In this document: piece by piece, positions 1-64,000 of the stretch | Position numbering within the stretch: position 1 is the stretch's first letter | How the letters are laid out: each line of letters starts with the position of its first letter | Origin: Octopus vulgaris | Lineage: Eukaryota | DNA: 64,000 nucleotides | Assembly (NCBI GenBank): GCA_951406725.2 | Contig: CATOCA020000001.1 | Location: 9,982,001 to 10,046,000, forward strand | Direction of reading: 5' to 3' | The notes under the pieces: model-generated | Database searches by the model: none | The model's input: the letters and a program-made list of their open reading frames with translations, nothing else | What the model was told of the DNA's origin: nothing | Translations under genes and position numbers: made by a program

Positions 1-2325
1 TCCTGAAGCTGTCTAGCTGAAAAGATTATATCAGCAGTGCCACATCCCACACGAAAGCCAGATTGACTTTCTTGAAGAACACAGTCTGCAACGGATTTCA
101 GCAGACGATCCAGAAGTACCATGCATAAAACCTTTCCTACAACAGACAGCAATGATACTCTCCTATAATTACCACAATCATTCCTGCTGCCCTTTCCCTT
201 CCACCATTACTGTATCTCTCCAGTCCTCGTACAGATTCACTAGTCCATATCTTACCAAACAAAGAGTGAAGTTTCTGCAGAAGTTTCTCACCACCATACT
301 GTAACAACTCCGCATGTATGCCATCCATACCCGGAGACTTCCCATTATTCAACCTTGAGACAGCCATTGCAACGTCTTCCAACTTTCGTGGTTCTGCAAG
401 TGCTGCCTTCACAGGCAATCCAGGGATGAGATTGAGAACATCCTCACTAACTACAGACTGTTGATTCAAAAGTTCATCAAAGTGTTCTTGCCACCTTCGC
501 AGAATTCCTTGTGAATCATGAAGAACTTCTTTACCATCCCTGCTTCGAATTGGTGTCATCAGGGAAGACGTCGGTCCATAAACTTCTCGCAAGAGACCAT
601 ACAGCAACTTTGTGTTATTGGAATCTCATGCCGCCTGTATCTCGTCAGCCTTCTTACTCCACCACGTATCCCTCATCTGAGAGAGCCTTTGCCTCACACG
701 TGATTTTACGTCCTTGAGTTCCCTATGCAACACTTCCCTTTCCTGTGACTTTGCTGACAAATAGCGTGACAATGTACGCCTTTTATCATCCAATAAATCA
801 TCTATATGTTCATCATTTTCTTTGAACCAATCTTGATGCTTTCTTTGTATCAATCCCAGAACTTTCCTGCCTATATCATAAACTGACTTTTTGAGGTTCG
901 GCCAATCTTCCCCAATATCTGCAGCATTCATTTCCTCTCGTAAAGTTCTCTTCATACTATTATATCAACATTCAGTCTTTTAGGCAGGATCATCCCTGGA
1001 GCTCGGATTTTATGTTTTGTGACTAATTTCACTGTTGCACGTCGTACTAGGCGGTGGTCAGTCCAACACTCAGCTCCACGAAGAACACGATCACACTGTA
1101 CATCCTGTCTGTCACGCACCCTAACTAGGATGTAATCCAGAATATGCCATTCTTTATTCCTAAGCTTATTCTTTGGTTGAAACATGGTATTGGTAACACA
1201 CAGACTCAGCTCTTCACACATCTGCAGCAAAAGCATGCCATTACTATTACACTTCCTTACCCCATGCTTTCCAATTACAGTCCATGTGTTAAGATCCCTA
1301 CCCACTCTAGCATTAAAGTCACCCAGTACGATGACTTTGTCTGCCGAGGGATATTTCTTATAATACCCTTCAAAGCATGGTAGAAAGAAAGTTTTTCGTC
1401 ATCAGTATAGCACATAGTTGGAGCTTACACACTCACCAAGGTCATATAATTTCCTTTAGCCAAAGGAATTCTCATGGACATAAGACGATCGTTAATTTCG
1501 ATTGGGAATTCTTCCAACTTGTCCACAAGAGTAGTCTTAACAGCAAATGCCACTCCAGCTTCTCCTCTAAACTCTTCATCTCTCCCTTTCCAAGAGAATG
1601 TATATTTTCCACAAGATTCTGTAAGATGACCATCTCCAGGTAATCTCGTCTCAGATAAAGCAACAATGTCAAGATCATAGCGTTGAAGCTCCTTCGCAAC
1701 AAGCGCAGTCCTTCTTTCAGGACATTCAGAGGACTTATGATCAAGCAGTTTCCGTACATTCCAACAGCCAATATTCATTATTTTCTTTGGTTCTATCACA
1801 GTAGCATGATGACGGCCGGGTTAAGACTGTGATGCTCTGGAACCCCTGCCGGGCCAGACCCTTTCAGCTGATGTGGTTCCAGAGTCCTTACTGCCATTTA
1901 TTTTTATACTGTTTTGGTACATCATTGATTTTTGCTTTTTAAGGCTACAGCCAGCCATTCAGTTGAGACTCACAGCACTATCAACAATCATGAATTAGTT
2001 AATCACTTTAATCAATCCAATGTTGTTTTCGTGCAATGCCTGTGCAAAAAGAAATTTTCAAAGTGAGGAAAGACTGTGCACTGAGTCAATCCCACACACT
2101 AAGCAACAGCAGCCATAATCCGAAAAGAAGAACAATTCAACATCATCGGTAACCACTGAGCCGCAGGTTCTATGTCGCAGTTATCCCAGTTACCTGAGTT
2201 ACCTTCTCCTAGAAGGATGCCCTAACAAAGGCTAGGAGTCCTTCACTCCCCATGGTTTAACCGCGCGATCGGGTATTCAGTCCGGTTATTTCTACGTTCC
2301 CGCGTATGATACAGCCTTAAGCATT
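1..2325 (-). mobile_element. RTE-clade LINE, 5' part (5'UTR, APE endonuclease, start of RT), frameshifted; runs off the window start
   Basis: Minus-strand fragments IGCWNVRKLLD..DIVALSETRL, WHILDYILVR..CWTDHRLV, KSPGMDGIHAELL. Near-identical to 13307-15560. Confidence 0.92.
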
Positions 2326-2431
2326 AAGAAAAAAAAAGAAAAACAGAAAAGAAAGATTAAACATTTATTTGATGGCTGTTGACTCTCAAGAGTTCCTCCT
2401 TCCTACATACATACATACATACATACATACA

Positions 2432-2461
<30 letters not shown>

Positions 2462-2462
<1 letters not shown>

Positions 2463-2695
2463 GTGTGTGTATATGTTTGTGTATCTCTGTTTGTTCCCAC
2501 AACATCGCTTGACAAACGATGCTGGTGTTTTTACGACCCCGTAACTTGGCGGCTCGGGAAAATGAGGTGATTGAATAAGTAATAGATTTACAAAAAAATA
2601 AGCCCTGGGTCGATTTGCCTGTCTAAAGGCGGTGCTCCAGCATGGCCACAATCAAATGACCTAAAGCAAGTAAAACAGTACAGAGTAAAGAGTAT
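2462..2695 (+). mobile_element. tRNA-SINE family A, 3' half
   Basis: Contains the family tail GGCGGTGCTCCAGCATGGCCACAATCAAATGAC...GAGTAAAGAGTA. Paralog at 15723-15958. Confidence 0.8.
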
Positions 2696-3346
2696 ATATG
2701 CATGTGTGTGGATGGGTGGGTGTGGTAGTAGATTAGTAGATTGATTACATATTTCTTTCATTAATTCATCAAAGCTTTCTTCGTCCAACAAATGCCGATA
2801 TTGGAATTTTTGAAATTCTCCCCCCCTCTAGGAAAAACTTTCTCTAAAAGAATTCCAATATAATCAGCATGTACACCATATATAAAAAATTTTACTAAAA
2901 ATATGAACCTTTCTTCCAGTTAAAAGGAGGCAAAATCGAGGGTCATATTTGTGTAGGAATAACCCATAGGCATTCGATACAGATTGTGTACGTATGAGCC
3001 AAAAATAGTTTGTGTGAGATTTGGCTGCTTTTTCTAGCATGTAGATATCCTGTTTGAAGCCCGTAGAATCGGGAGGGGTGGAGGTTGAAGCAGATTGAGA
3101 TGGCAACTTCAATAGTCGGGTAGTATGATAAAAGCACCGAGCCCATGCTGTCAATTGGTTGATGTTAGGAAGGGCATCTAACCAGAAATAGGAGACCAAA
3201 GCAGACATTTGAGCGCAGTGCAGTCCTTGGATCCTGTCCAGTCCAAGCCAGAAAGGAACATGGAAGTTAGGTGATGACGACATGATGATGTTATTTACTC
3301 TGTTGATGATGACAATCAAGGCTATAAATGTATAAGTGTGTGTGTG

Positions 3347-3491
<145 letters not shown>

Positions 3492-3521
3492 GTATGTATG
3501 TATGTATGTGTGTATGTATAG

Positions 3522-3615
3522 GCTTATATGGCGCTGATTTAACTCACCCTTCCCACTTTTTTGTGAAATACATAGAAAAGTTTGGAGATGATGATTCTGA
3601 AAAATGTCATTGTTT
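3522..3615 (+). CDS. Candidate 94-nt internal exon of an unknown protein ([31 protein letters not shown])
   Basis: AG|...|GTAAAA boundaries. Length and frame are conserved in the inverted paralog 17068-17161. Confidence 0.4.
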
Positions 3616-4101
3616 GTAAAATGCCATTTATTCAAAAGAAAATAAATAAACTTCACCTCCCGATTCTACGCTTTTCAACCAGGCTATCTACATGCTAGAA
3701 ATAACAGCCATATCTCACGCAAACTTTATTTGGCACATAATTACAGCCTCTGTATCGAATGCTTTGCATTTTACCCCATGGGGCAACGGAGTCACTTCGT
3801 TACTATCATCTATCTCTTGTAGTTCCTTCTTTTCATTTTCTCTTTCTTTCTCCTTCCGTTCTGTGGAAGTGCATGGCTCAGTGGTGAGATCGCCAGGCTC
3901 ACACTCTCGAGATAATGAGATCGATTCATGGAACGGATCTGAGCACAGTGCAGTCCTTGGATCCTGTCCATCCCATGCCAGAAAATAACATGGATGTTAG
4001 ATGATGATGACAATGATGATGTTATTTACTTTGTTGATGATGACAATCAAGGAAATGATGAACATGATTATAAGCAATTTAGAATTGTTTTGTAAATGAT
4101 T

Positions 4102-4165
<64 letters not shown>

Positions 4166-4415
4166 TTTAGCAATTAAGGACAACTTCTTAATAAGGAAAA
4201 CTTAACAAGAAATTATCAGGTAGATAGCGTGAAAGACCTCATAAGAGAAAAAATTTCGAAAATAATTCTTTCTTATTGAACATATTAATTTATATATAGA
4301 GGGCATTATTATACATACATGTCACACGCTAAGAGTGACAAAATTAGTCATTTCTACCAAAAAATTTACTAATCCCACCGAATGCAATTTTTCAAAGTAA
4401 GACATTTAAAAATAT

Positions 4416-4464
4416 AGACTTGTATCACCTGTGATTTCATACCTCTGTATTCATCAGCAAGCCT
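4416..4464 (-). ncRNA. Type I hammerhead ribozyme (antisense to the PLE ORF)
   Basis: Minus strand reads AGGCTTG CTGATGA ATAC-agag-GTAT GAA ATCAC-ag-GTGAT A | CAAGTCT. Complete catalytic core, all three stems pair. Confidence 0.88.
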
Positions 4465-4774
4465 GAACGTATCATCAATGAACGGCCATTTACCGGATGT
4501 AATATATGTAAACTCACCCAGGTGCTTCGTTGATGTTGATCAGTTAGCTGCTCGGCTTAGACGAGGTAGGGTCGTTTATTTATGATATGCTTCTTTCTCG
4601 CTTATAATCACCCCACATTACTGTATTGTTAAAACAGTATAGTTTTTTTTGGTGCATCTAAGTTGGGTACCATATTCAAGTAAATTCTTTTAAATTAACT
4701 TGAATCTTTATTGCTTTTTGAATATATTCCCATACAGTCTGTATGTTTTTCTGGTACTTAATTTCTCAACAAGA

Positions 4775-7615
4775 ATGGAAAAAGTAAACATTGAGTTCTC
4801 CCCTAAAGACATCCCCTTACATAGTATAGATGAATATAATTGGCTTCTCATTCATAGGATTAACGATTTCATTAGAAGAATCAGGTGGAAAACGTACCAT
4901 TTTGATGTCAAACAGAAGAAACCACAGGAAAAGAATACCGAAAAGAATTTTAGAAGAATTTTTAAAAGTAGAAAAAGCCCACCTCAGAACCCATTCCTGG
5001 AGAACTTTGAGAAAGACTTGCTGAATCTTATAGATGATATTAGCTTCTAGGAACACCCGTTAAGATATAACCCTCACCTTAGACACCTTAGGAACTTTAT
5101 TCAGTCAACCCGGTGCAAACATGGAATCCTAGTACCAGCAGATAAAACGGGTAATATGTATAGAGTTGATTACGATATTTATAGCAAATTAATTAGGAAG
5201 GAACTAAACTCCAAATATAAAATTACGACTAAGAACAATTTGAAAAAAGTAAACATGGAAATGAAAGAGATCATGGAGAAACTAAATTTAACGGATAGAA
5301 CAGAGCCACTTAAACCGTGTGAGCCTAGGATCAACCTTAAAGACCACAAAAAGAATTTCTTGGAAAACCCTTCGGTAAGGCTGATCTGTCCAACTAAGTC
5401 GGACATTGGCCGACTTAGTAAATCTATCCTGGATACTGTTCTACCCCAAATAACCCCTCTTCTCCCCTTAAACCTATGGCTAAGTACGGACGAAGTTCTA
5501 AAATGGTTTAACTCTCTAACTAATACTAGTAGTCTGTCCTTTATTCAGTTCGATATTAATAGTTATTACTCTAGTATTTCCCCTATCTTACTCAACAAAT
5601 CACTAATATTTGCCATGAATCGCTCCCTCATATCTAGAGAAGAAATCAATATTGTGCTACTAGCTAGGAAGACATTTATAGAATTTGAAGATAAATTATG
5701 GACTAGAGCAGATACACCAAATTTTTTTGATATACCAATGGGTTCCAGTGATTCGGCTGAGGTAACCAACCTAGTAGGCGCATATCTATTAAAATGCATA
5801 ATCAAGGACATCCCAGAAATACAGGGGGGTCTATATAGGGATGATGCTCTGTTTGTTATCCCTAGTAATAATAAATCTGTTATAGAAAGGATTAGAAAGA
5901 AAATTAATAAGTTCTTTAAGGATTTCAACCTCAGTATAACGTATGAACCGGGCACTAAAATAGTTAACTTCCTAGATATTACGCTAGACCTTAACTCCAA
6001 GCTACATTACCCATTTAGAAAGGAAGGCGAAATCACGAATTACGTAAATAAATTATCAAATCATCCCCCAAATATAATTGAATCTTTAGTAAGAAATATT
6101 TCATTAAGAATTTCAAAATTATCATCCAATAAGGATATATTTAACTCCCATTCTGAGCATTATAATGCGGCGTTAACTAAGGCTGGATACAACCAAAAGA
6201 TTACATTCGTTGATAAGGAGAACCCACGTATTCCTAATGAAGAAGTTATCAGTAATCACGTAAGCAGCAATACAGACCAAGCCCGAAATAAAAGTAGAAT
6301 TAAATTAACGGTAAACGCTAATCTAGCGTACAGGCCCAACAATTCAAATAGAAGCATTGACCAGAACATAGGTAACTCGGATAATATCAAAGTAGATAAA
6401 CCTAAGATACACACAAATAAAAATAAAAATAATGGTAATAAATACAATAACTCCGGTGAGATGAATAGTAATAATTCTACGAACCCTAAATTTAATAGAA
6501 AAGATATATTATGGCTGAATATTCCTTTCAACTGTGCGATACAATCGGATATACAGAACAAATTCAAAGTAATTCTGGAAAAAAATTTCCCTATCTCTCA
6601 TAGATATCATAGAATTATTTCTAGGAAAACAGTTAGGATTTCTTATTCAACCCTCCCAAATATGTCCACTTTAATAGCTAAGATTAATAATAACAACATT
6701 AAACTAGCCAGGAAAGATAGAAATAAAAATAATAATATCAGCATGAATACCAATAGCAATTATAATAATACTACCAACAATAAAAACAGCAATAGTAACT
6801 ATCAAAACATAGGTGAAATTAGTAACCACAGAATGACTAATAACATTAACATTAATAGTAATAATAACAATGCCGATATTAATAGAAGTAATAATGTTAA
6901 TAATAGAAATAATAGAAATAAGGCTAATGGAGAAAATAAGGAGAATGAAAATATCAGTGATATCTATAACAACAATATGCAGTCGGATAAAAAGACTAAC
7001 AATAATAGTAACATTACCAATAATATAAGAAATCATGGTAGGACTTTAGACCTAAATGATGAAACAGAAGGATCAATAAATAATAGCAATACTTTAGATA
7101 TCAGCACCAACTATAGAAATGATAATCAAAATAATAGGAACCTAAGACATCTACCCAAGAATAATCCAAAGCCTGAAGTTGTTCCTCCTGTGTGTAAGTG
7201 TAGAATAAAATCAAAATGCCCGGCACCTGGTCTATGCGGGGAAAATAATGTAATCTATAAATGTACCATATCCACGGAGAATAACAAATATTTTTACATT
7301 GGATGTACAATTAATTTTCTAGCCAGAGTCAGAAATCACATCTCGTCTTTTAAATTACGTCATAAGGCTGGTACCACCACACTTTCAAACAAAATCTGGG
7401 AACTCAATAATAATAATAATAATTATAACCTTAATTGGGAAATAGTTAGGAGAGCAATTCCGTATAAAAATAGTAGGGTTGGTTGCCAACTATGCTCCAT
7501 GGAGACGTATGAAATTCTAAAGCATAGAAAACATAGAAACTTATTGAATAACCATATCGAACTAGGTCAAGTTTGTGTCCACGCTAAATTGAAGACTTTA
7601 AAATATTTTAAATGA
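4775..7615 (+). CDS. Penelope-type reverse transcriptase + GIY-YIG endonuclease, about 946 codons, interrupted by one in-frame TAG at 5048-5050
   Basis: FSPKDIP..FIRRIRWK N-terminus and VPADKTGNMY lie in frame across the TAG. RT motifs FIQFDINSYYSSI, PMGSSDSAEV, LYRDDAL, VNFLDITL. Linker CKCRIKSKC (CxCx5C). Endonuclease NVIYKC..YIGCT..RVRNH, CQLCSME, CVH. Confidence 0.9.
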
Positions 7616-8637
7616 TTAGAATATTCGTAACTAGATAGATAGATAGATATAACTTGTTTTTTACTAGTATAGCACTGCTTTAAGTAGATAACTAAGAGTT
7701 CTCACACTACAGTTATCTTTTTCCTTATATCTGCATCAGTTTTTTGAGAACAGGGAAATGAATAGTACTTATACGCTGCTTAATTGAGGCTTTATTTAAT
7801 TTCAAACTCATAATTTTAAATCTTAATTTTAAATCTTAATTGTAATTTTTAATTTTAATTCTTAACTTAATCTAATTTAAGTAGCATAACTCTAATAAAA
7901 TAAAATGAGTTACTAAAGCCCCATAATTCTATTTCAAAATTAAATAAATTAGGCTACTCCCTCGGTGATAATATGATTATCTTCATTATGATAGACAATC
8001 CCCTAACACCTTGTAAATGATCTTCTAAGATTTGACCTGTAGTCCGTCAATATATGAATAATAACGGCAACTCCTTAAGACAATAAAATGAATAAAGTAA
8101 ATAAATAAATTTTAATGACTTTTTGATAAGATTATACTTAGATTTTCCTAATGTATTTTCTTTTGATCTTAGCATCTGACCCCTAAACCCCTGACCGTGT
8201 TATCTCTTTAGATTCTCTTTAAATTCATAGCTGATTTCAACAGCAATAAATTAGCTGTTTTACTGGTCAAAGAATAATATTCTCCTCTAGTTCCTAGATG
8301 CCTGTAAATTAAAACCAGACTTGCCGTCTACTAATTCTTCTGTATAACTAGAACCCTCTTTTTTTCTTTTTCTTTTTTCCCTTCTTTCCCTATTTCTTTC
8401 TCTTTTCTCTTTTTTCTTTTCCTTCTTCTTATTCTCTTTTTCCTTTTCTCTTCTCTTTTAGTCCCCTCCCCCCTTTTTGCTCCCTCCTCCTTTATTTTCT
8501 CTCTTTTCTTCTATTCCCTTCCCTTTTCTATTCTTTGCCTCTCTAGAAAGCCCTTCAGCCTTTAAAAGTTAAATAGCTACAGCCTCGTGTAAATAGCAGT
8601 AATTGTGATTAATGTGGCAAATACCTAATCATATAAC

Positions 8638-8928
8638 AAGAATTGATACCTACCTCATTGTGTTCAACCATTGATAAATTTATCGCCTGTGAATATGAAA
8701 TTCCTCTTCATTTCTCTGGAAATTTACATCTACACCATTGGAAATTGTGCATCTATACAAAGGATTAATTCACCCTCTCTGTAATGCTAATAAGCAGGAA
8801 TTGAGACCCACCTCGTTGTGATTAACAATGGATAAATTTGTCGTCTGTGAGTATGTAATCCCTCATCATATCTCTGGAAATTCATATGTGCACTATGGAT
8901 TAGGTCACCTTCTCTGTGATGCTATTAA
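8638..8928 (+). repeat. Diverged tandem duplication (period about 158 bp) in the PLE 3' region
   Basis: GAATTGATACCTACCTCATTGTG..CTCTGGAAATT..CTCTGTAATGCTA recurs as GAATTGAGACCCACCTCGTTGTG..CTCTGGAAATT..CTCTGTGATGCTA. Confidence 0.8.
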
Positions 8929-9074
8929 AACTTTTTTAAAATTCTGTGATAAGACTGTACATCATCTTTAAAGAACTTTAATGAACTTTGGAAATCTGTT
9001 TATGTTACTTAATTATCTACATTACTTCATGAGTATAGCCTCAACCACTAGGATGTCTAGAGAACTCACATGTA

Positions 9075-9165
9075 TTTTAGCTGATGAGTACGGGACACGT
9101 TTATATGCTGTAATTTTTGCAACTTTTAATAAAGCCTGTCCTTGTATGAAACGATTGTACTAAAA
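9075..9165 (+). ncRNA. Type I hammerhead ribozyme with minimal stem III at the PLE 3' end
   Basis: TTTTAG CTGATGA GTACGGGACA..TGTCCTTGTAT GAA AC-gatt-GT A | CTAAAA. Predicted cleavage after 9159. Confidence 0.88.
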
Positions 9166-9192
9166 ACCTATCCATTCTTGTTGCTTCTTTCT

Positions 9193-9231
<39 letters not shown>

Positions 9232-9244
9232 TTTCTTACAATAT

Positions 9245-9680
9245 ACTGTGACTGGTTGCTGAAATGTGGAAGTGTTATACCTCGACGTTGCAAAGGCCGA
9301 TAAATGTTGATAAAGTTTTATCATGGAACAATATGTCACAAACTTTGTGATCTTGGCATAGTTGGAGAATTGTGAGAATGGCTTCATGACTTTCTGAAGG
9401 ATAGAAGTCAGGTGGTATTAGCCAATGGGGCTACCTCCAATGATACGCAAATAAGGACCGGTGTCCCGCAAGGCTCTGTTTTGGGAGCACTTCTGCTCAT
9501 ATTGTCCCTCTCAGAATGCCCTCAAAACGCCACGATCACAAGTTATGCAGATGATACAAAAGTTTCACAGGCAATACAGAACCCTGAAGACACTATGCAC
9601 CTGCAATGTGAGCTGGACAAAATATACAAGGGGGCTGACAAGAATAGCATGCAGTTCATTACTAAAATTTGCTTTATAGA
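9245..9680 (+). mobile_element. LINE RT fragment, same family as 44878-48725
   Basis: TGVPQGSVLG..TSYADDTKVSQAIQNPE matches ORF2 at about 47.4-47.9 kb. Confidence 0.85.
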
Positions 9681-9773
9681 GACATAAACAAACCAACTCC
9701 ATGTCAGGCTGCAATCGTAGGATAAGGACATACATAAACATGAACACACACACACGCACACACACACACAGAT

Positions 9774-9875
<102 letters not shown>

Positions 9876-10589
9876 TCCAACGTTTAAGTAATGCAAACGA
9901 TAGGCCGTAAAAATTAATTTATACCTAAGGCATTTAAATGAATTATAAAATAGTCTTAAGGGAGATAACTCTCAAATATATTAAAATATAATTGAGAGTA
10001 GCTTCCCTTGAGATAAAATATTTTAGTTTACGTTAGCGTATTTTTTTGCGTGTGTGCTTTTTTGTTCGGTGTGTTCGAACGCTTCTATCCTTGAATCTGT
10101 TTGTATATGCGGGTTTCTGTGTGTGTATGTGTATATGTATGGTTGCGTGTGTGTGTGGGTGGGTGTGTTTGCGAGAGAAGGAGTGGGAGGGAGAGAGGAA
10201 AGCATTGGAGGTTGGAGTAATGCAGTAATAAGCTCTATAGAACATCCTTACATCGAATCTTTTAACAGTTTGCTCTTTACCCTGGATTTCCCTCATTCAT
10301 TGGATTGTGGCCATGCTGGGGCACCGCCTTCATGAGTTTCTGACGGGTTAACTGGACCTATTTATTTATTTATTTGTAATTTCTCCTTATTCTTCCGTCC
10401 TGTATCGCTGAACGTTGCTTTATATAGACATAAACAAAGCAACACCGTGTCAGGCTGCAATCGTAGGATAAGGACACGCATAAACATGAACACACACACA
10501 CACCTAGAGACTTCATAAGCTCCTAAATAAATAGAACTGTATGTTTTAACGCCCATCTCCAAACTAAGTTTTTTTCTTCATGTTTACAC

Positions 10590-11200
10590 TCGATGTAGGG
10601 AGTTTAAATGTTTACATCCTGTCATCGAATTGGAAATAAGGGCTTTTCCTCAATGACCTCGTGTCGCTTAATTTGGATGTGTTAGTAGTTAGAGACACCT
10701 GGCTGAGTGGACTGACAAGCATTTCTCCCCGCCTAAACTGCAACGAGAAATTTATTTCTCCTGGTCACCCAGAATGTGAAGAGGGGCGGTCGTAGTTCTG
10801 CTCAAGAAAAACTGTATTTAGAGACAAGAGTAATCTTTATTGATCCGAGGGTGGGAGTAGACTGGTCGTATTTGATGTAAACCTCATCATTGATAAGTCT
10901 TTCAGGCTGGGGGTTGTTTATAAACTCCGACGACCGGACAGTTAGACAATTTTCTAGACTAGAGAATTTTCTAGGTACGTCACACTCCTTAGTGGATTGT
11001 GTTTGCTCGAATACAGAGAGGAGGAGAAACACGTATCTCTTCGATCTGCTTAAGCGTTTTTTGCTGGCAAATCTGTATATACTGGAACACCCAGACGCTC
11101 CGCTGTGGACGTGGATGAATAGCGATGGGTCTTCTAGATGTATAGATAAAGATTTATGTAACTAGAGTGATCAGAAGCCTGTGACCTGAAAGTTTGAACT
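10590..11200 (+). mobile_element. Degenerate APE endonuclease fragment of an L1/Tx1-type LINE
   Basis: GSLNV..LNDLVSLNLDVLVVRDTWL at the start and WTW..SRCID..SDQKPV at the end. 5' part duplicated at about 18170-18310. Confidence 0.55.
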
Positions 11201-11828
11201 CGATAGGTTACATAGGCAAGGTCCAGGCCACTAGAAGCTCCTTAGTTACCTTGGGTTTCTTTAATTCATTGGATTGTGGCCATGCTGGGGCTCCGTCTTG
11301 AAGAATTTTCGTCGCTTTAACTGCACCTATATATTTATTTATTTACTTGTAATCTGTTCTTATGCTTCCGACCTGTAACGCTAAACGTTGCTTTATAGTG
11401 ACATAAACAAAGTAACAACGTTGCGATCAGAGGACAAGCATACACACAAAATATCTCAGGGACGCATGCACACACACACATACATACACATACCCTTAAT
11501 ACATATACACAATCAGATATGAATGCACTTGCAAATATTCATCAATGCTTGCGTATATTCATACATACTTTTATACATATATACATACACACACATATAT
11601 ACATATATACATACATACATGCATGCTTGCATACATACATACATGCATACATACACGCATACATATACATATATGCATGCAAACATACCTACATACATGC
11701 ATACATACAGTCGCACATGCATGCATACATACATGCATACATACATACATGCATGCATACATACATACATATATATATACATACATATATGCAATCACAT
11801 ATATATATACTTACAGACACATATATAC

Positions 11829-11863
<35 letters not shown>

Positions 11864-11896
11864 CATACACACATATATACGTAGATATACATACAT

Positions 11897-14800
11897 GCAT
11901 CGTTTTATGACTACGAAGATGACTAATGAATCCAGCTTTACTGAGGCAGGGTCTTGCACTGACATCGCATGTCAGAATCAAAGGAAGACCCTTCCCTTCT
12001 GAAAGTGTACAAGCGATGCCCTTCCTGGCGGGATGTCAGGAAGGGCATCGCTTACTTTCCTTACTTTCTCATGTGCAACTCGAGATTTCTGAAATGTGGC
12101 TGTCCCCTCATGCACAATCCTTCTCCACCTGCTACGATCAATAACTATGCCTTCCTATGTGTCAGGAGAGATGCAAGCATCTCTTAAGGAAGCCTTCAGC
12201 AAGTCCTTATACCTCTTTTTTGGTTTATGTGGAGGTCGTTCTTTTTTAGCTAACTCTCCATAAAAGAGTTGTTTTGGCATCCTTGAATCCTTCATTCTGA
12301 CCAGATGACCACACTCCATCTGAGCCTTTGCTTTAACACAAGAGCTTCTATACTTTCACGCCGAGAGCCTTCGAGTATTTCAAGATCACCGATGCGGTCC
12401 TTCCACTTAATGCCATAGATCCGTCTGAGGCACATCTGATGGAAACATTGCAGTTGTTTAAGGTGGTATCCATATATGACCCACGTCTTGCAGGCAGAGA
12501 GAAGAGAAGGGAACACACATGCCTTGTACACCTTTATCTTTGTCTTTCTGCATATGTATCGCGGACTCCATGGGCGCTTTTCTAGCCTTCCGAAAGCAAC
12601 ACTTGCTTTCCTAATTCTATATGGAATTTCATCATCCACATTCTATATGGAATTTCATCATCCACATTGCCATATCTATTAATAGTGCTTCCCAGGTAGA
12701 CAAAGTGATCGACTACATCAAGTCGTTTACCATTCACATAGATATTTGGTACACTATACTGCTTACCAGGGGCAGGTTGATGCATGACAACAGTTTTCTT
12801 GAGATTGACTGTCAATCCTAAAGCAGTGCAAGCATCAGAGAATGCATTCAAAATGTGTTGCATATCAATCTCTGTGTGTGCTACTAGCTCAAAATCATCA
12901 GCATACAAAATGTTTTTTTATGATAGAGGTAAATATCTTTGTTTTTGCAGCAAGGCCCCTGATATTAAATATGTTGCCAGAGGTTCGATAATGGACGTAA
13001 ACACCGTATCTGCAGTTTCTGAATGCAATACAGAACACCATCGCGAAATATATGGAAAATAGGGTCAATGCCAGAATATGCCCCAGTTTCAGTCCATTTT
13101 GTATTGAAATGAGCTCCGACATCTTCCCTCTAGCATTCACCCTACCATTCATATCTTCATGAAAAGACCTAACCAAAGCAAGGAACTTTTCAGGACCCCC
13201 AATTTCTGGAGGACTTTCCACAATGCTTTTCTATTGACGGTATCAAAGGCTTTTGTCAGATCGACAAAAAGCTGATACAAATCAAGACCCTGTTCCACAC
13301 ACTTTTCCTGTCTAGCTGAAAAGATCATACCAGCAGTGGCACGTCCCACACGAAAGCCAGATTGATTTTCTGGAAGAACACAATCTGCAATGTATTTCAG
13401 CAGACGATCCAGAAGTATCTTGCATAAAACCTTTCCTACAGCAGACAGCAATGATACTCCCCTATAATTACCACAATCATTCCCGCTGCCCTTTCCCTTA
13501 TACAGAGCCACCATTACAGCATCTCTCCAGTCTATACCTTACCAAACAAAGAGTGAAGTTTCTGCAGAATTTTCTCACCACCATGCTGTAACAACTTCGC
13601 TTGTATGCCATCCATACCCGGAGACTTCCCATTATTCAACCTTGAGACAGCCATTGCAACGTCTTCCAACTTTCGTTGTTCTGCGAGTGCTGCCTTCACA
13701 GGCAATCCAGGGATGAGATTGAGAACATCCTCACTAACTACAGACTGTTGATTCAAAAGTTCATCAAAGTGTTCTTGCCACCTTCGCAGAATTCCTTGTG
13801 AATCATGAAGAACTTCTTTACCATCCCTGCTTCGAATTGGTGTCATCAGGGAAGACGTCGGTCCATAAACTTCTCGCAAGAGACCATACAGCAACTTTGT
13901 GTTATTGGAATCTCATGCCGCCTGTATCTCGTCAGCCTTCTTACTCCACCACGTATCCCTCATCTCTGAGAGCCTTTGCCTCACACGTGATTTTACGTCC
14001 TTGAGTTCCCTATGCAACACTTCCCTTTCGTGTGATTTTGGTTACAAATAGCGTGACAATGTACGCCTTTTATCATCCAATAAATCATCTATATGTTCAT
14101 CATTTTCTTTGAACCAATCTTGATGCTTTCTTTGTATCAATCCCAGAACTTTCCTGCCTATATCATAAACTGACTTTTTGAGGTTCGGCCAATCTTCCCC
14201 AATATCTGCAGCATTCATTTCCTCTCGTAAAGTTCTCTTCACACTATTATACCAACATTCAGTCTTTTACTGTTGCACGTACTAGGCGGTGGTCAGTCCA
14301 ACACTCAGCTCCACGAAGAACACGATCACACTGTACATCCTGTCTGTCACGCACCCTAACTAGGATGTAATCCAGAATATGCCATTCTTTAGTCCTAAGC
14401 TTATTCTTTGGTTGAAACATGGTATTGGTAACACACAGACTCAGCTCTTCACACATCTGCAGCAAAAGCATGTCATTACTATTACACTTCCCCACCCCAT
14501 GCTTTCCAATTACAGTCCATGTGTTAAAATCCCTACCCACTCTAGCATTAAAGTCACCCAGTACGATGACTTTGTCTGCCGAGGGATATTTCTTATAATA
14601 CCCTTCAAAGCATGGTAGAAAGAAAGTTTTTCGTCATCAGTATAGCACATAGTTGGAGCTTACACACTCACCAAGGTCATATAATTTCCTTTAGCCAAAG
14701 GAATTCTCATGGACATAAGACGATCGTTAATTTCGATTGGGAATTCTTCCAACTTGTCCACAAGAGTAGTCTTAACAGCAAATGCCACTCCAGCTTCTCC

Positions 14801-15560
14801 TCTAAACTCTTCATCTCTCCCTTTCCAAGAGAATGTATATTTTCCACAAGATTCTGTAAGATGACCATCTCCAGGTAATCTCGTCTCAGATAAAGCAACA
14901 ATGTCAAGATCATAGCGTTGAAGCTCCTTCGCAACAAGCGCAGTCCTTCTTTCAGGACATTCAGAGGACTTATGGTCAAGCAGTGTCCGTATATTCCAAC
15001 AGCCAATATTCATTATTTTCTTTGGTTCTATCACAGTAGCATGATGACGGCCGGGTTCAGACTGTGATGCTCTGGAACCCCTGCCGAGCCAGACTCTTTC
15101 AGCTGATGTGGTTCCAGAGTCCTTACTGCCATTTATTGTTATACTGTTTTGGTACATCATTGATTTTTGCTTTTTAAGGCTACAGCCAGCCATTCAGTTG
15201 AGACTCACAGCACTATCAACAATCATGAATTAGTTAATCACTTTAATCAATCCAATGTTGTTTTCGTGCAATGCCTGTGCAAAAAGAAATTTTCAAAGTG
15301 AGGAAAGACTGTGCACTGAGTCAATCCCACACACTAAGCAACAGAAGCCATAATCCGAAAAGACATCATCGGTCAACATCATCGGTAACCACTGAGCCGC
15401 AGGTTTTATGTCGCAGTTATCCCAATTACCTGAGTTACCTTCTAGAAGGATGCCCTAACAAAGGCTAGGAGTCCTTTACTCCCAATGGTTTAACCGCGCG
15501 ATCGGGTATTCAGTCCGGTTATTTCTATGTCCCCGCCTATGTTACAGCCTTAAGCATTAA
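11897..15560 (-). mobile_element. Near full-length RTE-clade LINE with disrupted ORF
   Basis: APE, RT (NYRGVSLLS, QSGFR, FVDLTKAFDTV, YADD, FVYLGS) and C-terminal AGFISHLRSH. Many frameshifts and a 26-bp internal tandem duplication near 12615-12668. Confidence 0.93.
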
Positions 15561-16664
15561 CAAAAAGAAAAAGAAAAAAAGAAAAAAAACATTAAACAAT
15601 TATTGGATGGCCGTTGACTCTCAAGAGTTCCTCCTTCCTACATACATACATACATACATACATACATACATACATACATACATACATACATACATACATA
15701 CATACACACATACATACATACATATGTGTGTGTATATGTTTGTGTATCTCTGTTTGTTCCCACAACATCGCTTGACAAACGATGCTGGTGTCTTTACGAC
15801 GCCGTAACTTAGCGGTTCGGGAAAATGAGGTGATTGAATAAGTAATAGGTTTACAAAAAAATAAGCCCTGCGTCGATTTGCCTGTCTAAAGGCGGTGCTC
15901 CAGCATGGCCACAATCAAATGACCTAAAACAAGTAAAACAGTACAGAGTAAAGAGTATATATGCATGTGTGTGGATGGGTGGGTGTGGTAGTAGATTAGT
16001 AGATTGATTGCATATTTCTTTCATTATTTCATCAAAGCTTTCTTCGTCCAAAAAATGCCGATATTGGAATTTTTTGAAATTCTCCCCCCCCCCTCTAGGA
16101 AAAACTTTTTCTAAAAGAATTCCAATATAATCAGCATGTACAAAATATGTCAAAAATTTTACTAAAAATATGAACCCTTCTTTCAGTTAAAAGGAGGCAA
16201 AATCGAGGGTCAAACGCAGACACACACACACACACACACACACACATACGCACATATAAATGTATATATTATATATATAAATGTCTGCTTTGGTCTGCTA
16301 TTTCTGGTTAGATGCCCTTCCAAACATCAACCAATTTACAGCATGGGTTCAGTGCTTTTTATCATACTACCCGACTATTCGTTGCGATTCAAGTTGCAGA
16401 ACTACAAAACCTTTTGGGTGGGGTGGGGGGGGGTCAGCTTCAAGCTAGTGGATAAGAGAATGAGGTAGGGAAGTGCATATGTTTGATCCTCTTTGGTAAT
16501 GAATGACCAGGAGATTGTACCTAGAAAGTTCCCCACCAAGGTACGTATCCGGGCAAATTTGTTTAAGGATGACCGGCAGTCACCCATGCATAACTGCATA
16601 CCCTATCCATGACAACAATGTTATCCAATGGCAATTCAAAGACTGATACAGCTTCGGCGCAGTG

Positions 16665-16830
16665 ATGTCATAACTCATTTCAACAACTCAGTGAACTGGA
16701 GTAACGTGAAATAAAGTGTCTTGCTCAAGAACTTCAACACACAGCCCGTTCCATGAATCGATCTCACTATCTCCTGATTGTAAGCCTGGCGATCTTACCA
16801 TTGAGTCACACACTTTCACAAAGCGGAAGG
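16665..16830 (-). mobile_element. tRNA-SINE family D fragment
   Basis: Similar to 57425-57585 (TTCTTGAGCAAGACACTTTATTTCACGTT core). Head also present at about 3862-3935 (+). Confidence 0.65.
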
Positions 16831-17067
16831 AGAGAGAAAGAGAAAACGAATAGTAGGGACTACAAGAGATAGATGATGGTAACGAAGTGACTCGGTAGCC
16901 CCATGGGGTAAAATGCAAAGCATTCGATACAGAGACTGTAATTATGTGCCAAAAAAAGTTTGCGTGAGGTATGGCTGTTATTTCTAGCATGTAGATAGCC
17001 TGGTTGAAAACCGTAGAATCAGGAGGTGAGATTTATTTATTTTTCTTTTGAATAAATGGAATTTTAC

Positions 17068-17161
17068 AAACAATGACTTTTTTCAGAATCATTATCTCCA
17101 ATCTTTTCTACGTATTTCACAAAAAAGGGAGAGGGGCGAGCTAAATCTGCGCCATATACGC
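17068..17161 (-). CDS. Candidate 94-nt exon (GVYGADLARPSPFFVKYVEKIGDNDSEKSHC), inverted paralog of 3522-3615
   Basis: AG/GT boundaries and open frame conserved in both copies. Confidence 0.4.
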
Positions 17162-17254
17162 CTATATATATATAAATATATATATATACACACATATATA
17201 TATATATATATACATACACAGACACACACACGCACACACACACACATTCACACA

Positions 17255-17289
<35 letters not shown>

Positions 17290-18041
17290 ATACATATATA
17301 GCCATGTATGTTTCTGTTTGTCCAATCTTCACCACTTGACATCCACTGTTTTTGTTTACATCCATGTAACGTAGCTGTTATATGAAGACAGAACAAACAA
17401 ATAAGCAGCAATCTGAATAAAGAGAAGCACTTCCCGCTGTGTGGTTGACTAAACACTTCAATGCAGTGCTCCAGTATGGCCGCGTTCCGATGTTTAAAAA
17501 ATGGAAACGATAGGCCATAAAAAGAACTTTAAATATAAAGCACATAAAAAAAATTAACGGAATAATGTTAAGGGAGGTAACTCACAATTACAGGTCATTT
17601 AATTGACGTAAAATATGCCTGTTAATATTAGAGTATATTTCTGCGTGTGTGCTTTTATTCTGTGTGTACCTGTAATTCTTTGCCTGTGTCTGTTTGTGTA
17701 TGGGTTTGTGTGTGTGTGTGTGTGGTGTGGGTGTGTGTGTGTGTGTGTGTGTGAGAGAGGGAGAGGGAGGGAGAGTGTAAAGCATGGGAGGTTGGAGTTA
17801 TGCAGTAATAAGATCTATAGAACATCCTTACATCGAAGGTTTTAGCAGTTTGCTCTTTACCTTGGATTTCTTTTATCCATTGGATTGTGGCCATGCTGGA
17901 GCACTGCTTTCAAGAGTTTCTGACGGATTAACTAGACCTGTTTATTTATTTGTACACTGTCCTTATTCTTCCGTCCTGTATCGCTCAACGTTGCTTTACA
18001 GAGACATAAACAAAGCAACACATAAACGGGAACACACACAC

Positions 18042-18078
<37 letters not shown>

Positions 18079-18428
18079 GACTTCACAAGCTCCGAAATAA
18101 ATGGAACGTTAGGGGTTAACGTCCATCTCTAACCTAAGGTAGACCAAATTATTTCTTCATATATACACTCAACGTAGGGTGTTTAAAAGTTCGCAGCCTG
18201 ACGTCGAATTGGAAACAAGGGATTTTCCTCAATGACTCAGATCCCATAATTTGGATGTGGTAGTAGTTAGAGAAACCTGGCTGAGAGGAAAGACAGGCAT
18301 TTCTCCCCTCGTAAGGTGCCAAATCTCACACAAACTGTTTTTTGGGAACACGCATATATACTCTGTATCAAATATCTATGGGGTATTCGTACACAATTGT
18401 GCCCCTCAATTTTGCTTCACATACATAC

Positions 18429-18519
<91 letters not shown>

Positions 18520-18944
18520 GTCTTTATTGCTTTACTTGTTTCAGTCATTTGACTGTTGCCATGCTGCAGTACCGCATTTGGACAGGCAAACCGACCGCAG
18601 TAGTTAATTTTTGTAAGCCTATTACTTATTCAATCGCTCTCATTTTGCCGAAAAGCTAAGTAACGGGGTCGTAAACACACCGGCATCGGTTATCAAGCGA
18701 TGTTGTGGGGACAAACAAAGGCACACAGACACACACACACATACATATTATATATATATATATATATATATAAATGTCTACTTTGGTCTCCTATTTGTAG
18801 TTAGATTCCCTTCCAAACACCAACCAATTCACACCATGGGCTCAGTGTTTTTATTATACTAGCCGACTTTTGAGGTTGCCATGCAGGTCGCATAACTAGA
18901 AGTCCTGTGGGGGTTGGGTCAGTGTCATGCTAGGGGATAAGGGA

Positions 18945-19557
18945 ATGATCTAAGAGAAGGAGGTAGGATAGTGCATGTTTTTATAGATCCTCTTTTGTAA
19001 TGATTGACCAGGAGATTGCAGCTAGAATGTTCCCCACAAAGGTACATATCCGGGCAAGTTTGTTTATGGATGACCGGCAGTCACCCATGCACAACAGAAT
19101 ACCCGACCTCCAAATGGAGAAGAACTGGAACGAGATAACGAGTAGGGTGGTCACTCTCGCCCAGCAATGGGCCGAGAGGAATCTGTCCCTAAAAGTTCGG
19201 GTGGAGGTGGCGAACATGTACGTCGCGTCCATCATCTACTACCGCCTGACCGCGTACCTTGTCCCGACCCTACCATCACCAAACTAGAACGCATTCTCTT
19301 CCGCTTCTTGTGGAAAGGATGCGTCCCGATGGTCAGGCGATCTATTTGCTGTCAACACCCGTTAAAAGGAGGACTGGGTGTGCCATGGTTGATGATACGC
19401 AGACACGCGCTAAGACTGCGACACCTCCGGCTCTATGTAGACGACGGTGAACAGGTGTGGTCGCCGTTTGTGAGGCACGCATTCCCGCAACTCGTCTCCA
19501 TGACCGAACAACAGTCGTGGATCAAAAAGAGGCCGAGGAAGGGCGAATGGCACCGCA
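18945..19557 (+). mobile_element. L1/Tx1-clade LINE ORF2 fragment (post-RT region)
   Basis: KNWNEITSRV..W..RNLSLKVRVEV, FRFLWKG..RRSICCQHPLKGGLG. Short paralog at about 16455-16600. Confidence 0.8.
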
Positions 19558-19683
19558 AGGAGAAGCTAAAGGAGTTGGACAGGAAGTCAAGAAAGGTCCT
19601 AACGATGTATGGAACCAATCATCCATGTGCAGGCATTGATAGCCGATACACGAAGAGAGCGACAGGAAGAAAGGGAATGATAA

Positions 19684-19688
<5 letters not shown>
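19558..19688 (+). mobile_element. R4/Dong-type LINE fragment
   Basis: LKELDRKSRKVLTMYGTNHPCAGIDSRYTKR..GRKGMISV. Same segment as 27920-28050. Confidence 0.75.
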
Positions 19689-19744
<56 letters not shown>

Positions 19745-20010
19745 TTATTATTTGAGTGAATAAAATCCAAACTTACAAGGGAAAAATTAAATTTAGAAAT
19801 ACTAAATCAAATTTCACACATTATAAGATGTATATAAAAAATTAAAATAAAAAAAAACAGCTTTTATCAATTCAAAATGAACAATTAAATTACACCATCT
19901 AGAAAATTACATATAATAGAAATATAAAAAATAAATAATAATTAAATGTCAATGCTTAAGTAAATTGCAAATAATAATAATAATAAAAACGTATATAATA
20001 GGTAGAATAA

Positions 20011-20058
<48 letters not shown>

Positions 20059-20177
20059 TTTTAAGTGTATATGTGATTATGAATGTATATTTTTATCTAC
20101 GTATGTGGGTTTTATGTGCATCTATGACGTGTGTCTCATTTATAAAAGCAGAGATTATTTTCTATATCAATCCATAG

Positions 20178-20260
20178 GCTGGACCAAATCCCTCGTATTT
20201 CGTTTGATTTTTAAAAAGTTCAACGAATATAAAATCCCCGCTGAGAACATATCAAGAGCC
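20178..20260 (+). CDS. Adhesion-GPCR-like gene, copy 1, exon a (SEA-like start, WTKSLVFRLIFKKFNEYKIPAENISRA)
   Basis: CATAG|..|GTGAGT, phase 1 to 0. Conserved with the same length at 31492-31574. Confidence 0.65.
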
Positions 20261-20631
20261 GTGAGTAGATATCTGCCCTCTCTCTCTCTTTCTCCGTACA
20301 CAGACGCGCGTGCACGCACACATATGCACTGAACATGCGCACACATGCATACACATACACACTCTCACGCACACATACACACACACACATGCATATTTTA
20401 TAGAAGAAATGTGAAACGTCAAATAAATAGTGAGGTTTCATGAAATTCAGACATTCAACTCCATTTACTGATAGTAAACTATTACATAAAACTTTCTTTT
20501 TTAACTTACTGAATTTTTTCTGGTCAATAAAAAGACTGTTCTATCCACTATTTTGTCTTAATATATTCCGTCTTATAATTTCCGATTCTGACAGTAAATA
20601 AAATCCTACTCAAATATTCACTAATCTTGTG

Positions 20632-20689
<58 letters not shown>

Positions 20690-20989
20690 AGAACATATGT
20701 AATCACACACTTCCTTTTGGTAATATTTTTCTTCTCAACATTTTCGTTTTCCTTTCTGAAAAAGAGATATGCTCGGAACATTAAAAACCCTCTCATTTCC
20801 CCCACTTTACCGAGTGTCAAGCTAATATATTTATGTATAATTATATTCTCAAACGCAGGATAATGCTAATAGTATAGCATGAACAGGATAACGTATTCAC
20901 CTGTTGCCGAAAACTCTGTCGGCGGCCAGATTACGCGTCTTATAAAGCTAGATGTATATAGCCTAACTTTGCAGAAGTATTTGTCGTTC

Positions 20990-21062
20990 GCGCAGTTTAG
21001 CTTAATGGTAAAGCACTTAAAGCGTAATCACAGGGGTGTGAGTTGTAGTCACATAGCTGGCC
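20990..21062 (+). pseudogene. Degenerate tRNA-like sequence enclosed by a long inverted repeat
   Basis: GCGCAGTT..AGCTGGC acceptor-like stem, TAGCTTAATGGTAAAGC D-arm/A box, degenerate T arm GTGAG-TTGTAGT-CACAT. Confidence 0.5.
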
Positions 21063-21214
21063 GCCGACAGATTTTTCTGCAAATTATGGATATTTCATCC
21101 GGTTCACGTTATATCATTAGCATTATCCTGCGTTTCAGAATAAAATTATTTCTTTATCTATTTTTCAATACATCTCAACGCTTTTAAATCAAACTCAGTT
21201 TCTTTCATTTAATG

Positions 21215-21262
<48 letters not shown>

Positions 21263-21274
21263 CGGCTTTTGCAG

Positions 21275-21327
21275 ATGGAGCATGACCTTTCAACCGTGAC
21301 GGGAACATTTAGAGTTGAAATCTGTGG
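21275..21327 (+). CDS. Adhesion-GPCR-like gene, copy 1, exon b ([17 protein letters not shown])
   Basis: TTTTGCAG|..|GTAAGC, phase 0 to 2. Conserved 53-nt paralog at 31936-31988. Confidence 0.65.
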
Positions 21328-21547
21328 GTAAGCAAGAGCTTCTAACACATTTATTCAAATTTATTTGCCTTTGTTCCAAACATTCGATTTTATCGCATGT
21401 ATTATACGTCACAATAATCAACAGTGTTGTACTTGTGACCCACAATATACTAATTCATACATTCAATGAAATGTTTAAGTGTTTTATCAATGTTTTATTA
21501 TACAAAGGACAAACAAACCCATATAAAGATACAGAGAGAACTGTATA

Positions 21548-21735
<188 letters not shown>

Positions 21736-22087
21736 TATACATACATACGCATTGAGTCGAAACAGGGGCATCTGAAGAAGGGGAATGTTCCTTGTATTGT
21801 TTGTCTTGTACTCTGTTTTTTCGTTGTTGAAAAGAGTCCGTTTCCTTGTTTGATTTCATGTTTTCTCGTTGTGTTCTACGCTTTTTTGTGGTGTCCTGTA
21901 CTCATATATGTATGTATATATACATATAGATGTAGGTATGTACATATATGTATGTATGTATGCATATGTTTTATTTATTAAATTGCTGTATTTATATATA
22001 TGTATATATATATACATACATATACATCACACATATATATATACACACATATATATACACACACATATATGGGTGTGTATATATATA

Positions 22088-22471
22088 AATTGTGGTGGCT
22101 ATCGGCAATTTGAAACCAACAAGGAAATAATTCACAGTCACTAAGTGTGAAAAGAGTGCAGTGAGCACCAGCATTATTAGAAATATTAGTCATAGACTCC
22201 TTAGCCACAAAAAGACATATGGTCTGTTTGCATTGACAGTGGGGAGAACATTCCCCACGGTAAGCCAGATGGATTAGATTAGCATGGTAATTTCTTATAG
22301 GAAGTTAATACTCATCAGCAATGCTCACTCCATTACGGCTGGTGGAGGCTAACTCACACCTCTCAGTATCATTGAGAATGCCATAGGAATTAGGGATTGA
22401 TTTCACAAAATGGCAATGTGAAGATTATAAAATATTGAAGGTAGCTAACACACATTTTAAAACCAACCAGG

Positions 22472-22475
<4 letters not shown>
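22088..22475 (-). mobile_element. Short hammerhead-bearing element with diverged terminal direct repeats (period about 347 bp) in TA-rich flanks
   Basis: Repeats 22094-22128 and 22440-22475. Minus strand 22271-22324 reads ATTG CTGATGA GTAT..ATAA GAA ATTA-ccatgc-TAAT C | TAAT. Partial paralog at 35630-35846. Confidence 0.6.
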
Positions 22476-22517
<42 letters not shown>

Positions 22518-22920
22518 CTTTCTCACTTTTTTCACTCTTTTACTTGTTTCAGTCATTTGACTGCGGCCATGCTGGAGCACCACCTTTAATCGAGCAAATC
22601 GACCCCGGGACTTATTCTTTGTAAGCCCAGTACTTATTCTATCGGTCTCTTTTGCCGAACCGCTACGTGACGGGGAGTAAACACACCAGCAATGCTTGGG
22701 AGACAAATACAGACACACAAACACACACACATACACACACACACATATATATACATATATACGACAGGCTTCTTTCAGTTTCCGTCTACCAAATCCACTC
22801 ACAAGGCATTGGTCGGCCCGGGGCTATAGCAGAAGACACTAGCCCAAGATGCCACGCAGTGGGACTGAACCCGGAACCATGTGGTTGGTTAGCAAGCTAC
22901 TTACCACACAGCCACTCCTG
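22518..22920 (-). mobile_element. tRNA-SINE family A, full length
   Basis: Head with A/B boxes (TGGCTGTGTGG, GGTTCAGTCCC), CTTGGG core, internal TA/TG microsatellite, CAGCATGGCC tail. Confidence 0.9.
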
Positions 22921-23428
22921 TATATGTATAAATACATATATAAAGTGTATTCAAAGATTTATGCAGGGAGCGAAGACCTTCATGTGCATTGGACGAATAT
23001 ATTCTTAAGACCAACTTTTAGTCACCCGCTTGTAGTTCGAGCCTCCTTCACTAATTCTGTTCACAACCATACTGAATGCGGTTATTTTAGCTATGATGAT
23101 TCAATCCTAAGCTGTGTTTGAATATACTGATAGAAAGCGATGTGAAAGACAGTGGTGATGGTGGTGGAGCGGAAAGTGCTGAAAAGTATTGATGGTGATG
23201 GCGTCAGAAGTCTTGATGGCGTGTGTATTGCAGATATGGTGGCGATGGTGGTGGTACTGTTGTTTATCATGAAGCTTTGCAATAAGTTCCAAGTCGACAA
23301 ATTATATCATTGCTTTGATGAAAATTGTTCATTGCTCGAGAAATATTCATGTTTCATGAAATTTAATATGTACTCAATGCATGGTGTCATTGTTGGACCC
23401 AAGGATTAACAGGGCAGCTTTTAAACGA

Positions 23429-23464
<36 letters not shown>

Positions 23465-23593
23465 ATGTATGTATATTTCTAGCTAGCTAGCTAGCTACAT
23501 ACATACATACATACCGACATACATGTATGTATTTATTTTTTATTTCAGCTCAAACAGAAATAAAATATTTGCTATTTACTGTATAGTATTTAG

Positions 23594-23703
23594 CGAAATG
23601 ACTGAAAGTCAACTGCGGCGCAATATCTCCCAAGTTTTGAACAATTTCCAGGAATTGCTTAACTTAGGAGTTAAGAAAAGCCACATGAAATTCATTGATG
23701 AAA
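23594..23703 (+). CDS. Adhesion-GPCR-like gene, copy 1, exon c (EMTESQLRRNISQVLNNFQELLNLGVKKSHMKFIDE)
   Basis: TTTAG|..|GTAAGT, phase 2 to 1, joins exons b and d in frame. Confidence 0.7.
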
Positions 23704-23830
23704 GTAAGTATCGTGTTTCTTATTAATTTAATCATCATTACCGTCATAATTAGCTTCATCAATCACCAACCTCTTCGTCGTTGTCGTCATCATCAACCAC
23801 AGTAGATGATACCAAGCACACAGACTCTTT

Positions 23831-23882
<52 letters not shown>

Positions 23883-24632
23883 CAACTATTTATTTACATT
23901 TTCTCAACGCTTGGATAATTTAAAAAAAAAGCATTTTATTTTGCGCTTTTCCGTTTCTTGTCCCTACGGAACTGTTTGTCTTTGCTCAGTTTCTTTTTAA
24001 TTATACCAATTAACCGAGGGCAAAAATGTTTTCTTCTAATTTTGTATAGAAGTAGAAGATGCAGACTCTAATGGGCAGAAAAATTCAAACAATTCCAGTA
24101 CTTGCTTTAATTCAAACAGGAAAACTATTTAGTGCTGCAAATAATTTTCCTCAGCGAAAATTCATTTCGTACGAAGTGATCAAGTTAATTTTTACATTAG
24201 GATCGATAGATACACACACACAGCTCATACGCTTTAACCAATGCCTAAGAGATATACAAGAGGAATAAAGCATATCCCATTGCCGAAAAAGGATATATTT
24301 TCACTTCGTTTCCATTCATTTCATTTTACCATCGCCAAATCAATATAACATCTACCCATTTCTAGCGTACATTAGGTTTTGCGCTTCCGGTCAGTATGTC
24401 TAAAGAGTGATCAATATATTGACGAAATTCAACACTAGAGGCCGCGAAACAGACAAGCATTCTGAGTAGTCATATCCCGTAACCAGTTATATATTGCTCG
24501 AGAAAATATAAAATATATATATATACATATGCACACACCTCTATTTCTATTTTATTTATTGTTTTTTAAGAATATATAAGAAAATATATATATAAGAATA
24601 TATATATATATAATCTACAGGATATCAAGTAG

Positions 24633-24716
24633 TTATGCAGTTTCAATCGGCTAAATTTAATTGAACAATACAAACATTACATCAATTTAAATGCAATGCC
24701 ATCTTCAGCTGCATAA
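24633..24716 (-). ncRNA. Hammerhead relic lacking stem III
   Basis: TTATGCAG CTGAAGA TGGC..GCCGATT GAAA CTGCATAA. Perfect 8-bp stem I but no stem III or cleavage triplet. Confidence 0.4.
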
Positions 24717-25076
24717 ATAAAGAAATAGAATTTTAATAAGTAGGACACTTTAATGTAATTTTTCTCAAATATTTTAACAGAGCAAGAAGATGGAGAAATT
24801 CATATTGTCGCCATTTTGCTTAAGAATAGACTACACTTCCAAGAATTGCATGGAGCCTGGTTGGGTCCTTGTCTTGTAAGGGATTGTAATTCATTTCTAA
24901 ATCATTTATCTCTTTACAAACTACTAAATGAAAAACTAGAAATCTGTCTATTTTGAATAAATATATATGCTCTCCGTATATGTTTGTAACACTTCATGTA
25001 TCATTGTCCTCAAATCAGCCAGCAGGTGGTCCAAACAATTTATTTCCAACATTAACTGCTGCTGCTGCTGCTGCTG

Positions 25077-25109
<33 letters not shown>

Positions 25110-25144
25110 GCTTCTCTTATATCCATGTTTTGGTTCTTTTTCAG

Positions 25145-25259
25145 TGGTTTGTGATGAAAGCACAACATCAACTAACAATCGAGCTTTCTCTTGGCCAATG
25201 ACAAAAATAGGAACTACTGCGGAGATCCCATGTCATGGAAATGTAGCCACCAGGCATTG
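25145..25259 (+). CDS. Adhesion-GPCR-like gene, exon d: hormone-receptor (HRM) domain, first half
   Basis: TTTTCAG|..|GTTCGT. Encodes VCDESTTSTNNRAFSWPMTKIGTTAEIPCHGNVATRHC, matching the HRM pattern C..WP.T..G.....PC....ATR.C. Confidence 0.85.
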
Positions 25260-25489
25260 GTTCGTTTGTATTGATTTATTTCTACTCAAAGTTTGAAGTT
25301 TTCAGCGCCATCCTATTGTGAGAGAATGTTACTTGGTAGAGCAAATAACAGGTTTATAGATTAACAAGATAGAATTAAACGTCTATCGGTTGCAATCTCT
25401 TGTCCCAGCATTTTTACATTTTATACATTATTTGATATAATTTAGCCTTGTCCTAACTATCTAGGTTTGCTTTGTCGCCAATATTATAC

Positions 25490-25880
25490 AAAGCTTTCAT
25501 TTCATTCGTTTTTATGTTCTGAGTTCAAATTCCGCTAAGGTCGACTTTGCCTTTAATTTTTTCGGGTCGATGAAATAAATACCAATTGAGCACTGGGGTT
25601 GGTGTAAACGACTTATCCCTTCCCCTGAAATTGCTGGCCTTGTGCCAAAATTTGAAACCAATATTAGACAAGGCTTTATGGTAGAGAGCTAGCGGAATCG
25701 TTACTATGCCGGACAAAATGCTTAGCAGCATTTCTTCTGACTTTACATTCTGAGATCAAATGCCACCAGGGTCGACTTTGTCTTTTACCCTTACGGGATC
25801 GATAAAATAAGTACCACTGGGGTCTATGTAATCGAACTACCCCCGCCCAAAATAGCTGCCAAAATTTGAAATCAGCATTA
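25490..25880 (+). mobile_element. Two adjacent tRNA-SINE family C copies
   Basis: TTCTGAGTTCAAATTCCGC..GGTCGACTTTGCCTTT..GTCGATAAAATAAGTACCA core present twice. Confidence 0.75.
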
Positions 25881-26664
25881 TTCAAAGATTTAAAGATTCT
25901 TGTAAGTTCCAGAATTTCACAAAATAATTGTAGCAAAGAAAGCACATACCTAGATACAGCCAATATAATCTATCAGTGATTCTGTTGGTTTCAGGCTAAT
26001 ACTATTTATTCAATTTTATGATTACTGTAGAGCTATATATCTTGCTAGTACATGATGGTCATCCTGGGATTTCACTCATCACAGACTATGTAACACGGTC
26101 TCTCTTCTCTCATTTCTACCACGTCATTCCACAGGTTAAGCATCTAAATTGTTCCTCCCAGAGGCTGAGCTTTATTAGTTTTAAGACAAGACCAACTGGT
26201 GGAATCACTCAAATCTGTGCATATGTAGGAAAATATACATAAATCCATTGCTGCCGCTGTTGCTACTGATGTCTATGGTGGCGAAATATTAGCAACTAAT
26301 TCCCCCATTCAACTTGAACTAACAACTTGGCTCCTTAATTCTGCATCACTTACACCGTTCCAACTAATCTTGTATTGAATAATCATAAAAACAAGAAATT
26401 ATTGTAAATAAAAACAGATGCAGGAATATTGTTTTTATATCTGAACTCTAGTTAGAAAATATTTGAAATTAGTTTTGAGGATAGGGGTCAGGAGTAAATA
26501 ATAGATTTCTCCCCCAAATGCAAGACACCATTTATCCTTCTTTCACTAAATTATGAGTTCAAATCACGACCAGTTCGAAGGTTTCTTATATTCCTCTGAG
26601 ACTGATGAAATTCTCCTCAGAATGAATAAACTCGACTGACAATATTTAACATTTATTTTTTCAG

Positions 26665-26807
26665 TTCTTCCAGAACGATGGGGCATCCAGAAATGGCATC
26701 AAGTCAAAACCTGTCATCACAAAAGTGTTCACCGTTTACTGGTATCTGGCAAGAACCAGACATGTCTCAATGTTACAATGCAGAACAGAGCAAAGGCATT
26801 GATGATG
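26665..26807 (+). CDS. Adhesion-GPCR-like gene, exon e: HRM domain, second half
   Basis: TTTTTTCAG|..|GTGAGC. The split Cys codon TG+T completes ATRHC. Encodes ..KCSPFTGIWQEPDMSQCYNAEQSKGIDD. Confidence 0.85.
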
Positions 26808-27032
26808 GTGAGCGAGCAAATTATTTTTAAATGACTTTTACAGTAGTAGAAGTAGCAGGATGAGAAGAAGTAATTTTTGTGAGTGACTTTCTGTCTGTTT
26901 AAATACGACCACTCTGGTGGGGGTGGGGGTGGTGAGTGTGTATGTGTATGTCTTTCTATGTCTGTTCCATTATGACTGTCCTGTGTGTGTGTGTGTTTGT
27001 AATTACAATGATTTATCAAAAGGTAATGCAAC

Positions 27033-27261
27033 CTATTCTCCCGTTTGAGTCCTCCAGGAATGTGTCCATCTCGTTCAACGGCAAATCATTTGACTCATTT
27101 ATGGAAACGTTATTAAAGAATTTATTACTTTGGAGGGTTGAGTTCATTATTGTAATATCGTTAAAAGCACGTTTTCGTAAACATTCTGTAGACAGGCTGA
27201 GTAGATAGAGAAGCAGAAATAACAACAGGGATATTACTGGTACATACCTCTTTGCATACAT
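27033..27261 (-). CDS. Candidate first coding exon of a secreted or membrane protein (signal peptide + RKR)
   Basis: True ATG. MYAKRYVPVISLLLFLLLYLLSLSTECLRKR followed by several N-x-S/T sequons. Possible AG|GTTGCA donor, phase 1. Confidence 0.5.
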
Positions 27262-27467
27262 TACGTTGGAGCGGTGCTTGTAGAATCTTCAAATATTCAA
27301 TGACATACCCTACATATCTGTTTGTCATAGAATATAAGCAATTTATTTCTCTCAAATGTTACTATGGCACTGTCAAATTGAATAGATTTTCATATGCATT
27401 TAGTGATGTGATGATTTCAATTTCTCATTAGACCATTATGAAAACTTATCACTATTAATCCTTAAAT

Positions 27468-27685
27468 TAGGCGGTAAGCTGGCAGAATCGTTAGCAGAGC
27501 GGGAGAAATGCTTTGCAGTACTTCGTCTGTCTTTACGTTCTGAGTTCAAATTCCGCCAAGATTGACTTTGCTTTTCATAATTTCTGTGTCGATAAAATAA
27601 GCGCAAGTTGAGCTCTGGGTCAATGCAATCAACTTAACCCCTACACCGAATCGGCTGGTCACGTACCAATGTCTGAAACCTGTAT
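27468..27685 (+). mobile_element. tRNA-SINE family C
   Basis: GGCGGTAAGCTGGCAGAATCGTTAGC..GAGTTCAAATTCCGCC head plus core. Confidence 0.8.
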
Positions 27686-27904
27686 TATTCCGTTTATTAT
27701 GCTCTTTTATTTAGACGATTTTTTTCATTTCATGTTCATTTCATTCATCGTTTACAATGCCCTCTCCCCCCCACACACACTCCCTCTCTCTCTCTCACTC
27801 ACACTCACACTCACACACAGATGGAATCAAACACCACGACATGAAGGAAAAGAGAAAAAGAGAGCACTTTTGGCGAGTGAGCAAAATATTGGTTTGAAAG
27901 CTGG

Positions 27905-28740
27905 AAAACTGAAGTGGACAGAGAAGCTAAAGGAGATGGACAGGAAGTCAAGAAAGGTCCTAACGATGTATGGAGCCCATCATCCACGTGCAGACCTCGA
28001 TCGCCGATACACGAAGAGAGCGAATGGAAGAAAGGGACTGATAAGTGTGGGAAACTGCGTGCGTTTCGAACTCGAAGGCTTAATGAGATACCGAACCCAA
28101 AGTAAGGAGACCTTGTTAGTGACAGTTAGGAATGAGGGAGTATTGAAAGCAGGAAAAACGAAGGAAGAAACACAAAAAGAAATGAAGAAGAATGGCGCAA
28201 GAAGGGAGAACACAATGAATTTCCATATAACAAAAAATAGGTGGGATTGGCTGATGAAAGGAATTCTAAAGAAAGAGACCGAGAACACTATATTGGCAGC
28301 GCAAGAGTAAGCTTTGGCCACAAACTGGAGGGTCGACATTAGAATGAGCAAGTGTCCAGGAACTCCCACAATGCAAGCCTCAAGGAACTCCTACAAAACC
28401 TCTGATAAAGAGAAATAATAATCAAAATAAATAAATTTGACAAAAACTAATAAGTTGCTGAAAATATGTGGAGCTCAACATCCGAAAGCAGATATCAACC
28501 AACTGTAATTAAGGAAAGACCAGACTGGGAGATGCTTAATAGCAGTAGAAGAACGTATTGAGATGGAAAAAAAAGCTTAGCCGAGTATTTACAATGTGGC
28601 ACAGAAAAACTACTAAAGACTGAATAAAAAGGCAGGTAAAAGCAGACTTCTCTTGCTATAATTCTAATGAAAAGGCCTGAAAGTGTGAAAAGTGCAGAAA
28701 CTGTGTCCAAAAAGCCTAAATTAAGCGACGCGAGAGAGAA
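27905..28740 (+). mobile_element. R4/Dong-type LINE fragments (post-RT region), degenerate
   Basis: LKEMDRKSRKVLTMYGAHHPRADLDRRY..GRKGLISV and WDWLMKGILKKETENTILAAQE. Confidence 0.8.
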
Positions 28741-28744
28741 AAGG

Positions 28745-29030
28745 CCCCAGTACTTATTCTTTGTAAGCCTAGTATTTATTCTATCGGTCTCTTTTGCCGA
28801 ACCGCTAGGTTACAGGGTCGTAAACACACCAGCATCGGTTGTCAAGCGATGTTGGAGGGGTGGGGGACAAAAACAGACACAAACATATACACACATACAC
28901 ACACATAGATATATATATACATATACATATATACGACAGGCTTCTTTCAGTTTCCGTCTACCAAATCCACTCACAAGGTTTTGGTCGGTCCGAGGCTTAA
29001 GTAGAAGACACTTGCCCAAGGTACCACGCA
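28745..29030 (-). mobile_element. tRNA-SINE family A, internal part
   Basis: Reverse complement of about 29447-29730. Confidence 0.85.
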
Positions 29031-29336
29031 GGTTCTTCCTGAAATTTCAATTGAAAGCGATTCTCCTTCCAAACGCTAATATCCCTCTTCCTTGCACACA
29101 TTGTATCCCTCGTACACAGGGTAATCAAATTAATAAAAACCGCTTTAGATATTTCTCTTGCGTTCTATTTTACTGTGCTTTTATTATTGTCATTTTCCTT
29201 GTAACTGTAGGCTTTTTGTTTCGAAACCCATAAAAATGGCCATTGGATGGTTTTGTGTTGCTGGAAAGGAACAATCATATTCTAATACATATGTCTGCAT
29301 GTGTGGGCATGGTTGCATATATATATGTATATATGT

Positions 29337-29373
<37 letters not shown>

Positions 29374-29383
29374 TATATATATA

Positions 29384-29816
29384 TGCGTAGTAGTGGGTGT
29401 GTGGTAAGTAGATTGCTTACGAACCATATGGTCCCGGGTTCAGTCCCACTGCGTGGTACCTTGGGCAAGTGTCTTCTGCTATAACCTCAGGCCGACCAAA
29501 GCCTTGTGAGTGGATTTGGTAGACGGAAACTGAAAGAAGCCTGTCGTATATATGTATATGTATATATATCTATGTGTGTGCATGTGTGTATATGTTTGTG
29601 TCTGTTTTTATCCCCCCTCCAACATCGCTTGACAACCGATGCTGGTGTCTTTACGACCCTGTAACTTAGCGGTTCGGCAAAAGAGACCGATAGAATAAAT
29701 ACTAGGCTTACAAAGAATAAGTACTGGGGTTGACTTGCTCGACTAAACGCGGTGTTCCAGCATGGCAACAGTCAAATGACTGAAACAAGTAAAAGAGTAA
29801 AAAGAGTAAAGAGTAT
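29384..29816 (+). mobile_element. tRNA-SINE family A, full length
   Basis: Head, core and AAGAGTAA-repeat tail. Confidence 0.9.
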
Positions 29817-30270
29817 ATATGAATCTTTAGTCAAATATATTCAATGAGAATATTACATACTGAATATATATTGAGTGCTCTATTGTATCAAAGTATTAAT
29901 ATTATTAAGGTATTTATATATTTAATGCGAGCGATTATATATATTTTTAAATAATATGTTATTATTAATATTAAGAATTCAATATCAGAAAACTTCACAG
30001 AAAGATATACACGTGTGAAAAAAAATGGTTGTATTAAAAATATATAAATAAATAAATATAAATATTTATAAAAATATATGTATATATGTATACGTATAAA
30101 TATATAATGTATATGACAGTTTATAAGTTTTGAATTAAATATTTAAACCTTTTTTACGATCGTTTCACAGAAGTGCTGTCCCTATAATGAAATCCTATAT
30201 TGGATACGTGTACGTGCACATAGATGCAAATAAATGTTTCTAAATGTATATTTATATGTATATATATATA

Positions 30271-30360
<90 letters not shown>

Positions 30361-30499
30361 TATATATAATATAAATATATATATATATATATATATGTTT
30401 ACTTATGTATGTACATATGAATATAAACTTATATATATATATATATGTTACGTATGTATGCAAATGTGGGCTGATTTGCATATATATATATATATAAAT

Positions 30500-31175
30500 A
30501 GATGAGTGTATTTTTACCTTGTTAACGATTAACACGGAAAAAATAAATAAATAGTTACCAGGGTAGCAAAAATCTCTCAAGTAAAGAGGTTGTAACTCCT
30601 TGTTTATAAAGGTAGAAACTTCGTGTTTACGTTGAATATTTTGAATAATATATGAATAAGTAAATGGAGTTTAACGCAGGTGTAATCAAATATTTTTACT
30701 TTCGACACATGTTTCGACAATTCCACTGTTACTATTCAAAAGAATAAATGAAAGAATGCAATCTTCTCTTCAGGAAGGTGAAAAAAGCGAAACTTGTCAA
30801 TAAGACATTTTAGCAAAAAATGATGGATTTGTAGAGTGATAGACAGCACGCTATTAATATTGTTAAAAAAAACGTTATATGATATAACGTCATAAGTAGC
30901 TAATAGAAAGAGTAGGGATACCCATAGTGAATGTTAAATATAAAAGAAATTAAAGTTTGAATTATATATAATTATAGAGACTACTTATATGCACTAAATG
31001 TACGTTTCTGCCAATGCTTACATCTGTATGCTCGCTCTATAACCGTGCTTACTAGAGTATTTTTAGAAAAATAATGAAAAATAGCTCAGAATTGCAGAGA
31101 AGACAGAATTTCTTGCCTTTGTCATATGGTATCGAAATTGAGAGAATCAACCATTCTAACTGAAATTGTTCATAT
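30500..31175 (-). mobile_element. 5'-truncated Naiad-type Penelope element (end of GIY-YIG domain + 3' region with hammerhead)
   Basis: [26 protein letters not shown] and, after a frameshift, RCKHWQK align with LNWEIVRRAIPYKNSRVGCQLCSME..CVHAK of the 4775-7615 ORF. TA-rich flanks. Confidence 0.8.
30694..30784 (-). ncRNA. Type I hammerhead ribozyme
   Basis: TTTTCACCTTC CTGAAGA GAAGATT..AATTGTC GAA ACA-tg-TGT C | GAAAGTAAAA. Confidence 0.75.
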
Positions 31176-31197
31176 ATATACATATATATATATATAT

Positions 31198-31256
<59 letters not shown>

Positions 31257-31491
31257 TACATGGAACTGTGTATGTGTACAAACATGCATTTATATATGTG
31301 TTTATACATGTAGATGCAGATGTATTAATGTGAGTCTGTATGTTCGTATATATATATATTTATTTATAGTATGTTTAAGTGTATATGTGATTATGAATGT
31401 ATATTTTTATCTACGTATGTGGGTTTTATGTGCATCTATGACGTGTGTCTCACTTATAAATACAGCAATTATTTTCTATATCAATCCATAG

Positions 31492-31574
31492 GCTGGACCA
31501 AATCCTTCGCATTTCGTTTGATTTTAAAATCTTTCAACGAATATAAAAAACCTGCTGAGAACATATCAAGAGCC
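31492..31574 (+). CDS. Adhesion-GPCR-like gene, copy 2, exon a
   Basis: WTKSFAFRLILKSFNEYKKPAENISRA, both splice sites intact. Confidence 0.6.
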
Positions 31575-31935
31575 GTGAGTAGATATCTGTCCTCTCTTTC
31601 TCCGAACACACACACACACGCGCGCGCTGAACACGCGCGCACATGCATACACTCACACACACACACACATGCATATTTTATACAAGAAATGCAAAACGTC
31701 AATTTAAATAGTGAGTGAGCTCAATACGTTTCGTAGATAGTGATATCGATTTTGTTAAATGATAACAGGTATTTTAAAGTTTAGCCTGATCAGCTTAAAC
31801 ACATAAATACATACATATGTAAAATTATTTCCTTATCTGTATCTTTTTATACTTCTCAAAGCTTTTAAATCAAACTTTGTTTCTTGAATTTAATGTATGC
31901 ATATATATATATATATACACATCTGGCTTTTGCAG

Positions 31936-31988
31936 ATGGAACATGAGTTTTTAACCGTGGATGGAAAATTCCGTGTTGAATATCCTGG
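31936..31988 (+). CDS. Adhesion-GPCR-like gene, copy 2, exon b
   Basis: MEHEFLTVDGKFRVEYP, TTTTGCAG|..|GTAAGC. Confidence 0.6.
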
Positions 31989-32201
31989 GTAAGCAAAAGC
32001 TTCTAACACATTTATTCAAATTTATTTTGTTTTGTTCCAAACATTCAATTTTATCGCATGTATTAGACGTCACTATAATCAACAGTGTTGTACTTGTGAC
32101 CCACAATATACTAATTCGTACCTTCGACGAAATTCTTAAGTGTTTTATCAATGTTTTATTATACAAAGGACAAACAAACCCATATAAAGATAAAGAGAGA
32201 A

Positions 32202-32244
<43 letters not shown>

Positions 32245-32264
32245 CTAATAATAATTTAACATTA

Positions 32265-35200
32265 CTAGAAAAGGTAGTGGGTAGCGAACTTCTTCACTAC
32301 TTCAGGGAGTGACGACCCTGCCTGACACGAGTTCCGGGCTCCGGCTGACAGTACCCGGTATGGGCCCCTATCCAGGGTTACGGAACGGAAACAACCTTCA
32401 AAGAAATCCGGAGTGGAGCGCCGAAGGCGGTCTAGTGTTCGACTCGACACTCTCTCCGGCAGCTCCTGTAACCAAGCTGGTGCCAAACGTAATGCACTGC
32501 ACTCCTTTGGACTACATCAGCAAGGTCGAGAGAGGAAACCTGACGATTGGGCTACCCAGGACTTTCTTATCTATAGCCCAGGCTTGCGCAAAACTGGAGA
32601 GGACACTTCAGTGCTGCTGTAAAAAGCTGTAGAAACAACACGGGAGGTAACAGTCACGAGTGATAAGTCTATTCAGATTGGCGTAAAATATGGGCGCTAC
32701 GGGTTACCTCTGACGGTGGGAGGGACCTCCGTGTCCTATTGGTTAGCTACTGCCCACCTCAAGCTGGGCAGCCCCCAGTTAATAAGGTGCTGACCCGCCA
32801 CAGGTCGCCTGCTTCATTGGGTGCTTGAAGCTAAAAGTATGACTTGAAAAGCGGCCTGCAACCTCTGCACCAGGCAAACAACTAAAAGTCAAGAAAACAC
32901 CAGTTGTGCGGTTGGCAAGTTGGAATGTCAGGACCATGTGCCCTGGAATATCTGATGATCTACTCAGGGTTGAAGACACAAGGAAAACGGCCATCATTGA
33001 CCGTGAACTAAAGAGGCTCAACATAGATATTGCTGGGCTGCAGGAGACAAGTCTCCCCTCGAACGGCAAACTCAAAGAGCAGGATTTCACCTCCTTTTGA
33101 CAGGAAGCGATCCAGAAGAACCTCGTCAGCATGGCGTTGGCTTTTAGTGAGAAACTAATTACTCTCCTCAATAGAACCACCATCAGGAGGCACTGAGCGT
33201 ATCCCCTCACTGCGCCATTCGACTTCTTCTGGCTCAGTACATCTACTCAGCATCTCTACTCTCACTCTCTACAGCTCAGAGGAGACCAAGTACCAGTTCT
33301 ACAAAGATCTCAACTGTGTCATAGAAAATATACCAACGACTGAAAATATCTACCTTCTGGGGGATTTTAACGCTCGCGTGGGATCTGACCATGATTCGTG
33401 GCCCATTTGTGTTGGACACTTTGGTATTGGCAACATGAATGACAATGGTCAGAGACTACTCGTATTCTGCACATACCACAACCTGTGCATCACAAACACA
33501 TTCTTTACCAACAAGCCTTCCCACAAGGCATCTTGGAGACATCCAAGATCTCACCACTGCTCATCAGCTGGATCTCATCATTACACGGAGATCCTTTCTG
33601 AATTCTACTCTATTGACCCGCAGTTACCACAGCGCGGATTGTGACACAGACCACTCACTAATTAGAAGTAGGGTGAGGATTCTGCCTAAAAAAGTCCATC
33701 GCTTCAAGAAAGTGGGCCGACCACGCATTAACACTGCCAGAACCTCGGAACCTACACTGCGAAAATGTTTTGCTGCTTCTATCAAAGTTGCCCTCAGTAG
33801 CTGCCCAACCTCCTCTGCTGAAAGTAGGTGGAACTATATCAGGGAAGCTTTGTATACGACATCAATAGATACTTTCGGCATGAGAGAAAGGCAAAACCCA
33901 GATTGGTTCAATGCTGGGCTCTCAGAGCTGGAGCCAGTTATCGAAGCAAAGTGTGCAGCTCTGATGCAATACAAGAGTGAATCTTCTACAAAGTCCCTCG
34001 AAGAACTCAGAAAGACACGAAATAAAACCCAACTGACAGCCAGACGCTGTGCAAATGGGTATTGGCAGGAAATCTGTCAGAGTATCCAGTCAGCTGCTGA
34101 CAGTGGCGACACCTGTGGGATGTATGCCGGTTTGAAGAAGGCCCTCGGTCCATCCGCAACCAAGTCAGCCCCTCTGGAGATCTCATCACGGATCAAGGCA
34201 AGCAAATGGATAGATGGGTGGAGCACTACCAGGATCTCTACTCACGGGAGACTACAGTGGCTGAGGCTGCAGTCGAGAGTCTCAAGATCTTGCCAGTCAT
34301 GTGCGAACTTGACAGTCCGCCATCTATAGCAGAGCTCACCAAGGCTGTTAACTCCCTAGCAAGAACTAAGTCTCCGGGAAAAGACGGCACCCCCTCAGAT
34401 ATCATCAATGCCGGTAAAAACCCCATCCTGCTTCGGCATCTTCATGAGCTTCTGTGTCAGTGCTGGGAAGAGGGTACAGTCCCTCAGGATATGCGGGATG
34501 CTAACACCATTACGCTTTACAAAAACAAAGGTGACCGTGGTGATTGTAACAATTACCGTGGTATATCTCTTCTAAGCACTGTTAGAAAAACCTTTGCCCG
34601 CGTTATCCTGGCCAGGCTACAACTACTTGCTTCTCGTATCTATCCGGAATCGCAGTGTGGCTTTAGAAGAAGCAGATCAACTATCGATATGATATTCTCC
34701 GTACGCCAACTTCAGGAGAAGTCCAGAGAGCAGAAAATACCATTATATATGGCCTTCATTGATCTAACAAAGGCTTTTGACTCGGTAAGCAGAACAGGCC
34801 TCTTAATCCTGCTCCAAAAAATCGGATGTCCACCAAAGCTGCTGAGGATCATCAAGTCTTTCCATGATGACATGCAAAGCACCATACAGCACAACGGTTC
34901 AACATCAGCCGCCTTCCAAATAAAAAACGGGGTAAAGCAAGGTTGTGTCCTCGCTCCTACATTTTTTGGCATCTTCTTCTCGCTCTTACTCTCACAAGCC
35001 TTTCAGACATCAGATGATGGAGTGTTTCTGCACAGTAGAAGTGACGGGAAACTGTTCAATCTCTCGCGCCTGTGTGCCAAGACCAAAATCAGAAACGTCC
35101 TGATCAAGGAGATGCTATTTGCTGATGATGCCGCTCTGGTATCACACACAGAAGAAGCCCTCCAAAGGTTCATTGACTGTTTTGAGCAAGCATGTAACGA

Positions 35201-35629
35201 CTTTGGCTTAGCTATCATCCTTAAGAAGACCAACATCATGGGTCAGGCTACATAGGACATCCCAAACATACATATTGGAGACCACAGATTACAAGAGGTG
35301 GAGAAGTTTACCTATCTGGGCTCTATCGTCACCTACAACCTATCCCTTGACGCTGAGCTCAATATACGCATTGGAAAGGCAGCTGCTGCGATGGCCCAAC
35401 TCTCCAAACGGGCTTGGGACAACAATAAGCTGATGAAGACCACGAAAATGAAGATCTACCAGGCATGTGTACTCAGCACTCTACTGTATGGAAGTGAGAC
35501 TTGGACGCTATACACACACCAAGAGCCTCACCTAAACATCTTTCACCTGCGCTGCCTCCGAAAAATCCTCCGCATCAAATGGCAGAATCATATCCCCAAC
35601 AAAGATGTCCTCAGGCAAGCAGGAATACG
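32265..35629 (+). mobile_element. RTE-clade LINE (second family): 5'UTR + APE + RT, disrupted, 3' end deleted
   Basis: LASWNVRTM, DIAGLQET, LDLIITRR..DCDTDHSL, NYRGISLLS, FIDLTKAFDSV, GVKQGCVLAP, LFADD, FTYLGS. Confidence 0.93.
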
Positions 35630-36130
35630 GTAAGCCAGATGGATTAGATTAGCATGGTAATTTCTTATAAGAAGTTAATACTCATCAGCAATGCTCACTC
35701 CATTACGGCTGGTGGAGGTTAGCTCACGCCTGTCAATATCTTTCAGAATGACATAAAAATGAGTGATTGATTTCACAAAATGGCAATGTGAAGATTATAA
35801 AATAATTAAGGTGGCTAATACGCAATTTAAAACCAACCAGGAAATTACCAATATATATATATATATATAAAATGTATATAAAAATTTATACACGGAGGGA
35901 AGACCACCATGTGGATTTCTTACATGCTAAAGAGGGAAAGCCACGGTACTGGACGAATATGTTCTTAACACTAACTTTTAGTCACCCGCTTGTAGTTCTA
36001 GCCTTCTTCACTAATTCTGTTCTCAACCATACTGAATGCGGTTATTTTACCTATGATGATCCAATCCTAAGCTATATTTGAATATAGAAATAATTGAAAC
36101 AAAACAATTAATCTCTTTAAGTGTTCAAAG

Positions 36131-36204
36131 TCAACTGCGGCGCAATATCTCCCAAGTTTTGAACAAATTCCAGGCATTGCTCAACATGAATTTGCTTGAT
36201 GAAA
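36131..36204 (+). CDS. Adhesion-GPCR-like gene, copy 2, shortened exon c
   Basis: Original acceptor lost. CAAAG| keeps phase 2. In-frame 21-nt deletion. GTAAGT donor kept. Confidence 0.4.
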
Positions 36205-37104
36205 GTAAGTATCGTGTTTCTTCATTTTTCTAACACAATTACCGTCATAATTAGCTTCATCAATCACCATACCATCCTCTTCGTCGTTGTCGTCATCATC
36301 AACCACAACGGATGATACCTTAGGACACCCACGCGTGCACGCAAGCGCACAGACTCTCCCCCCTCTCTCTCATACATACAACTATTCATTTACATTTTCT
36401 CAAAGCTTGGATAATTTCAATAAATCAACATTTTATTTTGCGCTTTTCCGTTTCTTGTCCCTACGGAACTGTTTGTCTTTGCTCAGTTTCTTTTTAATTA
36501 TAGCAATTATCCGAGGGCAAAAATGTTTTCTCCTTATTTTGTATAGAAGTAGAAGATGCAGACTCTACTGGGCAGAATAATTCACACAATTCCAGTATTT
36601 GCTTTAATTCAAACAGGAAAAATATTTAGTGCTGCAAATAATTTTCCTCGGCGAAAATTCATTTTGTTCGAAGTGATCATATTAATTTTTGAATTAGGAT
36701 CGATAGATACACACACAGCTCATACGCTTTAACTCATCTCTAAGAGATATAAAAGAGGAATAAATCACATCCCATTGCCGAACAATGATATAATATTTTT
36801 CACTCCGTTTCCATTCATTTCATTTTACCACTCCCAAATCAATATAAAGTCTATTTCCAGCATAAAAGAGGTTTATGCACATCCGGTCAGTATGTCTAGG
36901 TAGTGGTCAATATTGTGGAAATGCAACAATAGAGGCCGCGAAACAGACAGTAGCATTTTTACTAGTCAAATCCCGTAACAAATTATATATTGCTCGGGAA
37001 AATGTAAAAATATATATACATATACACACACATATTTCGGGATGGTCATTTTATTTATTATTTTAAAAAATATAAATCAATAAATATATGAGTGCATATA
37101 TATA

Positions 37105-37300
37105 TTGTGTGCCCAGGTAGAGTATACGGGGATCTCTACGTACAACAGTGTTCGGGCAAACAGATCACATTGGCATAATTTGAAGAATGCTGTCAAAGTA
37201 GTTTCTCATGGATTCAGTTCTACGTTTCGAGCATTGTCTTCTGTGAAATATACACGCTGGCCATTTTCAAGATGTGCAGATAGATTTTAAGAAAGTGTTT
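37105..37300 (-). mobile_element. Helitron RepHel fragment
   Basis: LSAHLENGQRVYFTEDNA..TTLTAFFKLC..ARTLLYVEIP on the minus strand. Confidence 0.8.
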
Positions 37301-37635
37301 CTACATGTAAACAGGATGTGACCTTTGTGTTGACAGTGTATTTGTCTAAAAGAACAGTTCTTCCATCAGCGCTTGTCAATTGGCTGAAGTAACATGAAAG
37401 GCATCGTCATTCATGGTATATTCGTGAATAAGTCACAAACTGAAATACGTTGATCTATTGTTTAGGGAAATATTATTTACTTGTTTAAGGGTTGTACTGG
37501 ATACATAGCGAAAACAGCTCTAACAGTTCGAATAGTAAGAAATAAACATATATATATATATATACAAATTAATACTATCCGGTAATTAATGTGCTTAAAC
37601 TTTTATATTTTATGTTTTTTTCATTATGTTTCCAG

Positions 37636-37688
37636 GTTCAAGTACTGGTAATGGAACAGAGGATAGAACAGCAGAAACAAACTTTTGA
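37636..37688 (+). CDS. Candidate terminal coding exon (SSTGNGTEDRTAETNF*)
   Basis: Strong polypyrimidine tract + TTTCCAG acceptor. Phase 1, compatible with exon e or with copy-2 exon c. Ends in a T-x-F class I PDZ-like motif. Confidence 0.5.
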
Positions 37689-37744
37689 GTGAAAATCGAA
37701 AAAGAGCCTCCAAGAATCGTCTTTGATGATATTTTATGCTATAA

Positions 37745-37865
37745 AACGATATTTTCTGCATATATAATACAAAATAAAATTTTCTCCATATATAATATAA
37801 AATTATATTTTCTCCATATATAATATGAAATAATATTTTCTCCATATATAATATAAAATATTCTT
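37745..37865. repeat. Minisatellite, about 29-bp unit, 4 copies
   Basis: ATTTTCTCCATATATAATATAAAAT repeated. Confidence 0.8.
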
Positions 37866-38311
37866 TCCTTGTAACGACACTATAATTGTACGTTTGAATA
37901 CAACACTATGCATGCAAGAGACTGTATAATCCACCATGATGTAATTTAAACGAGTTTCAGGGCCTCACTATGGCTTGAAACAGAAAATATTGCATGATTT
38001 GAAATTATATTGATATTCTATCTTCTTGCCAATTTAATGTTATCAATGTAAGCTTTAGAATTGTTAAATAAAGGGTTAAATCTGATCTGTTGCTACCGTT
38101 CGTTTTCTAGATGAAATACTGTAATACCGCAGACTAAGACCAAATACCACCGGAAGAGGCATTGATTCCATTTGTTATTTTAAACATTCCACTAAAATGT
38201 TAAAACTCGCAAAATGTATCATGTTGATTAGATTTACGATCATTTATCTAATTAGTATTATCAGGTCATTCAACTGTCATTGTTCAAGTAATCAACATTT
38301 CACAAACAGCT

Positions 38312-38700
38312 GGAATGGAAGCACTCCGTCGGTTACGACGACGAGGGTTCCGGTTGATCCGAATCAACGGAACAGCTTGCTCGTGAAATTAACGTGTAAG
38401 TGGCTGAGCACTCCACAGACACGTGTACCCTTAACGTAGTTCTCGGGGATATTCAGCGTAACACAGAGAATGACAAGGCCGGCCCTTTGAAATACAGGTA
38501 CAACAGAAACAGGAAGTAAGAGTGAGAGAAAGTTGTGGTGAAAGAGTACAGCAGGGATCACCACCACCCCTTGCAGGAGCCTCGTGGAGCTTTAGGTGTT
38601 TTCGCTCAATAAACACTCACAACGCCCGGTCTGGGAATCGAAACCGCGATCCAGCGACCGCGAGTCCGCTGCCCTAACCACTGGGCCATTGCGCCTCCAC
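38312..38700 (-). mobile_element. tRNA-SINE family B, full length, with RTE-like tail and 12-bp target-site duplication
   Basis: TCACAAACAGCT at 38300-38311 and 38701-38712. A box TGGCCCAGTGG, B box GGTTTCGATTCC. Confidence 0.92.
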
Positions 38701-39129
38701 TCACAAACAGCTACATTCCAATCAAAGCACCGGACGTAGATTCGTCTTCTACACGTTCATGTCTACTTTCACTCCATCAATGTTACATTAACACGAGACT
38801 GCGCATGCCTCAATGTCTTCATTGAAGTAGTTTCTTAGTTATATTCTCTACATGATATTCAGGCCCATTAGGCCGCAGTCTCTCTCGGGATCCAACATAT
38901 TCCAACACCCGGGGATAGAAGACACCCCACTAAAAGAGATGCCAGTCTGTTGCAAGTTTAACCCTTGGTTGTTGCTGGTATTTCTTCTCAGATGACTGCA
39001 CTGGAAGTGTTTAAGGACACTTTAAGAAGCATGTGGAGAAATATAGTCCAATAGGGGATGCTAGAAATAACAGCCAAGTATGTTAAAGTTTGGTTTTGTG
39101 TTTCATATGAAAATGAAGGACACTTCGAA

Positions 39130-40012
39130 ACTCTTCTCTCTCCTTCCTCATTCTGTATTAATACTTCTTCCTTCCCCTCTTCCTTTCTCTAATACATGAT
39201 AGACTCCCTCTCTTATCACACACATCATTCCCTCTCCTTCTCTACTCCTCTCCCTCCCCCTCTGTCACTTACTTATGTTATTGTTTAACCCCGCCTCCCT
39301 CATCCCTCGTTTTCTCTCAACTCTTACTCTCCCTCCCTCACAAAGCCTATATCTCATACATCATCTCTATTTCCTTCCCCCTCTCTCACATTTTGTCTCT
39401 CTCCCTCCCTCTTTACCACCTCATATCTCATACTCTCCCTCTACCTCTTTTGCGCTCCGCCCCACCTCGCACTCTCCCTCTCTTTCTAAACCTATGTATC
39501 ATTCTCTCTCTCCCTCCACCTCCTTATATAATATTCTCTCATTCTCTTACCTCATTCTTTCCCTCCCTTTCTCCTCCCTTTCCCTCTCCCTCTCTTTCTC
39601 TATGTCTGTCTTTCTCTCTCTTTGCTCTCTCGATTTCTCTATTTCAGTCTCTCTCTTTCTCCCTCTCGCTTCTTATGTCTCTCTCTCTGTCTCTGTGTCT
39701 CTGTTTGCCTGTCTCTCTCTTTCTCCCTCTCTCTCCCTCTCCCTCTCTCTATTACCTTATTATATATTAATGCTCCGCCTTTTTACTCTTTCTCTCTCAT
39801 CTCATACTCCACCTCTCTTCTTAACATTTATTTCTCTAATCCCTCCTCCTTCCTCCCCCTCTCTCTCTCTCCCTCTCTCTCTTTCTTCTCATCATTTTTA
39901 CAGAATTACGTCGCCTTCCTCTCTATCTCTCTCTCTCATTCTTTCTTTCTTTCATTTTCCTTTCTTTCCTCCTTTCTTTTTTTCTTTCCTTTTCCATTCT
40001 TTCTTTCTTTTT

Positions 40013-40056
<44 letters not shown>

Positions 40057-40210
40057 TCATTCTTCTTTATTTGTTTGTTTCTTTCTTTCTTTCTTCCTTC
40101 ATTTCCCTCATTTTTTCTTTCTTTCTTTCTTTTTTTAATTTTCTTATTTGTTTCTTTGTTTGTTTGTTTCTTTCTTTCTTCCTTCCTTTCCCTCATTTCT
40201 TTCTTTCTTG
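39130..40210. repeat. About 1.1-kb CT-rich polypyrimidine / (CTTT)n low-complexity tract
   Basis: Almost purine-free plus strand. Similar tract at 42175-42470. Confidence 0.9.
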
Positions 40211-40776
40211 AAGGAGACTTTAAGAAGCATCCGGAGGAATAATATACAATTGGTGGGCCTAGGTGATGCTAGAAATAACAGCCAAGTATATCAAAGTTTT
40301 GTGTTGTCACTCATATAAAAATTAAGCGTACTTAGAAAATCCTCTCTCTCCCACCTCAGCATATATTAATATACCCCCCCCCCAAATCTAAGCCGAATAC
40401 CCCTAACCTCTAAGCCACTTCACTCCAGCGACCATGCAAACTGTGTGATGATTGCATGCAGAGTGAAAGGAAAAGTAAAGAATTGGAAATGTGAAAAAGC
40501 GAAATAAAAAACGAATCAGTGACGTGGAGTCGCAATCTGTACTAATTCCATTGATCAATGTTCGATATTTATCGATAATGTGTTATAAACACTATTTTAT
40601 ATTATTCTCACTCTTTTTAATAATAGGCATCATTCGCCGTCGCTCCGCCCCTTTCTCTCCCTCCACACACCGCACGATGCTCTCTAAAGCGGTGTTCCAT
40701 CCAGATGTCCTCATATCCGATTCTCTCATCAATAGGCGAACCGTTGTTCCGTCCGTCTCTTTGCCATTGTCGGCCG

Positions 40777-40835
<59 letters not shown>

Positions 40836-40896
40836 CGTGTGTGTGTGTTTGTGTCTGTGTGTGTCCATATATTTTGGCTGGTGCGTAATCGTTGTA

Positions 40897-41110
40897 CTCT
40901 TTACTCTTTTACTCTTTTACTTGTTTCAGTCATTTGACTGCGGCCATGCTGGAGCACCGCCTTTAATCGAGCAACTCGACCCCGGGACTTATTCTTTTGT
41001 AAGCCCAGTACTTATTCTATCGGTCTCTTTTGCAGAACTGCTAAGTAACGGGGACGTAAACACACCAGCATCGGTTGTCAAGCAATGCTAGGGGGACAAA
41101 CACAGATACA

Positions 41111-41152
<42 letters not shown>

Positions 41153-41245
41153 CATATATACGACGGGCTTCTTTCAGTTTCCGTCTACCAAATCCACTCA
41201 CAAGGCATTTGTCGGCCCGGGGCTATAGCAGAAGACACTTGCCCA
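40897..41245 (-). mobile_element. tRNA-SINE family A, head missing
   Basis: Core and tail match the other copies. Confidence 0.88.
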
Positions 41246-41499
41246 ACAAATTTTATTCAACAAAATCAATAACGTGTGACAAAAACATCTTCAAATGATT
41301 ATTCCGGAGCATATTCACCATCTACTTCAATAACTGTTTCCCATTTGCTTGATAGACGGTCATGTAAAGATGTTTTTGATAAATATTTTTATTGCTTTTG
41401 TTGAATAATATTTCTTGAAATAAGCCGCAATAATTATGCACCAACCCAATATTTTACCTAACCCTAGGATGGTGTCATATCTTGAATTGAGCGTGACAT

Positions 41500-42135
41500 G
41501 GATTAAAGTGATAGAAGGTTGCACAATAGCATCTGACTCACTCTCTCGTCCCTTCCTATGTAATTCCAGTGGGAGGATGAAGTCAAGAAAACTACAGACA
41601 GGTTGCAGTTCACCCTCCACAAAGCTTGCGGGTCCGTTGAGCCTGTCTAGTGGTTTCCTCAGCACACTCAACTGGTTCACATCCTTAGATAGACAAACCC
41701 TAGCCCACCAATGGTTAAAGGCCGTGTGCTACCCTTACCAAGGTTTAGCCAGCCTGTGGAAGCCGTGAGCCTGGGTGTGGATACTGATGCATGCAGACAG
41801 CATTGATGACTCACAGGTGACAGGTGGGTGTCACAGGAGGAACAAAGCGGACGGACTACTCCAAAGGTCACTGCATCTGCCCTTGAAAGAGGTACTAATT
41901 GACCCAGATATACCTTGCAACCTAGAAAAGGATTACAAGGGCAAAGAAAGCTTCAATTATGCGGGTCCAGAGTCGGCTTCTTTCCTTCAGACCCAGCAGA
42001 CAACCATTGCCCGACCTGTGGCAAAGACTTCCCAGCACGTATCGGACTGGACGACCACTGCCGGACACACCGTTACCCATCTCCTTCTCCCATGTAATGT
42101 ATTTGGTCATCGTCGACAACGACGGAAGAACTAAT
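41500..42135 (+). mobile_element. Internally deleted RTE derivative, ending in the RTE C-terminal zinc finger and tail
   Basis: CPTCGKDFPARIGLDDHCRTHR followed by GGTCATCGTCGACAACGACGGAAGAAC. 5' boundary uncertain. Confidence 0.65.
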
Positions 42136-42927
42136 ACCTGCCTCTGACTTGCTATTCTCATACGATGAAAAAAGACTCTCTCTCTCTCCTACCTGTCTCT
42201 GTCACTCTATTTTCTCTCTCTCACTGTATATATCTCTGTCTGTGTCTCTGGCACCGTTGTGTCACCCGTCTCTCTCTTCTTGCTTGTTTGTCTCTCTCTC
42301 TCTCTCTCTCTCACTCCCACTCTCTCTCTCTTTCTTTCTCCTCTTTCTTTCTCTACCCCTATCTGCCTCCCTCTCTCCCCTTCTCTCATTCTCCCACTCT
42401 CTATTTGTCTCCCACTCCCATTCTATCTCTGTATTTCTCTCTCACTCTCTTTCTTTCTCCTCTTTCTCTTGCTCGATTGAACGGATGGCCGCCTAACTGA
42501 TTGATTTTTTTTTCGCATGATCGGACGGCGACGGTAAGCGGATCGATTTCGAATCACCGTTTGAGCAATTCCACTGAAACACGGACACACTCGCCAAATT
42601 GGCGGGATGTTTATATTGTGGCCCACGAAAGAGACGGTTATCTGCGTCAGAGAAGGGGAAGCGAATGAACGGTTTGAGTTACACTTGAACATACACACGC
42701 AAGAAGCGACCTTTGCCACTTCGTTTTATTGTCACTGAAAGACGGAAAGAAAAATTTGACCCAAACGAGAGAATTTAATTAACAACATTAAGGGAGGTAA
42801 TATGTCTTATTCTACAAGAGTTATTGCCCTTGAACTGTTAAATTATAGTTTCATCTTAAGGGTGATGACAACCAGTAGAGCAGCTGTGAAGGCTCCGTAT
42901 GTATGTGTGTGCATATATATATACATA

Positions 42928-43337
42928 GACGTAGGAGTGGCTGTGTGGTAAGTAGCTTGCTAACCAACCACATGGTTCTGGGTTCAGTCCTACTGCGTGG
43001 CATCTTGGGCAAGTGTCTTCTGCTATAGTCTCAGGCCAACCAATGCCTTGTGAGTGGATTTGGTAGACGGAAACTGAAAGAAGCCTGTCGTATATATGTA
43101 TACATATATGTGTATATGTTTGTGTGCCTGAGTTTGTCCTTCTAGCATTGCTTGACAACCTATGCTGGTGTGTTTACGTCCCCGTCACTTAGCGGTTCGG
43201 CAAAAGAGACTGATAGAATAAGTACTAGGCTTACAAAGAATAAGTCCCGGAGTCGATTTGCTCGACTAAAGGCGGTGCTCCAGCATGGCCGCAGTCAAAC
43301 GACTGAAACAAGTAAAAGAATAAGAAAAGAAAGAAAG
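42928..43337 (+). mobile_element. tRNA-SINE family A, full length
   Basis: Head, core and tail present. Confidence 0.9.
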
Positions 43338-43497
43338 AAATACACACACACATATATATATATAGATACACATGTATATATATATATATATATTCAATAA
43401 ATGTATACTATAAACATATGCATACATATATACATACATATATAAACACAGACACACAAATATATTCATATATATATACAGACGTGAGAGAGAGAGA

Positions 43498-43586
<89 letters not shown>

Positions 43587-44087
43587 TGAGAGATTGAACA
43601 GATCTCAAGAGATTCTCAATGTAGAAAACACTTAGCAGCTACCAAACAGATTCAACTTCGACTCGGAAAGCTTTACCGACGACCAAGTCCCCGACATGAA
43701 GAGTGGCTGCAACAGAAATCCATGGATACACGGAGATAAAGACAAAGCAGAGAGTGGAACATTCTCAGTCTTTGCTTCCTTTCTGCTAACATCTATCCAT
43801 TGATATTTATTTTATATATCAACCCCAAGAAGTTTCACATGTTTATTTGCCTCATTCTCTCACTCTTTGTCTCTCTTTCTCTCTTTGTATCTGTGTTTGT
43901 CTCCATTATGTAGCAGTTCGGCAAAAGACATCCGATAGAATAAGACGTAGGCTAAAGAAAAATTGCCGGAGTAATTTATTTTGGGTTAAATCTTTACAAA
44001 TTGTTGCTCCAGCATGATTGCAGTTTAATAACTGACTCAGGAAAAACAAAAGATATGCACACATACATACATACATACATACATACA

Positions 44088-44118
<31 letters not shown>

Positions 44119-44167
44119 GTATGTGTGTATGTATGTATATATGTGTGTGTGCGTGCCTCTATGTGTA

Positions 44168-44200
<33 letters not shown>

Positions 44201-44203
44201 ATA

Positions 44204-44237
<34 letters not shown>

Positions 44238-44298
44238 CATACATATATATATACACATAGAGGCACGCACACACACATATATACATACATACACACAC

Positions 44299-44329
<31 letters not shown>

Positions 44330-44371
44330 TGTATGTATGTATGTAGGTATGTATGTATGCATACATACATA

Positions 44372-44405
<34 letters not shown>

Positions 44406-44429
44406 CATATATACATATATATATATATA

Positions 44430-44733
44430 ACACCCTCACCGTCACCGTGATCAACCAGGCTGTCAGATGCTGCTACACATCGCTGGTCACAATGTGTTTC
44501 GTATTGTTTTAGCCTTCAAATGACGCAACCTCGCTGGCTAAGCGAGTAGGCCAACAGAAGAAAGACTGAGAGAAAAATTGTGGCGAAAGAGTACAGCAGG
44601 GATCACCACCACCCTCAGCCGGAGCCTCGTGGAGCTTTAGGTGTTTTAGCTCAAGAATCACTCACAACGCTTGGCCTGGGAAACGAAACCGCGATTCTAC
44701 AACCGTGAGTCCGTTGCACTAACCACTGGGCCA
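44430..44733 (-). mobile_element. tRNA-SINE family B, alternative-tail variant
   Basis: Head and core match 38520-38700. Tail matches 51775-51900. Confidence 0.8.
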
Positions 44734-44735
44734 TA

Positions 44736-44878
<143 letters not shown>

Positions 44879-44986
44879 GAAATTATTGCTGCGGCGCTGA
44901 AAAGCAACAATTTTTCGAGAACCACCGCCCAGATAGAGCGAAAGAAGAGAGAAGTTATCCGTTCGTACGCTCTAATCAGGCAACAT

Positions 44987-45697
44987 GTGGACACCCTGGA
45001 CATCATCCTGGGAGGTGACGGCAGCAGGGAGGGCCAAAAGGATGAGGAAAGCATCCAGAGCCAAATGGAGAAGCCTGGAACACAGGGAAACGATGACACA
45101 TGTCCAGCTTCCAACACCACAACTGAAGACCAAAGAGGTGCGATGGCCGCAAGAAAGGAAAGGCACCCTGGAATTGATGGGAAGCAGGAGGTAAAGGGTG
45201 ACAGAATCAAGGCTAAAGGAAGCCCTGTCCAGAGAAAGCAGAGGGACCCCAGCAAAAACTGTAAGGGCAGGGAAAGAAACACCTGCAAATTCTACCTGAG
45301 GGGGGACTGCTGGTACGGCGTTGAAGGTGCAAACTGTCGCTTTGCACATCGGAGGCCCTACCAAAACCGCACGGACGCGAGACAGAGGTCCCTCCCTCAG
45401 GGAGAACAAAAACAAAAAGTTAAAAGAAGGGAAAAAAGCGCACTGACCACTACTGAAAGACGGTATGCAGATGTGGTGCGCGGAAACCCAACAGGTGGCC
45501 AGCTTCACCCAGATGTGAGAAGGGCGGCAGCTGAACAGCAGTCTTTTTTGTGCATGGCACAAAAAATTGTTCAGCAGCTGACCTGGCTACAAGCACAAAG
45601 CTGGAACTACCACCACATAAGGCCACCTCCAACAGATGCAGGATGGCCACCACAGACACCAACACCAACACACACACCACAAAAATATTTCTACTGA
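44987..45697 (+). CDS. LINE ORF1 with CCCH zinc finger (start uncertain)
   Basis: [28 protein letters not shown], Pro/Gln-rich C-terminus. Overlaps the ORF2 start. Confidence 0.75.
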
Positions 45698-48652
45698 ATG
45701 TAGGAGGGCTGCTGCGCGGAAACTGTAAAAAGAAAATTTCATTCCTGAGAGACCTTGTGACATGCAATCAAGCTATATGCATGGCACTCACAGAAACGCA
45801 TCTTGAACCCGATATAGGTGATGCAGAAATACACATGCCGCAATATGCAGTCATACGCACAGATAGAAAAGGGAGGAGCCATGGTGGAGTTGCAATGTAC
45901 ATCCGAGATGACCTCACGCCCCAGGTCCTGCTGTCATATTCAAACTCAGTATGTGAAACTCAAATTGTACACATAAGACAACTGAATATCGTCATATGCA
46001 CTACATATCGCCCACCAGACGCCCCAAAACACTCAGGCATGTTTGAAGACTGCCTAACAAAAATAGGAGAAGTCCTCACCAACCTTGAACAGCACAACAG
46101 TGTATTCTTCATGGGTGACTTTAACCTCCCCAATGTGGAATGGCCTGGGGGCAGATGCTCCCAGGGATGACACACCATCAGCAGGCACAGGTGGAGTCCC
46201 TGCTCCATCTCACAAATACCTCTTTCATGGAGCAAATAGTTCTGCAACCAACAAGGGCAGATAATATACTGGATCTCTGCTTTACAAACAATATGGATAT
46301 TATCCATAATGTTAATGTGATGCCGACAATGATCTCGGATCACAACATAATAGAGCTGTCTACGTATGGAACAAAAGCCCCTGCAGACACACAGCCTATA
46401 CGAAGCACCCACCATCTCTCCAACTTAAACTTTCATAAAGCCAACTGGAAGTCGATTGAGAAAGAGATCCTCAAACAGGATTGGCCTGAATGTCTCTCCA
46501 CACCGGACATAAACATGAAACACAAACACTTCATGTCCATAATACAAGCCATATGTGACAAATATGTCCCAATGTGCAGGGCCAGCACACACAAGAATAA
46601 AAACAGGATCTCTAGAGAAAGGAGGATTCTTATGAGACGACGGACAAGGATTGCAAACCGCCTGAGCAAGCACACCAAAAGTGGTGAGAAGTCTCGGCTC
46701 GAAAGAATGCTAATGGAAACTGAGAAAAGTCTACATCAGTCCCATGAAAAGGAGAGAGCAGATAAAGAAGCTTGGGTAATAGAAAATATAAAATCAAACC
46801 CTAAAGCTTTCTTTAAGTTTGCCAAAGAGACAGCCACAGTGCACCAGAGAATAGGACCTCTCTTCCAAAAAGATGGCTCTCTCACAGGAAATCCCACGAG
46901 GATAAGTGAAATACTGAACGAACAGTTCCAAAGTGTATTCACTACACCTCTAGGACACAGGCAAGTAAACAACCCAGAAGAATTCTTTGCCACTTTACCA
47001 GCGGCCAAAGAGACAAAAATTGAGTACATCAACATCGAAGAAGATGATATCACACTAGCCATTGATGAGATTGACACAAACTCAGCTGCTGGACCTGATG
47101 GATTCCCAGCGATCCTTCTCAAATCGTGCAAACGAGCCCTTGCAAAACCGCTACAGCTTCTTTTTCAGAGCTTTCTTGCAAGTGGTAAGCTCCCAGTCAA
47201 ACTGAAAGAGGGGGTAATATGCCCTATCCATAAGGGAGGTAGCAGAGCAGATGCTAAAAATTATAGGCCTATCTCTCTGACCTCACACATCAGCAAAGTC
47301 ATGGAACGAATAGTCCGTAAGAAACTAATCATGTTCCTTGAAGAAAATGACTTACTGTCTGACACCCAGCATGGATTTCGACCAGGTAGAGGCTGCCTAA
47401 CACAGCTCCTGCAACACTATGACTGGGTGTTGAAACAGCTACTAAATGGCTCAAATGTGGATGTAATATATCTTGACTTTGCAAAAGCCTTTGATAAAGT
47501 CGACCATGGTATGATCTGTCACAAACTGCGTGGTCTCGGCATAGGCGGGAAACTTGGAGAGTGGCTGCACAACTTCCTAAAAGACAGAAAACAGGCAGTT
47601 GTGAGCAATGGAGCCACCTCCAGGGAAACGCAAATAACAAGCGGTGTCCCACAGGGCACTGTCTTGGGGCCACTGATGTTCATAGTGGCCCTTTCAGACA
47701 TGCCTTCAGTTGCTACGATGACCACCCTTGCTAGCTATGCAGATGACACAAAGGTCTCCCACGCAATACAGAACCCTGAAAATATTGCGCATCTGCAACA
47801 TGAGCTGGACACAATATACAGGTGGGCTGAGGACAACAACATGCAGTTTAATGCAGGTAAGTTCCAGGCCCTGCGCTACTGGCACACAAAGGTAAATGAC
47901 GTGAAGACTGGATACACTGGCCCAGGAAGAATTGCAATCCCTGAGTCAAAATCAGTGCGTGACCTGGGCATTGACATGAGCAATGATGCATCTTTCCAAA
48001 TGCATATTGCTAATCTGGTGATAAAATGCAGACGGCTAGCTGGATGGATTCTCCGAACTTTCAGAACAAGAGAGAAGGAGACACTGATGGTCCTATGGAA
48101 AACATTTGTCCTCAGCCGCTTGGACTACTGCTCCCAACTTTGGTCACCACACAATATAAAACAAACAGCAGAACTCGAAGCAACTCAGAGAAGCTACACA
48201 AAGAAAATCGTCTCAATGCAAAATGTCAGCTACTGGGAAAGACTGAAGGTATTAAACCTCTTCTCCCTGGAGCGGAGGCGGGAGAGATATGCAGTAATAT
48301 ACATCTGGAAAATCCTGGAGGGTCTTGTCCCAAACTTTGGCATTCAAAGTTACTCCAACCGCAGAACGGGCGCCGCTGCGTGGTGCCAAGGATTCCAACA
48401 TCACCATCAAAATACAGGTCCAGATACTGCAACAGCTTGGGTTTCAGAGGACCACAGCTTTTCAACATCCTCCCTAAATGCCTGAGAGACTTACATGGTG
48501 TGGATGTGGGTTTCTTTAAAACTAAACTGGATCTCTTCTTGTTGGGAGTCCCAGATGAACCTACCTCACGACAGGAGACACGGATGCGGGCAGCAGCATC
48601 GAACTCCCTTGTTGATCAAGTGCCACGTATCAGAGGTGGATTCACAAACTAG
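45550..48652 (+). pseudogene. LINE ORF2 (APE + RT) with two frameshifts (about 46150 and 48370)
   Basis: LNVGGL, ALTETHL, YRPPD, MGDFNLP, SDHN, NYRPISLTS, QHGFR, YLDFAKAFDKV, GVPQGTVLGP, YADDTK, SYWERLKVLNLFSLERRRERY. Confidence 0.92.
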
Positions 48653-48721
48653 TGTGGCTCATTCAGCGGTGGTGCCCCAGCATGGCCGCGGCCTTCGGCT
48701 AAAACATTTTTAAGGATTTAA

Positions 48722-48775
<54 letters not shown>

Positions 48776-48779
48776 TATT

Positions 48780-49096
48780 TTTCTCGTTTCAGTCATTTGA
48801 CTGCAGCCATGCTGGAGCATCGCTCTTTAGTCGAGCAAATCTACCCCAGGACCTATACTTTGGAAGCCTAATACTTATTCTATCGGTCTCATTTGCCGAA
48901 CACACCACCATCGGTTGTCAAGCGATCATGGGGGGACAAATACAGACAGTTTTCATCTACCAAATCCACTCACAGGGCGCTGGTCTCCCCGAGGCTATAG
49001 TAGAAGATACTTGCCCAAGGTTCCAGGGAGTGGGAATGAACACGAAACCATATGGTTGGTAAACAAAATAATTACCACACAGCCACTCCTGCGCCT
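48780..49096 (-). mobile_element. tRNA-SINE family A, internally deleted
   Basis: Head GGCGCAGGAGTGGCTGTGTGG and tail present. Confidence 0.8.
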
Positions 49097-49616
49097 ATAC
49101 ATACATATATATATACATATATATACATATATTTATATTTACATTTACATTTATATTTATATACATGCACATACATATGCATGCCCGGTTTGTATGACCA
49201 AGTGGTGCAGATGAGCTGTGATCTTTGTGGGTCCTAAAGTGTATTGAGACGTCCCTTAGATTTTCAGACCTTCTGGCATACAGAGTATTGAAATGTGTGC
49301 ACAGACATATACGCAGAATAGTTGGTGGAGGTTCGTTTTGTATGGTTTCGCAAATGAGATATGGTCCAGAAATAGAATTTTCAGAAAATATTCTCCACAC
49401 ACAAAAGAAATTGTTGAATTTCATTTTCTCGTTGATAATAACATTTTTCATTGATTTTGTTTTTAGTTTTGATTGGGTCATCCTGGCTTCTTCAAAACTT
49501 TCAATGCAATTTTGTTTGCCATTGAACTCGGTCTGAAGCAAGGGTTTCTATGGCTTTTGGATCAATTCCAACTGACATTTCATTTTATTTCCTTACAAAG
49601 TACTTAAAATACCTCT

Positions 49617-49685
<69 letters not shown>

Positions 49686-50000
49686 GTGTGTGTGTGTATG
49701 TATATGTATGTATATATGTATGTACGTATATATATATATATATATATATGTACATATATATATATACATATATATATATATAAATATATTTATATACATA
49801 CGTATATATATAAACATATATATATATGTATATATATATATATCACGTGATCACGTGTCCGACTAGACCATCAGATGTTGCTACACATTGCTGGTCACAA
49901 TGCGTTCGCATTATTTTAGCCTTCGAATGACGCCACCCCGCTGGCTAAGCGAGCAGGTCAATGTATATATATATAAATATATACATATATATATGTATGA

Positions 50001-50069
<69 letters not shown>

Positions 50070-50080
50070 AATGTATATAT

Positions 50081-50514
50081 ATATTGTTATATTTCGGAAT
50101 GGTCATATTGCCAGTTTAGCCAATAAAAACACACGCACTATATATTTGGTGTTATTTTGCTTCAGTGATATTTATTTTTTACATTAATCTTAATCTTATT
50201 TCGGACAAAGTTCTTTCGTCACACTCCTGTGACCGCATCAGTGGTCCTTTGTTTTCTTCTCACTTATTTGTGTCTCTCCTTACTAGCCGTCAGCCATTTT
50301 GTAAGACGGTTAGTAAGGAGAGACACAAATAAGTGAGAAGAAAACAAAGGACCACTGATGCGGTCACAGGAGTGTGACGAAAGAACTTTGTCCGAAATAA
50401 GATTAAGATTAATGTAAAAAATAAATATCACTGAAGCAAAATAACACCAAATATATAGTGCGTGTGTTTTTATTGGCTAAACTGGCAATATGACATTCCG
50501 AAATATAACAATAT
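50081..50514. repeat. Near-perfect inverted repeat (arms about 210 bp, 13-nt spacer) containing a hammerhead-like motif
   Basis: Arms 50081-50291 and 50305-50514. I saw only one mismatch and one 1-nt indel. Confidence 0.95.
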
Positions 50515-50568
50515 CTGTTTCAACACACGACTTCACATAAGAATTCTTGCACAACAAATATTTAAATG

Positions 50569-50666
<98 letters not shown>

Positions 50667-50954
50667 TATATACATACACACACACACACACTTATATATA
50701 TATATATATATATATATATGGCGCCCTTTGAAGCTGTTATCGAACAGAATATCCTTGATTATGGCCGGTCAACATTTCCTTTAGATACACGTAAAGTATT
50801 TCACTCGACTATATTGACAGTATAAGCAATGAACAGTCCGAAGTCACATAATGCCTTTAGTAATGCAGCTAAAAATACAATCTTGGTCATTTTGGTGGTC
50901 AAAAATACGCTGAAACAAGCAAAGAATTAAAAAATTTGAAACGATAAAAGTTCT

Positions 50955-51110
50955 TATTTACATTATTTACATTTGACGGATATTCGTCCTCATCTTGTTT
51001 GTTGTTTACACAATGCTTCGGCTGATATACCCTCCAGCTTTCATCAGGTGTCGTGGGGAAATTTCGAACCTGGGTTCTCATTTCTAAGGTATTTTTCGAT
51101 GTAATTATTA
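50955..51110 (-). mobile_element. 3' part of a hammerhead-tailed short element (same family as 56579-56839)
   Basis: ACAC CTGATGA AAGCTGG..TCAGCC GAAG CATT GTGT at 51008-51051, core partly mutated. Confidence 0.6.
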
Positions 51111-51521
51111 TGAGAGAAGAAAGGTTTGGGGAGAGAGTGAGAGAAGAGAAGAAAATGACAAGCTCTCTCTTTAAATCTATTCTGTTCTTGTGACGTCATA
51201 ATCTCTCTGCCTGACATCGTCCGACACCTTAACATTCAATCGAATTATCTGTATATACACAGGCACACACATGCATACTTACACACATATTCTTAGAAAC
51301 GTGTATATAGTGATATATGTATGGACACACACACAGACACGTAGACAAGCGTTACAGGTATAGACGTGGCTGTGTGGTCAGCAGTTCGTTTCTGAACAAC
51401 AGGATTTCGGGTTCAATTCCACTGCATGGCACCTAGAGCAAACGTTCTCTGCTATAAACAAGACGGACAGTGAAAACAGCTTATGGCACACACACACACA
51501 CTTATGTGTATATATATGTAT

Positions 51522-51555
<34 letters not shown>

Positions 51556-51565
51556 TTATATATAC

Positions 51566-51597
<32 letters not shown>

Positions 51598-51602
51598 TCG
51601 TG

Positions 51603-51896
51603 TGTGGAGGCGCAGTGGTTAGGGCAGCGGACTCGCGGTCGGAGGAACGCGGCTTCGATTCCCAGACCGGGCGTTGTGTGTGTTTATTGAGCGAAAACAC
51701 CTAAAAGCTCCACGAGTCTCCGACAGGGGGTGGTGATTCCTGCTGTGCCCTTTCACCACTCTTTCTCTCACTCTTTCTTCTGTTGGCCTGCTCGCTGAGC
51801 CAGCGGGGTGGCGTCGTTCGAAGGCTAAAACAATACAAACGCACTGTGACCAGCGATGTGTAGCAACATCTGATGGTCGGTCACGGTGATCACAGT

Positions 51897-51900
<4 letters not shown>
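51603..51900 (+). mobile_element. tRNA-SINE family B, alternative-tail variant
   Basis: GTGGAGGCGCAGTGGTTAGGGCAGCGGACTCGCGGTC head. Tail ends GGTCACGGTGATCACAGTGATA. Tail-only piece at 49843-49960 (-). Confidence 0.85.
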
Positions 51901-51940
<40 letters not shown>

Positions 51941-51988
51941 TATAAATATATGTATACATATATACATACAGATATATAACTTTATATA

Positions 51989-52046
<58 letters not shown>

Positions 52047-52190
52047 CATACATATATATATCTATATATATATAGAAAGAGAGATACATACATATTAAAG
52101 GGAAATAAATGAAAACCAAAACAGGGCGAGTATATCGGGTCATTTAGAATATTTAATTAGAGTGGAATGAAAAATGGAGAAGTAGAAGTA

Positions 52191-52268
52191 GTTAATATCT
52201 CAGTTTCTGGATAACTCAGGTGATGGGTCAGCATCTCCAGAGCTCAGGGTATTCCGTCGTCAGTGACA
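52191..52268 (-). ncRNA. Degenerate hammerhead motif
   Basis: GTCA CTGACGA CGGAATAC..GTTATCCA GAAA CTGAGA TA TTAAC. Core boxes present, stems imperfect. Confidence 0.45.
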
Positions 52269-52555
52269 ACGTGTATGCAGGAAGTTCCAGACAGAGAATT
52301 CACAGAACATAAAAGAATAAATCAGATGACAGAAGATTAAAGACAAAAGAATAAAAATTTTAAATCTATAGAGAGATATAGATATTAAATATATATCTTT
52401 CGGTTTCCGTCTAACAAATCCACTCACAAGGCTTTGGTCGGAAACGATGCTATAGCAAAAGACACTTGTCGAAATTGTCATGTTGTGGGCTGAACCTAGA
52501 ACCATACGGTTGGTTTGCAAGCTAATTATACATACACATATATATACATATATAT

Positions 52556-52618
<63 letters not shown>

Positions 52619-52653
52619 AACATACACATAAATTACGTACATACGCACACACG

Positions 52654-52691
<38 letters not shown>

Positions 52692-52837
52692 CATATATAT
52701 ATATATATATGCATACATACACATATATATGCATGCATACATACACAAATATATTTCATATATATATTCATGTATGTATATATACATACTTATTTTACAC
52801 ACATATACACACACAAATATATATTTATATATATATT

Positions 52838-53195
52838 TCTTTTATTCGTTTCAGTCATATAACTGCGACCATACTGGAGTCCGCCTACAATCGAACAAAT
52901 CGACCCCAGGACTAATTTTTGTAAGCCTATTACTTATTCTATCTTCTATCTTTTGGCGGACCGCTATATTTTGGAGACGGAAACACACCAACATCGGTTG
53001 TCAAGCGATAGTGGGGGCACAAGCACAGACACACAATCATATACATACATAAATATACGAAGGCTTCTTTCAGTTTCCATCTACCAAATCCGCTCAAAAA
53101 GCTTTATTCGGGCCGAGGATATAGTAGAAGACACTTCCCTGCTCTGCCATGCTGAACCCAAAAGCATGTGATTGGTTAGATAGCTACTTACCACA
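52838..53195 (-). mobile_element. tRNA-SINE family A, diverged (another fragment at 52398-52520)
   Basis: Colinear with the other copies. Confidence 0.75.
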
Positions 53196-53209
53196 CATCC
53201 AATATGTGC

Positions 53210-53378
<169 letters not shown>

Positions 53379-53382
53379 TATA

Positions 53383-53420
<38 letters not shown>

Positions 53421-53426
53421 AGTATA

Positions 53427-54037
<611 letters not shown>

Positions 54038-54125
54038 TTACATTTTAGTCTCATGACTATTTTTCTTTTCCACTGGGCCGCTGGTAGTGATAAATGTTTA
54101 TCGAATTTTTACTACCCTAAATTGA

Positions 54126-54165
<40 letters not shown>

Positions 54166-54174
<9 letters not shown>

Positions 54175-54524
54175 ATTGGTGAATTGAAGAAATGGAGCTG
54201 AACGCAGATTGAACAGAAATCGTTTTATTTCATTCTACACGTGTTTCGAAAGGCACAAATTACCAAAATCCGATTGAATAATGGGACCATATTGTGTCTT
54301 TCTCTTCAGGAAGAAAATAGGAAATCCGTTGGAAAAACAAAAACAGAACGTTGTTTTTCCAACGGATTTCCTATTTTCTTCCTGAAGAGAAAGACCAATA
54401 TGGTCCCATTATTCAATCGGATTTTGGTAATTTGTGCCTTTCGAAACACGTGTAGAATGAAATAAAACGATTTCTGTTCAATCTGCGTTCAGCTCCATTT
54501 CTTCAATTCACCAATAATGTTTTA
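54166..54524. repeat. Near-perfect inverted repeat (arms about 175 bp, 10-nt spacer) with a hammerhead in each arm
   Basis: Arms 54166-54340 and 54351-54524, one indel seen. Element continues to about 54675, then (TA)n. Confidence 0.95.
54373..54463 (+). ncRNA. Type I hammerhead ribozyme (mirror copy on - strand at about 54227-54318)
   Basis: ATTTTCTTC CTGAAGA GAAAG..CTTTC GAA ACACGTGT A | GAATGAAAT. Confidence 0.85.
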
Positions 54525-54729
54525 ATTTCAATTATCCGCACCAACGCACGGTTGCAACACCATATGGTTGTACCTCCAACCGTGCTGTTTACTGCTGTGA
54601 TTTTTGCTACTAAGGTATCGGTTAAACTTTTGATTAATCTACTACAAGATTATTCATCTTTCTATTTCACATAATATATATATATATATATATATATTTA
54701 TACATGCATACATACATACATAAATACAT

Positions 54730-54777
<48 letters not shown>

Positions 54778-54964
54778 GTAAAGAGTGAGTGAGGAATAGA
54801 GAAAGTGATAAAAAGCCATATATACATGTCCCAAATTGTTGTTGTGGGAGTTTGCTAGTTTATTACTTCGACCCCGATATGAACCTGCTTCTTATTTTAT
54901 CGACACTAAAACGTTAAAAGTGAATGTTAGCATTGGCACAATTCGCACAGGCTGAACAAGATGT

Positions 54965-55340
54965 ATAGTTCTACAATAGGCACAAGGCGTGAAATTTGGG
55001 CGGGGAACAAGTCGAACTCATCGACCTTCAGTGTTTGACTGGTACTTAATTTATCGTCCCCGAAATGATGAAAGGCAAAGTCGACCTCGGCTGAATTTGA
55101 ACTCATTACGTATCGACGGGCGAAATATTTGTTTCTTTATTAGCCACAAGGGAATAAACATAGAGGGGACAAACAAGGACAGACAAACGGATTACGTCGA
55201 TTAATCGACCCCAGTGCGTCACTGGTACTTAATTTATCGACCCTGAAATGATGAAAGGCAAAGTTGACCTCGGTGGAATTTGAACTCAGTTCTTAGCGAC
55301 GAACGAAATACGGCTAAGCATTTCGCGCGGGGCACTAACG
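54965..55340 (-). mobile_element. tRNA-SINE family C with duplicated core
   Basis: ACTGGTACTTAATTTATCG..GACCTCGG..AATTTGAACTC occurs twice. Confidence 0.8.
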
Positions 55341-55420
55341 TTTCTACTAGCTTGCCACATCTGGGTAGGCACGATATAGCAGTAATTGTTGGTCTGAGTC
55401 ACCTGCGTGTTTATCTGTGT

Positions 55421-55484
<64 letters not shown>

Positions 55485-55716
55485 AGAATGTTGAAACTGA
55501 GTCACACTTGACTTAACATTAACGACTGCAGGCCTCTTAGTCAAAAATCAGGTCAGACATTTTTATATACATGTAAGCAGCTTTCGTCAACGTCATCATC
55601 ATAATCGCCATCATCATTATTGTCAAGGCTATACACGCACGCGCACTATTACATGTCTGCATTTGTATGTATAGATGTATCAGTAGGTATATATATGGAC
55701 ATACATTATATATATG

Positions 55717-55768
<52 letters not shown>

Positions 55769-55805
55769 TCTATCTATCCGTATAACCACACGTACGTAAA
55801 TGTAT

Positions 55806-55887
<82 letters not shown>

Positions 55888-56004
55888 ATGTGTGTGTGTG
55901 TTTGTGTGTGTGTGCGTGTGTATCCATTTATGCATGTCTGTTTGCATATATGTAGAGATATATTTACAAATATCTATTCATGTATCTGTGTGCATGTATG
56001 TATG

Positions 56005-56043
<39 letters not shown>

Positions 56044-56279
56044 GGACAGAGAGAGAAAGAGTGGGAGAGAGAGAGAAAGAGAGAGAGAGAGTGAGTGAGT
56101 TGTGGTTCAACAAGGCACCAATGTTTATTAGAAATAGCAGTCAGTATAAATGTGACACTATCGTAAAGCTTCAGGGTTTTTGAACTCGCAAAGACGTTTG
56201 AGGGCAAAGAACGTAAAAAAAAATAATTCGCCTTGCTTCAAGGAATAGCAGTAAATAAATTGACATCCCCCAGAATTGA

Positions 56280-56432
<153 letters not shown>

Positions 56433-56578
56433 ATATAAAAATATATAAAGATATATATACATATGTATGAATACATATATACATACATGAATTATAGAAG
56501 TGATATTTTCATGAACTATACCCGTGATATACCCTCCAGCGTTCATTAGGTGTCTTAATCACTATGCCATATGCCCAC

Positions 56579-56948
<370 letters not shown>

Positions 56949-57424
56949 TTCCTTTTTGTATAAGACCGCAGGACGCGGTCTTATAGCGACCAAAATACTT
57001 TGACAAATTGAACTTAAATGTTGAAGTAAATCGAACGGCTTTTGTGTGTATCTTAAACGGCTTACAAACACCTTCCACGCTGCAATTGTTTACGTTTCAG
57101 CACTCGATCTCAGATCAAATCACTTGCAATGCAAGTACATCTCTGTAATCTTTTTCATTAAATCTCTTTATGGATATCTTGGTTCTTTTTTTCTCAGAAA
57201 CAATTATCTGGGATGGGATTATGAAATAAAAGGATAATCCATTTTAACATCCAATCTGCATCATTTGATTTATTTGATGAAAATTATTAAACTTTGTCTA
57301 ATATATTGTCTCATACTGACTCCCTCTCTCTCCCGTCTCCCTCCTTTCTCTCTCACTCTCTATATAAGGTTATGAGATGTAATGGAGTCAATAAATCCCA
57401 AAGGTGTCAGGTAATGCTGAGTAA

Positions 57425-57582
57425 ATGCACCAGTGACGTCGCAACTCATTTCTACAGCTGAGTGAACTTGAGCAACGTGAAATAAAGTGTCTTGCTCAAG
57501 AACACAACACGCAGCCCGGTTCGGGATTCGAGCTCACAACCTCACGATCGTAAGCTCGACGCTCTAACCACTGAGCATGCAC

Positions 57583-57585
<3 letters not shown>
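57425..57585 (-). mobile_element. tRNA-SINE family D, 5' part
   Basis: GCTCAGTGGTTAGAGCGTCGAGCTTACGATCGTGAGGTTGTGAGCTCGAATCCC tRNA-like head. Confidence 0.8.
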
Positions 57586-57642
<57 letters not shown>

Positions 57643-57647
<5 letters not shown>

Positions 57648-58085
57648 TGAGCGCTACATCATCTGCATGATGTGGAAAATATTCCATCAGCATTGCCCAA
57701 ATGATGTTGGCATCACCTTTAAGGTACATCCAAGGCTTGGGCCCCGTGCCATCCGCCCAAAACAAAAATCGCACTCTCATCTCATAACAACAATACGGCA
57801 CAATTATTTCACCTCAATTGGCCCCGCTCTCTTTAACATTACACCAAAACACATTAAAACAGAAACTGACCCTATAGGGTTCAAGAAGTCTTTGGACAGA
57901 TTCCTTCAAGAAATCCCGGATAAACCCCCTACACCCGGATATGTCTCTGTAAACAATAACTCTCTACTTGAGTGGGCCATAGTGCCCAAATTCTGACTTG
58001 AAAGACTTCACCAGGTGGTGCTATTAAGTTAGACATGGCCTGGGCCAATAATGGCCGAAACCTATCAAAGTATCAAAGTATCAAA

Positions 58086-58088
<3 letters not shown>
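57643..58088 (+). mobile_element. 5'-truncated LINE 3' end, related to 44878-48725, between (TA)n tracts
   Basis: RERYIICMMWKI..GPALFNITPK..FKKSLDRFLQEIPDKP..NNSL. Tail ends in (TATCAAAG)3. Confidence 0.85.
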
Positions 58089-58167
<79 letters not shown>

Positions 58168-58169
58168 TT

Positions 58170-58656
58170 AGGTTATGAGAGGTAATGGGGTCAATAAATC
58201 CTAAAGGTGTCAGGTAATGCTGAGTAAGTGCTATGGACAGACTGTAGTTAAGCTCTATGTTCGGTGGTTATGTGAATGAGGAGTCCAACGTATCTCATAT
58301 ATCAGCATGGGTAGATATGAAAAAAATTAACAGAATGAGATGAAAGTCTCAGGCTGTGAAAGATTTCAGAACATTTATAAAGAGAAGGTCTTAGAGCTGT
58401 TTCCGGGATAATTTATATACCCCTTCATCGGACACGGTGTGAGAAGATGGTTAAGCAATAGTTATTCTAGATAAGATATGAAATAGAGAGTGGAGTGGAG
58501 GAATGAAAATAGATGTGAGATATGCAGGGATATTGTATCTGTAGCTCCATTATTTAGGCAGAATGGTTTACATAAAAGATTCCTGTACCTTGTGTGTAAG
58601 CTGTTTTAGTACCTGACACCTTTGGGTCTTATCGACACCATGACCTCTCATAACCT
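58170..58656. mobile_element. Element with about 47-bp imperfect terminal inverted repeats in (TA)n, containing a decayed hammerhead (58388-58435, -)
   Basis: AGGTTATGAGAGGTAATGGGGTCAATAAATCCTAAAGGTGTCAGGTA and its inverse at about 58609-58656. Solo terminus at 57367-57425. Confidence 0.6.
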
Positions 58657-58659
58657 CAA

Positions 58660-58740
<81 letters not shown>

Positions 58741-58784
58741 AGTGAGTGAGAAATAGAGAAAGTGAAAAAAAACCATTGATACAA

Positions 58785-59365
58785 GATATATAGTTCTACA
58801 ATAGGCACAATGCGTGAAATTTGGGCGAGGGGACAAGTCGAATGCATCGACCTTCATTCTTTGACTGGTACTTAATTTATCGACCCCGCAATAATAAAAG
58901 GCAAAGTTGACCTCGGCTGAATTTGAACTCGAAACATATCGACGGGCAAAATATCTGTTTCTTTATTATCCACAAGGGGCTAAACATAGAGGGGACAAAC
59001 AAGGACAGACAAACGGATTAAGTCGATTACATTGGCCACATGCGTAACTGGTACTTAATTTATCGACCCCGTACTAATGAAAGGGAAATTCGACCTCGGC
59101 TGAATTTGAACTCAAAACATATCGACGGGCAAAATATCTGTTTCCTTATTATCCACAAAGGGCTAAACATAGAGGGGACAAACAAGGACAGACAAACGGA
59201 TTAAGTCGATTACATTGGCCCCAGTGCGTAACTGGTACTTAATTTATCGACCCCGTACTAATGAAAGGGAAATTCGACCTCGGCGGAATTTGAACTCAGT
59301 ACTTAACGGCGGACGAAATACGGCTACGAATTTCGCCCGGCGCGCTAAAGTTTCTAGCAGCTCGC
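58785..59365 (-). mobile_element. tRNA-SINE family C with triplicated core (period 183-184 bp)
   Basis: ACTGGTACTTAATTTATCGACCCC starts at 58864, 59047 and 59231. Confidence 0.85.
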
Positions 59366-59901
59366 TGTTATTTCTAGTGGGTGAATGGCCTATTATGGCC
59401 GTTCCTTGATTGTGATGTTGAACTTATTAATGATCTATGACTATTTAATTTTTTCCCACTAGGCCGCTGGTGGCAAAAAAATTCTACGAAATTTTTTGCC
59501 ACCCTATATTGATTAATTATGAATTTTCTGGTTAATTCCGTAATGGAATCGGCGGCTTATATTTGCTGCCGATAAATTTGGCGCGAGTGCGATGATTTGA
59601 AAATTTTAGGTCAGATATTGCCGAGGCAGGGATTGAAGTGCCTCGTGAAAATATCTGCTCCGATCTGGCTGTTTCTTACTGACGAATCTATCGGCCTATG
59701 GAAGATTGGCTTGATTTAATTTAATCAGGTTAGTTTACCATTAAACAATAGATGAAACGGTGCATCGTATAAGAAATTACAGGGTAAATGTTTTTTTAAT
59801 TTTCTCCTGGTTTGCGGAATTAATGTTGTTTTGCGGTTTGAAGCTTTGGCTGTTATTTCTAGTGGGTGAATGGCCTATTATGGCCGTTCCTTGATTGTGA
59901 T
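59364..59901 (+). mobile_element. Retrozyme-like element: 485-nt monomer with identical 53-bp terminal direct repeats and a hammerhead
   Basis: Repeats at 59364-59416 and 59849-59901. 3' end abuts (TA)n. Homologous to 53604-54130. Confidence 0.85.
59672..59776 (+). ncRNA. Type I hammerhead ribozyme, intact
   Basis: TTTCTTA CTGACGA ATCTAT..ATAGAT GAA ACGGTGCATCGT A | TAAGAAA. Predicted cleavage after 59769. Confidence 0.92.
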
Positions 59902-59910
59902 ATATATATA

Positions 59911-59976
<66 letters not shown>

Positions 59977-59978
<2 letters not shown>

Positions 59979-60360
59979 CGCAGGAGTGGCTGTGTGGGAA
60001 GTAGCTTGCTTACCAACCACATAGTTCCAGGTTCACTCCCTCTGCGTGGCATCTTGGGCAAGTGTCTTCTACTATAGCCTCGGGCCGACCAAAGCCTTGT
60101 GAGTGGATTTGTTTGACGGAAACTGAAATATATATATATATGTATGTGTGTGTGTGTCTGTGTTTGTTCCCCTAGCATTGCTTGACAACCGATGCTGGTG
60201 TGTATACATTCCCGTCACTTACCGGTTCGGCTAAAGAGACCGATAGAGTAAGTACTGGGCTTACAAAGAATAAGATCCGGGGTCGAGTTGCTCGACTAAA
60301 GGCGGTGTTCCAGCATGGCCGCAGCCAAATGACTGAAACAATTAAAAGAGTGAAAGAGTA
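59977..60360 (+). mobile_element. tRNA-SINE family A, full length
   Basis: Head, core and tail, between TA repeats. Confidence 0.9.
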
Positions 60361-60654
60361 TATATATATATATGCATATATTTGTGTGCATGTGTTCATG
60401 TGTGTGTATCCATTTCTGAATGTATGTATGCATGTATGTAGGGATATATTTATTTACAAATATATATTCAAGTATATGTGTGTGTGCCTGTGTATTACTT
60501 TCGCCTAATTTGTGGTGGGTTATGATTATAATTCGATCTATAGCCATTACTTAACAAATAAATCATTAATTCTTTAGTCTGAAATAAAAGGAAGGGCAAC
60601 AAAACTTTTATAATAATTGTCATTTAAGCCCAATTGCCTTAATTTCGGAACATA

Positions 60655-60768
<114 letters not shown>

Positions 60769-60799
60769 TATATACATATACATATAAATATATATATAC

Positions 60800-61063
60800 T
60801 CTCTCTTTTACTCTTTTACTTGTTTCAGTCATTTGACTGCGGCCATGCTAGAGCACCACCTTTAGTCGAGAAAATCGACCCCGGGACTTATTCTTTGTAA
60901 GCCCAGTACTTATTCTCTCGGTCTCTTTTGCCGAACCGCTAAGTGTCGGGGATGTAAGCACACCAGCATCGGTTGTCAAGCAATGCTAGGGGGACAAACA
61001 CAGACACACAAACACATACACACACACATATATATATACATATATACGACAGGCTTCTTTCAG
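60800..61063 (-). mobile_element. tRNA-SINE family A, 3' part
   Basis: Core and tail present, abuts the Helitron fragment. Confidence 0.88.
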
Positions 61064-61372
61064 TATATAAGTCTATCGATACAACTCCTGACCCAGAGGA
61101 CGTCATCAACTATCCAATAGAGGTACTCAATTCCTTTAAGCCCCCCGGACTACCACCACACATTCTCAAACTTAAAGTTGGTGCCCCTATAATGCTCATT
61201 AGAAATTTGGTTCCCCCAATACAATGCAATGGCACACGTTTGATCGTTAAGTCCTTATGTCCCACCGTAAACTTATATCAATATTTGCCTGAATAATCAT
61301 CATAATTCAGTGCAATCATTAACAGTACTTTCAAGCAATTCAGGCCCGAGCATCGCCGGGCAATTCTGCTAG
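61064..61372 (+). mobile_element. Helitron fragment: PIF1-like helicase piece plus canonical 3' terminus
   Basis: [41 protein letters not shown], then hairpin GCCCG-agcatcgc-CGGGC and CTAG|T. Confidence 0.88.
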
Positions 61373-61414
61373 TGTATGTATTTATGTATGCATGTGTGTA
61401 TGTATGTACGTATG

Positions 61415-61448
<34 letters not shown>

Positions 61449-61748
61449 TGTATGTATGTATGTATGTATGTATGTATGTATGTATGTACGTATGTAAGTA
61501 TGTATGTATGAATATATATGTATGTATGTATGTATATATGTATGTATGTATTTATGTATGTATGTATGTATGTATGTAAGTATGTATGTATGTATGTATG
61601 CATATATGTATGTATGTATTTATGTATGTAAGTTTGTGTGTATGTATATATGTATGTATGTATCTATGTATGTATGTATGTATGTATGGATGGATGGATG
61701 TAAGTATATATGTATGTATGTATGTATATATGTATGTATGTATGTAAG

Positions 61749-61782
<34 letters not shown>

Positions 61783-61852
61783 TGTATGTTTGTATGTATG
61801 AATGTATGTATGTATGTATGTACGTATGAATGTGTTTGTGTGTGTATGTATG
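61373..61852. repeat. (TATG)n microsatellite, representative of dozens of (TA)n, (CA)n, (GA)n, (TACA)n and (TATC)n tracts
   Basis: Direct reading. Confidence 0.97.
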
Positions 61853-62513
61853 AATTTAAATATTAAGGTTTGAACGTTTTCCGTATAAAAAATTGAAAAA
61901 ACGGACTTCTTTACAAAGATAAAATGTTTTTATGGAAATGGGCGGACTGATTGTGGTGGTGGTGGCCACGTTCGTGATGACGTATAGAGAGGAAGAGAGA
62001 GAGAGAGAGTGAGAGAGAGAGTGAGAGAGAGAGAGAAATAGAGAAAGAAAGAATGTAGCAATGAATAGGAGTTGCGGGAGAGATATTATTCAGTGTGTGG
62101 TTATTGGAGACAGGTAGTCTCTGTCTTCTCGCTAACACACTCGCTACAATATACACACATATACCTTTAATCAAACATACATTCACACTACACACATATA
62201 TACATACATACATCATATACCATGACAGTACAACATACATACTTACACATACACACGTTTAAACAAAGATACACGCACAGGACAAAGTAACACCCACACG
62301 TTTATAATCTTCGTCCTGGCATTTCATAATTACGTAGCGACCGTTGCAGCAGTGGAACAGAGACATATACATACACATATGCACACACATATGCACACAC
62401 ATACGCATACACACACACACACACACATGTATTTTTCCTGAATATCAAACTAATATTCTTGCTTATTATTCCTACACCTGACTCCAGTTTTTGTTTTTTC
62501 TATAAATTTCAAC

Positions 62514-62544
<31 letters not shown>

Positions 62545-62871
62545 GTGTATATTAAGGGCTAAAAGCCACTATGTGGACAGCCATATGCTAGAAATAGATC
62601 ACCTACGATCAAACTACAAAGAAAGAATGTTCTCTAGGGAATACATGTGTATATTAATGTGCATACATACATACATACATGCATACATACATACATTCAT
62701 ACATACATACATACATACATTCATACATTCATACATTCATTCATACGTACATACATACATTCATACATACATACATACATACATACATACATACATGTAG
62801 GGTGAATGTATGTTTGATTAAAGGTATATGTGTGTATATTGTAGCGTGAGTGTTAGCGAGTAGATAGAGAC

Positions 62872-62908
<37 letters not shown>

Positions 62909-62915
62909 TATATAC

Positions 62916-63024
<109 letters not shown>

Positions 63025-63073
63025 TATATATATATATATATGTACTTATATATCTATACATCTATCTATCTAC

Positions 63074-63157
<84 letters not shown>

Positions 63158-63173
63158 ATATATATATATATAT

Positions 63174-63580
63174 GGCTGTGTGGTAAGTAGCTTGCTAACC
63201 AACTACATGGTTCCGGGTTCAGTCACACTGCGTGGCATCTTGGGCAAGTGTCTTCTGCTATAGCCTCGGGCCGACCAATGCCTTGTGAGTGGATTTCGTA
63301 GACGGAAACTGAAAGAAGCCTGTCGTATATATGTATATATGTATAAGTGTGTGTGTATACGTTTGTGTGTCTGTGTTTGTCCCCCTAGCATTGCTTTACA
63401 ACCGATTCTGGTGTGTTTACGTCCCCGTCACTTAGCAGTTTGGAAAAACAGACCGATAGAATAAGTACTGGGCTTACAAAGATTAAGTCCCGGGGTCGAT
63501 TTGCTCGACTAAAGGCGTTGCTCCAGCATGGCCGCAGTCAAATGACTGAAACAAGTAAGAGAGTAAAAGAGTAAAGAGTA
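63174..63580 (+). mobile_element. tRNA-SINE family A, nearly full length
   Basis: Head, core and tail present. Confidence 0.9.
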
Positions 63581-63619
63581 TATATATATACATATATATA
63601 TGTACACATATATCTATAC

Positions 63620-63685
<66 letters not shown>

Positions 63686-63787
63686 ATATATATATATAAT
63701 ATATACTTTATAAAGCATATTACTCTACCATTGGTATTTGAGTACTCTTTTTTTCCACCTTGTTTCACATTTATGTGTTTACTCCGG

Positions 63788-63840
<53 letters not shown>

Positions 63841-63844
<4 letters not shown>

Positions 63845-64000
63845 TTAGAGATAGTATAAAATCTTTATAAGGATTTATCAAGTAGTTAGCGTGAAAAGCG
63901 TCATAAGAGAAAAATCCACCATTTTTTTTCATTTAAATGTATTTATTTATATTATATAGAGGGCATCACTATACATAAATGCTACACGCTAGGGGGACTC
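63841..64000. mobile_element. Terminus of an element related to the left end of the 4163-9195 PLE; runs off the window
   Basis: TTATCAAGTAGTTAGCGTGAAAAGCGTCATAAGAGAAAAA..TATAGAGGGCAT..CACGCTA resembles 4212-4331. Follows (TA)n. Confidence 0.7.

Follow-up and report, generated by a model that had tools for sequence, protein, structure and literature searches.

The window analysed is a stretch of 64,000 nucleotides from Octopus vulgaris. Near its left end, sequence comparison delimits two (TA)n target tracts, at 4107–4163 and 9195–9230, and the sequence enclosed by them had been described in an earlier note as one Penelope element bracketed by two different, outward-facing hammerheads. Two families, here called A and B, meet within it, with their boundary at 4587/4588 rather than at the ATG, and the left-hand module is itself internally inverted. 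Judged from its sequence, 4163–9195 is very probably not a single element but a composite, in which two families share one (TA)n tract. The composite consists of a Penelope-like element (PLE) of full length and a flipped piece of a far commoner hammerhead mini-element, arranged head-to-head.

Family A (4588–9193) is identified by its motifs as a one-unit copy of an autonomous Hydra-clade PLE, with a circularly permuted unit of 4594 nt. Its ORF, assigned by motifs and alignment, spans 4775–7615 on the plus strand (946 codons) and predicts a reverse transcriptase (RT) with YRDD at 5834 followed, at the C-terminus, by a GIY-YIG endonuclease with YIG at 7295. An RWK motif lies in the N-terminal region at codon 37 (4883), DKG is replaced by DKT at codon 123, and a CxCx5C linker at 7193 precedes the endonuclease. 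CxxC at 7484 and CxH at 7574, around a conserved E and N, are invariant in all 12 alignment rows, and inspection of the alignment by eye found an internal CCHH absent from the aligned endonucleases. GxKF/Y is not conserved, the sole GxK[FY] match falling inside one of the ORF's pair of Asn-rich inserts, which contain 26% and 37% N. A Neptune/Nematis PLE was considered and rejected, as A has DKT and CxCx5C instead of DKG, the CX2-5CxxC linker and the endonuclease CCHH.

No Pfam family matched either of two ORF pieces, and the Pfam GIY-YIG profile matches three of 12 aligned family members, not the window protein itself; a PDB profile search with the ORF protein gave a single weak match to a retron RT (E 0.019). 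The best named protein matches of the ORF are molluscan, and the 41 pattern matches in IMG/VR included no relative. A sigma-70 promoter scan returned four sites against 3.4 expected and was set aside, a bacterial signal being irrelevant in an animal genome.

Outside the ORF, family A comprises a 5′ UTR (4588–4774, plus strand, delimited by contig loose ends), a long 3′ UTR (7616–9074, plus strand, about 1.46 kb), a predicted hammerhead and a tail of 34 nt after the ribozyme cut (9160–9193, plus strand). The 3′ UTR contains a pyrimidine tract and an internal repeat of 107 nt (8633–8738 and 8790–8896, 80% identity), and is assigned to A by contig pieces covering 7172–7765, 7437–7847, 7850–8173 and 8468–8804. 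The distance from GAAAC to (TA)n is 47 nt, and lies between 44 and 63 nt in 10 of 17 related 3′ ends. Position 4727 is a second 3′ terminus of the family, where other copies end in (TA)n (three contigs in run X7 and three in X8). The window copy lacks the 5′ UTR motif GAGC(A/G)C(T/C), which 41 of 48 relatives carry, and its ORF is interrupted by an in-frame stop at 5048–5050 that is absent from the contigs of all four runs compared.

The copy was also said to have no direct or inverted terminal repeat. This holds for the inverted kind, there being no significant inverted match between 4164–4587 and 8900–9194, and the 5′ arm is not a copy of A's own 3′ end. It fails for the direct kind: 4588–4599 (plus strand) is an exact 12-nt copy of 9182–9193, beginning 22 nt past the ribozyme cut, and is interpreted as a residual pLTR. 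The repeat grows to about 17 nt if a 2-nt gap is allowed; a 12-mer match to some part of the tail turned up in 60 of 20,000 shuffles of 4163–4776.

Family B (4164–4587) is, by sequence comparison, a separate non-coding hammerhead mini-element that appears to form head-to-tail repeats. It is AT-rich and about 400–460 nt long (at least about 410 nt), and 4164–4587 has no ORF of at least 100 aa. The window copy comprises an arm, H (4164–4475, minus strand), which is the 5′-truncated 3′ end of the mini-element lying antisense to the ORF; a 9-nt spacer at the inversion point (4476–4484), which may be filler or copy-specific sequence, other copies differing before 4485; and a segment, U (4485–4587, plus strand), which is flipped relative to H. 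In the contigs of other copies, U sits immediately upstream of the B ribozyme, and loose ends behind 4576 and 4587 continue into the ribozyme. The final 6 nt of U (4582–4587) repeat the inner end of H (4470–4475, minus strand), and this combination of flipped segment and overlap is the geometry of twin priming.

Opposite-strand contig joints connect 4475 with 4581 (X7, six shared letters), 4412 with 4576 (X9 and X7) and 4165 with 4493 (X9). The last two have equal depth in X9 (59.2), which, together with their lengths, suggests a single contig running from the end of H through U into H, that is, head-to-tail B without the ORF; the tandem form is based on this one contig, in which two complete units are not in view. 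This contig is also the only one in X9 that covers 4521, and it turns to the ribozyme rather than into A. Contigs of B terminate in (TA)n at positions 4176 and 4293, and after 4246 a short piece enters it too. There is no significant similarity between B and either A's UTRs or another mini-element at 59361–59900. The relative of the left module that had been noticed near the window end is a diverged second B 3′ end (63840–64000, minus strand): 63859–63991 matches 4197–4331 in the same orientation, with 76% identity over 138 nt, and adjoins a (TA)n tract at 63796–63839. The window stops short of the expected ribozyme start of this second copy.

A motif scan recovered both of the hammerheads reported earlier, each as type I. 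The B hammerhead (4416–4464, minus strand) has stems I/II/III of 7/4/5 bp and a predicted cut at 4423/4422, which lies 259 nt away from the (TA)n end; the A hammerhead (9075–9165, plus strand) has stems of 6/7/3 bp, with a long stem II and a short self-complementary stem III, and a predicted cut at 9159/9160. The same scan matched six of 1000 dinucleotide shuffles of 4163–9195, and none of 1000 with stricter stem lengths. Outside the core the two ribozymes have nothing in common, as had been stated. Neither reaches the Rfam gathering score, at which the window has no matches, and minimum-energy folding of the single strands did not give the hammerhead fold, so cleavage of both is a prediction from the motif. 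Contig variants of the B hammerhead (loose ends 4413, 4428 and 4587) alter the loops of stems II and III and keep the displayed paired letters. A tail motif common to A and B, plausible on inspection, was also sought and rejected: the best match, 9/11, was not significant (background fraction 0.18 for the best A–B pair), and recognition of B RNA by the A protein is therefore without sequence support.

The relationship between the two families was examined in Logan contigs of four public runs (X2, X7, X8 and X9), of which X8 may be RNA. Such contigs carry neither strand nor RNA ends and so do not bear on bidirectional transcription. The comparison took in 24 out of a total of 364 loose ends, and 32 out of 3680 pieces; being short, the contigs do not tell which 5′ flank belongs to which ORF copy. 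A joint from 9181 to 4588 is present in X7 at depth 14, its sides sharing 12 letters, as predicted beforehand from the 12-nt repeat, and A's own post-ribozyme letters precede 4588 in three of the four runs (six contigs in X2, three in X7, four in X8). Together these indicate that family A has an ordinary tandem pLTR, whose junction is present in other copies, although it may derive mostly from short 3′-end copies. Family B, by comparison, is independent of the ORF and in excess of it: the ratio of summed contig depth, which is not equivalent to copy number, between 4163–4330 and 5003–5170 is 393, 36, 63 and 7 in the four runs, and, within the reach of short contigs, the left module is found by itself at (TA)n. 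The ordinary junction of A and the solitary occurrence of B are, within the same reach, the two observations that the earlier note had named as refuting its reading. Weak joints, such as 4407 to 7630 (side 20), were taken as chance.

These results bear on the options weighed in the earlier note. Both a head-to-head pair and a switch of the RT to an unrelated hammerhead RNA agree with the data. A lone element transcribed from both strands, with both RNAs trimmed by ribozymes, does not. The version of it in which an A subfamily carries B as a permanent 5′ module would account for the clean junction devoid of (TA)n, and the listed contigs do not phase every ORF copy; a bidirectional pLTR promoter has moreover been proposed for rotifer Penelope in the accessible text of PMC3846280. 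Its probability is nonetheless very low, given that A's own junction appears in three of four runs and that B is found elsewhere in large excess and in its native U-to-H order. Among related loci, a sense hammerhead lies upstream of 20 of 42 ORF starts with more than 200 nt of flank, and an antisense one upstream of none. The window copy's private letters at 4521, 4665 and 5048 are in contigs of none of the four runs, and the first two of these also speak against a fixed subfamily.

The same private letters could be taken as signs of an assembly artefact, that is, a mis-join across high-copy repeats or a collapsed palindrome, as could the fact that no listed contig spans the junction (a contig across 4587/4588 would not register as a joint). 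Such an artefact is judged very unlikely. The ORF and UTR are colinear with contig pieces across 4.6 kb, and the junction bears biological marks in its 6-nt overlap, short spacer and 12-nt residual repeat; the runs, moreover, are probably from other individuals, and Logan contigs lose rare variants.

What survives of the earlier interpretation is a junction without a (TA)n spacer, which may reflect one insertion event. Priming of both target nicks, with a different RNA at each, is the likeliest course. It is tentatively proposed, at somewhat less than an even chance, that a PLE complex holding two RNAs used one nick to prime its own RNA and the other to prime B RNA, and that a template jump followed. 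The PLE endonuclease would nick the (TA)n tract on both strands; the top-strand nick would prime on the tail of B RNA (4164), and copying would traverse the ribozyme and stop near 4475. Another 3′-OH, this one ending in the 5′ end of A (4588), would then prime on B RNA still unpaired immediately upstream of the stop and copy U from 4587 to 4485, the two cDNA ends being joined at 4476–4484. The favoured second primer would be nascent A cDNA that had travelled once round its unit from the A tail and then jumped template. Under this proposal, the outward orientation of the ribozymes results solely from the priming of each arm at its own 3′ tail, and each ribozyme would serve the RNA cycle of its own family. 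One-unit relatives can have little or no pLTR: the related locus L041 has none, and L018 has 21–37 nt plus an inverted piece of itself. Palindromic two-arm insertions, each of a single family, lie elsewhere in the window. PLE protein is described as nicking and extending both strands in vitro (PMC11167929); counting against the proposal, in the accessible text of PMC3846280 rotifer PLE types with and without an endonuclease show no cross-mobilisation.

A later landing of B at the border of A would yield the same letters, and one event is indistinguishable from sequential insertion or later deletion. In the sequential route, which is one form of the composite and somewhat unlikely overall, B would have been twin-primed on one B RNA into the left (TA)n at the border of an existing one-unit A copy, with the second primer pairing by means of the tract's final 2–3 nt. 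U closes with a 3-nt TA-phase run touching 4588 that fits a (TA)n primer, and no microhomology exists between B and A's own upstream sequence, a combination that favours this route. Three of four testable termini of relatives lie at internal TA runs of 2–5 nt, above a background of 7.5% for runs of at least 2 nt and 0.6% for at least 4 nt. B is common, and the window contains four hammerhead families located at (TA)n tracts. At one related locus (L059), a PLE shares its (TA)n tract with an antisense tandem hammerhead repeat of 281 nt, and another (L041) is a one-unit copy with (TA)n on its borders. Against the sequential route, no (TA)n spacer is left between A and B, whereas neighbouring independent inserts retain one (54129–54166 in the window; 2605–2636 in L059). 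In addition, the palindromic two-arm insertions in the window (53597–54043 and 54166–54524, each with same-family arms) begin both arms at the family tail, and the end of U is not among the listed B termini.

Later deletion, which is improbable, would start from a palindromic B upstream of a normal A, with subsequent loss of the direct arm of B, together with whatever (TA)n lay there and the ribozyme portion of A's pLTR. Palindromic inserts of like kind are those just described, long inverted repeats are prone to deletion, and a divergence of about 1.1–1.3% from the listed contig pieces (42/3290 in X8; 27/2529 in X9, one diverged piece excluded) implies that the copy has had time to decay. The breakpoints, however, would have to fall within 6 nt of the arm's inner end and 22 nt of the A ribozyme cut, both of which are natural stops of cDNA synthesis, and microhomology across the junction is absent. 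The reverse order, with A entering an older copy of B, was dismissed because the remainder of B is absent 3′ of 9193.

A single composite copy changes little, since (TA)n tracts gather PLE ends and an inverted 5′ arm is a standard feature of such insertions. Should (TA)n-free junctions between PLEs and unrelated hammerhead mini-elements recur in the genome, such chimeras would link a retrozyme to the PLE that moves it and lend support to an insertion mechanism with two RNAs and two nicks; template-switch chimeras gave comparable support for LINE-1. If the one-event reading is true, the locus would provide physical evidence of the mobilisation, by PLE proteins, of retrozyme-like RNAs unrelated in sequence, and A and B form a concrete substrate pair for in vitro work. 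In the literature, as far as the sources are accessible, such mobilisation has been argued only from co-occurrence, shared features and pLTR phylogeny. The titles and abstracts searched, mostly outside the subscription literature, held no description of a PLE with a heterologous hammerhead arm.

Both components are known kinds of element. In the accessible account of the Hydra clade (Craig et al. 2021, PMC8557442), A finds its RWK, DKT, CxCx5C linker, CxxC and CxH, C-terminal GIY-YIG, canonical hammerhead in the pLTR, (TA)n target and aquatic invertebrate host type. That clade is described, not diagnosed, as "generally <3 kb", and the greater length of A is attributable to its two Asn-rich inserts and 1.46-kb 3′ UTR; the supplements of that paper list Hydra families, among which relatives of A may be found. 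Family B resembles non-LTR retrozymes as portrayed in the accessible parts of PMC7229834 and bioRxiv 10.64898/2026.07.22.740005 in being short, non-coding and AT-rich with a type I hammerhead, and shares with them and with solo PLE hammerhead ends its far greater frequency than the autonomous PLE; the one X9 contig suggests that head-to-tail repeats may be a further likeness. Unlike those retrozymes, the window copy of B is single, internally inverted and devoid of homology to A's pLTR. Pairs of opposite-strand hammerheads 100–700 bp apart have also been noted (PMC4209133).

An inverted, 5′-truncated copy at the 5′ end is a described PLE pattern (PMC8557442; PMC3846280), and the accessible text of these papers and of PMC11167929 depicts standard insertions that share with the window copy the inverted 5′ arm, head-to-head junction, tail of 30–40 nt, two family termini and priming of both ends at (TA)n. 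The window copy departs from them in that its inverted arm is from another family, its direct pLTR is reduced to 12 nt, and its middle piece is the upstream segment of B with no second tail.

In LINE-1 twin priming and template-switch chimeras, the inverted 5′ segment begins at the 3′ cDNA stop, with a short overlap and filler at the join. The window junction has all three features, but differs in its GIY-YIG PLE enzyme, its (TA)n target and a flank that is the 5′ end of another retroelement. The composite is thus a hybrid of known elements and, possibly, a fossil of the A enzyme carrying a B RNA.

Two hammerheads bracket the stretch between the (TA)n tracts at 4107-4163 (left border) and 9195-9230 (right border), antisense at the 5′ end and sense at the 3′ end, as the earlier note had described. 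A descriptor scan places one type I hammerhead on the minus strand at 4416-4464 (stems of 7, 4 and 5 bp; predicted cut 4423/4422) and another on the plus strand at 9075-9165 (stems of 6, 7 and 3 bp; predicted cut 9159/9160). Shuffled sequence gave matches in 6 of 1000 cases, and in 0 of 1000 with stricter stem lengths; the motifs are real. Neither matched in an Rfam search, and the minimum-energy folds of both monomers differ from the hammerhead fold, so that activity is predicted only; passages of PMC4209133 describe metazoan Penelope-like element (PLE) ribozymes as weakly active monomers. The reported relative of the left module near the window end is likewise real (63859-63991; 76% over 138 nt). 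What looked like one element with two outward-facing hammerheads, however, derives from two: a Hydra-clade PLE with an ORF (family A, 4588-9193) and a piece of a hammerhead mini-element (family B, 4164-4587), both within already described element kinds.

Nor is a direct terminal repeat absent, as had been claimed, since 4588-4599 exactly repeats 9182-9193 (comparable matches in 60 of 20000 shuffles). From this 12-nt repeat, a joint returning from the 3′ end to about 4600 was predicted ahead of the comparison with contigs from sequencing runs X2, X7, X8 and X9, and X7 contigs contain one, 9181 to 4588 with 12 shared letters. Contigs leaving the reference before 4588 carry family A's own post-ribozyme letters (6 contigs in X2, 3 in X7, 4 in X8, none among the X9 matches listed), and other copies terminate at 4727 in (TA)n (X7, X8). 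Family A thus has an ordinary terminal repeat (pLTR), and its lack at the locus is a truncation; the junctions may stem mainly from short 3′-end copies, as the contigs leave single ORF copies unphased. Together these ends and joints describe a unit of 4594 nt, circularly permuted, whose two termini lie 34 and 162 nt past the ribozyme cut. The copy at the locus holds a single unit plus 12 nt and fails to reach the cut site by 22 nt. The contigs come from 4 of the 24 runs listed (four studies) and carry neither strand nor RNA-end information; from a total of 364 loose ends, 451 substitution rows and 3680 pieces, the comparison took in 24, 40 and 32, respectively. A contig crossing 4587/4588 would not register as a joint. 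Mis-assembly as the source of the chimera is scarcely credible.

Family B is separate from family A. Its summed contig depth (4163-4330 over 5003-5170) is 393-, 36-, 63- and 7-fold in the four runs, coarse ratios that do not equal copy number, and its pieces enter (TA)n at 4176, 4246 and 4293. Opposite-strand joints at 4475/4581, 4412/4576 and 4165/4493, with loose ends behind 4576 and 4587, give a native order in which the ribozyme arm (H, 4475 to 4164) follows an upstream segment (U, 4485 to 4587) and runs at its own end back into U. Family B is therefore a non-coding, retrozyme-like unit of at least ~410 nt. A tandem form would fit one X9 contig, itself deduced from two joints of equal depth that are compatible with a single contig; it is the sole X9 contig covering 4521 and stays out of family A. 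At the locus, U (plus strand) is flipped relative to H (4164-4475, minus); the U end and the inner end of H share 6 identical nt, and 9 extra nt lie at their join. A later deletion through a family B palindrome is an unlikely origin for this arrangement.

PLE insertions frequently comprise an inverted 5′-truncated copy and a 30-40 nt tail, according to passages of PMC8557442 and PMC3846280, and a Poseidon protein is described in part of PMC11167929 as nicking and extending both strands, starting internally on its RNA. Probably, a top-strand nick primed synthesis from the tail of family B RNA, while a second primer, whose end was the 5′ end of family A, was extended on B RNA from immediately upstream of the first cDNA stop. 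We tentatively suggest, at somewhat less than even chances, that this primer was nascent family A cDNA, making the whole one event with two RNAs. Such an event would explain the absent (TA)n spacer and would keep both genomic primings at family tails; co-mobilisation is weakened by a comparison of families A and B that found no common cis signal. The titles and abstracts listed by literature searches described no PLE with a heterologous hammerhead arm. A lone, undatable chimera gives little to build on, and it would gain interest if the single-event reading were true and recurrent.

Elsewhere in the window, a retrozyme-like mini-element of ~485 nt (family C, 59361-59900, plus strand; ribozyme 59671-59777) has an exact 52-nt direct terminal repeat and ends in (TA)n, 131 nt past the cut. 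Two adjoining palindromic insertions lie at (TA)n: 53597-54043 (94% self-complementary; 71% over 211 nt to family C) and 54166-54524 (97% self-complementary; hammerhead cores at 54236-54309, minus, and 54382-54454, plus). These same-family palindromes and the mini-element illustrate what normal insertion products look like. The window also holds two minus-strand copies, 93% identical, of a broken 2.9-kb LINE-like RT element (9-2945 and 13308-16212) and ~183-nt tandem repeats with related copies at 58860-59300 and 55030-55290.

The best 80 of 330 related metagenome stretches gave 76 PLE-related loci (L001-L076), which are not independent because several are near-duplicates or collapsed tandems. 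Upstream of ORF starts, hammerheads are sense in 20 of 42 cases with >200 nt of flank and 13 of 25 with >400 nt, and antisense in none of either set; a fixed two-ribozyme element is very improbable. Downstream cores have (TA)n within 200 nt in 17 of 56 cases, with a GAAAC-to-(TA)n distance of 44-63 nt in 10 of these 17 (47 in family A). L041 is a one-unit copy without a pLTR, and L018, which has a pLTR residue of 21-37 nt and an inverted piece of itself, shows the arrangement of the locus within a single family. In L059 (2628-2988), an antisense 281-nt tandem hammerhead repeat lies tail-to-tail with a PLE over one common (TA)n tract. A GAGC(A/G)C(T/C) motif, usually with GCTC ahead of it, occurs 130 nt upstream of the start codon in 41 of 48 5′ UTRs (twice in 34) and was not found in families A, B and C; it is possibly a hairpin signal for RT or for translation.

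The family A ORF (4775-7615; 946 codons) contains a stop at 5048-5050 that is missing from contigs of all four runs compared, and the copy diverges by 1.1-1.3% from the contig pieces listed; it looks slightly decayed, while its family appears intact at that codon. Of 6916 candidates for a 400-residue query, 1383 proved to be relatives, and the top named hits come from molluscs. Passages of PMC8557442 give the Hydra clade (TA)n insertion and canonical hammerheads, and the motifs found (RWK, DKT, YRDD, CxCx5C, YIG, CxxC, CxH) fit its published description; the placement of family A in this clade is motif-based. Its length exceeds that of described members through a pair of Asn-rich inserts and a 3′ UTR of 1.46 kb. 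Both inserts keep the frame (about 6225-6500, 26% N, and 6690-7175, 37% N) and lie between the RT thumb and the linker; in the close relative P0003 a shorter insert is present, and sections of PMC3846280 describe such inserts in rotifer Penelope.

Alternatively, family B may have arrived later, if the second primer was supplied by nicked genomic DNA at the edge of a pre-existing family A copy. This sequence of events is somewhat less likely than the single event. The U end is in TA phase over 3 nt, which is consistent with it, as are short internal TA runs at three of the four 3′ termini that could be examined in relatives (L020:2597, L059:2605, L070:2507 and L024:2444, with runs of 4, 5, 2 and 0 nt; runs of ≥4 nt have a background of 0.6%). 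These four cases hint that the relatives' clade may prime by annealing to its nicked (TA)n target, unlike Poseidon, for which a non-homologous start is reported.

What the first reader, a model, noticed from the sequence alone, without database searches (positions are those of the whole stretch)
6210..7180. Two long Asn-rich low-complexity inserts between the PLE RT and the zinc-knuckle/GIY-YIG
Seen: about 95 aa (roughly 6210-6495) and about 165 aa (roughly 6685-7180) of N-dominated sequence such as NNNININSNNNNADINRSNNVNNRNNRNK, on either side of the conserved WLNIPFN..RISYSTLPNM block. The frame stays open through AAT/AAC-rich DNA in which the other plus-strand frames are full of TAA. Inference: the inserts were tolerated or selected in the active element. 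PLEs have no Gag/ORF1, so an N-rich prion-like region could supply RNP assembly or condensation.
Basis: partly seen in the sequence, partly recalled or inferred. Interest (0 to 1): 0.7.

Follow-up and report, generated by a model that had tools for sequence, protein, structure and literature searches.

The report
Asparagine-rich linkers in octopus retrotransposon
Two floppy, asparagine-rich stretches have grown inside the protein of a jumping gene that is probably from an octopus; such stretches were already described in rotifer relatives, and here they look like tolerated padding rather than a needed prion-like module.

Summary
The two Asn-rich stretches are real (26% and 38% N against 9% in the RT), in frame, and stop-free beyond chance (0 of 5000 shuffles each). 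The element is not a Naiad. It is a Hydra-clade Penelope-like element (RWK, DKT, CxCX5C, C-terminal GIY-YIG, (TA)n flanks, hammerhead motif), and this copy has an in-frame TAG at 5048-5050. The inserts are expansions of two linkers whose family median is 25 aa; 112 of 119 homologues have no linker of 45 aa or more. Octopus relatives share them at 46-60% identity against 77-91% in the enzyme domains, with in-frame indels and tandem duplications, and a neutral simulation with stop removal reproduces that pattern. Other Hydra lineages expanded the same sites with Pro/Ser/Thr/Gln-rich sequence. N-rich in-frame inserts in Penelope ORFs are published (Adineta vaga, PMC3846280). Best reading: tolerated disordered linkers kept open because the endonuclease lies downstream. 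Insert 2 scores as prion-like, so a condensate role is not excluded, but the family does not need it. New member of a known kind; interest 0.25.

The parts
4107..4163 (.). (TA)n tract at the 5' boundary (probable target site)
   Evidence: Hydra elements insert into (TA)n (PMC8557442)
4416..4464 (-). Type I hammerhead ribozyme motif, antisense to the ORF (stems of 7, 4 and 5 bp around CTGATGA...GAA)
   Evidence: descriptor search, 0 of 300 local shuffles gave a hit; the minimum-energy fold is a different structure, z -0.55; Rfam found nothing at E<=1
4775..7615 (+). Single ORF of a Hydra-clade Penelope-like element, 946 codons, RT followed by GIY-YIG
   Evidence: N-terminus aligns with relatives from the ATG on; fold matches telomerase RT best
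5048..5050 (+). Premature in-frame TAG at codon 92
   Evidence: lies inside a stretch that aligns with 12 of 12 relatives examined
5141..6181 (+). RT core from the DKT motif through YRDD (5834-5845) to the thumb helices
   Evidence: VIA Z 16.6, rmsd 4.5, 284 aligned to Candida TERT
6188..6511 (+). Linker 1, 108 aa (family median 25); Asn-rich insert 1, predicted disordered at 6248-6493
6512..6751 (+). Conserved post-thumb alpha/beta block (WLNIPF...SYSTLPNM plus following helix)
   Evidence: block pLDDT about 80-96; present in all Hydra rows seen in Fig. S7
6665..7192 (+). Linker 2, 176 aa (family median 25); Asn-rich insert 2, predicted disordered at 6770-7159; prion-like-scoring segment about 6728-7024
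7193..7219 (+). CxCX5C zinc-knuckle linker motif
   Evidence: Hydra-specific form per PMC8557442
7244..7612 (+). C-terminal GIY-YIG endonuclease without CCHH, with CxxC and CxH around the conserved E and N
   Evidence: Pfam GIY-YIG hits relatives P0036 (1e-5) and P0218 (0.0028) but not this protein at E<=0.01
7406..7423 (+). Pure (AAT)6 run inside the endonuclease, at unchanged length against relative P0218
9075..9165 (+). Hammerhead-like motif with a 60-nt stem II, 30 nt before the 3' (TA)n; probable 3' end of the element
   Evidence: descriptor written after seeing the site, 1 of 2000 shuffles hit; stem II alone not more stable than shuffles (117 of 1000 as good)
9195..9230 (.). (TA)n tract, probable 3' boundary
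   Evidence: that all of 7616-9194 belongs to the element is inferred, not shown

Best explanation
The two stretches are lineage-specific expansions of two surface linkers of a Hydra-clade PLE protein, one after the thumb helices and one before the zinc knuckle/GIY-YIG. They grew in frame by slippage on short (AAY)n seeds and by tandem duplication of larger blocks during copying. Because the endonuclease lies downstream in the same ORF, copies with a stop or frameshift in a linker cannot found new insertions, so the frame is kept; the residues themselves drift almost neutrally, with mild selection against aromatic and hydrophobic residues. They act as long flexible tethers that the protein tolerates. 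Shown: position, disorder prediction, family length distribution, sharing with Octopus relatives, fast divergence, duplications in relatives. Inferred: slippage as the source, selection through cis action of the protein, near-neutrality.
For: Linker medians are 25 aa at both sites; 8 of 249 and 10 of 216 measurable relatives reach 45 aa (378 proteins examined, the rest lacked an anchor). In the full-length set 7 of 119 have a long linker at either site. Composition of long linkers is not conserved: at site 2 only 2 of 10 have 30% N or more and the other 8 have 1-16%, including a 291-aa Ser/Pro/Gln tract; at site 1, 2 of 8 have 24% N or more. Long linkers need 6 changes on a 50-row tree, and all 9 N-rich rows fall in one 17-row clade (SH-aLRT 100), whose named members are Octopus and Argonauta proteins. 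Closest relatives: RT 91% and 86% but insert 1 51% and 49% (P0133, P0127), 60% for P0375; endonuclease 77% but insert 2 46% (P0218). Neutral evolution with stops removed, at 0.15-0.2 substitutions per site per lineage, gives 55-46% identity, 69-62% of N kept and 49-40% of other residues kept; observed 46-60%, 59-73% and 38-56%. P0375 has a 71-aa tandem duplication of insert 1 at 77% identity and P0127 a 49-aa one at 37%. A pure (AAT)6 run sits in the endonuclease where P0218 has ordinary residues at equal length. AlphaFold: core mostly above 90, inserts below 50. Precedent: in A. vaga such inserts arise where short (AAY)n motifs already exist (PMC3846280).
Against: There are signs of protein-level selection on composition. 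Among one-step transition neighbours of AAT the synonymous AAC (23) exceeds GAT (10) and AGT (9), p=0.003, and Y/F/W/L/C number 15 of 261 where neutral decay to a similar N fraction predicts about 25-36. AAT:AAC in the inserts (64:23) does not differ from the element's two-fold T:C ratio (134:69; p=0.22), adjacent Asn codons are not more alike than chance (17 same, 9 different), and no tandem repeat or internal duplication is detectable in this copy's inserts, so slippage has left no direct trace here. Insert 2 scores as prion-like. Relatives are gene-model proteins, which are biased towards open frames and may splice round defects; no DNA of sister copies was seen. The simulation's mutation model (kappa 3, four-fold-site base frequencies) is my assumption, and the true neutral distance between copies is unknown.
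Confidence: 0.7

Rival explanations
1. The inserts were captured whole from flanking or other AAT/AAC-rich RNA by self-priming and template jumps (the Arkhipova 2013 model), then drifted. Same lack of special function, different origin.
For: Proposed for the A. vaga inserts, where a separate transcribed N-rich segment was found (PMC3846280). The absence of repeats or codon runs in this copy's inserts fits an old captured block. Insert 1 of P0187 is barely alignable with this copy (29%) although its RT is 72% identical.
Against: No source in the window: the best outside matches are to a decayed AAT microsatellite at 56646-56721. Linker lengths in the subclade form a gradient (25, 38, 62, 62, 69, 73, 76, 105, 108, 161 aa at site 1), and tandem duplications are seen directly.
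Confidence: 0.15
2. Insert 2 is a selected prion-like domain that drives multimerisation or condensation of the PLE RNP, standing in for Gag/ORF1.
For: PLAAC-like 60-residue score 29.0 with a 99-aa HMM segment (aa 560-658) and PAPA-like score 0.056, just above the usual 0.05 cut-off (tables recalled, not the original programs). Relatives P0003 and P0174 also score 25-26, and P0218's insert gives a 90-aa segment. Composition shows some protein-level selection. Condensation of ORF1p is reported as critical for LINE-1 (PMC10202459, search listing only).
Against: Only 1 of 120 homologues has such a segment of 60 aa or more, median score -10.8. Insert 1 scores 7.1 here and about 0 in P0127, P0133, P0187, P0375. 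Insert 2 has 4 aromatic residues, 3 Gln, 4 Gly and 36 charged residues in 165; aromatic residues are the usual 'stickers' of such domains (recalled). Same-site expansions elsewhere are Pro/Ser-rich. Any N-rich tract scores high on these scales. A purified single-ORF PLE protein binds its RNA and performs cleavage and reverse transcription in vitro (PMC11167929).
Confidence: 0.08
3. Length, not composition, is selected: a longer tether lets the endonuclease reach or scan (TA)n targets independently of the RT.
For: Repeated expansion at the same two sites with different compositions; depletion of hydrophobic residues.
Against: The great majority of the family keeps about 25 aa, published (TA)n-targeting Hydra elements have short linkers, and lengths vary widely among close relatives.
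Confidence: 0.05
4. The stretches are microsatellite growth in a dead genomic copy after insertion, or an assembly artefact.
For: This copy has a premature stop and the window is full of microsatellites.
Against: Alignable inserts exist in at least four separate Octopus sinensis proteins; the sequence is complex, not a repeat; frame and AAT phase hold over 261 codons.
Confidence: 0.02

Closest known systems
Asn-rich inserts N1-N4 of Adineta vaga Penelope elements (Arkhipova et al. 2013, PMC3846280)
   Same: Long in-frame inserts of 25-30% Asn in a single-ORF RT/GIY-YIG PLE; N1 lies between RT and endonuclease like insert 2; several independent origins at one site; associated with (AAY)n seeds.
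   Different: Those are Penelope/Poseidon-clade elements of a rotifer with inserts of about 460-550 aa, N2-N4 lying between RT core and thumb. Here the clade is Hydra, the host is probably an octopus, the inserts are about 80 and 150 aa net, two occur in one ORF, and insert 1 follows the thumb helices. Exact positional equivalence was not tested: the one supplementary file held gave no hits.
Hydra clade of Penelope-like elements (Craig et al. 2021, PMC8557442), including Hydra-1_Obim of Octopus bimaculoides
   Same: RWK, DKT, CxCX5C, C-terminal GIY-YIG without CCHH, CxxC/CxH, (TA)n flanks, hammerhead motif. Hit P0089 (E 2.8e-104, 39%) has both linkers letter-identical to Hydra-1_Amil in Fig. 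S7.
   Different: All 9 Hydra rows seen in the part of Fig. S7 that I read have short linkers, and the 27 listed families are 1.1-3.0 kb. This copy has a 2.84-kb ORF and probably spans 5.0 kb.
Naiad clade
   Same: PLE RT, insertion into (TA)n, present in Octopus.
   Different: Naiads have an N-terminal GIY-YIG with CCHH and lack canonical hammerheads; none of that holds here.
Q/N-rich prion-like domains (yeast Sup35/Ure2 type; recalled)
   Same: High Asn, predicted disorder; insert 2 passes PLAAC-like and borderline PAPA-like scores.
   Different: Almost no Gln, Gly or Tyr, 22% charged residues, internal position between two folded domains, absent from nearly all family members.

Membership tests
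Hydra-clade PLE | C-terminal GIY-YIG after the RT in one ORF | tested here: met
   Pfam hit in relatives, not in this protein
Hydra-clade PLE | RWK motif near the N-terminus | tested here: met
   nt 4883-4891
Hydra-clade PLE | DKT in place of DKG | tested here: met
   nt 5141-5149
Hydra-clade PLE | CxCX5C linker motif | tested here: met
   C715, C717, C723 of P0001
Hydra-clade PLE | No CCHH motif; CxxC and CxH flanking the conserved E and N | tested here: met
   no CxxC between GIY and YIG; C812/C815, E818, N833, C842/H844
Hydra-clade PLE | Insertion into (TA)n | tested here: met
   4107-4163 and 9195-9230; 3' boundary inferred
Hydra-clade PLE | Canonical hammerhead ribozyme motif | tested here: met
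   antisense motif 4416-4464 and a sense long-stem variant 9075-9165; Rfam negative; activity untested
Hydra-clade PLE | Generally short (<3 kb; typical, not diagnostic) | tested here: not met
   ORF alone 2.84 kb; probable span 4164-9194
Hydra-clade PLE | RT tree placement against all published PLE clades | not tested
   no tree with the published reference set; the link rests on motifs and on P0089 matching Hydra-1_Amil
Naiad PLE | N-terminal GIY-YIG endonuclease | tested here: not met
   endonuclease is C-terminal
Naiad PLE | CCHH motif in the endonuclease | tested here: not met
Naiad PLE | No canonical hammerhead | tested here: not met
   motif found
A. vaga-type N-rich PLE inserts | In-frame insert with about 25-30% Asn | tested here: met
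   26% and 38%
A. vaga-type N-rich PLE inserts | At an inter-domain linker, absent from relatives | tested here: met
A. vaga-type N-rich PLE inserts | Several hundred residues long | tested here: not met
   about 82 and 151 aa net
A. vaga-type N-rich PLE inserts | Donor segment elsewhere in the genome | not testable with these tools
   none in the 64-kb window; no eukaryotic genome collection available
Q/N-rich prion-like domain | Compositional score (PLAAC/PAPA type) | tested here: inconclusive
   insert 2 passes (29.0; 0.056), insert 1 does not (7.1; -0.17); my re-implementation with recalled tables
Q/N-rich prion-like domain | Self-assembly or condensation shown experimentally | not testable with these tools
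   needs bench work

The most novel reading that the evidence does not exclude
An octopod lineage of Hydra PLEs has evolved, convergently with rotifer Penelopes, an Asn-rich prion-like segment between RT and endonuclease that gives the single-ORF protein the self-assembly that LINE-1 gets from ORF1p.
Probability: 0.08. Interest if true: 0.7.

Novelty: new member of a known kind. Interest (0 to 1): 0.25.

Why it matters
It extends a phenomenon that my searches found described only for bdelloid Penelope elements to a second PLE clade and phylum, and it maps two sites in Hydra-clade proteins that accept 50-290 extra residues of almost any polar composition, which is useful for structure work and for tagging PLE proteins. 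It also explains a class of misannotations: five Octopus proteins named after Dictyostelium N-rich proteins (reading the names as Dictyostelium is from recall) are fragments of this element family. If insert 2 drove condensation it would show how a Gag-less retroelement gains an assembly module from simple-sequence growth, but the evidence does not favour that.

Tried and rejected
Sister copies in the window: none (blastn and tblastn). Cluster members of relatives could not be obtained, and no eukaryotic genome collection is offered, so indel phase and dN/dS on DNA stayed unchecked; the metagenome and viral contig collections were also unchecked. P0163 (99% hit) looked like a sister but is a spliced gene model of this same locus and was left out of the linker counts and trees; P0002, a tandem double, was left out of the same analyses but is among the 120 scored. 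Pfam gave 0 families for the ORF at E<=0.01. PDB sequence search gave only weak RT hits (best E 0.0078). Rfam gave 0 hits at E<=1 in 3500-10000. No pLTR-like repeat between the 5' and 3' regions. No homology between insert 1 and insert 2 beyond composition (362 of 1000 shuffles as good) and none between parts of either insert. An excess of AAT over AAC as a slippage signature was not significant (p=0.08 against core Asn codons; p=0.22 against all two-fold sites; p=0.03 against the RT alone). The fold searches covered only aa 1-406; the post-thumb block and the endonuclease were not folded separately. Selenocysteine recoding was considered and dropped because the internal stop is TAG, not TGA. 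No complex prediction was run, since disordered segments would not give a usable answer. The third protein search (aa 660-854, shorter proteins) returned 1 hit among 169 candidates, so insert 2 rests on one close relative.

Full report
Observation. The frame 5051-7615 (+) encodes 854 residues and continues upstream, through one TAG at 5048-5050, to an ATG at 4775. Dinucleotide shuffles of the inserts carry 8.2 and 16.8 stops on average and none of 5000 was open in that frame. AAT triplets sit almost only in the coding phase. Only one of the other two plus frames is stop-rich, which follows mechanically from AAT followed by A-initial codons.

The element. Naiads carry the endonuclease at the N-terminus (PMC8557442; I read the abstract, sections 5 and 11, search passages, and parts 2 and 58 of 59 of the supplement plus search hits). 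This ORF has RWK, DKT, a CxCX5C knuckle, a C-terminal GIY-YIG without CCHH, and CxxC/CxH around the conserved E and N, the diagnostic set of the Hydra clade. One hit, P0089, has both linkers letter-identical to Hydra-1_Amil of Fig. S7. (TA)n tracts lie at 4107-4163 and 9195-9230. A hammerhead motif lies antisense at 4416-4464 (0 of 300 shuffles), though it is not the minimum-energy fold and Rfam misses it; a sense variant with a long stem II lies at 9075-9165 (post hoc descriptor, 1 of 2000 shuffles). The AlphaFold model from 149 sequences has mean pLDDT 78.4, with aa 400-481 and 574-703 below 50, and its best structural matches are telomerase RTs. The premature TAG falls inside a stretch that aligns with all 12 relatives examined, so this copy cannot make full-length protein unless the base is an error. 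The closest named relatives are Octopus sinensis, O. bimaculoides and Argonauta hians proteins, so the host is probably an octopus (inference).

The inserts in the family. Among 119 homologues (P0002 left out), the two linkers are mostly 20-33 aa and 7 have 45 aa or more at either site; this protein has 108 and 176. Over all 378 proteins examined, anchors allowed 249 and 216 relatives to be measured: medians 25 and 25, with 8 and 10 at 45 aa or more (the patterns missed some N-rich site-1 linkers, such as P0004, P0174 and P0375). Long linkers differ in make-up: at site 2, 2 of 10 have at least 30% N and the rest 1-16%, among them Ser/Pro/Gln, Pro/Ala/Thr and Ala/Asp/Glu tracts of 84-291 aa. 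On a tree of 50 chosen rows built without the linker columns, long linkers need 6 changes (47 rows counted) and all 9 N-rich rows fall inside one 17-row clade with this protein (SH-aLRT 100; quick method). The sites are therefore permissive across the clade, and Asn richness belongs to one lineage.

Close relatives. Four O. sinensis proteins carry alignable inserts. RT identity is 91% (P0133) and 86% (P0127) while insert 1 is 51% and 49%, and 60% for P0375; endonuclease identity to P0218 is 77% while insert 2 is 46%. P0187 (O. bimaculoides; RT 72%) has an N-rich insert 1 at only 29%. Indels are in frame at protein level. P0375 holds a 71-aa tandem duplication of the insert-1 unit (77%) and P0127 an older 49-aa one (37%). 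These are gene-model proteins, so openness is partly a selection effect, and P0133 lacks 48 residues of the thumb. A neutral simulation with stops removed reproduces the observed identity and the retention of N and non-N residues at 0.15-0.2 substitutions per site per lineage, during which about 1.5-3 stop mutations per insert and lineage would have arisen. Against strict neutrality: synonymous AAC exceeds GAT and AGT (23, 10, 9; p=0.003), and aromatic, Leu and Cys residues number 15 where about 25-36 are expected. This points to mild selection for a polar, disordered linker, and the residues lost include the aromatics that condensate-forming domains usually rely on (recalled).

Origin. Direct traces of slippage in the inserts are absent: no tandem repeat, AAT:AAC near the element's own T:C ratio, and adjacent Asn codons no more alike than chance. 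That slippage acts on this ORF is suggested by a pure (AAT)6 at 7406-7423 in the endonuclease, where P0218 has ordinary residues at equal length. Block duplication is seen in relatives. Capture from outside cannot be excluded; the window holds no donor.

Prion-like reading. With recalled PLAAC and PAPA tables, insert 2 scores 29.0 (99-aa segment) and 0.056, insert 1 scores 7.1 and -0.17; 1 of 120 homologues has a comparable segment, and two further hits (P0174, P0267) and P0218 have one. A module absent from nearly all family members is unlikely to supply a function the family needs. A purified single-ORF PLE protein binds its RNA and cleaves and extends DNA in vitro (PMC11167929, passages). 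The premise is also not absolute: two Chlamys elements are listed with an upstream Gag-like ORF1. A lineage-specific gain remains possible at about 0.08.

What is known. Arkhipova et al. 2013 (PMC3846280; abstract, passages including section 7, and section 11 in full) describe in-frame inserts of 460-550 aa with 25-30% Asn in Adineta vaga Penelopes, between RT and endonuclease or between RT core and thumb, arising independently at sites with (AAY)n motifs; the one supplementary file held gave no hits and the alignment was not seen. A meeting report lists such insertions among host defences (PMC3520738, one passage). A 2026 preprint mentions Hydra only in coral (10.64898/2026.07.22.740005, three passages; supplements not available). 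Searches for Asn-rich or prion-like regions in PLEs or in octopus elements found no other description; the library lacks most subscription papers, and only listings were seen for the remaining hits.

Verdict. A real feature and a new member of a known kind: Asn-rich linker expansions, here in an octopod lineage of Hydra PLEs. Most likely tolerated flexible tethers held in frame by the downstream endonuclease (0.7). Interest 0.25.

Noticed in passing
window 6743-7194 with 20180-20260, 21275-21331, about 23600-23702, 25144-25257, 26666-26809, 31491-31574, 45029-45193: Database protein P0163 is a spliced gene model of this locus: it starts at an ATG in insert 2, leaves at a GTAAGT donor at 7195 and joins downstream exons with a weak HRM match and ankyrin repeats. 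Probably a chimeric prediction, but exonisation of insert 2 is not excluded.
   Followed up: partly
window 4765-4800 and 9061-9183: The sequences flanking the 3' hammerhead-like motif are complementary to the start-codon region (13-nt perfect match, 0 of 200 shuffles, plus a co-linear 9-nt match), so the two ends of the RNA could pair. Noticed by eye first; unexplained.
   Followed up: partly
window 4416-4464 (-): The antisense hammerhead in the 5' region has no sequence counterpart at the 3' end; it may belong to an inverted terminal segment or to another element.
   Followed up: partly
window 22273-22322 (-), 35643-35692 (-), 59679-59775 (+): Further hammerhead-like descriptor hits; the first two are near-identical and may lie in duplicated gene blocks. 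Could be chance.
   Followed up: no
window 20100-36200: Duplicated exon sets (20180/31494, 21275/31936, about 23600/36108) suggest tandem copies of a host gene with HRM-like exons.
   Followed up: no
window 33439-35255 and 44723-48485 (+): Two LINE-like elements with RVT_1 hits (E 1.6e-30 and 6.4e-30); their ORFs have only 2.7-5.5% Asn, so Asn richness is not general to retroelements here.
   Followed up: partly
proteins P0127, P0133, P0187, P0196, P0218, P0375, P0097: Cephalopod fragments of this element family are annotated as GATA zinc-finger protein 14-like, DDB_G kinases or myelin regulatory factor-like: misannotation driven by Asn content.
   Followed up: yes
window 8637-8896: Two 102-nt copies at 158-nt spacing (80% identity) inside the presumed 3' region; 1.58 kb is a long 3' region for a Hydra element and may include another insertion.
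   Followed up: no

Follow-up and report, generated by a model that had tools for sequence, protein, structure and literature searches.

The palindrome at positions 54166–54673 of the window (the whole 64 kb stretch of Octopus vulgaris DNA analysed here) is a real feature, a new family instance of a known and ordinary architecture. We consider it very probable that this element, denoted P3, is a heavily 5′-truncated insertion into (TA)n of a high-copy Penelope-like (PLE) family or of a non-autonomous derivative of one. The reading builds on the observed geometry, the ribozyme motif, the family membership of the arms, spacer and tail, and the truncation of both copies. It is supported by the same layout in three unrelated families in the window and by a G10.1–C11.1 pair together with a palindromic helix III, as in the pLTRs of PLEs.

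P3 is an interrupted palindrome flanked on each side by (TA)n. The inverted copy (54166–54340, − strand) is tail-less, 5′-truncated and consists of a hammerhead-bearing, pLTR-like end. A 10 nt spacer separates it from the forward copy (+ strand), also 5′-truncated, whose arm spans 54351–54524 and which continues for another 149 nt, to 54673, as a one-sided tail (54525–54673). The arms are identical at 174 of 174 aligned positions, with no mismatches, and the only difference between them is an extra base at 54295 in the left arm; the palindrome described in an earlier note on this DNA is thus confirmed. The first nine nucleotides of the spacer (54341–54349, − strand) are family sequence owned by the inverted copy (see below), base 54350 matches neither copy, and the head-to-head junction carries a 6 nt perfect palindrome (54347–54352). 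We infer that base 54350 is either untemplated or the apex of a perfect palindrome with an 8 nt deletion. Folding predicts a stem-loop in the tail near 54546–54586. The right (TA)n flank occupies 54674–54697. The left one (54129–54165), which is the presumed insertion target, lies between P3 and a second palindrome, P2; it measures 35–38 nt, depending on where its A/T-rich ends are set (54129–54166), in agreement with the single tract of ∼ 35 bp that the two had been said to share. Target-site duplication at P3 is masked by the (TA)n flanks.

Public sequencing runs were searched by shared words, and the P3 stretch was counted as present in a run that contained at least half of its words. Among the 24 runs listed, 20 contain 64–86% of the words (nine studies, seven organism labels); when the study of the best-matching run is left out as a possible source, 16 runs from eight studies are retained. 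None of the listed runs with the stretch is recorded as RNA. Assembled contigs (not raw reads) of runs X1, X5, X6 and X12 were aligned to 54296–54685, where 857, 6045, 965 and 42 contigs were placed respectively, covering all 30 bins. This coverage, seen in four of four runs, shows that the arm and the tail are parts of a single high-copy family. One X5 contig crosses the arm–tail boundary at 54524 and extends 31 or more letters to either side of it. The summed depth of X5 dips near 54504–54529, a feature that was not counted as boundary evidence. At the centre of P3, 4, 17 and 3 contigs of X1, X5 and X12 match the left arm and then the spacer as far as 54349, beyond which they continue with other letters that they have in common. 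Since these contigs agree with one another past 54349, the spacer is family sequence of the inverted copy, and both copies are 5′-truncated, at points 9 nt apart. Other family copies share the extra base at 54295: it occurs in 17 contigs of X1, 42 of X5, 5 of X6 and 2 of X12; many contigs are clipped at this point. None of the 32 contig pieces listed (there are 7919 further ones) bridges position 54350, and the pieces listed contain no strand-changing joint; both results are evidence neither way. An exact 30 nt pattern from P3 gave no match in metagenome contigs.

Two further palindromic stumps, P1 (50081–50572) and P2 (53610–54128), share the layout of P3: (TA)n, inverted copy, a spacer of 13, 43 or 10 nt (P1, P2 and P3 respectively), forward copy, a tail of ∼ 58, 94 or 149 nt, and (TA)n again, so that all three have the tract on both sides; no empty allele was seen. 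This common layout had been noticed before and stands. P2 and P3 were also correctly called unrelated: blastn at E ≤ 0.1 finds no similarity of either P1 or P2 to P3, and P1 and P2 likewise show no blastn similarity to each other. The claim that all three palindromes are complete ribozymes fails. In P1 the first core box is altered in both arms (50355 on the + strand, 50241 on the − strand), and in P2 it is found on the − strand only (C3 at 53822, inside the 43 nt spacer), with a mismatched 10.1–11.1 pair. A 6 nt perfect palindrome sits at the junctions of P2 and P3; a palindromic 6-mer was looked for at the P1 junction and is absent there.

The history of P2 is illuminated by a relative at 59364–59900 (+ strand, 71–75% identity), which comprises a 52 bp partial tandem and a 485 nt unit, has an intact hammerhead at 59679 and no evident ORF, and may be a non-autonomous PLE unit. 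It stops where the P2 inverted arm stops, includes the P2 tail and extends past it. Judged from this 26%-diverged relative, the arm end is a fixed family boundary. The same comparison assigns the P2 spacer to the inverted, tail-less copy. Beside this relative, a tandem repeat with a period of 183 bp (2.4 copies, 95% matches) occupies 58864–59298 and has a related pair at 55029–55310; these repeats apparently form a SINE-like family.

We propose that, at P3, the hammerhead-bearing end (pLTR) alone was copied, twice and head to head. An RT/GIY-YIG protein would nick both target strands within the (TA)n tract, and each nick would prime reverse transcription, which would start inside the element RNA at 54524 in one case and at 54673 in the other; the tail would then be the stretch between these two sites. 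The two short cDNAs would be joined at their growing ends over a few self-complementary bases. P1 and P2 would be independent insertions, by other families, at similar (TA)n sites, and P2 and P3 would share a tract because such tracts are where insertion takes place. Within 500 bp, each stump would preserve the joint and the two points at which cDNA synthesis started, and a census of stumps would cheaply test how inverted PLE insertions are built.

Several observations sit less easily with a PLE stump. The tails (58–149 nt) exceed the published 30–40 bp, the P1 junction lacks a palindromic 6-mer, target-site duplication is unreadable in (TA)n and the exact junction is absent among the contig pieces listed. 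The near-identity of the arms needs either one source copy or later homogenisation and is not explained by two primings alone. No RT/GIY-YIG ORF linked to the P3 family was found in the window, in 78 metagenome PLE loci (described below) or in the metagenome contigs.

One of these points is addressed by a variant within the PLE reading, in which the inversion arises when one nascent strand snaps back and primes itself, the apex being trimmed later. Such self-priming accounts for the near-identical arms and for the 6 nt palindromes at the P2 and P3 junctions, and an 8 nt deletion at the apex could have turned a perfect palindrome into P3. However, a cDNA begun in the tail would place the spacer in the tail-bearing copy, whereas the spacers of P2 and P3 are both in the tail-less copy. 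We hypothesize that the spacer always lies in the tail-less copy, which fits the two of two palindromes that could be tested, while one metagenome locus (L016) looks opposite by eye. We regard snap-back as possible, although somewhat doubtful as the route by which P3 formed, and lean towards integration from two primers.

Each strand of P3 carries a complete minimal type I hammerhead that matches a strict descriptor, as the earlier note had claimed; both core boxes and the cleavage triplet are present. The + strand motif (54375–54462) has C3 at 54382, the G10.1–C11.1 pair at 54389/54442 and the cleavage nucleotide at 54454; its helix II comprises 5 bp with a 44 nt loop and its helix I 7 bp with one bulge. 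The − strand motif (54228–54316) has C3 at 54309 and the cleavage nucleotide at 54236. Helix III of the P3 hammerhead is a self-complementary 8-mer (54446–54453) with a calculated duplex energy of −10.3 kcal/mol, and this palindromic helix is predicted to allow a dimeric fold. The strict descriptor has five matches in the 64 kb window, two of them in P3 (one per strand), whereas 100 block-wise dinucleotide shuffles of these 64 kb average 0.03 matches; when the P3 forward copy was shuffled, 0 of 5000 shuffles gave a strict match. Rfam at gathering scores returned no match in the window. A relaxed scan, for which there is no shuffle control, gave ten matches, five of them in P1–P3 and two probably due to chance. 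In related short repeats at 50990–51070 and 56510–56560, a first core box resembling that of a hammerhead is visible by eye on the − strand; these boxes pass neither the strict nor the relaxed descriptor.

Folding does not favour an active monomer. The isolated P3 motif is predicted at −9.0 kcal/mol for the hammerhead monomer versus −16.0 kcal/mol for a rival fold, and the predicted probability of the helix II closing pair is 6 × 10−4 in the forward copy alone and about 10−53 within the whole palindrome, for which a hairpin of −331 kcal/mol is predicted. The idea that the antisense arm blocks the ribozyme is therefore borne out by computation as far as the complete palindrome goes. Because even the forward copy alone is not predicted to adopt the monomeric hammerhead fold, the antisense arm is unneeded to explain why the ribozyme is silent. 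The geometry further suggests that the opposite-strand ribozymes are unable to dimerise in one transcript, and that transcription from whichever side reaches the antisense arm before the sense one. A read-through transcript would accordingly meet the antisense arm first and form a 174 bp hairpin, a would-be ADAR substrate. The best explanation of the paired ribozymes is that they are a by-product rather than a selected two-ribozyme device.

A device of that kind would be implied if P3 were a fixed palindromic mini-element (MITE-like, or a two-ribozyme retrozyme) that moves as a whole and whose hammerheads process both RNA polarities. The almost identical arms, of similar length in P1, P2 and P3, would suit such an element, and the relative of P2, which looks like an ORF-less 485 nt tandem unit, indicates that non-autonomous units exist. 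Against this, the family contigs continue past 54349 with other letters and do not turn back, and their summed depth falls at the centre. P2 has one complete core only and the core of P1 is altered, neither ribozyme of P3 is predicted to fold in the whole palindrome, and tandem monomers are absent. A mobile unit of this design is very unlikely. More specifically, a MITE or fixed palindromic DNA transposon was rejected for P3 on account of the tail outside the inverted repeat and the contigs that run past the centre, and a non-LTR retrozyme on account of the missing head-to-tail tandem array. An assembly or library artefact (a fold-back chimera built on one repeat copy flanked by microsatellites) is scarcely credible: inverted PLE structures do trouble assemblies (reported in PMC8557442) and none of the 32 contig pieces listed, with 7919 further, bridges the junction, but the mirror ends at the element boundaries and excludes the flank, the right copy is missing 9 nt of family sequence and one base that are present in the left copy, the P2 arm ends at a boundary conserved in a diverged relative, and three families have one layout.

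The window also contains a PLE-type protein gene. The element at 4777–9194 (+ strand, open from 5051 to 7615) encodes an RT followed by a GIY-YIG-like domain and is near full-length, with one in-frame stop near 5048, just upstream of the open frame. A hammerhead lies at 9081, and the region has (TA)n at either end. Long asparagine-rich stretches lie between RT and endonuclease, as also described for rotifer Penelopes (PMC3846280), and a 1.6 kb 3′ region contains a pyrimidine tract and a 157 bp internal duplication. Pfam assigned no family to this protein. Its first 400 residues have 1383 relatives; Pfam, applied to five relatives, found GIY-YIG in two and no family in three. In the alignment the RT catalytic motif and the endonuclease residues are kept. 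A PDB sequence search with the alignment gave one weak match, to a retron RT (E = 0.027), and did not match telomerase. Among the first eight relatives, two of the named matches are from Argonauta and rank after a bivalve. Within the window, this PLE element shows no DNA similarity to P1–P3. LINE-type reverse transcriptase copies were also noted at 45535–48485, 33159–35633, 137–1820 and 12292–15193; the first of these includes an open 786-aa frame (46125–48485, Pfam RVT_1) whose best named relative is from Argonauta hians (57%). The Argonauta matches of the two proteins make an octopod host probable.

Of 334 confirmed stretches in metagenome contigs, the best 80 yielded 78 loci that encode relatives of this PLE protein. 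In 27 of these 78 loci there is a type I hammerhead in the sense orientation and in none an antisense one, with 0–1 per shuffle in 20 shuffles, and 15 of the 31 motifs have a perfectly palindromic helix III. None of P1–P3 matches any of the 78 loci (blastn, E ≤ 0.01). In locus L016, (TA)n, a 48 bp inverted arm and a forward copy stand just upstream of the PLE ORF. Short inverted repeats were seen just upstream of PLE ORFs at L016:700–910 and L058:1–160; that of L016 starts at (TA)n, and its spacer contains, by eye, a core resembling that of a hammerhead. In the window, a − strand hammerhead (C3 at 4457) lies shortly before the PLE ORF, in a region, 4164–4480, that directly follows (TA)n. This region is unlike the 3′ end of the PLE element itself and has a 76% relative that begins after (TA)n at 63859–63991. 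It represents either a chimeric insertion or an inverted stump that is unrelated to the element and shares its tract.

Editing provides a lead to double-stranded RNA. In contigs of X12, which we guess to be an RNA run, 12 of the 21 listed differences from P3 are A>G, and 11 of these cluster at 54445–54481 (+ strand), each at 6–27% of summed depth and in 1–4 contigs. The sites take in A14, A15.1 and N17 (the cleavage nucleotide) of the hammerhead. In the DNA runs, whose DNA is not from a matched individual, the same 11 sites are changed at 0/11 in X1, 0/11 in X6 and 7/11 in X5 at ≤ 0.05%. No T>C change within the arm is listed for X12, although the arm has 35 T versus 27 A. The neighbour preference of ADAR gives no signal, a 5′ G preceding two of the 11 changed A and five of the 27 A in the stretch. 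The X12 cluster looks like ADAR hyper-editing of family transcripts, for which any family copy is a possible source. For the long dsRNA foreseen in the earlier note this is a lead at the level of the family, not of this locus.

We also counted 40-mers for which a near-perfect reverse partner lies no more than 2 kb away. P1–P3, which make up 2.4% of the window, hold 824 of the 1121 such non-microsatellite 40-mers; the count is ungapped and the window was picked for its palindromes, so that this share is no genome estimate. A further 1647 are microsatellite-like. The remaining 297 non-microsatellite 40-mers fall in oppositely oriented repeat pairs 0.5–2 kb apart, at 28744–29730, 41149–43102, 60151–61010 and 62140–62848. 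If such stumps had a comparable share throughout an octopod genome, the repeat class responsible for the high dsRNA potential and hyper-editing reported in octopus (PMC5625713) would be identified. We speculate, as a suggestion that may well prove wrong, that, microsatellites aside, near-perfect dsRNA and hyper-editing in octopus come chiefly from palindromic PLE stumps, that ADAR edits their hammerhead core, and that the side of the spacer over thousands of young stumps would separate two-primer integration from snap-back.

Hyper-edited repeats of other animals resemble P3. Porath et al. (2017; PMC5625713) describe heavy editing of Penelope in a lizard (Anolis) and hyper-editing of palindromic Harbinger repeats in Xenopus, and the latter type of repeat, like P3, is self-folding over ∼ 200 bp with a short loop and an ADAR target. 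For octopus the consulted sections report exceptional hyper-editing and dsRNA potential and name no repeat family, octopus being excluded from the repeat analysis there. A literature search that took in few subscription journals found no paper that connects palindromes of PLEs with RNA editing in cephalopods. In a rotifer, antisense small RNAs directed at Penelope families have been described (PMC3846280). In Octopus vulgaris itself, 31 recently active Penelope-like families have been reported, and the word ‘palindrom’ does not occur in the accessible text of that work (PMC13282606).

The ribozymes of P3 have close counterparts. Minimal hammerheads in the pLTRs of PLEs are marked by G10.1–C11.1 and a palindromic helix III; their monomers show no cleavage and their dimers low cleavage, and dual motifs on opposite strands, 100–700 bp apart, have already been reported (PMC4209133). 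P3 shares with them the intact core, G10.1–C11.1 and the palindromic, dimer-suited helix III. Animal non-LTR retrozymes (bioRxiv 10.64898/2026.07.22.740005) are, like P3, short and non-coding, bear a type I hammerhead and are related to PLE pLTRs. In the part of that source consulted they are described as tandem units arranged head to tail, in which two or more complete ribozymes have the same orientation, whereas P3 is head to head with one ribozyme per strand.

The proposed integration step resembles the biochemistry of PAc, the Poseidon protein of Anolis (Frangieh et al., 2024; PMC11167929), which in vitro nicks and extends both strands of AT-rich DNA, uses two internal RNA start sites that set the tail, and for which the hammerhead is dispensable for insertion. 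The AT-rich target, two-strand nicking and extension, and two RT starts that set the tail are as in our proposal for P3. The inverted layout is not derived in the sections of that work available to us, and the PAc ORF starts inside the hammerhead, whereas the P3 frame that starts from loop II closes after 21 codons.

The nearest match in overall architecture is that of EN+ PLE insertions. These have an inverted, 5′-truncated copy beside the 5′ end, a 30–40 bp tail that is often one-ended and a bias towards (TA)n (Craig et al., 2021; PMC8557442), where the origin of the inverted structures is called unresolved. Rotifer PLEs show the same structures with palindromes at the inverted junction, and self-priming was proposed for them (Arkhipova et al., 2013; PMC3846280). 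The repeatable integration footprint that had been put forward for the window is upheld in so far as one layout recurs in three unrelated families, but it is not new, having already been published for Penelope-like elements. P3 is like these insertions in its head-to-head truncated copy, one-sided tail and (TA)n target, and two of the three stumps have the junction palindrome; it differs in that both copies are here ORF-less stumps of about 175–210 bp, with tails in the window of 58–149 nt versus 30–40 bp.

Follow-up and report, generated by a model that had tools for sequence, protein, structure and literature searches.

Towards one end of the Octopus vulgaris DNA analysed here (a stretch of 64,000 nucleotides, hereafter the window, whose coordinates are used unless another locus is named), a sequence carrying a hammerhead ribozyme motif runs into a (TA)n microsatellite. 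The initial annotation took this sequence for an intact 485-nt monomer of a retrozyme-like element, bounded by identical terminal repeats and copied from a circular or tandem RNA. What the unit is, which enzyme wrote it into the genome and from what template are the questions that the locus raises. The parts of the copy are these:

59364-59901, + strand: single-armed, 5'-truncated copy of retrozyme family A, 1.11 units long (unit 485 nt)
59364-59416, + strand: first copy of a 53-nt overlap, starting at a random 5' truncation (59364) that lies 80 nt past the cut site
59383-59404, + strand: hairpin GAAUGGCC/GGCCGUUC, its 3' edge 12 nt before the short 3' end; also kept in family B
59469-59503, + strand: hairpin, its 3' edge 17-21 nt before the long 3' end; also kept in family B
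59520-59524, + strand: place of the "long", tail-bearing 3' end of family A, 236-240 nt after the cut site; internal here
59671-59777, + strand: type I hammerhead, predicted cut 59769/59770
59849-59901, + strand: second copy of the 53-nt overlap; its last base, 59901, is the "short" 3' end, fixed 132 nt beyond the cut site
59900-59976, unstranded: (TA)n microsatellite, the target, into which the copy runs at its 3' end

The two 53-nt segments are 100% identical at a spacing of 485 nt, as annotated, and both hairpins and the (TA)n run after 59901 lie where they had been seen. Since the copy runs from +80 to +132 of the next turn, the 53-bp repeat is an overlap of 1.11 turns. The repeats are the overlap of a fixed 3' end with a random 5' truncation; they are neither termini nor LTRs, and among copies the length of the overlap follows the truncation point. 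The picture of an intact monomer with terminal repeats must accordingly give way to that of a 1.11-unit arm, 5'-truncated at +80, in a family whose other copies start at scattered points. Position 59901 would be the start of reverse transcription. At the 5' junction, as read from the sequence, there is a 2-nt (GC) microhomology with an adjoining repeat and no (TA)n, which is most simply explained by a target-site deletion. The adjoining repeat (58780-59363, - strand), which we take to be SINE-like, contains an internal 183-bp segment three times over and has its 5' end head to head with the retrozyme. The copy lacks coding capacity, as metazoan non-LTR retrozymes do and as had been claimed: the longest stop-to-stop frames wholly within 59364-59901 are of 49 aa. 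With its one ribozyme, it could not itself release a 485-nt circle. The nearest other site differs by 0.65%, in keeping with the youth attributed to it. As a locus it is real, young and ordinary, one truncated copy of hundreds.

The family is more informative. A search of the same genome with unit A gave at least 166 matches in the 40 scored of 1443 candidates, many of them in head-to-tail arrays; identity in the best 80 of those matches was 94-100%. An exact 23-mer from the 3' half of the hammerhead occurs 767 times genome-wide, and an exact 16-mer common to families A and B 2220 times, the reversed-pattern control giving 0 in both cases. Genomic tandem arrays with a period of about 485 nt, proposed as a check on the first reading, do exist: family A forms dispersed arrays of period 482-492 nt. 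They reach 7.2 units, every unit having a single type I hammerhead, and lie on at least 20 different contigs, each array with its own TA target and its own 5' junction. We collected 28 distinct cut-to-cut monomers of 474-497 nt, and another unit lies upstream of each unit. The youngest A monomers measure 482-488 nt (one 497) and those of B 474-475 nt, older A units extending up to 492. Divergence is 0.46% within an arm, 0.81% between the arms of one site and 1.98% between sites. Dispersal, many copies, low GC content and strong self-pairing are retrozyme features at the level of the family, and with the tandem arrays and an unvaried hammerhead core they uphold the retrozyme-like label at that level. 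By these sequence features family A is a non-LTR retrozyme, a further member of a known animal class, and 59364-59901 belongs to a young family.

Three further families, two of them sister families represented in the window, share the tandem hammerhead organization:

53607-54130, unstranded: two-armed copy of family B (475-nt unit, about 70% identical to A), with one short and one long end
4165-4590: arm of hammerhead tandem family D (459-nt unit)
L081 6870-7510, - strand: fourth hammerhead tandem family, C (period 507 nt), weakly similar to B around the short end

From end to end of the unit, A and B align colinearly with about 70% identity. Contig C31 carries the junction of the B copy at 53607-54130 in four further places, indicating that this copy spread by segmental duplication. 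In another B-type array (L168 1446-3746) the 16-mer recurs every ~950 nt and alternate units differ, so that a dimeric higher-order unit is possible. The window also holds two repeat copies containing CTGATGAG, at 22100-22470 and 35620-35850 (both - strand), without a recognisable complete hammerhead.

In the window copy, stem I of the hammerhead pairs 59671-78 with 59770-77 (8 bp), the core is formed by CUGACGA (59679-85) and GAAA (59754-57), and stem II occupies the 68 nt of 59686-59753. Stem III pairs 59757-60 with 59765-68 (4 bp), is near-palindromic and is closed by a UGCA loop; the predicted cut falls after GUA at 59769/59770. The ribozyme had been described as fully paired, with a long stem II. 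Its base complementarity is there, but the minimum-energy fold is predicted without stem III; forcing the active hammerhead costs 4.3 kcal/mol in the circle and 2.1 kcal/mol locally in a sister copy (L013). The + strand folds better than 100 of 100 dinucleotide shuffles (z -6.4) and the - strand is also better folded than its shuffles (z -7.2), so the strand is set by the hammerhead and not by folding alone. Circular folds gave z values of -5.2 for A and of -5.3 and -12.6 for B against 40 shuffles each. Rfam returned no hammerhead match in the window copy, either at the gathering threshold or at E<=10, and the long stem II is probably behind this miss.

Conservation among copies also speaks for the ribozyme. 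The 13 core nucleotides are unvaried in 52-59 passes from 20 family A sites, and in an alignment of 14 A and B variants the core varies only at position 7 and at the cut-site base. In that alignment, whose rows stand for only about three lineages, 97% of cells are paired, and two-sided changes are seen in 6 of the 33 pairs. None of 500 shuffles reached the observed percent paired and covariation score; the number of pairs with two-sided change is not above that of shuffles, 166 of 500 being as high. To be set against these figures, stem II is closed at its base by A-U in A but by A.A or A.C in B. Within family A, variable positions number 3 of 39 in the ribozyme against 70 of 446 elsewhere, which is only a weak trend. 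From these comparisons the hammerhead appears conserved in structure across A and B, and cleavage is predicted. Two other candidate features of the unit were discarded. For a snRNA-type promoter, the best site in A (59548, start ~59608) scores 8.6 against 19-24 for real promoters with a motif trained on 12 of 38 loci, and 16 of 100 shuffles reach 8.6. A putative intron at 59783-59862 was dropped, its acceptor AG being missing in subfamily B2 and sitting in a conserved stem. The U1, U2 and U5 snRNA genes of this genome (upstream of L187-L224) carry AATTAA-32 nt-ATCAGTG 57-60 nt before the start.

How did such a unit enter the DNA? The insertion sites bear a Penelope-type footprint, consisting of two fixed 3' ends and head-to-head arms, which is absent from the initial annotation. 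On the monomer, the 3' ends of family A copies fall into two groups, at 130-134 and at 231-240 nt beyond the cut site, and their 5' ends are scattered from 9 to 468. The 3' ends run into TA in 32 of 34 cases in A, 38 of 47 in B and 39 of 47 in D. Where two arms stand head to head, one is nearly always short-ended and the other long-ended: in 13 of 14 sites in A (the remaining one pairs a short end with another), 18 of 21 in B (14 of 17 when the five sites on C31 that share one junction are counted as one event) and 17 of 20 in D. Further two-armed sites on contig C1 gave 15 of 16, in a sample made up of the first 30 pattern matches and 20 hand-picked stretches and including one site already counted. 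After removal of 4 segmental duplicates and 1 repeat site, the total stands at 59 short-plus-long sites out of 67, the other 8 having one odd end; not one of the 67 combines two short or two long ends. The B, D and C1 queries under-sample short-plus-short and favour long-plus-long sites, while the A query favours neither. We regard this counted one-short-one-long rule as the useful part of the result. Both family A end points sit 12-21 nt 3' of a hairpin, and a CCTWRATTG-like motif can be seen by eye just upstream of the end points in families A to D. At one array (L173 3180-4500) the left flank is an inverted copy of the right flank, which suggests template switching onto target DNA and removes this locus as a candidate PLE-retrozyme chimera.

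These traits are those of Penelope-like elements (PLEs). Insertions of PLEs include partial tandems and an inverted arm and often have the tail at one end only, and elements of the Hydra clade target (TA)n (PMC8557442). The tail has been explained in vitro by two internal starts of reverse transcription, with an enzyme that cuts and extends both DNA strands (PMC11167929). Family A displays 5' truncation, partial tandems, an inverted upstream arm, two alternative 3' ends with the tail usually at one end only, and (TA)n targeting as in Hydra and Naiad PLEs. Candidate mobilisers are at hand, one of them in the window itself:

4590-9196, + strand: Hydra-clade PLE with an RT plus C-terminal GIY-YIG-type frame (5051-7615) and a long-stem-II hammerhead (~9075-9165)

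Judged from translations and DNA motifs against the definition given in PMC8557442, this element fits the Hydra clade (C-terminal EN, RWK, DKT, CxCX5C, CxxC, CxH, canonical hammerhead, (TA)n target). A "Naiad" label for the frame was rejected because EN is C-terminal. The frame has one in-frame TAG near 5050, and a Pfam scan of 5051-7615 matched no family. We take this PLE as an example of the candidate class and not as a demonstrated partner. Its 5' end is abutted by the family D arm at 4165-4590 without a TA spacer. The element is near full length, and the outer ends of the composite are long on the D side and short on the PLE side; the junction at 4590 is ambiguous between one composite event and a later insertion with deletion. 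A two-armed stub of another Hydra-type PLE (54150-54680), with ends matching an 899-aa family, adjoins the family B copy at 53607-54130.

Elsewhere in the genome we found about ten Hydra-like PLE families (L061-L086, L117-L136) with open frames of 720-1090 aa, one of which (727 aa) has dozens of near-identical copies. Several families have hammerheads with a 40-60-nt stem II that holds AAUAAA or AUUAAA, some with variant cores such as CCGAAGA. The autonomous PLEs of this genome have type I hammerheads with a long stem II and two alternative ends: L071 and L079 show one end of each type; at L083 the long end is accompanied by a shorter end that is atypical. Intact Hydra-clade PLEs with like end geometry make a Penelope-type enzyme the likely mobiliser. 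On these sequence comparisons we consider it very probable that the retrozyme is moved by PLE-type machinery, and likely that the mobilising PLE belongs to the Hydra clade. Against this stands the want of a sequence match: blastn found no pLTR matching A or B among the 46 PLE loci sampled (about ten families, from three protein searches).

The nature of the template is harder to settle. The outer arms of family A run through the cut site in 30 of 34 cases, as expected from the more-than-unit-length copying proposed earlier, and none of the 34 stops within 8 nt of it. Taken together, these counts mean that a linear cut monomer was not the usual template, barring jumps by the enzyme. Read-through is no proof of a circle, since the autonomous PLEs of this genome also show it at their cut site. 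Among 62 site-private alleles, 5 are found in all passes of both orientations and 4 in all passes of one arm. Another 5 are present in only part of the passes, a sign that units are not always uniform; 42 are confined to a single pass out of several, and 6 are covered once. The arms of a two-armed site share a haplotype; allele sharing and the low divergence between arms imply that both arms derive from one molecule or one source locus. The genome data fit a circle and an uncut tandem transcript alike and do not separate the two. Contigs of four runs (X1, X2 and X7, only tentatively taken to be RNA, and X15, undefined) together span the full unit piece by piece, X1 being dominated by a few deep contigs of a single variant; these contigs hold no information on ends, strand, level or circularity, and the circle junction is also present in genomic arrays.

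We lean somewhat towards a circular template rather than an uncut multimeric one. Related retrozymes of coral, mussel and axolotl build up mainly as circles (PMC7229834), and one 7-unit array has units only 0.10% apart, yet 0.51% from the nearest sampled relative. With element and Penelope-type enzyme unchanged, the template could instead have been linear, an existing array being transcribed in tandem and left uncut by a ribozyme that is slow or protein-dependent, with circles a by-product or absent. This would agree with the behaviour of an anole PLE, whose main substrate was uncut RNA and whose hammerhead mutants still inserted (PMC11167929), with a predicted fold that omits stem III, and with arrays of mixed units: the six full units of L024 vary at a single column (T-G-T-T-G-T), units 1 and 4 sharing an allele, and three units of L166 differ at 20 columns. 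Two starts in separate repeats of a long RNA would also spare two enzymes a collision on one ring. Partly cut multimers should, however, leave some 5' ends at the cut site, where none of 34 was found, and the near uniformity of the 7-unit array and the circles of related retrozymes also count against this reading; we hold an uncut template to be rather unlikely.

A second alternative places the origin of the arrays after insertion, single copies having been multiplied in the DNA by unequal crossover or slippage. The allele order in L024 resembles a duplication of three units, and satellite birth from PLE ends has been proposed (bioRxiv 10.64898/2026.07.22.740005). Many arms, however, measure 1.0-1.8 units and have fixed 3' ends, and the window copy is one of them, so that a template longer than one unit was needed at insertion; with arrays on at least 20 contigs, each having its own target and 5' junction, expansion of single insertions is very improbable. 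Very improbable too, we think, is that the unit is the pLTR of an autonomous PLE yet to be found, with the short copies as its truncated stumps: the end geometry and long-stem-II hammerhead are indeed those of autonomous PLEs of this genome, and the 46 PLE loci examined are a small part of more than 14,000 PLE RT candidates, but no PLE frame, and no RT-GIY-YIG ORF between pLTRs, is joined to the 5' end of A or B copies at 47 plus 34 sites, every one of the 28 distinct monomers has another unit upstream, and the colinearity of A and B across the whole unit implies that the unit itself is inherited.

Taken as a whole, the account that we favour, with reasonable but by no means full confidence, is that 59364-59901 is a retrozyme copy that the RT/GIY-YIG enzyme of a PLE, probably one of the Hydra clade, likely wrote into (TA)n, with a circular 485-nt RNA as the likely template. 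Where an array contains at least two ribozymes, its transcripts would self-cleave and be ligated into circles. Short, palindromic stem III ribozymes act as dimers (PMC4209133), and self-cleavage might proceed as a double hammerhead, which is conceivable because stem III is short and near-palindromic. It counts against this scheme that only 1 of 9 Xenopus retrozyme dimers was cleaved in vitro (bioRxiv 10.64898/2026.07.22.740005). A PLE-type enzyme would then nick both strands of (TA)n and begin cDNA synthesis at two internal sites, each immediately 3' of a hairpin and each serving one DNA end; each cDNA would round the template for a variable length before the truncated ends are joined. The window copy would be one such arm, after 1.11 turns, with its 5' end joined straight to flanking DNA. 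One could envision, more tentatively and as a possibility that we would not bet on, that a two-headed Penelope enzyme works on a single RNA ring, starting at +132 and +236 on opposite strands of the cut (TA)n and rolling round from both.

Several known systems resemble family A. Metazoan non-LTR retrozymes, too, are tandem repeats without an ORF, low in GC and self-paired, whose units each hold a single type I hammerhead; they are dispersed and co-occur with PLEs, which have been proposed to mobilise them (PMC7229834). Their units are of ~170-400 nt, against 485 nt with a 68-nt stem II in A, and their circles have been demonstrated, whereas family A is known here from genomic sequence. The parts of that account on which we draw give no anatomy of insertion sites and do not mention cephalopods. 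Vertebrate retrozymes, described as non-autonomous PLE derivatives, also occur as monomers, dimers and multimers together with PLEs, and their consensus range of 51-972 bp spans 485 (bioRxiv 10.64898/2026.07.22.740005). The link to PLEs rests on pLTR similarity in vertebrates and on the insertion footprint in A. No mollusc is named among the sampled classes in the sections of that study, by Li, Clavereau and Pollet, used here; by its definition L013, L016 and L023 would be active retrozymes, and the window copy, with one ribozyme, would not. Hydra-clade and other EN+ PLEs share with A the 5' truncation, partial tandems, inverted upstream arm, one-ended tail, (TA)n target, hammerhead and two RT starts (PMC8557442, PMC11167929). 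They differ in that A has no ORF and a tail of ~104 nt against 30-40, and the one-short-one-long rule is counted here, none of the 67 sites pairing like with like. Chlamys PLEs such as MRC1 are, like A, non-autonomous and inserted by PLE machinery as multicopy head-to-tail units, but their 3' end resembles that of an autonomous partner and most have no canonical hammerhead (PMC8557442). Plant LTR retrozymes are also non-coding and hammerhead-bearing, with a proposed circular-RNA intermediate; they carry a type III hammerhead in true LTRs and a 4-bp TSD (PMC4918200), whereas the hammerhead of A is type I and lies outside the 53-bp overlap.

A dependence of retrozymes on PLEs has been suggested (PMC8969392); the link was proposed in 2020 (PMC7229834) and backed by pLTR similarity in 2026 (bioRxiv 10.64898/2026.07.22.740005). 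Our literature searches brought up nothing on retrozymes of cephalopods or on the footprints that retrozymes leave on insertion, and supplements, Repbase, Dfam or subscription papers could hold these families. That retrozymes return to the genome through PLE enzymes and circular templates had thus been proposed before, not shown. Family A offers a small, defined substrate, a 485-nt RNA on which two start points have been mapped, together with a (TA)n target and, as candidate enzymes, the many intact Hydra-type frames of this genome, and it makes two questions testable in vitro, namely whether a PLE enzyme can copy a circle and why the tail is one-ended. If the two-headed ring model is true, the one-short-one-long rule and the shared private alleles would be the record of rolling-circle target-primed reverse transcription, and the presence of the Penelope tail at one end, together with the inverted pLTR, would be explained in general.
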